A stretch of DNA of 32,000 nt from assembly GCA_001766815.1 (NCBI GenBank), contig LYOS01000002.1:60001-92000 (forward strand). The letters are read 5' to 3'. Below, in pieces: positions 1 through 32,000 of the stretch. The notes below the pieces were generated by a model. It made no database searches, was not told where the DNA came from, and saw nothing but the letters and a program-made list of their open reading frames with translations. How positions within the stretch are numbered: position 1 is the first letter of the stretch; each line of letters starts with the position of its first letter. The DNA comes from Candidatus Syntropharchaeum caldarium. Lineage in GTDB: Archaea; Halobacteriota; Syntropharchaeia; Syntropharchaeales; Syntropharchaeaceae. Both the position numbers and the translations under genes were made by a program.

Positions 1-110
1 CAAATCTACTCCTTTATATACTTATACTTTTCGATTGACCGTATTTTACCCACAAATTCACATATCCCTCACCAATTCTTTAATAGATCCAGCATCATAT
101 ATTTATCTAC

Positions 111-986
111 ATGATCGAAGTGAGGGAGTTGCGAAAGGAGTATGGCAAATTTGTAGCGGTTGAGGGTCTGGATTTTACGGTTGAAAAAGGCGAGATATTT
201 GGTATTGTGGGCCCAAACGGGGCTGGAAAGACGACAACTCTCAAGATGATCTCAACACTCATCCAGCCAACCTCTGGAAAAGTGCGCATTGGAGGTTTTG
301 ATGCGATTGATGATGAGATCGAGGTCAGGAAACGACTTGGTTTTCTGCCGGAAGAATCACCACTCTATGAAAACATGACGATCGATGGGTATCTCCTTTT
401 TTTCTCAGAGCTTTATGGACTTGAACCAGAGGATGCACTTTTGAAAATAGATAAGCTACTGTCAATGCTTAATTTAGAGAACAATGGAAAGAGACTCGGT
501 AATCTCTCGAAAGGAATGAAAAGAAAGGTCGTAATTGCAAGATCTCTCCTGAACGACCCTGATGTTTTGATCTATGATGAGCCAACATCTGGACTTGACC
601 CAATGACCTCAAAGCAGATCATTGACTTCATTTATGAGATGAAACAGGAAGAGAAGACGATTGTTTTCAGTGCACACAATCTCTATCAGGTTGAGAAGAT
701 CTGTGACAGAATTCTGATCATGAAAAATGGTAGATCAGTTGTTATCGGGACTGTTGACGAGATTAGAAAAAGATGGGGCGAGGAGAGCTATTTTGTGGAG
801 TTTGTCTCCGCGAACCCTCCTCAGGGAGATCTCTGGCGTGAGAACGGACATTATAAAATGAAGTGCAGAGGTTCACACGAGATGAACGATGTGACGCGCT
901 TCATACTGGAGCATGGGGGAGAGATCCTCAGGATAACGCCATACGAATCAACGCTCGAGGAGATCTTCATACGTGTTGTGGAGTAG
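111..986 (+). CDS. ABC transporter ATP-binding protein (single NBD, ABC-2/NatA-CcmA-like)
   Basis: 291-aa ORF with Walker A GPNGAGKTT, signature LSKGMKRKV, Walker B VLIYDEPTSGLD and H-loop SAHNL. No permease gene in the window. Confidence 0.9.
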   Translation: MIEVRELRKEYGKFVAVEGLDFTVEKGEIFGIVGPNGAGKTTTLKMISTLIQPTSGKVRIGGFDAIDDEIEVRKRLGFLPEESPLYENMTIDGYLLFFSELYGLEPEDALLKIDKLLSMLNLENNGKRLGNLSKGMKRKVVIARSLLNDPDVLIYDEPTSGLDPMTSKQIIDFIYEMKQEEKTIVFSAHNLYQVEKICDRILIMKNGRSVVIGTVDEIRKRWGEESYFVEFVSANPPQGDLWRENGHYKMKCRGSHEMNDVTRFILEHGGEILRITPYESTLEEIFIRVVE

Positions 987-997
987 ATGTAACACCA

Positions 998-2389
998 TCA
1001 GGCTTGCTGTTCAAGTAGTGCTATCGCAAAAGTAATCATATTCTTGTACTGATCATCCACCCGCTCTTTTGCATCACGCAGAGCGTCGATAACACTTTTA
1101 TCCCCCAGATACCCAAGTGCAACCGCTGCACCACCAGTAAGATCCCCATCCTCTGAGTTTAGAAGCTCAGTGAGCAGATCACGGGCGCCTTCAACGCCTT
1201 TCATCTGTGCGAGACAGTTGAATAGAATCACTGCCCTGTTTCTTCTATTATAAGATTCTGAACTTGTGAGTTCCTCTTTCAGGAATGGAAGCATGTCTTC
1301 GCCTGATTCAACAATTTTATCCACAAACGCACCGATGACAGCCTCATCAAAGACTTTGATTCCGTCGATCATAACCCTTTTAGATGAGTCACCACCGATC
1401 TTTGAAAGGATCTCAGGTGCATCCAGTGAAATTGGATCACCGCGCAGGATGGCAGATCGAAGATATGGTATCGCATCCTCGCCGAGCTCAACGATCTCAT
1501 CAACTTCACCGCCCGCAACGATCGCGCAAAGATCAGAGTCCGTGTCAACAGTGCCTGCTGATTCAAGTGCCATGATCTCATTCACGCGCCATATCAGGTT
1601 ATCAAACTCCTCTCGATTAAGATATCTGGTCTCTGGATCACCAGCATGCTCATTATATTTTATTGCGAGTTCTACTCCCTCTTCTGCGAGTTTTAAAGCC
1701 TCATCATAGGTGCCGGTCTTTATCATGCCCTCGATCAGTTTTGCACGGCTTAAAAGATCCTCTGGGTAGCGTGATGCGATCTTACCCCCAACCTCGATAA
1801 GCTCATCAACCCGGTTCTCCCGGTCAAAGAATGCCATGAGATTTACAAGGGCTGAATAATCGTCTGGATTAACCTCCAGAACCTCCTTAAATTCTTTCTC
1901 AGGATCTTTTACCTCCACATATCCTGCAACAAGGTAATCAGCGAGCCTATCAAAGATCTCTTCCCCTCTTGCCTCTTCTACAATTGAGATTGCACGCTCA
2001 AGATCTGCTATCTCACGTCTCACAATGTGATACTCTCTGCTTTCCTCGTCGAGCTTCTCACATAATTCCTTGCCATGCTTTGACATCTCTTCAAGGCGCG
2101 TCTTGAGTGCATCAACCCAGACGGGGTCATTGATATCCTTCAAGTTCTTGAGCCTGTAGCCTGTCTCGATCTGATCAAAAACGGGCATCATCTCACGAGC
2201 TATAAGTTTCCATGCTCCATTCTCTATTGTTCCAACGTCTATGGGCTTGAATTCTTTGATCTGGTCATAAAATTTAGCGATGCGTTCTGCAAACTCCTTC
2301 TGTGACTCAGTACCACGTTTTTTAAGCAGTCTTATGGCACGCCTGACCTCTTTCTCCGGTTTATTCCTTGCCATACTATCACATTCCAT
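998..2389 (-). CDS. HEAT/TPR-like helical-repeat protein, function unknown
   Basis: 463-aa ORF convergent with the ABC gene (11-nt spacer). The C-terminal half has HEAT/PBS-lyase-like repeats (EDAIPYLRSAILRGD, GGAAVALGYLGDKSVIDALRDA). The true start may be the second ATG at 2374 (MARNKPEK). Confidence 0.6.
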   Translation of the reverse strand: MECDSMARNKPEKEVRRAIRLLKKRGTESQKEFAERIAKFYDQIKEFKPIDVGTIENGAWKLIAREMMPVFDQIETGYRLKNLKDINDPVWVDALKTRLEEMSKHGKELCEKLDEESREYHIVRREIADLERAISIVEEARGEEIFDRLADYLVAGYVEVKDPEKEFKEVLEVNPDDYSALVNLMAFFDRENRVDELIEVGGKIASRYPEDLLSRAKLIEGMIKTGTYDEALKLAEEGVELAIKYNEHAGDPETRYLNREEFDNLIWRVNEIMALESAGTVDTDSDLCAIVAGGEVDEIVELGEDAIPYLRSAILRGDPISLDAPEILSKIGGDSSKRVMIDGIKVFDEAVIGAFVDKIVESGEDMLPFLKEELTSSESYNRRNRAVILFNCLAQMKGVEGARDLLTELLNSEDGDLTGGAAVALGYLGDKSVIDALRDAKERVDDQYKNMITFAIALLEQQA

Positions 2390-2440
2390 GCGACATACTA
2401 CACCATACTAAAAAGTATTTTCCTGTTCCCGTCTGCCATG

Positions 2441-2458
2441 AGATAGATCAGATAGATC
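2441..2458. promoter_or_regulatory. Tandem 9-mer AGATAGATC x2 in the divergent intergenic region (candidate regulator site)
   Basis: Perfect direct repeat agatagatc-agatagatc between the HEAT-repeat gene start and the thermosome TATA box. Confidence 0.25.
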
Positions 2459-2470
2459 ATCAGACAACTC

Positions 2471-2478
2471 TTATATAG
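2471..2478 (+). promoter_or_regulatory. Candidate TATA box for the thermosome gene
   Basis: TTATATAG lies 42-49 nt upstream of ATG 2520. An SD-like GAGGTG at 2507-2512 sits 7 nt before the ATG. The geometry fits a transcription start near 2500-2505. Confidence 0.4.
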
Positions 2479-2519
2479 ACTGTTAAATCTATTTTTTTAA
2501 GTACGCGAGGTGCAAAGGT

Positions 2520-4112
2520 ATGACAACAGCGGGAAGCTCTCCCATCGTTATTCTCAGTAAAGGTACAGCCAGTTCAAGGGGAACTGAGGTGCAAAACAAT
2601 AACATTTCTGCAGCAATGGCAGTTGCAGAAGCAGTAAGAACAACACTCGGACCACGAGGAATGGACAAGATGCTTGTCGATACAATTGGAGATGTGGTGA
2701 TCACAAACGATGGCAGCACAATCCTCAAGGAGATCGATATTGAGCATCCTGCGGCAAAGATGGTCGTCGAGATCTCAAAGACACAGGATACAGAAGCAGG
2801 TGATGGAACAACAACCGCGGTTGTGATCGCTGGTGAACTCCTGAAAGGTGCAAAAGAACTTATTGAACTTGACGTGCACCCCGCCGCAATCATCTCTGGC
2901 TATCGCAGCGCGCTCAAACTGGCGAAAGAAGCGCTCGATGAGATCGCGATCGATATGGACGCAATTGAGAATGATGAAACGCTCCTCAAGATCGCAAGAA
3001 CATCACTCACTGGCAAGGGCGTTGATGTGGCACACGATCATCTCGCTGAGGTTGTGGTTGCTGCTGCAAGGGCGGTTGCAGACGAGGAGGGGGTTGATAT
3101 CGATCGAATCAATGTGGAGCGGAAGGTCGGAGGCAGGGTGAATGATACATTCATGATAAATGGGGTTGCGATCGACAAGGAGAAGGTACATTCAGGTATG
3201 CCTGATAGAATCAGGGACGCAAAGATCGCACTCATCAACTCATCGCTTGAGATTAGAAAGACCGAGTTCAGTTCAGAGATCGCCATAAAAAGCCCTGATC
3301 AGCTTCAGACATTTTTGGAGCGGGAAGAGGCGTTGATGAAGGAGATGGTGGAGAAGATCAAAGCGAGCGGTGCAAACGTTGTTTTCTGCCAGAAAGGAAT
3401 GGATGATCTGGTACAGTTTTATTTCGCAGATAAAGGTATACTCGCCCTAAGGAGAGTCAAAAAAAGCGATATGGAGCGTATTTCAAGAGCGACAGGGGCA
3501 CAGGTCATCACAAACATCGATATGATCGATGAAGAAGCTCTTGGAAGGGCAGAACTTGTCGAGGAGCGGCGGTTTGGTGGGGATAAGATGACGATCATAG
3601 AGGGATGTCTCGATCCAAAAGCAGTATCGATTGTTCTGCGCGGTGGGACGGATTATGTTGTTTCAGAGTTAGAACGGGCGATTCACGATGCATTGAATAC
3701 GGTTGGGTCTGCGATTGAGGATAGAAAGATTGTAGCTGGCGGAGGATCACCAGAGGTCGAACTCGCGATGCGGTTGCGGTCATACAGCAGCAGACTCAAA
3801 GGAAAGGAGCAACTCGCTCTTAAGAAATTTGCAGATGCGCTTGAGGTGATACCAGAGACACTTGCCGAGAACTCAGGATTTGATCCAATGAACAAACTCG
3901 TTGAACTGCGTGCTATGCACAATAAAGGTCAAAAAACGGCTGGAATCGATGTCCAAACTGGAAAAATCAGCGATATGCTTGAGCAGGGTGTGATCGAACC
4001 GTTGCGCGTGAAGCGCCAGGCTTTAAACTCGGCTGTAGATGCCGCAACGATGCTCCTGCGAATAGATGATGCAATTCCTATGAAAGGATCATCGCCCGGG
4101 GAGAGAAAGTGA
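2520..4112 (+). CDS. ths: Thermosome subunit (group II chaperonin, Cpn60/TCP-1 family)
   Basis: 530-aa ORF with the hallmark motifs [28 protein letters not shown] and [11 protein letters not shown]. Confidence 0.95.
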
Positions 4113-4138
4113 TATGCCTCCGGTGATATTATATTACT

Positions 4139-5470
4139 ATGCAACATATGGATCTGAGTACAATCAATATCAGCACAAAGGATAGAGAACTACTGAAGAA
4201 GAACGGTATCCGTACTGTGGAGGCGCTCGCGATTTTAACTCCAGGCGAGCTCCCGTTCGGAAAGCAGAAAGCAAGTGCGATGATACAGAACGCAAGGAAT
4301 GTGATCGCATCGAATAATATCGAAGCGATCGAGATAGAAGATGAAGAGGTGAGGGTGATCTGTTCTGAGCTTGATCCTGTGATTGAAGCATCGATCAAAG
4401 CAGTACTCGGGCTTGATAACCCACACAATCTCATCGAGGTCGAGGATAAAGAATTTTTGATAACTCCAAAGTGGGGGGCTGAACTCACATGGCGAAGGCT
4501 TGTCCTACCACAGATCGTTAAATGGAAGTATGTACTCGATAGTTCAAAAGAGGAACTTCTAAAGGAAAACAGTGGCTTATCGCTTGATCCAAGCGCAATC
4601 ATCGATTTTGCTAAGAGCAAAGGCTTTGATGGCTTCTGCAGAGATGTTTTTGAGGATATAAAGGGCAATGAGATCATGAAGATGGCGATCACAACCGCAC
4701 TCTTCTCCACTTTTGATGAACCTGTTCATATTGCGATTGTGGGACCACCCGCATCATCAAAGACCCTTGCACGGGAGATAATCTCTGACAATATCTCATC
4801 TGTTGAGCGAATTGGTGGGAACAGCACAAGAGCAGGGCTTGTTATAAATTATTCTACAGGAGAGCTTGGATCGATCGCTTATGCAGATGAGCGTCTTGTG
4901 CTTGCAGATGAGTTTGATAAAGTCCCGAAAGGAGATATCGAGATGATCTATGAGCTCATGAGCAACGGAACCTGCGATGTCCACTCGGGCAGGGTCCACA
5001 GAACGATACGCTCAAAGTTCATCATGATAGCAACGATGAATCCCAGAAGAGATGTATTCTCAGCCAATGCGATCGAAGATATCGGACTGCCACCGACACT
5101 GGCATCAAGGTTTGCACTGATCGTTAAGACCGACGATCTCGGTAAACCTGACAGGCTTGATCTCTTCAAAAAGAAGTTTTACACAGGAAATGAACTCAAA
5201 AAGTTCTCGCTCTACTTTGATGAGTGGGTAAAACTTGCACGGACTCATGAACCAGGTATTGTAGCCTCAAACGTTGATGAATACCTTGAGAAGATCAATG
5301 AGATCGTTGAGGAGTTTGGGTCATCGCCCCTGAGGCGAGATAACAGAATGGGGGAATATGCAAGAAATATTGCATTCGCGATCGCAAGGTCTGAGTTTAC
5401 CGATGTCGACGATCGTGTGCTTGATAAGGCACTGGAGATCATCGAAGGTTCTGTGAGGGAGTGGTTGTAA
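4139..5470 (+). CDS. MCM-type AAA+ ATPase lacking the MCM N-terminal OB/Zn domain, fused to a Rad51/RadA-N-like helix-hairpin-helix domain
   Basis: 443-aa ORF 26 nt after the thermosome stop. The N-terminus INISTKDRELLKKNGIRTVEALAILTPGELPFGKQKASAMIQNARNVI resembles the RadA/Rad51 N-terminal HhH. The core aligns to the MCM AAA+ module: deviant Walker A VGPPASSKT, Walker B LVLADEFDK, IMIATMNP, and LPPTLASRFAL (MCM SRFD arginine-finger region). Confidence 0.6.
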   Translation: MQHMDLSTINISTKDRELLKKNGIRTVEALAILTPGELPFGKQKASAMIQNARNVIASNNIEAIEIEDEEVRVICSELDPVIEASIKAVLGLDNPHNLIEVEDKEFLITPKWGAELTWRRLVLPQIVKWKYVLDSSKEELLKENSGLSLDPSAIIDFAKSKGFDGFCRDVFEDIKGNEIMKMAITTALFSTFDEPVHIAIVGPPASSKTLAREIISDNISSVERIGGNSTRAGLVINYSTGELGSIAYADERLVLADEFDKVPKGDIEMIYELMSNGTCDVHSGRVHRTIRSKFIMIATMNPRRDVFSANAIEDIGLPPTLASRFALIVKTDDLGKPDRLDLFKKKFYTGNELKKFSLYFDEWVKLARTHEPGIVASNVDEYLEKINEIVEEFGSSPLRRDNRMGEYARNIAFAIARSEFTDVDDRVLDKALEIIEGSVREWL

Positions 5471-6727
5471 TCAGAGCGCCTGCATAATCTCCCTGGCTCG
5501 ATCCATACGAATTGCTCCTTCTTTAATCATGATCTCCGCGACCTTATCGATCTGATCGCCTGTTGCACCCGCTGCAATCGCGATATTCTTTGCATGAAGT
5601 TTCATATGTCCACGCTGTATCCCCTCGGTTGCAAGCGCTCTCAGTGCTGCAAAATTCTGGGCAAGCCCTACTGCAGCGATCACCTCAGAAAGCTCTGACG
5701 CGGTTTTAACACCAAGCATCCTGATCGAAGCCCTTGCTACAGGATGTGTTCTCGTTGCACCACCCACAAGTCCCACCGCGACAGGCATCTCGATTGTACC
5801 AGCAAGATCTCCGTTCTCGGTCTTTTCCCATCTTGTAAGTGGCTGGTAGTTACCGTTTCTGGCAGCATACGCATGTGCACCTGCCTCGATCGCCCGTGTA
5901 TCGTTTCCTGTTGCAAGCACAACCGCGCTGACGCCGTTCATTATCCCTTTGTTATGGGTTGCCGCCCGATAGGGATCAAGCTTTGCAAGCCTGTAGGCAT
6001 CGATGATCCGATCAACGACCTCTTCCCCCCCGATCACATTTTTGGGAAAGATCGCCCCAGCCATCGCAACCCTTCTATCTGCAAGATTTGAAATAATCTT
6101 CAAAATCGCTTCTCCACCTGTAATCTCCTCAAGAATTGGGGAAACACTCTCTGCCATTGTGTTAACAGCATTTGCACCCATTGCATCGCGACAATCGACC
6201 AGCAGATGTACTACAAGCATCGACTCTCTGCCATCCTCGATGACGCGTACCTCAAGATCCTTTGCACCACCCCCCATCTTAACAAGCATTGGATCCTGTG
6301 CATTTGCGTGCTCTATAATTCTCTTCTGTGCCTTAAGTACCTCAAACCTTGCAGCAAAAGGATCTTTGATACCAACAAGCTGTATCTGACCAATCATTAC
6401 TGGATCACTCGAACTTGTCGTGAATCCGCCCCCCTCTCGCGCCATCTTTGCCGCGTTGCTCGCTGCTGCAATAACAGAAGCTTCTTCTATCGCCATGGGG
6501 ATGAGGTAATCCTTATCATTTATCCTGAAGTTCAGTCCCACCCCGAGCGGCATCTCCAGATAGCCGATCACATTCTCAACCATCCGATCGAGATCCGTAA
6601 TCGTTGCACCGCTGCCAGCAATCGCTGATGTTTCTTCGTCAGAGAGATCGGCGAAAGCTTTCACGATTTCAAGCCGCTCTTCGGGATTTTTCTTGAAAAA
6701 ACCTGAGATCCTTGAGTTTTTCTCCAC
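5471..6727 (-). CDS. hmgA: Hydroxymethylglutaryl-CoA reductase, class II type
   Basis: 418-aa ORF with a GTG start preceded by AAGGGGG. Class II signatures: N-terminal [45 protein letters not shown] (class I has TTEGCLVAS here), [24 protein letters not shown]. Confidence 0.9.
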
Positions 6728-6767
6728 AATTGCGCCCCCTTATGAACGCTATGCTATGATCATTATC

Positions 6768-7946
6768 CTACAGTATTCCAACAAGATCTTTCAGTATCAA
6801 TGGATTCTTCCTGATGATCCTGATTATGAACTCGGTGCTGCTTAACCCCTCGATATCTTCCCCATCAAGCGAGGCTGCGATTCTGTTAAGCTCAGCATCA
6901 CTCAGTTTTAATAAAACATTCTTTGTCCTGAGCATCTTACTGAGTTTCTTGCCGATCTCTTCGCGCCATCGCACCTCATACTCATCAAGCCCGCTGGCAG
7001 ATGTATCACCACGCGATATGGCATCTGCTGCAACCTCACCTGCGATGACCCCTGCATTCATTGCGTTGATAATTCCACCCCCTGTCAATGGATCGCTCTG
7101 TCTCGCAGCATCGCCGACAAGCATCAAACCATCTGCAACTGTCTGTTTGATCGGTCCACAAACTGCAACACCGCCAAGAACAACCTCAAGGATCTTTCCC
7201 TCAGGAAACCTGGATTTTACGAATCGGTTGAGGTAATCGATCGGCCTGAGATCGCCCATCATCGTGCTATTGAGCCCTATGCCGACGTTTGCCATCTGCT
7301 CACCCTTGGGAAAGACCCACGCATAGCCGCCTGGGGCAATCTCATTCCCAAGATAGAACTCGGTGAAGAAGCCATCAAGCTCAATCCCTGTGATTAAATA
7401 CTGGGCGCATGTTACAATATCCTCCAGTCCGAGGCAGGTATCAATTCCACCCCACCTTCCAACCTTCGACTCAATCCCATCTGCACCGACCACAATATCA
7501 GATTTTATACTGTGATGTTCACCAAGATGGACAACCTCGACACCAGCAATCCTACCATTATCAAACAGAAGCCCTGATGCCCGACACTTGACAACCACAT
7601 CGGCACCAGCTCTAACCGCATTCTGTGCAAGTACACGATCAAATATCTTACGCTCAAGGATGCATCCGCTTTTACTGGCACTTGCGATCTTGAGGTGAGA
7701 CCCGTTTGGCGCATATATCTTTGCAGCCTCAATTTCACATGCTATCCAGCGATCATCCAGGGTTACATAGCGAGCCAGCTCTTTTGTACCAACCCCTTCC
7801 GCACATCTAACAGGCGTCCCGATCTCCTGTCGCTTCTCGATCATGAGAACTTCAAGTCCTGCTTCTGCAGCAGTCTTTGCCGCCATCGATCCCCCTGGAC
7901 CTGCGCCAACAACTATGAGGTCATATTTATCCTTAAATTCCATCAT
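6768..7946 (-). CDS. Geranylgeranyl reductase family flavoprotein (digeranylgeranylglycerophospholipid reductase-like)
   Basis: 392-aa ORF with the FAD fold DLIVVGAGPGGSMAAKTAAEAGL, plus VRCAEGV and GDAARQSDPLTGGGI. Its start overlaps the upstream ferredoxin stop (ATGA). Confidence 0.85.
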   Translation of the reverse strand: MMEFKDKYDLIVVGAGPGGSMAAKTAAEAGLEVLMIEKRQEIGTPVRCAEGVGTKELARYVTLDDRWIACEIEAAKIYAPNGSHLKIASASKSGCILERKIFDRVLAQNAVRAGADVVVKCRASGLLFDNGRIAGVEVVHLGEHHSIKSDIVVGADGIESKVGRWGGIDTCLGLEDIVTCAQYLITGIELDGFFTEFYLGNEIAPGGYAWVFPKGEQMANVGIGLNSTMMGDLRPIDYLNRFVKSRFPEGKILEVVLGGVAVCGPIKQTVADGLMLVGDAARQSDPLTGGGIINAMNAGVIAGEVAADAISRGDTSASGLDEYEVRWREEIGKKLSKMLRTKNVLLKLSDAELNRIAASLDGEDIEGLSSTEFIIRIIRKNPLILKDLVGIL

Positions 7947-8119
7947 TCAACCTCCATCGCGAGAGCACCGACAGGACAGACATCGACACATGACCTGCAA
8001 TCTGAACAGCTATCCTGATCGATCTCAAGCCACAACTCAATAAGATCGAGTGCGTTTGACGGACAGACGCCAACGCATGTTCCACAATAGCCACATTTAT
8101 ATCTGTTTACAAGAATCAA
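7943..8119 (-). CDS. 2x[4Fe-4S] ferredoxin (probable electron donor of the adjacent reductase)
   Basis: Two CxxCxxCxxxCP motifs (CGYCGTCVGVCP, CSDCRSCVDVCP). The tracked ORF start (8164) overlaps the tRNA. I prefer TTG 8119, preceded by GGTGATGAGG. TTG 8140 is also possible. Confidence 0.7.
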   Translation of the reverse strand: MILVNRYKCGYCGTCVGVCPSNALDLIELWLEIDQDSCSDCRSCVDVCPVGALAMEVE

Positions 8120-8140
8120 AACCTCATCACCCCTGAGCAA

Positions 8141-8215
8141 TAGCGGGGGATGGATTCGAACCATCGATCTTCGGGTTATGAGCCCGACGGGATCTCCTGA
8201 CTACCCCACCCCGCT
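8141..8215 (-). tRNA. Initiator tRNA-Met (anticodon CAT)
   Basis: 75-nt cloverleaf folded by hand. Acceptor AGCGGGG/CCCCGCT with A1:U72. Anticodon stem TCGGG/CCCGA has three G:C pairs next to the loop CTCATAA. T arm GATGG-TTCGAAT-CCATC, discriminator A, no encoded CCA. Confidence 0.85.
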
Positions 8216-8237
8216 AATGTAACCTAATAACGATGGG

Positions 8238-8245
8238 TTAATAAA
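8238..8245 (-). promoter_or_regulatory. TATA box of the tRNA promoter
   Basis: Minus-strand TTTATTAA centred about 26 nt upstream of the mature tRNA 5' end (8215), which is canonical archaeal spacing. Confidence 0.5.
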
Positions 8246-8306
8246 GGTTGTGGATTGTTTTCGCTGATGGCAATATTGATTAACAGCTTCTCATATATTT
8301 AATACA

Positions 8307-9353
8307 ATGAATTCCAGAACGATTAGATTACTCACACTTCAGATCATCATCGTCTCACTTCTAATTCCAATAATAGCGGCAGCCCAGCCTGTAATTGAGA
8401 TCAACTACTTCTATGGCAAAGACTGCCCACACTGCCAGGCTCTCAATCCCATAATCGATGAGATCGAAGCTGATCATCCCAACCTGGTAATTCACCGCTA
8501 TGAAGTCTATTATAATGACACAAACTACGAGATATTCGATGAGTTTCGAGATCGTTATGGGATAAAAGTCGGGGGTGTGCCGGTAATTTTCTTCAACGAT
8601 ACATACCTCTCAGGCGATATCACAAAAGAAGAGATTGAACGCGAGATCGCGCGGATAGAGGCAGGTGAAACGGACAAAACGCCTGAATCAAAGGTTTCAA
8701 TCCCTTTTCTGATTATTTCAGGTATTGTAAATGGTCTGATCAACCTCTGCACATTCGCTGTCTTCATACTTCTTTTAACATCACTTCTCATCCTCAATGA
8801 CCGGCGAAAGATAATTATAATCGGGATTACATTCATCATTGCAGTTTATCTGACCTATCTACTCGTTGGAGTCGGTCTGATAAACACATTCCTCTTTGCA
8901 GGCACAGAGCGGTATATAAGAAGTGCTGTAATCATCATAGCGCTTCTGGCAGGGGTTATAAACATAAGAGACTTTTTCACAGGCGAATCAACGCTTGCAA
9001 TTCCCAAATTTGCAAAACCAGGGATCAAACGGATGATCGAGTACGCTTCACTCCCCACAGCAGGGGTGCTTGGTGTGTTTGCAACACTTGTCGGACTTCC
9101 CTGCACGGTTGGTGTCTATCTGCCAGTTCTGACTGCACTCTCTGCTGAGCCACCACTTCAGGCAATTCTCTACCTCCTGTTTTATAATATCATCTATATC
9201 TTACCATTATTTGGGATAATCGCACTCGTTTACTTTGGTACAGACCCTGAGGAACTCGATGAGATGAGAGAAAGTAAAAAAAGATATGTCAGACTCTTTG
9301 GAGGTATTGTGATACTTTCAATCGGAATATTGATGCTTATAGGGGTTATATAG
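8307..9353 (+). CDS. ccdA: Thioredoxin-like domain fused to a CcdA/DsbD-type transmembrane thiol-reductant transporter (cytochrome c maturation)
   Basis: 348-aa ORF with signal/TM MNSRTIRLLTLQIIIVSLLIPIIAAA and a Trx-like CPHC motif (FYGKDCPHCQAL). About 6 TM helices follow, carrying the two conserved membrane-embedded cysteines (LINLCTFAV, GLPCTVGVYLP). Confidence 0.8.
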   Translation: MNSRTIRLLTLQIIIVSLLIPIIAAAQPVIEINYFYGKDCPHCQALNPIIDEIEADHPNLVIHRYEVYYNDTNYEIFDEFRDRYGIKVGGVPVIFFNDTYLSGDITKEEIEREIARIEAGETDKTPESKVSIPFLIISGIVNGLINLCTFAVFILLLTSLLILNDRRKIIIIGITFIIAVYLTYLLVGVGLINTFLFAGTERYIRSAVIIIALLAGVINIRDFFTGESTLAIPKFAKPGIKRMIEYASLPTAGVLGVFATLVGLPCTVGVYLPVLTALSAEPPLQAILYLLFYNIIYILPLFGIIALVYFGTDPEELDEMRESKKRYVRLFGGIVILSIGILMLIGVI

Positions 9354-9362
9354 GATGGAAAA

Positions 9363-9619
9363 ATGATCTTCGATTTTCACATGGAAACCTTTAGAAGAGA
9401 GGTTTTTGAAAGTGAAGAGATTATGGAAACTTTTGTTGCAGAAGGGGTAGTGTAATGAAGTTCCCAAAAGATGCATAGGCGAAAGGTCATAAAAATGGGA
9501 CTAAAACTCCTTTAACCATGCCTAACCATGATAGGATAAAAGGTTCGAGACTGAGAGTTATTTGCAGGCAATCAGGTATAAAGTGGGAGGAGTTTTTAAA
9601 AGCTTATGAAGAAACATGA
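9363..9619 (+). pseudogene. hicA-like toxin remnant (frameshifted, in-frame TAG)
   Basis: The C-terminal frame reads KGHKNGTKTPLTMPNHDRIKGSRLRVICRQSGIKWEEFLKAY, matching the HicA pattern GSH..(8-10)..P.H...lk.GTl..Il.q.Gi..eeF. The N-terminal part (EEIMETFVAEGVV) is in another frame, ending TAA at 9453-9455. TAG at 9476-9478 interrupts the second frame. Confidence 0.45.
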
Positions 9620-9629
9620 GCAACTTCGC

Positions 9630-9713
9630 ATAACAGCGTGTATCTGGCTCCGTGCCTTAGGCACTCCGCTCAAATTCCACCTGCGGGAACTTCGGATACA
9701 CTCGGAACGTTAT
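9630..9713 (+). repeat. Intergenic repeat copy A (84 nt, bounded by ATAAC...GTTAT)
   Basis: Shares ATAACAGCGT(G/C)TATCTGGCT, TTCGGATAC and CGTTATATGAAAT with copy C, and C(T/C)CAAATT(C/G)C(A/C)C..GGGAACTTC..CGTTAT with copy B. Internal complementary boxes are GTGTATC (9638-9644) and GATACAC (9695-9701), plus hairpin GTGCC-TTA-GGCAC (9652-9664). Confidence 0.6.
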
Positions 9714-9821
9714 ATGAAATTGAAAAGGGGGCTTTGGCTTTTTTAGTGGTTGATGTTTGGCTTATTGCTTATAGCAAGTATTTTATAGCAATTGCTACAC
9801 AATGTATAGCAGGCGATATAG

Positions 9822-10121
9822 ATGACAACACAGATAAATGTCAAGTTAGAAGAACAGTTGCTTAGAGAAGTTGATGCTTTAACTAAAGTATTGCACATTT
9901 CCCGAAGCGAATGGCTCAGGAATAAAATCGCGTACGCTGTGAAAGAAGAAGCACTTCATCTTAGAGAAGCTATTGTGATGGAATATGCAAGAGGGCATAT
10001 CACTGAGGAAGAACTTGAGGAGTTGTTAGGTGCTGATGCAGAGGATGTTGAATATATTTTAAGGAAGGTCCAGGAGGGGAAGGGCAGGGTTGATGAGATG
10101 TTGAAGAAGTGTAACATATGA
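9822..10121 (+). CDS. Ribbon-helix-helix (CopG/VapB-like) antitoxin
   Basis: 99-aa ORF. The N-terminal TTQINVKLEEQLLREVDALTKVLHISRSEWLRNKIAYAV is a typical RHH (beta strand plus two helices). There is a 4-nt ATGA overlap with the downstream PIN-like gene. Confidence 0.7.
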   Translation: MTTQINVKLEEQLLREVDALTKVLHISRSEWLRNKIAYAVKEEALHLREAIVMEYARGHITEEELEELLGADAEDVEYILRKVQEGKGRVDEMLKKCNI

Positions 10122-10585
10122 AGGTGACCTTTGGATTCGATACATCTGCTTTGGTATCATTAGGACATACAGGTTTAGTAGAGGAGATAGTTAATACATG
10201 TAACATCGTTGTCACGGAAAGTATCTTGGATGAATTATACGACATAGGGAATTGGGGTGACCTAGATGCTAAATCAGCCAAAATGTGGTTAAAATGCTTA
10301 GGAGATTTAGATGTAAGATATTCTGAAAGACGAGAAAACGCAGAAGACGAGTTATTTATCATTTGCAACCAGGAAGGTATACCTATAGTGATTGATGACA
10401 TTAAAGCATTTAAGAGGTTTGATGGCCTGATTGAGTGCTTATTCAGCGTTCATATAGTGTATTTCTTATACAAGAGCAACAAGATTACTCGGGAGAGTGC
10501 CTTGCTTTCTATTGAAAAGATGAGGGTAGAAAGAGATTGGAAAAGAAACATAATAGCGCTTACTGGGTGGATACTCTTTGAGTAA
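10118..10585 (+). CDS. PIN-domain-like toxin (VapC-like)
   Basis: 155-aa ORF, translationally coupled to the RHH gene. Acidic residues sit at PIN-like positions (FGFDTSAL, TESILDEL, NAEDELF, PIVIDDIKA). Confidence 0.55.
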   Translation: MKVTFGFDTSALVSLGHTGLVEEIVNTCNIVVTESILDELYDIGNWGDLDAKSAKMWLKCLGDLDVRYSERRENAEDELFIICNQEGIPIVIDDIKAFKRFDGLIECLFSVHIVYFLYKSNKITRESALLSIEKMRVERDWKRNIIALTGWILFE

Positions 10586-10587
10586 TC

Positions 10588-10708
10588 ATAACCCGCTCAA
10601 GCCAAAGCCATTTCCCCTTTCAACTCTGCGGAAACCTTCGGTTTCCTCGCCTTCGCTACGCTACGCCCAAATTGCCCTCGGGAACTTCTTTTATCCGCAA
10701 TCCGTTAT
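10588..10708 (+). repeat. Intergenic repeat copy B (121 nt, bounded by ATAAC...GTTAT)
   Basis: Starts 3 nt after the PIN stop codon. Its 3' half aligns with copy A (CCCAAATTGCCCTCGGGAACTTC...CCGTTAT). It contains the hairpin GGAAACC-TTC-GGTTTCC (10630-10646) and AAGCCAAAGCCATTTCCCCTTTCAA (10599-10623), which is the inverted counterpart of 9719-9740. Confidence 0.5.
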
Positions 10709-10777
10709 GCGCCATCGGCTTTAGAGGCCCAAGGCAAAAGTATTTTTATGTTGGGTAATCAAAGAGGTGATTGAGAG

Positions 10778-11146
10778 ATGTCGAATATCATCGAGTGGTA
10801 TATAGCGGTCATAGTTGCTTTTCCTACCATCCTCATGCTTGCAGATGCGTATATTGGGTATAAAAAGGGTGGAAGTGCCCTTAAGGGAATATCCGGTTTT
10901 CGCAGAGCCATCATAGCTCTTACTGTAATTTTAATCCTTGGCATAGCCGTCTTTCACCTACTTGTCAATGATACTGATTCTAACTCCAGAGCAGTGGTCA
11001 ACAACATTCTGAGCATGCTTGCAGGACTCGTTTCTGCCATCGCTGGATTTTACTTCGGAGGTAGATTTACAGAAAAGAGAGCTGAAGATGCGGAGAGAAG
11101 GGCGAAAGGGGTTGAAGAAAGAGCAAGGAAAGCTGAGGAAGAGTAG
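10778..11146 (+). CDS. Small membrane protein with charged C-terminal helix, function unknown
   Basis: 122-aa ORF with SD-like GAGGTGA 8 nt upstream, about 3 hydrophobic helices, then AEDAERRAKGVEERARKAEEE. Confidence 0.5.
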   Translation: MSNIIEWYIAVIVAFPTILMLADAYIGYKKGGSALKGISGFRRAIIALTVILILGIAVFHLLVNDTDSNSRAVVNNILSMLAGLVSAIAGFYFGGRFTEKRAEDAERRAKGVEERARKAEEE

Positions 11147-11165
11147 AAATGTTTCGTTGACGCGT

Positions 11166-11221
11166 ATAACAGCGTCTATCTGGCTTTGGCTTACGCTTTC
11201 GGATACCCCGCCGCCCGTTAT
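11166..11221 (+). repeat. Intergenic repeat copy C (56 nt, bounded by ATAAC...GTTAT)
   Basis: ATAACAGCGTCTATCTGGCT has 19/20 identity to copy A. The 3' block CGTTATATGAAAT is 13/13 identical to copy A, and the centre is deleted relative to A. It contains the decamer GCTTTGGCTT (11183-11192), also found at 9731-9740 and inverted at 10599-10608. Confidence 0.55.
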
Positions 11222-11267
11222 ATGAAATGCGAACGAGCCAAATGAAATGTTATTAAAGGTTTAAATC

Positions 11268-11459
11268 ATGAATATGAGAAAAAGTGAAATAATCGTCCTG
11301 GGGATAATTCTTTTCTCCTTCATCGTTGGTATTTATTTTTATCCTCAGATGCCAGAGCAGATGGCATCGCACTGGAATGCTCAGGGACAGATGGATGGAT
11401 ATATGTCAAAATTCTGGGGATTGTTCCTGATGCCGCTGATCTCTGTGGCACTATTTTAA
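11268..11459 (+). pseudogene. Truncated SdpI/DUF1648-like membrane protein (N-terminal fragment only)
   Basis: 63-aa ORF. YPQMPEQMASHWNAQGQMDGYMSKFWGLFLMP matches the DUF1648/SdpI N-terminal pattern (P..hP.HWn..G..DgY..K). The ORF stops inside the second TM helix. Confidence 0.45.
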
Positions 11460-11517
11460 TATCGTACTACCAAGACTTAAATCTATCCTGAATTAACTAA
11501 TTCCTCAGGAGAGAAGG

Positions 11518-12069
11518 ATGATTGCTGTTGTGATGGCAGGCGGTAAAGCTACAAGGCTTGGATGTGTGGAAAAACCAATGGTTAAGCTTGGAGGCATTCC
11601 ACTTATAGACCATGTCATGCGCCCGCTCATTGAACTGGATATTGAGACCATTGTTGCTGTATCGAAGAATACACAGGATACGACCGTCTACTGTCAGCGA
11701 TCAAATTATGAGGTCGTGATGACATCGGGAAATGATTACCACGAGGATCTATTCCATCTCACAGAACAGTTCGGTGCGATCCTTACGATTGTATCAGATA
11801 TCCCTTTCCTGACTCCTGCTCACATCAAGGCGATTTTAAAGGCAGATCGAATGAGAGATTCTGTTGTTGGATGCACGATGGTGCATGATGTGATCACGCC
11901 TTTTGGACTCAACATCGTTGATGGAACCACGGATCGCTATCTGCTTTTTGATGATTATTATGTCGGTATCAATATCAACTCACAGGAAGATCTTGATCTT
12001 GCAGAAAAGATTTCTGGAGAGGTAGATTACAACCGCACGGTTGGATCAAAGCTTCTTGAGAAGATTTAA
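11518..12069 (+). CDS. cobY: NTP-transferase, CobY-like (adenosylcobinamide-phosphate guanylyltransferase, archaeal type)
   Basis: 183-aa ORF. MIAVVMAGGKATRLGCVEKPMVKLGGIPLIDHV matches the archaeal CobY / MobA-like N-terminus. SD-like GGAGAGAAGG lies upstream. Confidence 0.6.
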   Translation: MIAVVMAGGKATRLGCVEKPMVKLGGIPLIDHVMRPLIELDIETIVAVSKNTQDTTVYCQRSNYEVVMTSGNDYHEDLFHLTEQFGAILTIVSDIPFLTPAHIKAILKADRMRDSVVGCTMVHDVITPFGLNIVDGTTDRYLLFDDYYVGININSQEDLDLAEKISGEVDYNRTVGSKLLEKI

Positions 12070-12104
12070 AAAAGAAAAAATAGTCTGTTTCCAGACCTAT
12101 TTTA
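12070..12104. terminator. Candidate bidirectional terminator between convergent genes
   Basis: Hairpin GTCTG-TTTC-CAGAC (12083-12096) is flanked by an A-run (AAAAAGAAAAAA, giving a T-run on the minus strand) and CTATTTT on the plus strand. Confidence 0.35.
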
Positions 12105-13170
12105 GCTGACCGTACTTCCTGGTTGCTGCAACCATTGCCTCGATGTTTTCATCAGGTGTCTTCACGAAGAAATCGCATCCAGGAGAGACAACATCGATCT
12201 TTGCATTTTCGATGATATTTTTCACCCACGCATCGATCTTATCCGCACTATTCTTCTTCTTGAGAAGTGACATCGTTGGCAGGTTTCCAGCGAGCGCGAC
12301 ACCTGTTCCAGCAGAATCAACACTCTCCCGTGCCTTTACTGCATCGGTCTTCTCATCGATTACAATCATCTTTGCACCAACCTCGGCACAATCTTTCATG
12401 ATTGGCCCGGCTGTACCTGACATTGTAAGAATCTCCATTGGAGATTTTGCAAATATCTCGCTGATTGGTGCTTTGAATAGATCAACAAAGTCCTTTGGTG
12501 AGACATTGTCACAGCAGGCACCGTCTTCCCTGTACACGACATAGTCTGCGCCTGCTTCCTTGTAGATCTTTCCGAGTTCGATCGGAAGATCCAGCACTGC
12601 ATTATAGAACGCCTTCACCTTCTCTGGATCCGTCCTCACCAGCATCATGAACTGGATCGTATCAAGGACGTATCCGAGCAATGTCGTGAAAATTCCCATT
12701 GACCAGACAAATATTGGTACCTCACCATAGTACTTTTCATGGAGTATCTTGAGGGCCTCTGTGATCACAGGAACCCTTCCTGAATTTGCGATATCATCCG
12801 GGATTGTGAGATCAGAGGGCTCCTTAATCTCGACACCATCTTTTGTGAAGCCAGGTCGCAGAACACCTGGCCAGAGGATCTTACCCTTCTTGAGCTGTTT
12901 CTCCCTGAAGTCCACAGCCATACCAAGTATCTCTGCCTCGACTACCGCATCAAATGGCACAACCACACTTTCAAGCCCAAATTTCTCATAAGCCGCGGAA
13001 CCGAGTATAGCCATCTTTTCAGGATCTTTGTGAGCTTCAGGCCATCCTGCATTGAATTCCTTCATCAGGTTCTCTGTGTATGTCCCAACTCCCGGGCAGG
13101 CGCAGGGTATCCGATCGATCTCCCCTTTCTTGCCTTCCAGGATCAACTTCATCCTCTCGTACGAATTCAT
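12097..13170 (-). CDS. Uroporphyrinogen-decarboxylase-family methyltransferase (MtaA/MtbA-like methylcobamide:CoM methyltransferase family)
   Basis: 357-aa ORF of URO-D family length with similar sequence features (SYERMKLILEGKKGEIDRIPCA, VVPFDAVVEAEILG). SD-like GAAGGTGTGA precedes the ATG. The assignment within the family is not resolvable by eye. Confidence 0.7.
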   Translation of the reverse strand: MNSYERMKLILEGKKGEIDRIPCACPGVGTYTENLMKEFNAGWPEAHKDPEKMAILGSAAYEKFGLESVVVPFDAVVEAEILGMAVDFREKQLKKGKILWPGVLRPGFTKDGVEIKEPSDLTIPDDIANSGRVPVITEALKILHEKYYGEVPIFVWSMGIFTTLLGYVLDTIQFMMLVRTDPEKVKAFYNAVLDLPIELGKIYKEAGADYVVYREDGACCDNVSPKDFVDLFKAPISEIFAKSPMEILTMSGTAGPIMKDCAEVGAKMIVIDEKTDAVKARESVDSAGTGVALAGNLPTMSLLKKKNSADKIDAWVKNIIENAKIDVVSPGCDFFVKTPDENIEAMVAATRKYGQLK

Positions 13171-13289
13171 CCTATCACACCTTCATCTCTTTGTTAAACC
13201 ATGTATTTGATTCATAATCTTCTCTGTCGTTTATAAGGATTTGGGTTTGCATCGTTGAAGGCGTGATTAAAAGTAAACTGGGTAAATAG

Positions 13290-14219
13290 TTACAAGAAAA
13301 AAAGATAAACGACGATCGCACACAGCAACAGCAACAGGAGAACTATCATCACATCCGTGCTCTTTATGATAAGCGTCTTCTTATCCTTTAATACACCATC
13401 GAACGGGGCAAGCTTCTCATGCAACCACAGCCTGCTCTTTTCTGTATCTGGGGGTCTAAACGCGGGTAAATTGAAGACAAGAACACCTTTTTTGTGATAT
13501 AGCGCCCATGAATAGTAAACCAGTACAAAGACCGCAAGACCTCCAAAAAGGATGCCGATCATCGCATTGAGGCTGAAGAGTGCATGGAGGAAGATCGCAC
13601 CTATCGGAATAATGAGTATCGGGATCGCTACAAATATCCATGCGGCAGTCTCCTCAAATAGCTCAAACTCATTGGTGATGAATAGCCACCATACAAGATA
13701 AAAAATGAGTGTTACATAATGCGCCACACCTATAGGAAACTCAAGCACGTAGAGAAAGCCAGCCATCGTAAATATCGCAAGGAGCATTGTTTTTGTAGCA
13801 AACTTCGGCGTGACTCCAGGTGCAATTATCTCAGGTGATCTATTTACCTGCTCATCTATCAATGCTGCCACCTTGCGATTTACAAGATCAATCTCTTCTT
13901 TCATCTCATCGATCTCAACCCCAACCTCTGCAACTTTCCGCAGGACCGGCTCAAGCCGACGATAAATCCCCTTCTCAAAAGAGGCATCGATGACCTTTTC
14001 ATAATAGAGAACCTTTCCAAATGTGCGAGTCGCAAATAATCCAACCTCAAAAGCAATGAAGATAAATATGATATCAAGAAGAATGCCCGTTGGGTTAAAC
14101 TCCACAAAAAAATCGATGACAAATGAGTATAATGCGATGAAGAAAAGGATAATACTCGCTGTAAGTGAGCCTACCAGTCCAACTTTATCAGATAAGGATG
14201 TCTTACTCTTAACTTCCAT
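13290..14219 (-). CDS. Polytopic membrane protein with central coiled-coil segment, function unknown
   Basis: 309-aa ORF with multiple hydrophobic helices and a charged segment VAEVGVEIDEMKEEIDLVNRKVAALIDEQ. A minus-strand TATA-like ATATAAATA sits at 14252-14260. Confidence 0.6.
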   Translation of the reverse strand: MEVKSKTSLSDKVGLVGSLTASIILFFIALYSFVIDFFVEFNPTGILLDIIFIFIAFEVGLFATRTFGKVLYYEKVIDASFEKGIYRRLEPVLRKVAEVGVEIDEMKEEIDLVNRKVAALIDEQVNRSPEIIAPGVTPKFATKTMLLAIFTMAGFLYVLEFPIGVAHYVTLIFYLVWWLFITNEFELFEETAAWIFVAIPILIIPIGAIFLHALFSLNAMIGILFGGLAVFVLVYYSWALYHKKGVLVFNLPAFRPPDTEKSRLWLHEKLAPFDGVLKDKKTLIIKSTDVMIVLLLLLLCAIVVYLFFL

Positions 14220-14384
14220 GCCTGCATCACGTCTACTCTTTCATTTCCATCTATTTATATGAACCTTTCTATTTTTCAACTTCCCCCCTTCTTACCAGAA
14301 CCCCACAGCAAAAACTGCTACGATCCAGGCAGAGCCTCCAAACCCTGGCGTTCTCTGCTGCTATAACTCATGAGAACATCGAGA

Positions 14385-14420
14385 TTAAAATAAAATTAAA
14401 AAAGAAGGGATTGACCCTTC
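14385..14420 (-). terminator. Hairpin plus oligo-T terminator of the left cytochrome gene
   Basis: On the minus strand, directly after the TAA stop: GAAGGG-TCAAT-CCCTTC followed by TTTTTTAATTTTATTTTAA. Confidence 0.5.
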
Positions 14421-14422
14421 AC

Positions 14423-15157
14423 TTATGGGTAGGTATAACTTTCCACATAGGCGTTTTCGTAGCCAGACTCTGTCACGTTGTCACCGAGTGCCTGGAAGTT
14501 ATCGACTGTCCACTCGCCATCCTCATCCTCTTCGGCATCGAAATCAAGGACAACATTCTTCGTCCATGAGATGTTGACACCAACGCGGGTATGACATCCA
14601 ATGCATGCCTCGTTCGAGTCGATCATAAGGTCATCATCGATCGCCTGCTGGATGAATGCGTTGTGTGCGGCCTTCGTCCCATTTCTGCCACCGGCATCAT
14701 AGGAGTACTGGTAAGGATCGTTTGTCTCATCGCCGTTGTAATCACCAACACCATCTGGCTGATCGAATCCACCCGCGTGTGGGTAACCACCGAGCCCATC
14801 ATTTCCATACTCATGGCAGATCATACATGCGATCGTCTCTGCTGCGTGCGAGGTCGTACCTGGGGTTGAACCTGAGGTATCACCTGATGCAACACCTGTT
14901 GGCTTCTGCACCTGTGAGGAGTTCACCCTGTGACAGTCACACCCAGGGGATGCAAGGCCTTTGTGCACACCATTATCAGAATCGATCATCTCTGCGTTGA
15001 TATCGCCATGACACTTCACACAGGGTAGCTGGTTTCCATCATCACTCAGGTTATACCAGCTGTGCTGTCCACTGAAGAGTGCTGCTGTCTGTGGGAGTGC
15101 GAATATTCCGATTGCTACGATTGCAACCAGTAGCAGTCCAGTTGTATTCCTTCTCAT
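14423..15157 (-). CDS. Small multihaem c-type cytochrome (3 CxxCH + 1 degenerate CxCH), N-terminal TM/signal anchor
   Basis: 244-aa ORF with strong SD AGGAGGTGA. N-terminus [29 protein letters not shown]. Haem motifs CVKCH, CMICH, CIGCH plus CDCH. Paralogue of 22647-23342. Confidence 0.85.
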   Translation of the reverse strand: MRRNTTGLLLVAIVAIGIFALPQTAALFSGQHSWYNLSDDGNQLPCVKCHGDINAEMIDSDNGVHKGLASPGCDCHRVNSSQVQKPTGVASGDTSGSTPGTTSHAAETIACMICHEYGNDGLGGYPHAGGFDQPDGVGDYNGDETNDPYQYSYDAGGRNGTKAAHNAFIQQAIDDDLMIDSNEACIGCHTRVGVNISWTKNVVLDFDAEEDEDGEWTVDNFQALGDNVTESGYENAYVESYTYP

Positions 15158-15447
15158 CTATCTCACCTCCTTCTCAGTTGTTCAGATTTTGATTTCTGGG
15201 TTTCTCTCGTCTCCAGATTTTTTAGTTTTGAAAGAGGTGGTACGAGATTTTAAATTTTATCGCATCTCTTCCTCTTACCTCTACGTCTATCTACTCGCGT
15301 ATAGTTTATAAAAGAGATGGGTGTGATCATTTAGAAAAAAAGTTAATATTAATGATTAATACTCACTTTTGACCGATTTTAATAAATATAACATAGTTAT
15401 TTCATAATTGTAATAAAAAATCCCTAAGAGATAGTCCGGGACGAAAG

Positions 15448-15936
<489 letters not shown>

Positions 15937-15942
15937 TTAAAA

Positions 15943-16851
15943 CTATACTGTCTCAGATGAGAAATAGATCGTATCACCTGTTTTCAGATCATTGAGAAGT
16001 TCACGGTTTTCTGTCACTGTGCCCACGATGTTACTTGCTTTGAAGTTCTCGCCTGTTGGCCCATATTTTTCACTTGGTTTGAGTCGTATGCCTATCGTCC
16101 CCGCACCTTCTTTTGCCATATTTGTCACACCAATTGTAAAGCTCTCCATCACATCAGGGGTATTCTCTGGCATTATACTCCGCTTATATCCTGCTCGTTC
16201 ATCGAAGAGAACGAACGCACGGTATTTCTTCTTGACGCTCAGTTTTCCAACACCAGCCCTCATAAAGGTTGCATATCTGAAGTAGTGAAGTGTCTGGTCT
16301 ATATTTTCACATAGTTTTATCCTGAGGATCTTATCTGATGATATGCCGTATGTCCTGACCTCTCCTGTTTTAAGAATGGATATCGTATAGACTGGGTTCT
16401 GTTCTACAATGATTGCGTCGTCCTCGATCGCGCCCTCCCGGATTTGATGGATTCCACGCGCACTGAGCATCCTGTATGCCTCCTCCTGTTGCATTCCGAT
16501 CGCCATTATTCGTGGTGGTTCAACAGAAAGCATAACCTCATCGGATGCCTTCAGCCCTTCCAGAACCTCTGTATTCTCCAGTATGCCCACAACATCGTGC
16601 GATCTTGAGGGTAAAACATTGCGTCGATAGATGTAAACATTACCAATGCCATTTCCCGTGTTTCTCACTGTTACAGTGTTACTTGAACGAAAACCTGTGG
16701 GATCGTCACCATTTCCATAGAAATCAGCCGACCCCACGATCTTTACGTACGTATCGTTAATCTCTTCTACCTTCAAAGTTCGATCTGCTACGACGTAGAT
16801 ATAGTCGCTTGCCTCATTCTCACTGATGACCTTCAATCGTATTTCTTTCAT
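15943..16851 (-). CDS. Methanogenesis-marker-like protein of the A2/Mmp7 operon (possibly Mmp3/UPF0288-related; uncertain)
   Basis: 302-aa ORF with a 4-nt ATGA overlap with the upstream gene. Operon context is with AtwA and a McrC/Mmp7-family gene. No motif I can assign firmly. Confidence 0.45.
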   Translation of the reverse strand: MKEIRLKVISENEASDYIYVVADRTLKVEEINDTYVKIVGSADFYGNGDDPTGFRSSNTVTVRNTGNGIGNVYIYRRNVLPSRSHDVVGILENTEVLEGLKASDEVMLSVEPPRIMAIGMQQEEAYRMLSARGIHQIREGAIEDDAIIVEQNPVYTISILKTGEVRTYGISSDKILRIKLCENIDQTLHYFRYATFMRAGVGKLSVKKKYRAFVLFDERAGYKRSIMPENTPDVMESFTIGVTNMAKEGAGTIGIRLKPSEKYGPTGENFKASNIVGTVTENRELLNDLKTGDTIYFSSETV

Positions 16852-17393
16852 GTCTGCAGGCTCTGGAAGACCTGATCAAGTCTTTGTGTACTCAGGACTT
16901 CCTCTGATGCTACCACCAGAAGTGCGTTCTTCTCTTTCTTTACATTCCATATCCTGAACCCCTCTGGCGCCAGTAATTCAAGGAAGGTGATGATATCGTC
17001 GAGAAATTCTTCAGACGGCTCAAATATGACAGATTGCATGAAATCCTCCTCTATCTCGGTCTTTACCAAAATTTCAAGTCTATTTGGCTGTTCCACCATA
17101 CTGCGTCCAAAGGCATCCCAGAGGTATCGAAGCAACGTTGGCGCGTATGTTTCATCCTTTATGCGAAATATCGTCTCTCCATCTTCACTTTCGCTCTCCG
17201 CTATATTTGCTATTGTAACAAATGATCCACGAGCTTCTTTATAGGCAAGACGAGCCGCAAAGACTCCTTCTTCGGGATCAATCTCCATCTCTATCTTATC
17301 TATTTCTACTGGAAAGTCATGTGCTCTGATCTCTGCAACTCTGCGATAGGCATCAGCCCCCTTTGCATCCTGGGATCTTACAATAATATCCAT
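16848..17393 (-). CDS. Methanogenesis-marker-like small acidic protein (Mmp17-like size, or N-terminal part of a split Mmp3; uncertain)
   Basis: 181-aa ORF starting 3 nt after the AtwA stop and overlapping the next gene by 4 nt. Confidence 0.4.
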   Translation of the reverse strand: MDIIVRSQDAKGADAYRRVAEIRAHDFPVEIDKIEMEIDPEEGVFAARLAYKEARGSFVTIANIAESESEDGETIFRIKDETYAPTLLRYLWDAFGRSMVEQPNRLEILVKTEIEEDFMQSVIFEPSEEFLDDIITFLELLAPEGFRIWNVKKEKNALLVVASEEVLSTQRLDQVFQSLQT

Positions 17394-17396
17394 CTT

Positions 17397-18965
17397 TCAG
17401 ATAATGCCACTTTTCAGTGCGTATTCGATGCCTGTGTCAGTATCTCCGGTGAAGATCGCCTTGCCCTTATCCATTACCGTAACCCTGTCACACACGAGCC
17501 GTACAAACTCAAGGTCATGGCTCACGATAAGAAACGTGGTCTTATGTTCGTTGCGACGGTTAATAATAGAGTTGGTTATCTGGTACATTGTCATCTCATC
17601 CAGTGTGCCTGTTGGTTCATCCAGTATCATTATCTTGGGGTCCTTGAGGATAATCGATGCAAATATTATCCGATGCTTCTCTCCCTCGCTAAGCTCATCG
17701 GGATATCGTTTCAAAATTCCCTCAATTCGTTCTTCACTAAACCCAACAAGCTCAAGGACGTCATAAATTTTCTCCTCTAAGATCTCTTCCGGCACTCCTG
17801 GTACAAATCCCTGCATATTTCTGTAAACTGTCTGGTATGCGGATAGCCCATATTCCTGGTGAAGTATGGCGATCTTTTCTTTGACACGCCCCCTTTGTAT
17901 GCCACGTTCACGCATATCCACACGTTCACCATCCAGTCGAACTGTGCAGACACCTTCAAATTCGGAACTGTCACCATTGATAATTGTAACAAGTGTTGTC
18001 TTACCTGCACCGCTATGTCCCAGAATCCCGTGTATCTCGCCTTCATAAATATCGAGCGATACGCCATCCAGTGCTTTTATAACACCCTCATCCACCGTGA
18101 AGTATTCCCTGCGAAGATCTCTGCACTGAATTATTGGTTCACCTTCAAAGTTAACAACCTGTTTCTTCGACAGACGTCGTTCAGCGATGAAACGTTCCAT
18201 TACCTTGCTTGTCTCTCCCTCAAAGACTGCCTTTCCTTCTATAAGCAATATCGATCGCGGGGCCACCTCAGGTATATACGATGTCAGATGTGACGCGATG
18301 AACGTTGTTCGCTCTTTCGAGATCTCTTTTATCACATCATACATCTCTTCTGATGATTTGGGGTCAAGCGTTCCCGTAGGCTCATCAAGCAGAAGCACCA
18401 TCGGATCTTTTGCGATCTGTCTTGCCATCACGACTCTTTGCTTCTCACCGCCGCTCAGGTCCCGTGCAATATGTTTGATCCTGTGTTCAAGTGAGACGAT
18501 CTTCACGATCTCATGTGCCCGTTCCATACGTGCATCGATCGGATAATCAGAGCTATGCAGAGCTGCAAGCACATTCTCGATAACAGACCGCATCGAATAA
18601 ATCCCGGTGGCTTCCTGAAACATGATCGCAACCCGCCGTTTTATCACATCGCGCATACCTTTATCAATCTCCCAGAAGTCAACCCGCTGGAGTTCCATCG
18701 CCGAACCACAGCGCGGGCATTCTGTGCGTGATGGAGTATCAACCCGCTCGCAATTCTCACAAAAGCGAATGTTGTAGTATATATGCCCGGCTGTTGGTCT
18801 ATATTCCTCCATGCCGCGCAATGTGTACATTAGTGCGCTTTTTCCAGCTCCACTTGCTCCAATAACACCGATTATATCGTTTTCTTCCACGCTCAGGTTT
18901 ATATTATCGAGTATCTTGTTGCCTCCCTTTTCGATGGAAAGATTTTCTATCTCTATAATCTTCAT
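17397..18965 (-). CDS. atwA: Methyl-coenzyme M reductase system component A2-type ATPase (tandem ABC NBDs)
   Basis: Two NBDs: GASGAGKSA/LSGGEKQR/LLLDEPTGTLD and GHSGAGKTT/LSEGEKHR/MILDEPTGTLD. A CxxC-x10-CxxC zinc ribbon (CENCERVDTPSRTECPRCG, nt 18708-18761) is inserted after the first Walker A, as in A2 proteins. I place the start at ATG 18965 (GGAGTGGG upstream) rather than the tracked TTG 18983. Confidence 0.85.
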   Translation of the reverse strand: MKIIEIENLSIEKGGNKILDNINLSVEENDIIGVIGASGAGKSALMYTLRGMEEYRPTAGHIYYNIRFCENCERVDTPSRTECPRCGSAMELQRVDFWEIDKGMRDVIKRRVAIMFQEATGIYSMRSVIENVLAALHSSDYPIDARMERAHEIVKIVSLEHRIKHIARDLSGGEKQRVVMARQIAKDPMVLLLDEPTGTLDPKSSEEMYDVIKEISKERTTFIASHLTSYIPEVAPRSILLIEGKAVFEGETSKVMERFIAERRLSKKQVVNFEGEPIIQCRDLRREYFTVDEGVIKALDGVSLDIYEGEIHGILGHSGAGKTTLVTIINGDSSEFEGVCTVRLDGERVDMRERGIQRGRVKEKIAILHQEYGLSAYQTVYRNMQGFVPGVPEEILEEKIYDVLELVGFSEERIEGILKRYPDELSEGEKHRIIFASIILKDPKIMILDEPTGTLDEMTMYQITNSIINRRNEHKTTFLIVSHDLEFVRLVCDRVTVMDKGKAIFTGDTDTGIEYALKSGII

Positions 18966-19000
18966 AGACCCACTCCGTTGCAAACTTAAATCAAGGCTTA

Positions 19001-19780
19001 TTAATTCTTTTCTGTTTTTGCAGACAATGGCATGAGCGTAGAGGTTCTGTAATATAGATCATTTATACGCGCATATTTTGCACCCCAGAACTCAACCACC
19101 TCTTCAACCGTGCCTGCTGTACCTGTGGCAGTATAGGTAACCTCCATCCCCTCCTCAATCTCTGGTGCTGTTTCGATGGCTTTCTCTTCGCCAGACTCGA
19201 CAAAGACGATTCGTTTTATTTCCTCAGTACTTCGCAGTGGAGTGATATGCCCCCTGATGACACCTGTGATAATACCAACAACCCTACCTTTTGTGAGTCT
19301 CTTCTCTGGTAGGGGGCGAACATACTTGGTATCAACCCCCTCACGTGCCAGATCCTCGTAATCGATTGGACACTGGCATATCACGATCGATGGCTTATCG
19401 AAGAGTTTGAGAAAGTAGATTTGCTTATAAATTATATGTCGTGCGACATTGCCGTGGTGAAATATGAGTAGTTTTGAACGTTCGATCCGTTCGCGCTCAT
19501 CCTCTTCCAGTTTGAATTCAACCTTCACAAAATGCTGTTCCGCCTTGATACCTTTTCCCTTACGAAGGACAAGCACCGATGCTTTGATCCCATACGCACG
19601 CAACCGCTGTGTTATATCACAGACTGGATATGGGATGTGTCGATCCGAAAAGTCCATCGCGATTATCAGTGCATCCTCGCCATACTCATCCGAGTGCGTG
19701 CCTCCACGCGCTATACCGTAACCAAGCCCCCCTCCAAACTTTGCCCTACAGTTGACATAGTGGGCCTTTCTGCCTATCAT
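19001..19780 (-). CDS. McrC/Mmp7-family protein (Mmp7-like, with about 60-aa C-terminal extension)
   Basis: 259-aa ORF colinear with McrC: MIGRKAHYVNCR..GGGLGYGIARGGT, HIPYPVCDIT, SVLVL, HHGNVARHIIYK, PSIVICQCPIDYEDLAR, VVGIITGVIRG. The extra C-terminal beta-rich tail fits the Mmp7 branch. Confidence 0.75.
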   Translation of the reverse strand: MIGRKAHYVNCRAKFGGGLGYGIARGGTHSDEYGEDALIIAMDFSDRHIPYPVCDITQRLRAYGIKASVLVLRKGKGIKAEQHFVKVEFKLEEDERERIERSKLLIFHHGNVARHIIYKQIYFLKLFDKPSIVICQCPIDYEDLAREGVDTKYVRPLPEKRLTKGRVVGIITGVIRGHITPLRSTEEIKRIVFVESGEEKAIETAPEIEEGMEVTYTATGTAGTVEEVVEFWGAKYARINDLYYRTSTLMPLSAKTEKN

Positions 19781-19794
19781 AAATCACACCTTTC

Positions 19795-20655
19795 TTATAC
19801 AGATGGAACACTCAGCGGAAGTTCAATGATTATATCGTCCTGTGTGCCCCTCTTTATGCTGCCAAACTCACCGAGTTTACCAAAGTAAAATTCCATCTCT
19901 CCGAGTTTCTCTGCATATTCATCATAGGATGCGTTCACTCTGAGACCGCTCATTTTGAGTACCACGTTCACACCAAACTTTGATTCAATCTCGGTTTTTA
20001 TATAGGGATAGGTTGCAGGAACATCAGGTCGAAGGCTTCCGATGATCGAGATTACACTCTCCATAAATGCACCTATTATCCGTTTATCATCAGGATCATC
20101 GAACATCGTTGGTATCCTTGTAATAGACGGGATGAAAATCAGCTCATCATCAGACTCAAGATCTGCATAGCCTGTCACGATCACAGGTACATTAAGCCTT
20201 CTGCAGAGTTCCATCTTCTCACGGATACAGTGCTCAAAACATCCAAACATGAAGATCGCCAGATCGTGCTCCTCGATCATCATCCGCTCTTCCCTCATCA
20301 GAATCGCCTTTCTGCCAACGCCTCTTGCAGGTGCGATTGTGTTCACCTTTGCGCCAGCCTGCCGCAGTGTCTCAACCGTGCTGCAGTGTGGAAAGGGTGT
20401 GTGATGAAGATTAAATGAGGGGATGATCACCGCAACTTCGATACCATAGAGCGGTACAGTGATAACCCTTCCTGAATGCTTACGGAGAGCTGCCCGTTTA
20501 CGCAGAATGTTCACCGATTCATGATCTATCATCACATCAAATTCTGCAACACCACCCATCTGGTCTATGTTCAGGACAAAACCGCCAAGATCCTCTATGA
20601 ACTCAATTATTTCGTCTGATTCAAACGCATTTCCGATATATTTTAGCGGCATCAT
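19795..20655 (-). CDS. Cys-containing protein of unknown function in the A2/Mmp7 operon
   Basis: 286-aa ORF, 14 nt from the Mmp7-like gene. It has conserved-looking Cys/His patches (HHTPFPHCST, FMFGCFEHC). I cannot assign it to a marker family. Confidence 0.45.
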   Translation of the reverse strand: MMPLKYIGNAFESDEIIEFIEDLGGFVLNIDQMGGVAEFDVMIDHESVNILRKRAALRKHSGRVITVPLYGIEVAVIIPSFNLHHTPFPHCSTVETLRQAGAKVNTIAPARGVGRKAILMREERMMIEEHDLAIFMFGCFEHCIREKMELCRRLNVPVIVTGYADLESDDELIFIPSITRIPTMFDDPDDKRIIGAFMESVISIIGSLRPDVPATYPYIKTEIESKFGVNVVLKMSGLRVNASYDEYAEKLGEMEFYFGKLGEFGSIKRGTQDDIIIELPLSVPSV

Positions 20656-20673
20656 TTTTATTCCACGCCGTAT

Positions 20674-22455
20674 TCAGCTCAGATGGAAATACCTGTATGC
20701 ATCTCCCGTATCCTCAATCTCACCGCCTTTTGAGACAAAGTCGGCGTACTTTCGATTGACAAATTCATTACAGATAGTCTCAGGATCGCCTGTCATCAGA
20801 ATTTCGCCACGGTGTATCAGCAGTGCCCGGTGTGCAAGCTCCTTCACCGCATCCAGTTGATGGCTCACGAGGATTATTGTGAGGTTGTGCTCCTTGTTGA
20901 GGGTTTTTATTGCATTTATACATTTACGCAGCGAGATAGGATCGAGATCTCCGAAAGGCTCATCGAGCAAGAGGACCTCTGGCTTCTCCGTCATGTGAAG
21001 AGCAAGCGCAACCCGTATCTGCTCACCTGCACTGAGTTCATATGTATAGTGATCCATGAGAGAAAGAGGAAGATCGAGCGCTTCAAATATGGGTTTCATC
21101 CGCTTTTTAGCTTCGTCTGCAGGTATCGTTGGGAATAACTTCCTCAGAATCCCTGGATCAAGTTTCAGCTCCCTGAGCATGTCTTTCATCTCATCTTCTG
21201 GCAGATCTGCAAGTCTATAAAGTACATCCAGCTTCACGTCACTTAGTCCCATTTCTCTCGCCCGTTCGACCACCTCAGGCAGGAATCGCACGTCCTTTAG
21301 CCCAAGTTTCTGCTCAAAGAGGTGCAGCACGATTTCATAGTGCGTGAGCGCAAACTCCTGATGTAACGTTGAGATGTTAAGACGCGCCTTTACAGCATCA
21401 TAACCATAGGTACAGATATTTGTCCAGCGCTCTTCACCACCATCGTTGATCCTGTAGGTAACCTCACCAAACTGAGGAGGTTCAAGTCCTGCAAGCAACC
21501 TGATCAGTACTGTCTTTCCAGCAGCACATGGTCCAACGAGTGCAAGTATCTCGCCTTCGTAGATATCGAAGTTGAGATTTTTCATCTGGATCGTCTCGAT
21601 AAACTTTGCACCTGATGTGGTTATCTGGTAACGCTTCCAGAGGTTGGTGAGGCGCATCTTCGGCACTTCTCGTGGTATCGATGGCTCAACGGGTTGATCG
21701 ATCTTTGCAACAAACTTTTTAATGATCTCATCTGGTTTCCCCTCATCAACCACCTTTCCTTCCTCAATCCAGAGCACCCTATCAGCGAGAGTTTCGTGTA
21801 TTTCTGGCATATGAGAGACAAATACAACAGTAACACCAGCATTCTCATTTATTTTTTTTATCGCATCAAGCATCATCCCTCGACCAACAGGATCTATCAT
21901 GGTGGCTGGTTCATCTACAAGAAGAACACGTGGATTTGCTGCGAGCTGTCTCGCAAGCAGAACACACTGCTTCTCACCGCCGCTGAGGATATTGTAGTAG
22001 TAATACTTCTTATCCAACATGCCAACAATATCAAGAATCTCGGAGGCCCGTTTGAAGAGTCGTTTATAGTCGTTTGAACCTGTTGTAGGTATCTCTTCAA
22101 AACCTGTCTCAAGCTTTCCCAGTTTTCGCATCACATTATTTATCACACTCTCAGGCCATAGTGCAAACGAACGTTGCAGATGCAGTGCGGTTATCTTCTG
22201 GAGTTCAAGCTGTTCATTGGAATTAGAGTCAGGTGTGAGTGTGATACCATCAACCCTTACAGATCCTTCTTTAAATGATTCCACGCCCCTTAAAATTCGC
22301 AAGAGTGTGGTTTTTCCTGCACTGCTCCTTCCTAATATACCCAGAACTTCACCCTCATCGACTGAGAACGAGACGTTCTCAAGAGCAGTGTGTTCTTTCT
22401 CAATCTTTGAGATCTGATAAGTCTTCGTTAAATTTTCTACTTCGATGATCTTCAT
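20674..22455 (-). CDS. Divergent tandem-NBD ABC ATPase (A2 paralogue-like), first gene of the operon
   Basis: 593-aa ORF with strong SD AAGGAGGT. NBD1 is GRSSAGKTT/LSGGEKQ/LLVDEPATMIDP. NBD2 is GPCAAGKTV/LSAGEQIR/LLLDEPFGDLD. About 165 aa separate Walker A and signature in NBD2 (a helical insert). No TM segments and no zinc ribbon. Confidence 0.75.
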   Translation of the reverse strand: MKIIEVENLTKTYQISKIEKEHTALENVSFSVDEGEVLGILGRSSAGKTTLLRILRGVESFKEGSVRVDGITLTPDSNSNEQLELQKITALHLQRSFALWPESVINNVMRKLGKLETGFEEIPTTGSNDYKRLFKRASEILDIVGMLDKKYYYYNILSGGEKQCVLLARQLAANPRVLLVDEPATMIDPVGRGMMLDAIKKINENAGVTVVFVSHMPEIHETLADRVLWIEEGKVVDEGKPDEIIKKFVAKIDQPVEPSIPREVPKMRLTNLWKRYQITTSGAKFIETIQMKNLNFDIYEGEILALVGPCAAGKTVLIRLLAGLEPPQFGEVTYRINDGGEERWTNICTYGYDAVKARLNISTLHQEFALTHYEIVLHLFEQKLGLKDVRFLPEVVERAREMGLSDVKLDVLYRLADLPEDEMKDMLRELKLDPGILRKLFPTIPADEAKKRMKPIFEALDLPLSLMDHYTYELSAGEQIRVALALHMTEKPEVLLLDEPFGDLDPISLRKCINAIKTLNKEHNLTIILVSHQLDAVKELAHRALLIHRGEILMTGDPETICNEFVNRKYADFVSKGGEIEDTGDAYRYFHLS

Positions 22456-22507
22456 GTTAAAACCTCCTTAGAATCCTCAGAATCATCATAATCTTAACCT
22501 GTTCATC

Positions 22508-22515
22508 ATATATAA
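22508..22515 (-). promoter_or_regulatory. Candidate TATA box for the minus-strand ABC/Mmp operon
   Basis: Minus-strand TTATATAT lies about 56 nt upstream of ATG 22455. The SD lies in the predicted short 5' UTR. Confidence 0.4.
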
Positions 22516-22584
22516 GAAGATCTATTTTTGGATTGAGGAGGGTTAATCATTTAATTTTTCTAAAGAGCTGTCATGTCCACAACC

Positions 22585-22592
22585 TTTATATC
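22585..22592 (+). promoter_or_regulatory. Candidate TATA box for the plus-strand cytochrome operon
   Basis: CCACAACC-TTTATATC lies 55-62 nt upstream of ATG 22647. Confidence 0.4.
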
Positions 22593-22646
22593 TCGCACAT
22601 GCGATAAGTTAATGTAAGGTAAAGAGTCAGAAATGATCAGCGAAAG

Positions 22647-23342
22647 ATGAAAAAACACACACCGCTTCTGCTCATGATCGCCGTACTTGCGATCGGTATA
22701 TTCGCACTCCCCCAGAGCGTTGCGCTTTTCTCAGGTCAGCATTCATGGTATAATCTCACTCCACAGGGTAACGATGTACCCTGTGAAAAATGTCATGGCG
22801 ACATCGCTTCAGAGATTGCATCAAGTGGTGCACACAAAAATATCGAGTGCGGCGGATGTCACAGAGCAGATGCAAGGGTTGGCTATGCCGGGGACTGGGA
22901 GGGGGATGTGGATCCAGGACAGGGTGCACACGCGGCATCGACTATTGAGTGTATGATCTGCCATGACAGGGGCACAAACTTCACACACTCCAATATCGGA
23001 AGTGATGAGTGTTCTGACTGTCACACCTCGCCTTTTGTGGCGCCTGGGGCAGGAGGCTTCAATCTGACTGATCCTTCTGTCTTGCCGTCTGATACCGGCA
23101 CAAAAGCCGCACACATGCAGTTTGTCCATGACGCGATCAACGAGACGCTCATGGAGGGTGCAAACGAAGCCTGTATAGCATGTCATACGCATGTGGGTGT
23201 CAACATCACATGGACGAAGAACGTGGTGCTCAACTTTGAAGCATCAGAGAATGAGACTGGAAGCTGGTCGATCCCTGAGTTTTCAGCAACAGGGGATAAT
23301 GTGACAGAATCAAACTATACAAACACCTGGGTAAATACTTAA
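22647..23342 (+). CDS. Pentahaem c-type cytochrome with N-terminal TM/signal anchor
   Basis: 231-aa ORF with five CxxCH motifs (CEKCH, CGGCH, CMICH, CSDCH, CIACH). N-terminus [30 protein letters not shown]. Paralogue of 14423-15157. Its stop is 13 nt before the giant cytochrome ATG. Confidence 0.85.
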
Positions 23343-23355
23343 AAGGGGGGTTAAA

Positions 23356-26300
23356 ATGAATGAAGGAATGAAAAAGGTCAAAATCTTTATTCTCGTATTG
23401 CTTATGATCGCATCACCGTTTTCGATGCTTACTGCAGGTGCTGCTATCGATGGCTCAAAGCATGACTTCACGTTTGAGAGTGAACTTACGCCAAATGGTG
23501 CGTGTTCCGCCTGCCATGAGTGGCGTACCATGACGTGGGCACGAAACCTGAGTGAAGAGGAGGCTTATTTTAACCAGACAGAAGATCCAAACTACGTCCA
23601 TGATCCTACCATAAAATGCTATGACTGTCACAGTGGCACTGCGGCAGACAATGATCCCAGTTACACGCTTTTTATCAATACAACACTTGGCAGATATATC
23701 CCGCAGGACGTTGCCTTTGATGCCAATATGAAGGGAAACGATCTATCCTATGACAGCTCACCCTCTGATGATGAGACCGGATACTACGAGTCATCGACAT
23801 CAGGCCACTACATAAAGACGAACGCAACAGGCCTGACGAATATTGAACCTGGTGATAAGCTCCCATGCACCGACTGTCATGAACCACACGAGACAGAACC
23901 CACAAATGAGGTCTTCATAAAAGGAAGCTCCGAATATCCACTTGGTGGAAAGGTTGTATCAAACTTAAAAGCAAGCACAAACACCCGATCTGGTACTGGC
24001 ACTGGACGTGAGATCTGTGCGGTATGTCATGGATACAGCGATTCAGGCATAGCTGTCAGGTTTGTTGATGTTAATCCCCTCTATGGCTCGACCGATAGGA
24101 TCGTTCAGACCCCGTCAACGGTATCCCAGCATGCAGAGAATGATTCAACACCATGCACAGACTGCCACTCACATAGCACCCCGGCATCGTATTTTGTCGG
24201 AATCAGCAGCCACAACACCCACTTAACCGCCGAGTTTGGACCCAAAATATCCTCGTGCACAGGTGCCGATGGCTGTCACAGTGAGGGAAACTTCAGCCGC
24301 TTCAACGACAACCTCACACTCTCAGCGACTCATGCCTGCGATAACTGCCACAGCCCGAATGGAACATACAATGGTGTCACCCTTGCCAAGGCAAGCTGGG
24401 AAGAAGGCGTCTACAACGGCACAGACTTAAAATCAAGCAAGGAGAAGTGGTGTGCAAGCTGTCATGATAAAGAACCTGCCAGCTCTATGGGGAATGGAAG
24501 CGGTATAAACGCCCCGAATATCGTCGGGATGAATCTAAGCGGTAGCTGGCAGAGCCCCGTCGCTATTATAACAAATCAGACGGAAAACGTCAGTGATGCA
24601 ACAAACCTGCTGGATGGTGACGTTGAGACCGGTGCGAGTGTGAGTGGGGCATCCCAGATCGTCTTTGATCTTGGAGAGAGTACAGAAGTCTCCCATATCA
24701 GGCTTTACACATCTGCCAGTTCCACGGTCAAGTGGGAGGTGTACGGGAGCAATGATCTTTCAAACTGGACGAGAATACTCTATGGTCAGGATGTGATCTT
24801 TTCCGCTCCTGCATGGCTTACAGGTGAAGATGAGGGATGGGATGAGAGCAGGGTTGACAGGATCATACCTGTGAGATACATCAAGCTCTACAAGAGGAGT
24901 CCGTGGCCCGTGGGGAGTGGTTCTCAGCGTGAGTTTGAGTATAAAGCAGATATACGGTATGGATACTATACCACCGGTCACAAGATTGCCTGCACCAACT
25001 GCCACAATAGAAGTAGCGCGCATATCGATGGAACCTCACAGACCTACAACACAACCCTTGATAACTATCAGACAGGTTTCAGGCTGAAATATCTTGAGGT
25101 TGAGAATGAAACCGTCCCCTCACTTGAGATACCAAGAGTCGACTGTAACTGGGGTGATTATCCAAAAACCTCAAACGACTTTGCACTCTGTTTCTCATGC
25201 CACAACAAGTATAACCTCCTCGGGGATGCGAGTGGTACAGGCGACTACCATAAGGATCCACCCCAGACAAACTTCAGGAACAACACCACAAACGCCCACC
25301 TCATCCATCTGCAGGGAAGGGGATACTGTGGAAACAATCCTGACTGGGACTCAGACTGGAACGGCACAGCAGACTCACCACAGAGTTGCACCGCGTGTCA
25401 CAATGTTCATGGCTCTCCTGCTCCTGCGATGACAAGACACGGAGAACTTGTGAGTATCAACGATACCCTTGAGAAGGCTCCCCTCCTGAACCTGAAGTAC
25501 ATAAACGCAGACGGAGAGCTTGATCATAATCTCTCAGATGCCACCCAGAGTATCGGCGGAAGGACACAGTTCTATGGTGCAGGACCCGGAAACGTTGCGA
25601 AGAATAAGGTGTGTAACATGTGCCACAATGATCAGATTACCTATTATCGCACACCAGTACCTCCCACCGTAACCTGTGGTAATGGATCAGGAACAGGAGG
25701 CTGCCACAGCCCCACCGCATACTCTTCCTCTGCAGCAGGCAGCCACAATACTCATCTAACCGCACCCAGGGGACCAAACATAACATCCTGCACAGGTGCT
25801 GATGGCTGCCACAAAGGCAACCACACCGGTCTCTTCAACGATGGTTTACCGCTATCAACAACCCACAGATGTGATAACTGCCACAGCCCGAACGGGACAT
25901 ACGATGGTGTGAATGACTCCACAATCGGAGCAAAACCCAACTGGGAAAATGGAGTGTACAACAATTCCACGACATTAAAGTCAGGCAAAGAGAAGTGGTG
26001 TGCAGGATGCCATGATGACGAACCGGCGTATAGTAAGGCAGAGTACAGCGAGGTCATCGTGGATAACACCGAAGCTTCTTTTGCTGGTTCATGGAGTACA
26101 TCCTCTCACTCAACCGATTATGGAAGCAACTACAGATACAATGGTGCAGGTTCAGGCACTGAAACAGCAACGTGGACACCTAACCTGCCAGAATCTGGTA
26201 ATTACTCGGTCTATGCATGGTGGCCCATATATGTTTCAGGAAGAGCAACGAATGCACCGTACACCGTGTACTACAGCAGCGGGTCTGAGACGGTAAGGGT

Positions 26301-29300
26301 GAACCATAAAGCAGGAGGGGGTGGCTGGAACTACATCGGCACATGGAACTTCTCTGCTGGAACATCAGGTTACGTTGTGCTCAGTGATGATGCCGATGGA
26401 ATTGTAATGGCTGATGCCATCAGATTTGTTAAAGGCGGGAATGCCACGTACGCACCCAATATCATCGGTGATAATACAAGCTATGGGTTCTATGCAACAG
26501 GTCATGGTCGAAGCGGTGTTGTGGATTGCCTGTCCTGTCATGATTCAGATAAAACCCATATCGATGGAATTCAGCGAACGTATGAAGCAAATGAGACAAC
26601 AGGTGATGCGATCACACCCTACAATAACAGCTACCGTTTAAAGGATCTTGATGGGTTGCCAGCGATGGTAATGCCAAGAAAAACAACATCCACATTTAAT
26701 ATGCAGGCCTACTGGCGGGATTTTAACCTCTGTTTTGACTGTCACAACAGGTTTGAGGTGCTGGGTGAAACATCATCGGATATCAGTAACACCAACTTCT
26801 GGAATAATGATTCAAGTATCTCAAACTCACACTGGCTCCATCTCGGGATAGATAGCAAGCACTTTGACTCTGATTATGACAGTTCTGCAGACTCACGTGA
26901 GAGCTGCATCGCATGCCACAACGTACACGGTTCGCCAACAGGACCGATGATAAGACATGGAGAACTTATAAGCTATCCAAGTACAGCGAACAAGGAGCCT
27001 GCGCATAATTTCTACTATCTTCTCCCTGGAGATGGTTCAGCCACTGCCAGGTTTACACCCACACTTGCAGGCGGAACATATGATATCTATGCATGGTGGA
27101 GCTCGCACTCAAACCGTGCGACAAATGCAAAGTATATAATATACCATGATGGTGGTAGCGCTGAGGTAATCGTCAATCAGGAGGAGAACGGCTCACAGTG
27201 GAACCTCCTTGGCGAGTACAATATTACAACTTCAAACGGCACGGTCGTTCTGACATCAGATGGCGCCAACGAGTACATCATGGCAGACGGAATCCAGTGG
27301 AACAGAACAGATGGCGGAGATACTGTCTATGTTGATGAACCTGATGCCACCTATACTGGAAGCTGGACTGTGGAGACCTCAAACCCAGACAAATATTACG
27401 GAGATAGCACGAGATACTACTATGCACCCATCAGGAATGCGACTGCAAACGTGAATAAGAGTACTGGCGGCACCTTCTATGTAAGCGGTGTAATCACTGC
27501 AAATCATCTCTGTCAGATGTGTCATAGCAACGTCCAGTACAACAGAGACCCGTATACCGGACCAAGAGTTCCATACAGTGATGCAACCCCTGATAACATC
27601 TCAAACTTTGAGAGTAACACTGTAACATTCACGGCTTTCGTTACCGATGTGGATGAGAACATAGCAAATGTTACCATCGATCTCTCAAGTTTTGGTGGTA
27701 ACGTTAGCCAGAGGATGTACGATGACGGAACCCACGGTGATACCAAGGCAAATGATGGTGTGTATAGCTACCAGTTCACAGTGCCTGCAGGTGTTGATGA
27801 TGGTCCAAGGAGTATCACAGTCACCGCAACAGACGATGATGGTAATAGCGGTGAAGGTCTGATCGATCTTACCGTCTATCAGCCAGGCGCACTGATCATC
27901 GATGATGAAGATGCAAGCTTCACCGGAACATGGGGAGAATCCACGGCAGACGAGACGACGTATGGAACAGGATACCGCTGGCATGCTTCAGGCACCGGGA
28001 GCAATACAGCAACGTGGAGTGTCAACATCACAACCGCCGGTAACTACACCGTCTACGCACGATGGGTTACAGGAAGCAACCGTGCTACAGATGCACCCTA
28101 CACGATTAACTATGAAGGAGGCAACGAAACAGTAAGGGTTTCACAGCGGATAAAAGGAGGAAAGTGGAACCGTCTTGGCAACTACTACTTTGACGTCGGC
28201 GAGTACTCGGTCGTTCTCACAGATGATGCTGATAACTACGTTATAGCTGATGCGATAAAGCTTGAATCTGAAGCCCCTCCAGCTTACCACCCATGGCCAA
28301 TCGCCGACAATCCCGATGCTGAATACAACGGAACAGGATGGTATACTGGAACAGCCGATAGCGGTTATTATGGCTCAGACTTCTACTACCATGCCTCAGG
28401 CACAGGAGAAAATACCGCAACATGGACACTCGCAGTTCCAGAAGCTGGAAAGTACGATGTGTACGCATGGTGGGCAGACGGCTCAAACCGTGCAACCAAT
28501 GCACCCTATATGATTAACTACGAAGGAGGCAGTGAAACAGTAAGGGTTTCACAGAAAATAAATGGAGGAAAGTGGAACCTGCTTGGGACATATTCATTCA
28601 ATGCAGGTAACTATTCAATAGTACTCAGTGACGATGCAGATGGATTCATCATTGCCGATGCAGTGAAGTTTGAGCTTAACCAATCTGTATGGCTCACCCC
28701 TTCCTCAATCCAGTGCACAAACCTCACCAACGCTTCACTCCTGATCGATAACAGCACATCAACTGCCAACGCGCTTGATACCGGAGATGAACAGTATGTG
28801 GTCTTTGATCTTGGTGCAAGATACACCGTTCCATCGATCAAGATGTACACTGATGGTAGCGGCAACTACACATGGGATGTCTATATGGGGGATAACATAT
28901 CTGATCCTGCCTGTTGCAACCATTCAAGCTGGGGCACGCCTGTCCTTGAGAACTGGACTCCCTCTACTTCGGGGTGGAACGAGGTCAACCTGACAACACC
29001 CGCCACAGCGAGATACATAAAGCTCATGCGAAACGATACAGGTGATGATCTTGCCGCAGACAGCCTCTATGAGTTCATGTTCGACCCACCAACGGCAACG
29101 CTCACCTTTGAACTCCACTCATACGCTGATATGCATATCTATGACCCGGAGGATCGCCATCTCGGGATGAACTACACGACAGGCGAGATCGAGAACCAAA
29201 TTCCCGGAGCAGTATATGACTTCGGTGATGTCCAGACTGCTACCCTGCCAAAGCTTGCAGTGGGGGAGTACAGGGTGATACTCAAAGGAACGGGGACAGG

Positions 29301-30258
29301 TGGATATGAACTGACCGTCACGGGCGAGGATGATGATGGTGTACTCACCAGTGAGACCGTTGCTGGAAATATCACAGCAGGTGAGATCCATGATGCAACC
29401 GCAGCGGTTAACACCACAGACATCACAAACATCACGATAGCACTCGAAGATGAGCCAGAGCCAACGATCAATGCAGACGGAGTTGATAATGTCACACTCG
29501 CTGATCTCTATCCTGATATCGATGAGGTTGATATCGACCCCCTCGATCCTGAGACGATCGATACCACAGGGATGCCAGATATTGCCATTCACACCGCCTA
29601 CATGGTCAACGCCTCAGGAGATGGTGAGTACACACTGAGGTTTGAGGATGTGGAGAACGCTGAGCTTATCACTGCAGTCTATAAGATCAATGAAGAGGGT
29701 GAATGGATCGAGCTTCCAGCAGTGATCAATGGATCGAGAGTTGAGGTTACGATGGAAGCAGGTGATCCACCGGTTATTTTTGCATATCCAGCACCAGAAA
29801 CACCGACTACAGATGACACAAACACCGCATCAACAGGTGGTAGTGGTGGTGGGGGCGGCGGAGGTGCAGGCCCGAAGGACTCAGATGGTGATGGTGTACC
29901 CGATCGTCAGGAGCAGCTTGATGGGACAGATCCTCTCAACCCTGATACAGATCATGATGGACTGAACGACTTTGAGGAGCGTGTGGCAGGAACAGACCCG
30001 AACAATCCTGATACCGATGGTGACGGAATAATCGATGGTGAAGATCCGGATCCAGCGATTATGAACTTCACACAGAAGGTGAAGAAGACCTTCTCTGATA
30101 TTTCAGATACCATCTTTAGATCGGGTTCAGAGAATGCGCCGGTACCATCTTCAGAGAGCGGTGCAGAAGAGAAGACGCCAGGGTTTGGAAGCTTTGCCTG
30201 GATCGTAGCAGTTCTTGCTATGGGGTATCTGGTAAGAAGGGAAAAAGTTGAAAAATAG
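23356..30258 (+). CDS. Giant (2300 aa) secreted, PGF-CTERM-anchored multihaem cytochrome with interleaved beta-sandwich binding modules
   Basis: SD AGGGGGG lies 5 nt upstream. Signal peptide [26 protein letters not shown]. There are 17 CxxCH, 2 CX4CH and 1 CX8CH between nt 23503 and 27525. Discoidin-like, golvesin-C-like and Ig-like domains, TSP type-3 repeats and a PGF-CTERM follow; see the sub-features. Confidence 0.9.
24204..25626 (+). repeat. Haem supermodule 1 (internal duplication unit)
   Basis: Ordered motifs: [53 protein letters not shown], [discoidin-like insert], [55 protein letters not shown]. Confidence 0.75.
24544..24942 (+). other. Discoidin / F5-8 type C-like domain A
   Basis: [56 protein letters not shown] shows the typical DG...T.W...(I/V).(F/V)DLG....(I/V)..(I/V).(L/M)Y pattern of discoidin/CBM32-like modules. 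Confidence 0.55.
26050..26436 (+). repeat. Golvesin-C/Xly-CBD-like domain copy G1
   Basis: [116 protein letters not shown]. Confidence 0.6.
27004..27452 (+). repeat. Golvesin-like copy G2 (N-terminally shortened) plus a trailing N-terminal half-copy
   Basis: G2 reads [89 protein letters not shown]. It is followed by [34 protein letters not shown] (27322-27452), which has only the first strands. Confidence 0.5.
27592..27882 (+). other. Ig-like beta-sandwich domain
   Basis: [84 protein letters not shown]. It appears homologous to the N-terminal visible part of the dockerin protein at 31805-32000. Confidence 0.5.
27889..28266 (+). repeat. Golvesin-C/Xly-CBD-like domain copy G3
   Basis: [120 protein letters not shown]. 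Confidence 0.6.
28291..28675 (+). repeat. Golvesin-C/Xly-CBD-like domain copy G4
   Basis: Same pattern as G3. It shares perfect nucleotide runs with G3 at a 408-nt offset (gaaacagtaagggtttcacag at 28126-28146 vs 28534-28554, and ggaggaaagtggaacc). Confidence 0.6.
28690..29085 (+). other. Discoidin / F5-8 type C-like domain B
   Basis: [71 protein letters not shown] parallels domain A. Confidence 0.5.
29878..30054 (+). repeat. Thrombospondin type-3-like Ca-binding repeats
   Basis: [59 protein letters not shown], preceded by a Gly-rich linker [12 protein letters not shown] (29836-29871). Confidence 0.7.
30178..30255 (+). other. PGF-CTERM archaeosortase sorting signal
   Basis: The C-terminal ..[30 protein letters not shown] consists of a PGF motif, a hydrophobic helix and a basic tail, at the extreme C-terminus. 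Confidence 0.8.
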
Positions 30259-30279
30259 AAAAGGCTGGATTCACTTAAA

Positions 30280-31590
30280 TTAAAATATCTGCTGTGGAGG
30301 AGTGTTAGCTCCTCCCGGTGTTGTATTCTCAAAGATTGCAAAGTCGTTGCTATCAACGTCTGTATCCATGCCATCGGGGTATCTGCCTGCAGACGCACCA
30401 TCTTCTGGTGCCTCAGCATTGTCTGAAACGTCGCCATCATCGAAGTCACCGTATGTAACTCTATCGATCACATTCCCGCCATTTTTCAGGATGATGGTAT
30501 CTCCGCCATTGTTGAGTCCGAACGAGAAATCAGTGGACTTGTTCAGCAGCAAGAACCCATTTGCAGGTATTGTTTTTCCGTTTAGACTTGCAGGTGAAGC
30601 AGTGTTATCCTCGATCGTCCAGTCATCAAGCGAAATATCCTCGTCCATCAGGTTGTAGAGTTCGATCCATTCTGAATCACCTGGTAAAGGATCTGAAAGA
30701 AACTCATTCACAACAACCTTCGGGACAGCATCACCCGCTTCGATCGTAAATGTCCCATCAACCACCCTATGTGTGATCTCATCCACACCGTCTGTGAGTG
30801 ATATAACCGTAAGATCGAGTGGGCTTGTGTCACCAATAGCCCCAACTGCTTCAAAGGTAATCTGAGCAAAGACCACATCGCCTGTAAGGCTCGTTGGGAA
30901 GTTGAGGGCTGTGTACTGGATAGATCCAGCGCTGTTGTTGATATCTCTATATAGCGGGAAGTTGAACTCGCCATCGGCAACATCAAGCACCTGCACGACA
31001 TCTGGGTCGAAGTTCAGGATGATGTTTGCTCCCAGTCCCTGGTAGAGGTTCTCGATCATGATCGGAACTGTGGTAGTCTCACCTGCTTCACAGCTTAGAT
31101 TCTCTATCGATACGATCGTATCAAGCACGGTAAATGTCCCGTCAACCACTGTATGCGTGATCTCATCCATGCCGTCTGTGAGTGATGTAACCGTAAGATC
31201 GAGCGGGCTTGTGTCACCACCCTCACCAACTGCCTCAAAAGTTACCTCTGCAAAGACCACATCGCCTGTAAGGCTCGTTGGGAAGTTGAATGCCGCGTAC
31301 TGCACATATCCTGCCTCATTATCGATCTGGCTATAAACCGGGAAGTTGAAATCACTTCCATCTATATCAAGCACCTGCACGACATCTGGGTCGAAGTTCA
31401 GGATGATATTTGCTCCCAGTCCGCCATCAAGATTCTTGATTATGATTGGAACGGTCACACTCTCGCCTTTGCCAGCAGCCACATCCTCGATCGAGATGAC
31501 CGTCTCTTCGTTTGCAGCTGCTGTAATTACAAGAGCTGATGCTACAATGAGTATGGCAACCACAGATGCAGCCAGTTTATGCCTCATCAT
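30280..31590 (-). CDS. Secreted scaffold-like protein: 2 tandem cohesin-like domains + lamin-tail domain (LTD)
   Basis: 436-aa ORF with signal/TM MMRHKLAASVVAILIVASALVITAAA. Two 128-aa cohesin-like repeats (..VTVPIIIKNLDGGLGANIILNFDPDVVQVLDI..GDVVFAEVTFEAVGEGGDTSPLDLTV..). The C-terminal LTD reads VVVNEFLSDPLPGDSEWIELYN..DISLDDWTIED....GFLLL......GLNNGGDTIILKNGGNVIDRVTYGD. Confidence 0.8.
   Translation of the reverse strand: MMRHKLAASVVAILIVASALVITAAANEETVISIEDVAAGKGESVTVPIIIKNLDGGLGANIILNFDPDVVQVLDIDGSDFNFPVYSQIDNEAGYVQYAAFNFPTSLTGDVVFAEVTFEAVGEGGDTSPLDLTVTSLTDGMDEITHTVVDGTFTVLDTIVSIENLSCEAGETTTVPIMIENLYQGLGANIILNFDPDVVQVLDVADGEFNFPLYRDINNSAGSIQYTALNFPTSLTGDVVFAQITFEAVGAIGDTSPLDLTVISLTDGVDEITHRVVDGTFTIEAGDAVPKVVVNEFLSDPLPGDSEWIELYNLMDEDISLDDWTIEDNTASPASLNGKTIPANGFLLLNKSTDFSFGLNNGGDTIILKNGGNVIDRVTYGDFDDGDVSDNAEAPEDGASAGRYPDGMDTDVDSNDFAIFENTTPGGANTPPQQIF
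30736..31503 (-). repeat. Tandem cohesin-module duplication (2 x 384 nt)
   Basis: Perfect 40-nt (30866-30905 = 31250-31289) and 42-nt (30982-31023 = 31366-31407) matches at an exact 384-nt offset. Confidence 0.85.
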
Positions 31591-31601
31591 GGTAAACCAC
31601 C

Positions 31602-32000
31602 TCAGCGAAGCAGTTCATAGCCAGCAATCCCGTTAATATGTGATGCCAGATAGACCGCATCGAGCAGGTTGACAACACCGCTGCCATCAACGTCTGCAAT
31701 TCTCTCGTTCAGGTCATATCCAGGGACCCCGAGTGCATAGCATCCAAGATACACAACGTCATCCTCATCCACATCACCATCATCATCGACATCGCCGTTC
31801 TTTTTCACAGTGAGCTCAACACTGACCGATGTCTCTGAGAGACCGGGTGCATTTGTTGCGTTGACTGGCAGGAGATACGTACCTGGTGTGGTTCCATCAC
31901 TTGCATTTGTTACAATTGTGTAAACACCTCCGCCAGTATCAGTCATCACTGCTTCACTATCTCCACCTATCTGAGATAGATCGATCGTAACCGAATCGAT
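31602..32000 (-). CDS. Dockerin-bearing surface protein, 5'-truncated by the window edge
   Basis: The frame is open to nt 32000 with no stop upstream of the tracked GTG 31949. The C-terminal type-I-like dockerin has two Ca-binding segments, NGDVDDDGDVDEDDVVYLGCYALG and IADVDGSGVVNLLDAVYLASHING (about 31605-31802). It is preceded by an Ig-like domain, VTIDLSQIGGDSEAVMTDTGGGVYTIV... Confidence 0.75.
   Translation of the reverse strand: MDSVTIDLSQIGGDSEAVMTDTGGGVYTIVTNASDGTTPGTYLLPVNATNAPGLSETSVSVELTVKKNGDVDDDGDVDEDDVVYLGCYALGVPGYDLNERIADVDGSGVVNLLDAVYLASHINGIAGYELLR

What the first reader, a model, noticed from the sequence alone, without database searches (positions are those of the whole stretch)
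22647..32000. Candidate cell-surface electron-transfer and adhesion locus: pentahaem cytochrome, 20-site giant cytochrome, cohesin scaffold and dockerin protein
Four adjacent genes all encode exported proteins. A TM-anchored pentahaem cytochrome (22647-23342) ends 13 nt before a 2300-aa PGF-CTERM-anchored multihaem protein (23356-30258). Convergent to these, 21 nt away, is a 2x cohesin + LTD protein (30280-31590), preceded 11 nt upstream by a dockerin-bearing protein (31602 to beyond 32000). Cohesin-dockerin pairs are the assembly principle of cellulosomes. Here the pair sits next to extracellular redox proteins rather than glycoside hydrolases. The dockerin protein also shares an Ig-like module with the giant cytochrome. 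This suggests a modular, non-covalently assembled surface complex for electron transfer, attachment, or both. Large S-layer-associated cytochromes and scattered cohesin/dockerin domains have been noted in ANME-type genomes. I am not aware of a functionally described locus with this composition.
Basis: partly seen in the sequence, partly recalled or inferred. Interest (0 to 1): 0.85.

Follow-up and report, generated by a model that had tools for sequence, protein, structure and literature searches.

The report
Nanowire-type cytochrome cassette beside unrelated cohesin–dockerin pair
In a butane-oxidising archaeon, a two-gene cassette for extracellular electron transfer (a nanowire-type cytochrome plus a giant sugar-binding cytochrome) sits next to a separate cohesin–dockerin gene pair. 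The two units look like independent neighbours, not parts of one machine.

Summary
The window is from Candidatus Syntrophoarchaeum caldarius. All four genes and domain calls are real.

**Cytochrome unit (22573-30258, +).**
- The 231-aa "pentahaem" protein is a full-length homologue of the Archaeoglobus veneficus extracellular cytochrome nanowire subunit (PDB 8E5G, E 2e-37).
- The 2300-aa protein has 20 haem sites, all within aa 41-1390.
- It also has four xanthan-lyase-type carbohydrate-binding modules, two discoidin modules, TSP3 repeats and a C-terminal anchor.
- It fits none of the described ANME giant-cytochrome types.

**Cohesin-dockerin unit (30280 to beyond 32000, -).**
- It encodes a 303-aa dockerin protein with no redox or enzyme cargo and a 2x cohesin + LTD protein.
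- The pair is conserved in another Syntrophoarchaeum species, where it lies among housekeeping genes.

**No link between the units.**
- No homologous locus joins them, they are convergent, and neither cytochrome carries a cohesin or dockerin.
- The proposed cellulosome-like cytochrome complex is therefore not supported.

**New observations.**
- The cytochrome cassette occupies different genomic contexts.
- A 95%-identical, truncated, transcribed copy lies beside transposase remnants in Ca. Ethanoperedens thermophilum, which belongs to another class. This indicates recent horizontal transfer between alkane oxidisers that share one bacterial partner.

The parts
22573..30240 (+). Cytochrome cassette: promoter region, cyt5 and the giant cytochrome. 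This is the block shared at 98% nt identity with contig L003, whose flanks differ on both sides.
   Evidence: blastn window vs L003. The breakpoints were read directly from the sequences.
22586..22593 (+). TTTATATC, a candidate archaeal TATA box about 55-60 nt upstream of the cyt5 ATG. It lies just inside the left end of the conserved block. This is an inference only.
   Evidence: Sequence read. The match to the archaeal TATA consensus is from general knowledge and was not tested.
22647..23342 (+). cyt5: 231-aa secreted cytochrome c of the AvECN family (Archaeoglobus veneficus extracellular cytochrome nanowire subunit). It has four family-invariant CXXCH (aa 46, 68, 102, 176) and a fifth (aa 122) in a variable insertion.
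   Evidence: - phmmer vs PDB 8e5g_A: E 2.2e-37 over aa 8-231.
- Family profile vs PDB: E 7.9e-68.
- 8e5g is the only significant Foldseek hit.
- Invariant Cys and His columns.
- Family size of 322 clusters.
23356..30258 (+). Giant 2300-aa multihaem cytochrome (GenBank OFV67993.1, annotated 'Fibronectin type III domain protein').
23476..27525 (+). Haem-bearing part of the giant (aa 41-1390). It holds all 20 haem sites, interrupted by one discoidin and two Golvesin_C modules.
   Evidence: Motif positions. Segment-wise Pfam scan.
24586..24900 (+). F5/8 type C (discoidin, CBM32-like) module 1, aa 411-515.
   Evidence: Pfam E 9.8e-9. PDB 4a42 CBM32 module, E 0.0026.
26053..26430 (+). Golvesin_C module 1 (aa 900-1025), homologous to the C-terminal module of Paenibacillus xanthan lyase.
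   Evidence: Pfam E 5.1e-38. PDB 6f2p residues 905-1038, E 3.1e-24.
26992..27297 (+). Golvesin_C module 2 (aa 1213-1314; partial match to the profile).
   Evidence: Pfam E 2.9e-24.
27583..27876 (+). Ig-like module (aa 1410-1507; contains a choice-of-anchor-X motif). It is weakly similar to the Ig-like module of the dockerin protein.
   Evidence: NCBIfam NF041940 E 1.6e-9. Weak Big_9/Big_13 hits. BLASTP 30% identity, E 0.004.
27895..28674 (+). Golvesin_C modules 3 and 4 in tandem (aa 1514-1637 and 1649-1773).
   Evidence: Pfam E 3.8e-36 and 2e-37. 408-nt direct repeat.
28723..29031 (+). F5/8 type C (discoidin) module 2, aa 1790-1892.
   Evidence: Whole-protein F5_F8_type_C_2 score 30.5 bits against a cut-off of 27.8, two stretches. 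Segment scan E 6.7e-6.
29944..30075 (+). Bacterial TSP3 calcium-binding repeats (about aa 2197-2240).
   Evidence: Pfam TSP3_bac E 1.3e-13, two stretches.
30175..30255 (+). C-terminal anchor: PGF motif, hydrophobic helix and basic tail. It resembles PGF-CTERM but scores below threshold.
   Evidence: Pfam 14.7 bits vs 18.8 and TIGR04126 13 vs 24.5. Homologues P0005 and P0006 end in a plain TM helix.
30241..30281 (.). Junction between the two convergent units. Near-identical contigs L003 (cytochrome side) and L006 (cohesin side) both lose identity to the window here.
30280..31590 (-). Cohesin/LTD protein of 436 aa (OFV67994.1): N-terminal helix, cohesin 1 (31126-31506), cohesin 2 (30742-31122), LTD (30448-30726). 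It has no C-terminal anchor.
   Evidence: - Pfam.
- AF2 model.
- Foldseek vs PDB cohesins.
- Listed as LPMCJDNI_00455 in PMC9012536 S4 Data.
31602..32000 (-). 3' part (133 codons) of the dockerin protein gene: Ig-like module (31806-32000) and dockerin (31632-31796). The full protein is 303 aa, judged from L006.
   Evidence: - Translation.
- Pfam Dockerin_1.
- PDB dockerin hits, E 2e-4 to 1e-2.
- Full-length sequence, identical over the 133 aa.

Best explanation
The 9.4-kb region of Ca. Syntrophoarchaeum caldarius holds two independent, convergently transcribed two-gene units. This archaeon oxidises butane and hands its electrons to the sulfate reducer Ca. Desulfofervidus.

**Unit 1 (22573-30258, + strand): an extracellular electron-transfer cassette.**
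- cyt5 is exported and belongs to the family of the A. veneficus cytochrome nanowire subunit. I infer that it polymerises, or at least stacks, into a haem chain outside the cell.
- The co-transcribed 2300-aa cytochrome is tethered to the membrane by its C-terminus.
- From the membrane, about 900 haem-free residues project outward: TSP3 repeats, an unassigned region, a discoidin module, two xanthan-lyase-type carbohydrate-binding modules and an Ig-like module.
- At the far end sits a 1350-residue part with 20 haems, interleaved with more glycan-binding modules.
- I infer that the giant protein fixes a redox-active surface to a polysaccharide. Candidates are the cell's own envelope glycans, the consortium matrix or the partner's surface. 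It would exchange electrons with the small cytochrome filaments.
- Its haems are far from its membrane anchor, so it needs other cytochromes such as cyt5 to be charged.

**Unit 2 (30280 to about 32513, - strand): a small cohesin-dockerin system.**
- A two-cohesin/LTD protein can hold up to two copies of the adjacent 303-aa dockerin protein.
- The dockerin protein's cargo is an unassigned ~100-aa domain plus an Ig-like module. It has no redox cargo.

**Relationship.** The adjacency of the two units is a genome-arrangement accident of this lineage. It does not indicate a joint complex.
For: **Shown**
- Identity of cyt5. Conserved haem and His columns.
- An AvECN-like gene lies next to giant homologues in L003, in L004 (four copies) and in L087.
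- The gap is 13 nt, with a G-rich ribosome-binding site.
- Domain map and haem positions of the giant.
- High sequon density in both cytochromes.
- The dockerin-to-cohesin/LTD pair, with an 11-14 nt gap, is conserved in L005 and L006. Between species dN/dS is 0.15-0.25 at dS about 1.
- Relatives P0042 and P0043 carry cohesin, LTD and dockerin on a single chain.
- No cytochrome lies near the pair elsewhere, and no cohesin/dockerin lies near the giant elsewhere.
- Published tables show no cytochrome domain in any dockerin/cohesin protein.
- The cassette has other neighbours in L003 and in Ca. Ethanoperedens.

**Inferred**
- Filament formation by cyt5.
- Glycan binding by the Golvesin_C and discoidin modules. 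The xanthan-binding modules of P. nanensis enzymes are classed as CBM84 (PMC11002231).
- Membrane-to-outside topology of the giant.
- Cognate binding of this dockerin to these cohesins.
Against: - No expression or protein data for these four genes could be reached.
- cyt5 has a fifth haem that AvECN lacks, and its AF2 model is poor (pLDDT 62.7). Polymerisation is therefore unproven.
- The conserved N-terminal segment (P22, T24, F28, G30, Q31, H32) could instead mean a retained membrane anchor.
- Near-identical strain contigs L003 and L006 both end within about 55 nt of the junction. They show that the junction sequence varies. They do not prove that the two units are apart in those strains.
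- Only one long locus (L005) documents the cohesin-dockerin pair in another context.
- The published tables missed this weak dockerin, so weak dockerins on cytochromes could also have been missed.
Confidence: 0.65

Rival explanations
1. One reading: the two-cohesin scaffold and the dockerin protein assemble with the neighbouring cytochromes into one cellulosome-like, non-covalent surface complex for electron transfer and adhesion.
For: - The four exported-protein genes are physically adjacent.
- The cohesin and dockerin modules are genuine.
- The dockerin protein and the giant share a weakly similar Ig-like module.
- The giant has calcium-binding TSP3 repeats whose loops superficially resemble dockerin loops.
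Against: - The orientation is convergent.
- The dockerin cargo has no haem.
- Pfam finds no cohesin or dockerin on either cytochrome at E <= 0.1.
- Synteny is absent in every other informative locus.
- The published domain tables of dockerin/cohesin proteins from 40 genomes (PMC9012536 S4 Data) contain none of the four cytochrome Pfam accessions searched.
- This genome has many cohesin/dockerin genes: 18 Pfam cohesin rows and 14 dockerin rows in its table. It also has many cytochromes, so one chance adjacency is unremarkable.
Confidence: 0.07
2. cyt5 is not a filament subunit. It is a membrane-anchored entry cytochrome, analogous to CymA or NrfH. Its retained N-terminal helix places a haem at the membrane surface, where it takes electrons from the membrane carrier pool and passes them to the giant cytochrome.
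For: - The N-terminal hydrophobic segment and the following LF(A/S)GQHxWY motif are among the best-conserved parts of the family, which is unusual for a cleaved signal peptide.
- There are weak NrfH/NrfB-type hits.
- PMC9012536 suggested such a role for small anchored cytochromes.
Against: - The NrfH model scores 23 bits against a cut-off of 134.
- cyt5 is homologous over its full length to a protein solved as an extracellular filament.
- The solved chain has 220 modelled residues of 262, consistent with loss of the N-terminal segment. Which residues are missing was not checked.
- The giant's haems lie about 900 residues from its own membrane anchor.
Confidence: 0.2
3. The 95%-identical copy in the Ca. 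Ethanoperedens genome is an assembly or binning artefact (Syntrophoarchaeum DNA mis-joined), not horizontal transfer.
For: Both organisms come from Guaymas Basin enrichments of the same laboratory. The E50 genome was built by mapping long reads onto the E37 genome.
Against: - The copy is 5% diverged from the S. caldarius gene, with dS 0.157.
- It has its own diverged signal-peptide region.
- It is present in the E37 genome, the E50 genome and a third 35-kb contig.
- It lies inside a 1.92-Mb closed contig between transposase remnants and argG.
- It is transcribed at the level of its neighbours in the ethane culture.
Confidence: 0.04

Closest known systems
AvECN, the extracellular cytochrome nanowire subunit of Archaeoglobus veneficus (PDB 8E5G; Baquero et al. 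2023, as cited in PMC12954529 and PMC11176372)
   Same: - cyt5 aligns over its full length, at roughly 45% identity by my reading of the printed alignment and E 2.2e-37.
- It has the same four CXXCH motifs and conserved histidines.
- It has the same N-terminal hydrophobic segment and a similar size.
   Different: - cyt5 has a fifth CXXCH in a variable insertion. This variant occurs in 42 of the 150 best family representatives.
- Filament formation is untested.
- Here the gene is coupled to a giant cytochrome gene.
ANME large multihaem cytochromes, types A, B and C (Chadwick et al. 2022, PMC9012536)
   Same: - It is an archaeal cytochrome with 20 or more haems from an archaeon that depends on a syntrophic partner.
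- It has a C-terminal membrane anchor and an N-terminal haem-rich part.
- It has non-haem modules predicted to bind sugars, as proposed for type C.
   Different: - It has no S-layer (DUF1608), peptidase M6-like or pectin-lyase domain.
- Instead it has four Golvesin_C modules (homologous to the xanthan lyase C-terminal module) and two discoidin modules, TSP3 repeats and a PGF-like anchor.
- That paper states that similarly large archaeal cytochromes outside ANME are found only in Geoglobus and Ferroglobus.
Non-cellulosomal cohesin/dockerin proteins of archaea (A. fulgidus cohesin 2XDH; ANME-1, ANME-2 and Syntrophoarchaeum proteins catalogued in PMC9012536)
   Same: - The cohesin fold matches 2xdh with TM 0.81.
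- The dockerin has two DxDxDG loops.
- There is no glycoside hydrolase.
- Cohesin + LTD combinations also occur in ANME-1 fosmids.
   Different: - Here the cohesins and the dockerin are on two adjacent gene products, whereas relatives P0042 and P0043 have them on one chain.
- The dockerin of the 303-aa protein was not detected in the published tables.
Bacterial cellulosome (scaffoldin plus dockerin-bearing enzymes)
   Same: The assembly principle is the same: tandem cohesins on one protein and a type-I-like dockerin on another.
   Different: - There is no enzymatic cargo and no CBM on the scaffold.
- There is no SLH or sortase anchor.
- It has only two cohesins, and the organism is an archaeon that does not degrade polysaccharides.
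Geobacter OmcS/OmcE/OmcZ nanowires and Shewanella MtrCAB conduits
   Same: The proposed working principle is the same: stacked-haem proteins carry electrons from the cell envelope to an external acceptor.
   Different: - There is no sequence relationship beyond generic haem motifs (weak hits only).
- There is no outer membrane or porin.
- Here glycan-binding modules are fused to the cytochrome.

Membership tests
AvECN-type extracellular cytochrome nanowire subunit | Full-length sequence homology to the solved subunit (8E5G). | tested here: met
   phmmer E 2.2e-37, aa 8-231 vs 8-242. Profile E 7.9e-68.
AvECN-type extracellular cytochrome nanowire subunit | Four CXXCH motifs and distal histidines conserved. 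| tested here: met
   Invariant C46/C49/H50, C68/C71/H72, C102/C105/H106, C176/C179/H180 and H32, H63, H95, H156 across 41 sequences.
AvECN-type extracellular cytochrome nanowire subunit | Same fold as the solved subunit. | tested here: inconclusive
   8e5g is the only significant Foldseek hit (E 1.7e-10). The model has pLDDT 62.7 and TM 0.43-0.45.
AvECN-type extracellular cytochrome nanowire subunit | Polymerises into an extracellular filament with a continuous haem chain. | not testable with these tools
   Needs cryo-EM or proteomics of appendages from the Butane50 culture.
Cohesin-dockerin (cellulosome-type) assembly system | Cohesin module(s) with the cohesin fold. | tested here: met
   Pfam E 6.6e-19, two modules. 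AF2 pLDDT above 90. Foldseek matches to many cohesins with TM 0.75-0.81.
Cohesin-dockerin (cellulosome-type) assembly system | Dockerin with a duplicated calcium-binding segment. | tested here: met
   Dockerin_1 scores 24.6 bits vs 22.9 for the fragment and 22.9 for the full protein. PDB dockerins match at E 2e-4 to 1e-2. The loops DVDDDGDVDEDD and DVDGSGVVNLLD are visible.
Cohesin-dockerin (cellulosome-type) assembly system | This dockerin binds these cohesins. | not testable with these tools
Indirect support comes from the conserved gene pair and from single-chain fusions in relatives.
   The 303-aa protein has no CXXCH and no Pfam or NCBIfam family besides the dockerin and a weak Ig-like hit.
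ANME-MHC types A/B/C | More than 10 haem motifs and a C-terminal TM helix (types A and B). | tested here: met
   20 sites. C-terminal hydrophobic helix.
ANME-MHC types A/B/C | S-layer domain (A, B), peptidase M6-like domain (B) or pectin-lyase-like domain (C). | tested here: not met
   None appears among the Pfam hits at E <= 0.1 for the whole protein or for 14 overlapping segments.
PGF-CTERM / archaeosortase A substrate | C-terminal PGF motif, TM helix and basic tail recognised by the curated models. | tested here: inconclusive
   The tripartite sequence is present, but scores are 13-14.7 bits against cut-offs of 18.8 and 24.5. Presence of archaeosortase in the genome was not tested.
NapC/NirT/NrfH (CymA-like) quinol dehydrogenase (considered for cyt5) | Match to the family model. 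| tested here: not met
   TIGR03153 NrfH scores 23.2 bits against a cut-off of 134.2, over 28 residues only.
Xanthan-lyase-type CBM (Pfam Golvesin_C; CAZy CBM84 by my reading) | Sequence homology to the C-terminal module of Paenibacillus xanthan lyase. | tested here: met
   6f2p residues 905-1038 of 1040, E 3.1e-24. Four Pfam Golvesin_C modules. The CBM84 label rests on PMC11002231 plus my own recollection of which module it is.
Xanthan-lyase-type CBM (Pfam Golvesin_C; CAZy CBM84 by my reading) | Binds an acidic branched polysaccharide. | not testable with these tools
   Needs binding assays with recombinant modules.

The most novel reading that the evidence does not exclude
The cyt5 + giant-cytochrome cassette may be a horizontally mobile 'electrical connector'. 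Its xanthan-lyase-type carbohydrate-binding modules would recognise a glycan of the consortium matrix or of the shared partner bacterium, Ca. Desulfofervidus. Gaining, losing or truncating these modules would then tune how thermophilic alkane-oxidising archaea of different classes wire themselves to the same partner. Three observations fit this: the allele without the module block in L003, the truncated copy in Ca. Ethanoperedens, and breakpoints that recur at about aa 1776-1779.
Probability: 0.2. Interest if true: 0.8.

Novelty: new variant of a known kind. Interest (0 to 1): 0.45.

Why it matters
How alkane- and methane-oxidising archaea pass electrons to their sulfate-reducing partners is still unresolved. 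Candidates are nanowires, giant S-layer cytochromes and shuttles.

This locus gives three testable handles:
- **A filament candidate.** It is a homologue of a structurally solved archaeal cytochrome nanowire subunit. It sits in a cultured butane oxidiser and is genetically coupled to a giant cytochrome.
- **A new architecture.** The giant cytochrome replaces the S-layer domain of the ANME types with polysaccharide-binding modules. This points to the extracellular matrix or the partner's surface as the docking site.
- **Recent gene transfer.** This gene moved between two classes of archaea that share one partner species. That suggests the wiring hardware is exchangeable.

The analysis also removes a tempting but unsupported idea, the 'cytochrome cellulosome'.

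Tried and rejected
**Searches that gave little or nothing**
- Exact-sequence look-up of the window's own cohesin protein, and of the identical P0038, found nothing. The contig could not be extended directly. The missing part of the dockerin gene came from L006 instead.
- The genome-contig scan with the cohesin protein returned only an LTD match in a gammaproteobacterium.
- The metagenome scan used LTD-derived patterns, so most of its 79 loci are LTD-only.
- The homology search with the 133-aa dockerin fragment gave one 82-aa hit.
- Look-up of ECN homologue P0068 gave a 989-bp contig. P0007 gave a distant locus, probably bacterial, with two tandem giant cytochromes and no AvECN-like gene called or annotated.

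**Tools or papers not available**
- The papers by Laso-Perez et al. 2016 and Baquero et al. 2023 are not held. No expression data for Ca. S. caldarius could be reached.

**Results too weak to use**
- The AF2 model of cyt5 is low-confidence.
- phmmer of the cohesin protein against PDB found nothing. The fold search was needed.

**Features looked for and not found**
- No terminal direct or inverted repeats flank the cassette.
- No terminator-like site lies in the 21-nt convergent gap.

**Ideas rejected**
- The TSP3 repeats are not a cryptic dockerin: Pfam Dockerin_1 does not hit the giant.
- cyt5 is not an NrfH/CymA member.
- The giant is not an ANME-MHC of type A, B or C.

Full report
**Origin of the window.** The cohesin/LTD protein is 100% identical to GenBank OFV67994.1. 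The giant protein is OFV67993.1, annotated 'Fibronectin type III domain protein'. Both are from Candidatus Syntrophoarchaeum caldarius, on a 410,801-bp contig. A published table lists the cohesin/LTD gene at LYOS01000002.1:90280-91587(-). The window therefore corresponds to about 60001-92000 of that contig. The upstream genes fit this organism: methyl/alkyl-CoM reductase activation genes A2, McrC, Mmp3, Mmp7 and Mmp17.

**Check of the observation.**
- The four ORFs, their strands and the 13-, 21- and 11-nt gaps are as described.
- Pfam supports Cohesin (E 6.6e-19, two modules), LTD (E 3.7e-18), Dockerin_1 (24.6 bits against a 22.9 cut-off) and cytochrome c families in both cytochromes.
- An AF2 model of the cohesin/LTD protein has pLDDT above 90 in both cohesins. 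It matches solved cohesins, including the non-cellulosomal A. fulgidus cohesin.
- cyt5 has 5 CXXCH. The giant has 17 CXXCH, 2 CX5CH and 1 CX8CH.
- The PGF-CTERM call is below threshold, although the PGF / helix / basic-tail layout is visible.
- The 'shared Ig-like module' is a weak similarity: 30% identity, pairwise E 0.004.
- Sequon density is 3.0-3.5 per 100 aa in the cytochromes and 0-0.7 in cytoplasmic proteins of the window. This fits glycosylated extracellular proteins.

**The small cytochrome.**
- A search of 1.84 billion representative proteins found 322 relatives at E <= 1e-3, mostly 190-300 aa.
- An alignment of 41 members shows four invariant CXXCH motifs, four invariant histidines and a conserved N-terminal segment. 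The fifth CXXCH of cyt5 lies in a variable insertion.
- The family profile hits one solved structure over its whole length: 8E5G chain A, E 7.9e-68. cyt5 alone gives E 2.2e-37.
- 8E5G is the cryo-EM structure of the Archaeoglobus veneficus extracellular cytochrome filament, AvECN.
- cyt5 is therefore a member of the AvECN family. Its N-terminal hydrophobic segment is more likely a signal peptide than a permanent anchor, but this is not proven.
- A 49%-identical paralogue with degenerate haem motifs lies at 14423-15157(-).
- Homologues of AvECN in related archaea (Methanoperedenaceae, Methanocellales) have already been noted in the literature.

**The giant cytochrome.**
- A segment-wise Pfam scan places all 20 haem sites between aa 41 and 1390.
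- Inserted in or following that part are:
  - two F5/8 type C (discoidin) modules (aa 411-515 and 1790-1892);
  - four Golvesin_C modules (aa 900-1025, 1213-1314, 1514-1637 and 1649-1773);
  - an Ig-like module (aa 1410-1507);
  - about 240 unassigned residues;
  - TSP3 calcium-binding repeats;
  - the C-terminal anchor.
- The Golvesin_C modules are homologous to the last 134 residues of the Paenibacillus xanthan lyase structure 6F2P (E 3.1e-24). Xanthan-binding modules of P. nanensis enzymes are classed as CBM84 (PMC11002231). That the matched segment is this module is my inference from its position.
- The protein has none of the S-layer, peptidase M6-like or pectin-lyase domains that define ANME-MHC types A, B and C.
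- The membrane anchor is C-terminal and the last 900 residues carry no haem. The haem-rich part must therefore sit far from the membrane and needs another carrier to be charged. This is an inference from the domain order.

**The cohesin-dockerin pair.**
- Contig L006 is 97.7% identical to window 30281-32000. It supplies the whole dockerin gene.
- The protein is 303 aa: an N-terminal hydrophobic segment, an unassigned domain of about 100 aa, an Ig-like module and the dockerin. It has no CXXCH and no other family hit.
- Its dockerin matches solved dockerins at E 2e-4 to 1e-2.
- The same gene order, dockerin protein then cohesin/LTD 11-14 nt later, occurs in L005. L005 is from another Syntrophoarchaeum species with about 75% nt identity.
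- Between L005 and the window/L006 sequences, dS is about 1 and dN/dS is 0.15-0.25. Both genes are under purifying selection.
- More distant relatives carry cohesin, LTD and dockerin on one chain. This supports a functional tie between the two gene products.

**Are the two units linked?**
- They are convergent.
- The following loci carry homologues of the giant and have no cohesin or dockerin nearby:
  - L002 (Ca. Ethanoperedens, with 10 kb on each side);
  - L004, L086 and L087;
  - L089, a distant homologue.
- L005 has no ORF with two or more CXXCH in 14.6 kb. Neither do the other cohesin/LTD loci.
- By contrast, AvECN-like genes accompany the giant in L003, in L004 (four copies) and in L087.
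- L003 is 98% identical to the window from 22573 to 30240, apart from an internal indel. It has unrelated sequence on both sides. L006 loses identity at 30281.
- Both contigs end within about 55 nt of that point. The junction is therefore variable, but separation in those strains is not proven.
- The supplementary tables of PMC9012536 list every domain of every dockerin/cohesin protein in 40 genomes, including this one. They contain no cytochrome Pfam accession, and this genome's table has no mention of haem.
- This genome has many cohesin and dockerin rows. A single chance adjacency to one of its many cytochrome genes is therefore not surprising. This last point is an inference.

**Horizontal transfer.**
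- The best hit of the giant is a 1776-aa protein of 'Methanoperedenaceae archaeon GB50' on a 1,920,273-bp contig. This matches the 1.92-Mb closed genome of Ca. Ethanoperedens thermophilum (PMC7175092).
- Nucleotide identity is 95.1% over window 23412-28680. It starts after the signal-peptide region and stops at aa ~1776.
- That copy has no cyt5. It has transposase remnants upstream and argG downstream.
- It is transcribed at 250-273 RPKM, similar to its neighbour argG.
- dS between the two copies is 0.157 (dN/dS 0.17). This compares with dS about 1 between two Syntrophoarchaeum species. Yet the two hosts belong to different classes.
- This indicates a recent transfer between two thermophilic alkane oxidisers that both partner with Ca. 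Desulfofervidus.
- The allele in L003 lacks aa 892-1778, which includes all four Golvesin_C modules. The module boundary near aa 1776-1779 is therefore a recurrent breakpoint.

**Most likely mechanism.**
- Shown:
  - the family memberships, domain order and haem positions;
  - the conserved pairing within each unit;
  - the lack of conserved pairing between the units.
- Inferred:
  - cyt5 forms or joins an extracellular haem chain.
  - The giant protein is tethered by its C-terminus and holds a 20-haem surface in a polysaccharide layer through its binding modules.
  - The two cytochromes exchange electrons on the route to the partner.
  - Separately, the cohesin/LTD protein holds up to two copies of the 303-aa dockerin protein at the cell surface, for an unknown, non-redox purpose.

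**Novelty.**
- Cohesin/dockerin proteins in these archaea, AvECN homologues and giant archaeal cytochromes are all known kinds.
- Three things appear undescribed in the papers I could read:
  - this cytochrome architecture (haem modules interleaved with xanthan-lyase-type and discoidin modules);
  - its tight coupling to an AvECN-family gene;
  - its recent transfer to Ca. Ethanoperedens.
- I could not read Laso-Perez et al. 2016 or Baquero et al. 2023, so prior mention there cannot be excluded.

Noticed in passing
window 23412-28680; L002 10060-15332: A 95.1% nt-identical, truncated copy (1776 aa) of the giant cytochrome lies in the closed genome of Ca. Ethanoperedens thermophilum, which belongs to another class. 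It sits next to transposase remnants and is transcribed at about 260 RPKM. dS is 0.157, against about 1 between two Syntrophoarchaeum species. This indicates recent horizontal transfer.
   Followed up: yes
window 14423-15157 (-), with 13290-14219 (-): This is a second AvECN-family gene, 49% identical to cyt5, with only three intact CXXCH. One site reads CDCH and one is lost. It is followed by a multi-pass membrane protein with no family hit.
   Followed up: partly
window 15943-22455 (-): This is a CoM-reductase activation cluster: Mmp3 (C-terminal half only), Mmp17, component A2, a McrC-like gene and an Mmp7-like gene. It also has a second, divergent 593-aa A2-like double ABC ATPase. The last three score below their curated cut-offs. 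This may relate to the multiple alkyl-CoM reductases of this organism.
   Followed up: no
L003 2406-7529 vs window 23356-30258: A strain-level allele of the giant cytochrome is 97-98% identical in the shared parts but lacks aa 892-1778, which includes all four Golvesin_C modules. It carries about 300 aa of another haem module instead. Its breakpoint coincides with the end of the Ethanoperedens copy.
   Followed up: partly
L004 3969-10978: A Halobacteriota MAG has four AvECN-like genes arranged around a 1300-aa homologue of the giant cytochrome. The coupling of the small and the giant cytochrome therefore extends beyond Syntrophoarchaeum.
   Followed up: partly
L005 10001-11284: In the related Syntrophoarchaeum species, the cohesin/LTD reading frame is interrupted by one in-frame stop between cohesin 2 and the LTD. 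It could be a split gene, a pseudogene or a sequencing error.
   Followed up: no
Hahn et al. 2020 Table S3 (PMC7175092), genes FHEFKHOI_00652-00656: Genes FHEFKHOI_00652-00656 of Ca. Ethanoperedens are consecutively numbered 'multiheme cytochrome' genes. They include its most highly expressed cytochrome (about 14,800 RPKM). One of them (FHEFKHOI_00653) has as best hit RLG32678.1. Its accession is one below RLG32679.1, a fragment of the giant cytochrome, so it may be the neighbouring gene. The array may therefore also be AvECN-family.
   Followed up: no
P0029 (Thermodesulfobacteriota MAG protein, 1686 aa): A bacterial multihaem cytochrome also carries a Golvesin_C module. The cytochrome plus Golvesin_C combination is therefore not confined to archaea. 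It occurs in the phylum that, as far as I recall, contains the partner bacteria; that placement was not checked here.
   Followed up: no
window 12097-13170 (-): This is a URO-D family protein (E 9.8e-52). From general knowledge, this is the fold of methylcobamide:CoM methyltransferases. It lies between the cytochrome paralogue and housekeeping genes.
   Followed up: no

Follow-up and report, generated by a model that had tools for sequence, protein, structure and literature searches.

A giant multihaem cytochrome gene with lectin-like domain insertions beside an AvECN-like cytochrome gene in Candidatus Syntrophoarchaeum caldarius

The giant cytochrome gene and its neighbors

The window analyzed here is a 32,000-nucleotide stretch (GCA_001766815.1, LYOS01000002.1:60001-92000) from Ca. 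Syntrophoarchaeum caldarius, a butane-oxidising archaeon of the class Syntropharchaeia, belonging to neither ANME-2 nor Methanoperedens, that is to our knowledge known solely from obligate syntrophy with a sulfate reducer. Proteins encoded here match S. caldarius entries exactly. The longest open reading frame of the window (23356-30258, plus strand, like all features below unless stated otherwise) is a real gene of 2,300 codons plus a stop, unbroken over 6.9 kb. The first-pass annotation had proposed a very large secreted multihaem cytochrome, which is borne out here; the protein has 20 haem motifs. The mature product has a computed mass of ∼243 kDa before haems and glycans and a computed pI of 4.4. 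Its signal peptide (aa 1 to 30; 23356-23445), judged by eye, consists of a K-rich n-region, a hydrophobic core, and the boundary AGA/A. N-glycosylation sequons number 68, against 30 ± 4.8 expected, and the protein is probably extracellular and heavily N-glycosylated. Directly downstream lie cohesin/LTD and dockerin genes.

Upstream, separated by a gap of 13 nt that contains a GGGGGG ribosome-binding site, is a small multihaem cytochrome gene (22647-23342; 231 aa, five CxxCH) whose product has an N-terminal hydrophobic segment and matches OFV67992.1 exactly. Residues 8 to 231 align with residues 8 to 242 of the Archaeoglobus veneficus nanowire cytochrome AvECN (8e5g_A; E = 2.2e-37), with the motifs CEKCH, CGGCH, CMICH, and CIACH all aligned, making the small cytochrome a probable nanowire subunit and operon partner of the giant gene. 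Judging from their spacing, the two genes are probably cotranscribed, and a TATA-box-like element read from the sequence, TTTATATC (22585-22592), lies 55 nt before the small gene and is a candidate promoter of the putative two-gene operon. Moreover, AvECN-like genes adjoin relatives of the giant cytochrome in three related loci (L004, L003, and L031). A second AvECN-like paralogue of 244 aa, 49% identical to the small cytochrome, is encoded on the minus strand at 14423-15157 (tblastn E = 9e-66).

Haem modules and inserted lectin-like domains

A motif scan located 17 CxxCH sites, at aa 50, 88, 171, 221, 267, 328, 366, 546, 612, 678, 753, 839, 882, 1058, 1126, 1184, and 1386, whereas shuffled versions of the protein averaged 0.03 and never exceeded 2. 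Both this count and the single CX8CH (aa 774) were correct in the first-pass annotation, while two motifs read there as CX4CH are in fact CX5CH (CTGADGCH; aa 301 and 812). These expanded motifs are credible haem sites, because the CX5CH and CX8CH positions align with canonical CxxCH in homologues. Haem motifs take up 40 of the 45 cysteines, and Pfam matches were found to Cytochrome_C7 (52.7 bits; cutoff 24.8), Paired_CXXCH_1 (38.1; 20.6), and Cytochrom_c3_2 (37; 25). The haem modules contain 49 histidines, 20 in motifs and 29 elsewhere, enough to provide distal ligands for 20 haems; nonmotif histidines are invariant in both homologue alignments (A1 and A2), and the inserted and stalk domains hold 0 to 5 histidines each. 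The protein is thus predicted to bind ∼20 haems covalently. The figure of one haem site per 67 aa over aa 50 to 1390 given earlier is right, but the conclusion drawn from it, that haems are far sparser here than in compact multihaem cytochromes, is not supported as an intrinsic property. The overall density is low because non-haem domains are inserted; with the inserts removed, the haem modules average 48 aa per haem, denser than OmcE, AvECN, and OmcS (published haem counts of 4, 4, and 6; PDB chain lengths of 232, 262, and 407 aa).

The haem part, a conventional wire of bis-His haems, is built from nanowire-like units: an OmcE-like one at the N terminus is followed by a duplicated H1-H2 unit. 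Haem module A (aa 31 to 269; 23446-24162) carries haems 1 to 5, and its profile (A1) matched OmcE (7tfs_A) with an E value of 1.3e-8 over 170 profile positions and 9yuq_N with an E value of 1.9e-4. Nonmotif histidines 36, 151, 178, 259, and 273 are invariant in its alignment, and the module is remotely homologous to OmcE at the domain level. Submodule H1 (aa 270 to 397; 24163-24546), with one CX5CH and two CxxCH, is 57 to 60% identical to aa 783 to 915 and matched cytochrome c554 (1bvb; E = 5e-5); its similarity to the AvECN-like protein (hhalign probability 92%) is remote and motif driven. It is followed by H2 with a link (aa 531 to 782; 24946-25701; haems 9 to 13, including CX8CH), delimited by motifs, profiles, and homologues. 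Self-comparison identified the duplicates H1' (aa 783 to 897; 25702-26046; again one CX5CH and two CxxCH) and H2' (aa 1031 to 1215; 26446-27000; haems 17 to 19), the latter also supported by profiles and alignment, and the last haem site, CQMCH at aa 1386 (27457-27570), closes a composite module according to the motif and the alignments.

Three lectin-like domains lie within this scaffold. F5/8 type C (discoidin-like) domain 1 occupies the H1-H2 linker (24547-24945; PF00754 E = 4.2e-9, with aa 411 to 515 scoring 37.0 bits against a cutoff of 28.2), an insert absent at this position from homologues P0005 and P0006 and from the bacterial homologues; PF22633 also matched the whole protein (30.5 bits; cutoff 27.8). 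Golvesin_C domain 1 occupies the H1'-H2' linker (26047-26445; Pfam E = 1.1e-37) and matched residues 905 to 1038 of 6f2p (E = 3e-24). On the whole protein, Golvesin_C (PF25275) scored 419.5 bits against a cutoff of 31.6 over four stretches. The earlier count of four full golvesin-C domains holds as to the number of copies, but only three are full (aa 898 to 1026, 1512 to 1639, and 1647 to 1775), and the fourth is circularly permuted (27001-27456): with our own HMM, aa 1217 to 1318 correspond to profile positions 28 to 130, followed by aa 1324 to 1367 corresponding to positions 3 to 47, an order conserved in archaeal and bacterial homologues. This permuted copy sits in a conserved loop between haems 19 and 20, with the flanking CxxCH kept in archaea and bacteria, and the composite haem/lectin module recurs in ∼40 distinct protein clusters, of which the few with organism names are bacterial. 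AF2 modeled the permuted copy with a pLDDT of mostly 72 to 92 (87 to 89 for the first trailing strands), dipping to ∼59 near aa 1341 to 1350 and below 50 beyond ∼aa 1362, and Foldseek returned 6f2p (E = 2.4e-5) and then CBM6/CBM35.

The carbohydrate-binding-module-like domains noted between haem segments in the first-pass annotation are therefore genuine (419.5 bits for Golvesin_C and 37 bits for F5/8C), and the profile and structure searches suggested there gave Pfam matches in the non-haem segments and, for the permuted copy, Foldseek matches. The reported interleaving with haem motifs applies to the first F5/8 type C domain, the first Golvesin_C domain, and the permuted copy, the other lectin-like domains lying in the haem-free part. 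Nor are the domains scattered as a mosaic: one sits in each of two linkers and one in a conserved loop, in a scaffold that is contiguous in homologues, where A, H1, and H2 run uninterrupted (P0005, P0006, and bacterial 26-haem proteins). AF2 on the haem part gave a pLDDT of 41 and no usable structural model, so we infer from this homology that the haem chain continues across the inserts, which would project sideways. By fold and sequence, the Golvesin_C and F5/8C domains resemble carbohydrate-binding modules (CBM32 type for F5/8C); they could instead be structural spacers or oligomerization modules. We know of no ligand for any Golvesin_C domain, and the binding role of the xanthan lyase C-terminal domain is itself assumed.

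The haem-free stalk and the integrity of the gene

The haem-free C-terminal ∼900 aa described in the first-pass annotation, with an Ig-like domain, a Gly linker, and TSP3 repeats, was confirmed. It begins with an Ig-like/choice-of-anchor-X domain (aa 1406 to 1510; 27571-27885), for which NCBIfam NF041940 scored 40.4 bits at aa 1453 to 1478 (cutoff 25) and Big_13 and Big_9 matched weakly. Tandem Golvesin_C domains 3 and 4 follow (aa 1511 to 1776; 27886-28683; Pfam E = 1e-71 for the pair, also found by our own HMM) and then F5/8 type C domain 2 (aa 1777 to 1895; 28684-29040), which belongs to the conserved C-terminal core of the family and is present in P0005 and P0006. Taken alone (aa 1790 to 1891), it scores 27.0 bits, borderline below the cutoff of 28.2, and it is 31 to 33% identical to domain 1. 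The next region (aa 1896 to 2165; 29041-29850) is strongly acidic, with 56 D+E against 7 K+R; it had no match in Pfam, NCBIfam, or PDB and is 52 to 54% identical in P0005 and P0006. A Gly-rich linker (Gly run at ∼aa 2170 to 2180) with two Ca-binding TSP3_bac repeats (29851-30090; PF18884 E = 6.8e-10) leads to a Ser/Glu-rich linker and a PGF-CTERM-like sorting signal (30091-30258), in which PGFGSF, a hydrophobic stretch, and a basic tail (VRREKVEK) are visible. This motif agrees with the PGF-CTERM assignment made earlier, although the PF18204 score (13.2 bits) is below the cutoff of 18.8; the C-terminal part of TIGR04281 matched with an E value of 0.012.

Such an architecture might also arise from repeat-driven misassembly or decay into a pseudogene, considering that the gene has internal repeats, that the genome is a MAG from an uncultured consortium, and that relatives differ in length (1,776, 1,707, and 2,300 aa). 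We regard this as highly improbable. The internal DNA repeats do not exceed 84% identity or 188 nt in length. Collinearity extends over 23396-28680 in the long-read-closed E37 genome, over 25738-29801 in JdFR-22, and over 22573-25910 and 28690-30244 in L004, so that no junction is left uncovered. Neither the misassembly nor the frameshift considered in the first-pass annotation was found, as the genomes are collinear and the 6.9-kb frame is intact. In a sister strain the middle cassette is swapped, and the gene is modular between strains; two relatives have a recombination breakpoint at the boundary of F5/8 type C domain 2 (28680-28690).

Known systems, proposed role, and alternatives

The giant protein belongs with the known large archaeal multihaem cytochromes, as a new variant. 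With the large ANME cytochromes (MHCs), which likewise come from archaeal syntrophs oxidizing alkanes or methane, it shares a huge extracellular form, expanded CXnCH motifs, non-haem domains of surface or adhesion type, and membrane anchoring at the C terminus, whereas it differs in its Golvesin_C and F5/8C domains inside the haem region, the PGF-CTERM-like anchor, the distal haems, and the Syntropharchaeia host. ANME MHC types A and B have an S-layer domain whose linker holds a haem site, type B with an additional N-terminal peptidase-M6-like domain, while type C has a large N-terminal pectin-lyase domain, for whose fold partner cell-wall binding has been proposed, and no C-terminal anchor (Chadwick et al. 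2022, PMC9012536). Searches of Pfam and NCBIfam (E ≤ 1; whole protein or segments) gave no match to S-layer or peptidase-M6-like domains; likewise, no beta-helix/pectin-lyase domain was matched in Pfam, and, unlike in type C, a C-terminal hydrophobic anchor is present. OmcE of Geobacter/Desulfuromonas (7TFS and 9YUQ) shares the KHD motif, three CxxCH, and His over the N-terminal ∼170 residues, and therefore an insulated stacked/T-shaped haem packing is implied. However, OmcE occurs as a free subunit of ∼230 aa with four haems that polymerizes via intersubunit His-haem ligation, whereas the homologous unit here is the first domain of a 2,300-aa tethered chain, which does not require polymerization. 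For AvECN (8E5G), the near-full-length homologue is the neighbor gene rather than the giant protein, and this neighbor differs from AvECN in its fifth CxxCH. The C-terminal domain of Paenibacillus xanthan lyase (6F2P; E = 3e-24 to 2e-29 with Golvesin_C) is part of a polysaccharide lyase, whereas the giant-protein copies are attached to cytochrome modules, one of them permuted between haems. The decahaem cytochromes MtrC/OmcA are likewise surface exposed, with haem domains alternating with beta-barrel domains, but PF22113 matches are below the cutoff, and the architecture, the lack of a porin partner, and the archaeal host set the giant protein apart.

For interspecies electron transfer in these consortia, cytochromes and pili have been proposed as mediators (PMC7175092). 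We favor, with moderate confidence, the reading that the giant cytochrome is a tethered glycan-binding relay or anchor in nanowire-based direct interspecies electron transfer. The protein would leave the cell by its Sec signal, receive its haems outside the membrane, and probably be held by a C-terminal lipid anchor through the PGF-CTERM-type signal. From the anchor outward, the stalk comprises the TSP3/Gly linker, the acidic region, the discoidin-like domain, two Golvesin_C domains, and the Ig-like domain; given its ∼900 haem-free residues, the haem-bearing N-terminal 1,350 residues would be held off the membrane. All haems lie ∼900 residues from the anchor, and therefore the giant protein by itself offers electrons no path from the membrane; its haem chain would pass electrons to and from AvECN-like filaments or further small cytochromes. 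The lectin-like modules may attach to glycans, whether of the consortium matrix, the bacterial partner, the S-layer, or glycosylated filaments, and in this way hold conductive elements in place between archaeon and Ca. Desulfofervidus.

Other roles fit parts of these data. If the protein instead adhered to insoluble minerals (Fe/Mn oxides or conductive particles) and served as their terminal reductase, with the beta-sandwiches binding mineral, this would accord with the occurrence of haem-module relatives in MAGs named Thiodiazotropha, Sedimenticolaceae, and Sideroxydans (sulfur/iron oxidisers) and with the precedent of Methanoperedenaceae, in which metal reduction has been connected with large multihaem cytochromes (PMC7082337). 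MtrC/MtrF domain II/IV matches point the same way but are weak, and structurally the inserts are closest to carbohydrate-binding modules. Considering also the solely syntrophic lifestyle known to us for the host, we judge this role unlikely; the nanowire-subunit synteny is compatible with it and with the relay alike and does not discriminate. An electron conduit across the S-layer, from the pseudo-periplasm to the outside as in ANME MHC types A and B, seems quite unlikely: a multihaem cytochrome of this size, anchored in the membrane at its C terminus and made by an archaeal syntroph that oxidizes alkanes, would suit it, but the whole protein and ten segments lacked the S-layer and peptidase-M6-like Pfam domains (E ≤ 1), and, with the haems 900 residues from the anchor, the wall zone would be traversed by the haem-free part instead of the haem part. 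Similarly doubtful is a protein that is mainly an adhesin or matrix scaffold, its haems serving for electron storage (a capacitor) or as a redox sensor with no through-conduit. Non-haem binding-type domains account for over half of the residues, the cohesin/LTD and dockerin neighbors would suit such a scaffold, and a role in biofilm formation has been proposed for bundled OmcE filaments (bioRxiv 10.1101/2025.10.22.684050); 20 conserved haem sites and distal histidines in nanowire-homologous modules would, however, be costly if purely structural.

As to the relay or anchor reading, the adjacency of a nanowire gene, together with transfer to an ethane oxidiser, suggests that the giant cytochrome probably serves wiring to the sulfate-reducing partner. 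Cultures of S. caldarius and of the ethane oxidiser, Ca. Ethanoperedens, a member of a different class, are reported to contain the same partner bacterium. Ca. Ethanoperedens carries ∼5.3 kb of the giant gene at 95% identity, beside transposase remnants, and the gene was recently passed to it and is horizontally mobile. Cassette variation and transfer fit a surface component selected for partner contact. The Ethanoperedens copy has neither the anchor nor the neighboring AvECN-like gene and is transcribed moderately, at an RPKM of 250 to 273, ∼50-fold below the top small cytochrome; being kept and transcribed, it indicates that the haem/lectin part can persist without either.

The giant cytochrome and its haem modules

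The outstanding ORF of the window (23356..30258, plus strand) encodes a protein of 2300 aa, here termed the giant cytochrome, for which an exact-sequence look-up returned no identical record, a different annotated start being the probable reason. Six neighbouring proteins matched exactly those of "Candidatus Syntrophoarchaeum caldarius" (OFV67971 to OFV67994), a member of the class Syntropharchaeia, so neither an ANME-2 or Methanoperedens origin nor the label carried by the first database match ("Methanoperedenaceae archaeon GB50") applies to this DNA. S. caldarius is a thermophilic butane oxidiser living with the sulfate reducer "Ca. Desulfofervidus". An association of "Ca. Syntrophoarchaeum" with "Ca. 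Desulfofervidus" has been reported (PMC7175092).

Misassembly of the region at 26.0-28.7 kb, the concern of the first-pass annotation, is very unlikely. Internal DNA repeats of the giant gene reach at most 84% identity and 188 nt, which was judged too weak and too short for a collapsed assembly, and three independent assemblies together span every junction, at the level of assemblies rather than reads. The long-read-closed genome of "Ca. Ethanoperedens" E37 is collinear with 23396-28680 at 95%, "Archaeoglobus sp. JdFR-22" with 25738-29801 at 77%, and Syntrophoarchaeum sp. 12019_3 with 22573-25910 and 28690-30244 at 96-98%.

Within the giant cytochrome, 17 CxxCH, two CX5CH and one CX8CH motif (the last at aa 774) were located, all at aa 50-1390; they contain 40 of the 45 cysteines, and protein shuffles gave a mean of 0.03 CxxCH expected by chance. 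The two expanded motifs had been recorded as CX4CH; the motifs themselves stand, but their spacing is CX5CH (CTGADGCH, aa 301 and 812), and because both align with a canonical CxxCH of other family members, they were counted as haem sites. The reported density of one site per 67 aa is likewise correct as arithmetic, but the haem modules alone amount to 969 aa for 20 sites (48 aa per haem), denser than the nanowire subunits OmcE (232 aa, 4 haems), AvECN (262 aa, 4 haems) and OmcS (407 aa, 6 haems), with chain lengths taken from PDB matches and haem numbers from papers. The haem modules also hold 49 histidines, 29 of them outside the motifs, including five invariant non-motif histidines beside the five motifs of module A, whereas the inserted and stalk domains have 0 to 5 each; this distribution is compatible with bis-His haems.

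Fragment self-comparison, segment-wise Pfam searches and an HMM of the Golvesin copies yielded the domain order. After a signal peptide (aa 1-30) come haem modules A (aa 31-269, 5 haems) and H1 (aa 270-397, 3 haems), the lectin-like domain F5/8C-1 (aa 398-530), H2 with a link (aa 531-782, 5 haems), H1' (aa 783-897, 3 haems), Golvesin-1 (aa 898-1030), H2' (aa 1031-1215, 3 haems), Golvesin-2 in permuted order (aa 1217-1318 matching profile positions 28-130, then aa 1324-1367 matching positions 3-47) and haem 20 (aa 1386). The H1-insert-H2 unit is thus duplicated, with 57-60% identity between H1 and H1' and 32-56% between H2 and H2'. There follow an Ig-like domain (aa 1406-1510), Golvesin-3 and Golvesin-4 (aa 1511-1776), F5/8C-2 (aa 1777-1895), an acidic region without recognisable domain (aa 1896-2165; no match in Pfam, NCBIfam or PDB) and, C-terminal to aa 2165, a Gly linker with TSP3 repeats, a Ser/Glu linker and a PGF-CTERM-like end. 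Pfam and NCBIfam confirmed Golvesin_C (419.5 bits), F5/8 type C, a choice-of-anchor-X/Ig-like domain and two TSP3 repeats. The C-terminus runs from PGFGSF through a hydrophobic stretch to RREK, with weak matches to PGF-CTERM models (13.2 bits, cut-off 18.8, and E 0.012 for the C-terminal part of TIGR04281). At pI 4.4 the mature protein is strongly acidic, above all at aa 1896-2165, and N-glycosylation sequons (N-x-S/T) are 2.3-fold enriched (68 versus 30 +/- 4.8 in composition-matched shuffles). These features show a predicted secreted multihaem protein with a haem-free stalk, whose lipid anchor is probable.

The profile of A+H1 matched OmcE, the Geobacter nanowire subunit (7tfs), at E 1.3e-8 over 170 profile positions, in an alignment that takes in the N-terminal KHD motif and three haem motifs, and the OmcE nanowire of Desulfuromonas soudanensis (9yuq) at E 1.9e-4; H1 also matched cytochrome c554 (E 5e-5), and the match to OmcS was weak. 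The identities of the PDB entries were confirmed in PMC12954529 and bioRxiv 10.1101/2025.10.22.684050. Judged by these profiles, the haem modules are shown to be of the nanowire type. Haem packing is drawn from homology only because AlphaFold2 failed on the haem part (mean pLDDT 41 for A+H1 with a 17-sequence alignment, and below 50 for the haem part of a second model).

Lectin-like inserts and cassette exchange

The shortest family members (P0005 and P0006, 1267-1300 aa), like bacterial 26-haem cytochromes (P0010, P0012, P0017 and others), have modules A, H1 and H2 in direct succession. Alignment placed F5/8C-1 of the giant cytochrome between "APNIVG" and "YGYYTTGH", motifs that lie a few residues apart in homologues with contiguous modules, and Golvesin-1 directly ahead of the second unit's equivalent "APNIIG". 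As read from this alignment, the lectin-like domains are inserts in a conventional haem scaffold.

Golvesin-2, the permuted copy, is invariably flanked by the third CxxCH of H2 and the next CxxCH, and its order (positions 28-130, then 1-45) is kept in "Ca. Ethanoperedens", JdFR-22, the homologue P0004, two bacterial MAGs and a dozen metagenomic proteins, P0004 having one extra full Golvesin copy between the two permuted parts. The loci of the bacterial MAGs (L005, JAILZY010000020.1; L006, JBFMGO010000018.1) and the proteins P0122, P0131 and P0140 show the same "three haems - permuted Golvesin_C - haem" module in cytochromes of Thermodesulfobacteriota and unclassified bacteria that are up to 50% identical in the best matching segment, indicating that the module crosses the boundary between Archaea and Bacteria. 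An exhaustive profile search recovered 1522 proteins at E <= 1e-30; among the 150 best representatives of clusters formed at 50% identity, about 40 matched the whole composite module in one stretch, and the few of these with a named organism were all bacterial (Thermodesulfobacteriota or "bacterium"). This module, present in archaea and bacteria, offers a defined unit for structural work.

In the AlphaFold2 model of the permuted Golvesin, which takes in its first trailing strands, pLDDT was mostly 72-92 and fell to about 59 near aa 1341-1350. Foldseek matched the model to 6f2p, the C-terminal domain of Paenibacillus xanthan lyase (E 2.4e-5), and then to CBM6 and CBM35 modules, and sequence searches were concordant; on these matches, carbohydrate-binding-module-like folds are assigned to the inserts, whose conserved positions the alignments show. 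No experimental ligand of Golvesin_C was found in the literature searched, in which the xanthan-binding modules are CBM84 and CBM66, not the 6f2p domain. That the inserts bind glycans is a tentative proposal, to which we give slightly less than even weight.

Parts of the giant gene recur in other genomes. "Ca. Ethanoperedens thermophilum" (Methanosarcinales, GoM-Arc1) belongs to a different class from S. caldarius and has a copy of 23396-28680 (about 5.3 kb, 95% DNA identity) at 10047-15335 of LR991653.1, and also in LR991654.1; the two records are not independent, the E50 genome having been obtained from reads mapped on E37. The S. caldarius and Ethanoperedens copies differ by 118 synonymous and 102 non-synonymous codons, and identity is mosaic, lowest in the first 100 codons (80%) and highest in codons 401-500 and 601-700 (99.7%). 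For comparison, reciprocal best matches between the two organisms' proteins share about 62-65% identity (Table S3 of PMC7175092). The Ethanoperedens copy (FHEFKHOI_00149) stands in an unrelated context beside transposase remnants, without an AvECN-like neighbour, and is transcribed at RPKM 250-273, similar to housekeeping neighbours. It ends exactly at the Golvesin-4/F5/8C-2 boundary and hence lacks the stalk end and the anchor. Recent horizontal transfer between alkane oxidisers is its probable origin; according to PMC7175092, both cultures have "Ca. Desulfofervidus" as partner.

In the sister strain Syntrophoarchaeum sp. 12019_3 (JAOQII010000027.1, 9218-15110; product of 1707 aa) the gene ends are 96-98% identical, and a different haem segment that lacks Golvesin domains takes the place of the middle (25910-28690), at the same 28.68-28.69 kb boundary as in the Ethanoperedens copy. 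The genomic context differs on both sides of the two-gene unit formed with the small gene upstream, which indicates cassette exchange or mobility of the unit. The shared boundary and the replaced middle argue that the giant gene evolves by cassette exchange at domain boundaries, and the swap, together with the 95% copy, points to an exchange of surface electron-transfer parts among syntrophs with, reportedly, a common partner bacterium.

AvECN-like neighbour genes and possible roles

Directly upstream of the giant gene, on the same strand and separated by 13 nt, lies a small gene (22647-23342) whose product (231 aa, five CxxCH) matches AvECN, the extracellular cytochrome nanowire of Archaeoglobus veneficus (8e5g), over nearly its full length (E 2.2e-37), with all four AvECN haem motifs aligned. 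A GGGGGG ribosome-binding site precedes the ATG of the giant gene and a TATA-like TTTATATC lies 55 nt upstream of the small gene; we infer a putative two-gene operon. A second AvECN-like paralogue, 49% identical to the small protein, is encoded at 14423-15157 (minus strand). The small protein also aligned to H1 in profile comparison (probability 92%, 17% identity), a motif-driven result to be read with caution. Its fifth CxxCH (CSDCH, aa 121-125) falls in a region absent from AvECN and recalls the predicted five-haem "leaky" OmcE-like proteins of bioRxiv 10.1101/2025.10.22.684050.

Synteny with AvECN-like genes is conserved: two lie upstream of the giant-cytochrome relative in Syntrophoarchaeum sp. 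12019_3, one lies downstream in JdFR-22, and the minimal family member P0005 has two upstream and two downstream. The pairing and the Ethanoperedens transfer were not found described in the literature searched, Baquero et al. 2023 excluded, nor were the giant-cytochrome architecture and the haem/permuted-Golvesin module in the literature searched.

Consortia that oxidise alkanes or methane are widely assumed to use direct interspecies electron transfer, and the molecular parts of this process are poorly defined. One locus here joins a homologue of AvECN, an archaeal nanowire subunit of known structure, a probably tethered 20-haem protein with nanowire-like haem modules, and carbohydrate-binding-type modules that could physically attach the wiring, and thereby gives concrete, testable candidates for the anchoring or targeting of conductive filaments. 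An extracellular electron-transfer role of the giant cytochrome is very likely. The inserts would project sideways and leave the chain of about 20 haems continuous. Since the haems lie far from the anchor, electrons would have to be delivered by other carriers, for which AvECN-like filaments or small cytochromes are the simplest candidates; the lectin-like modules may hold the conductive part in place on glycans of the matrix, the partner, the filament or the S-layer. Direct physical association with a nanowire is conceivable, if doubtful.

A bolder reading makes the giant cytochrome a dedicated cell-surface anchor, terminator or partner-targeting adaptor of an AvECN-type nanowire. The haem units, themselves nanowire-like, would cap the filament made of the upstream gene product or dock onto it, the lectin-like domains would hold this filament on glycans of the matrix or of the partner bacterium, and the haem/lectin cassette would be exchanged horizontally among alkane-oxidising archaea reportedly sharing one partner. 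Taken as a whole, with docking, glycan attachment and cassette exchange included, this reading is unlikely; were it correct, it would offer the first candidate explanation for the attachment and aiming of archaeal cytochrome nanowires. Nanowire initiation and termination have been raised as open questions (the OmcE preprint, bioRxiv 10.1101/2025.10.22.684050). A rival reading is an S-layer conduit resembling MHC-A/B of ANME. Large cytochromes bearing S-layer, peptidase-like or pectin-lyase domains are known from ANME, and a sugar-binding fold has been proposed before as a means of partner recognition (PMC9012536), but the giant cytochrome lacks the defining features of ANME types A, B and C and represents a different build of the same broad kind. 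Two other rivals are a mineral reductase or adhesin and an adhesin with a haem capacitor; as for an artefact, its misassembly form was rejected on the weak, short repeats and the collinear assemblies.

Other genes of the window

The gene content is apt for an alkane oxidiser, comprising McrC, two A2-type ABC ATPases, DUF2098 and DUF2113 (families often named methanogenesis marker proteins), with thermosome, HMG-CoA reductase and geranylgeranyl reductase as further fitting neighbours. A cluster at 15448-22455 (minus strand), divergent from the cytochrome operon, holds two McrC genes (one fused to DUF2098), two double-ABC ATPases (component-A2-like), DUF2113 and a riboflavin/lumazine synthase-like gene; several of these are often called methanogenesis marker genes.

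Convergent to the giant gene lie genes for a secreted cohesin and lamin-tail-domain protein (30280-31590, minus strand) and a dockerin-containing protein (31602-31949, minus strand), surface-assembly parts of a kind noted as abundant in ANME, for which a role of carbohydrate-binding and cohesin/dockerin domains in cell contact or the adhesion of cytochromes has been suggested (PMC5244752). The downstream cohesin gene raised the idea of a dockerin-like role for the TSP3 repeats, which was rejected since TSP3_bac matches them and Dockerin_1 does not; the giant cytochrome itself contains neither dockerin nor cohesin.

At 12097-13170 (minus strand) lies a URO-D family protein whose relatives are annotated as methylcobalamin:CoM methyltransferase. 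Its exact match (357 aa) is recorded only under Guaymas "Methanosarcinales archaeon" MAGs, and the S. caldarius record in the same cluster has 351 aa, probably a difference in the annotated start codon.
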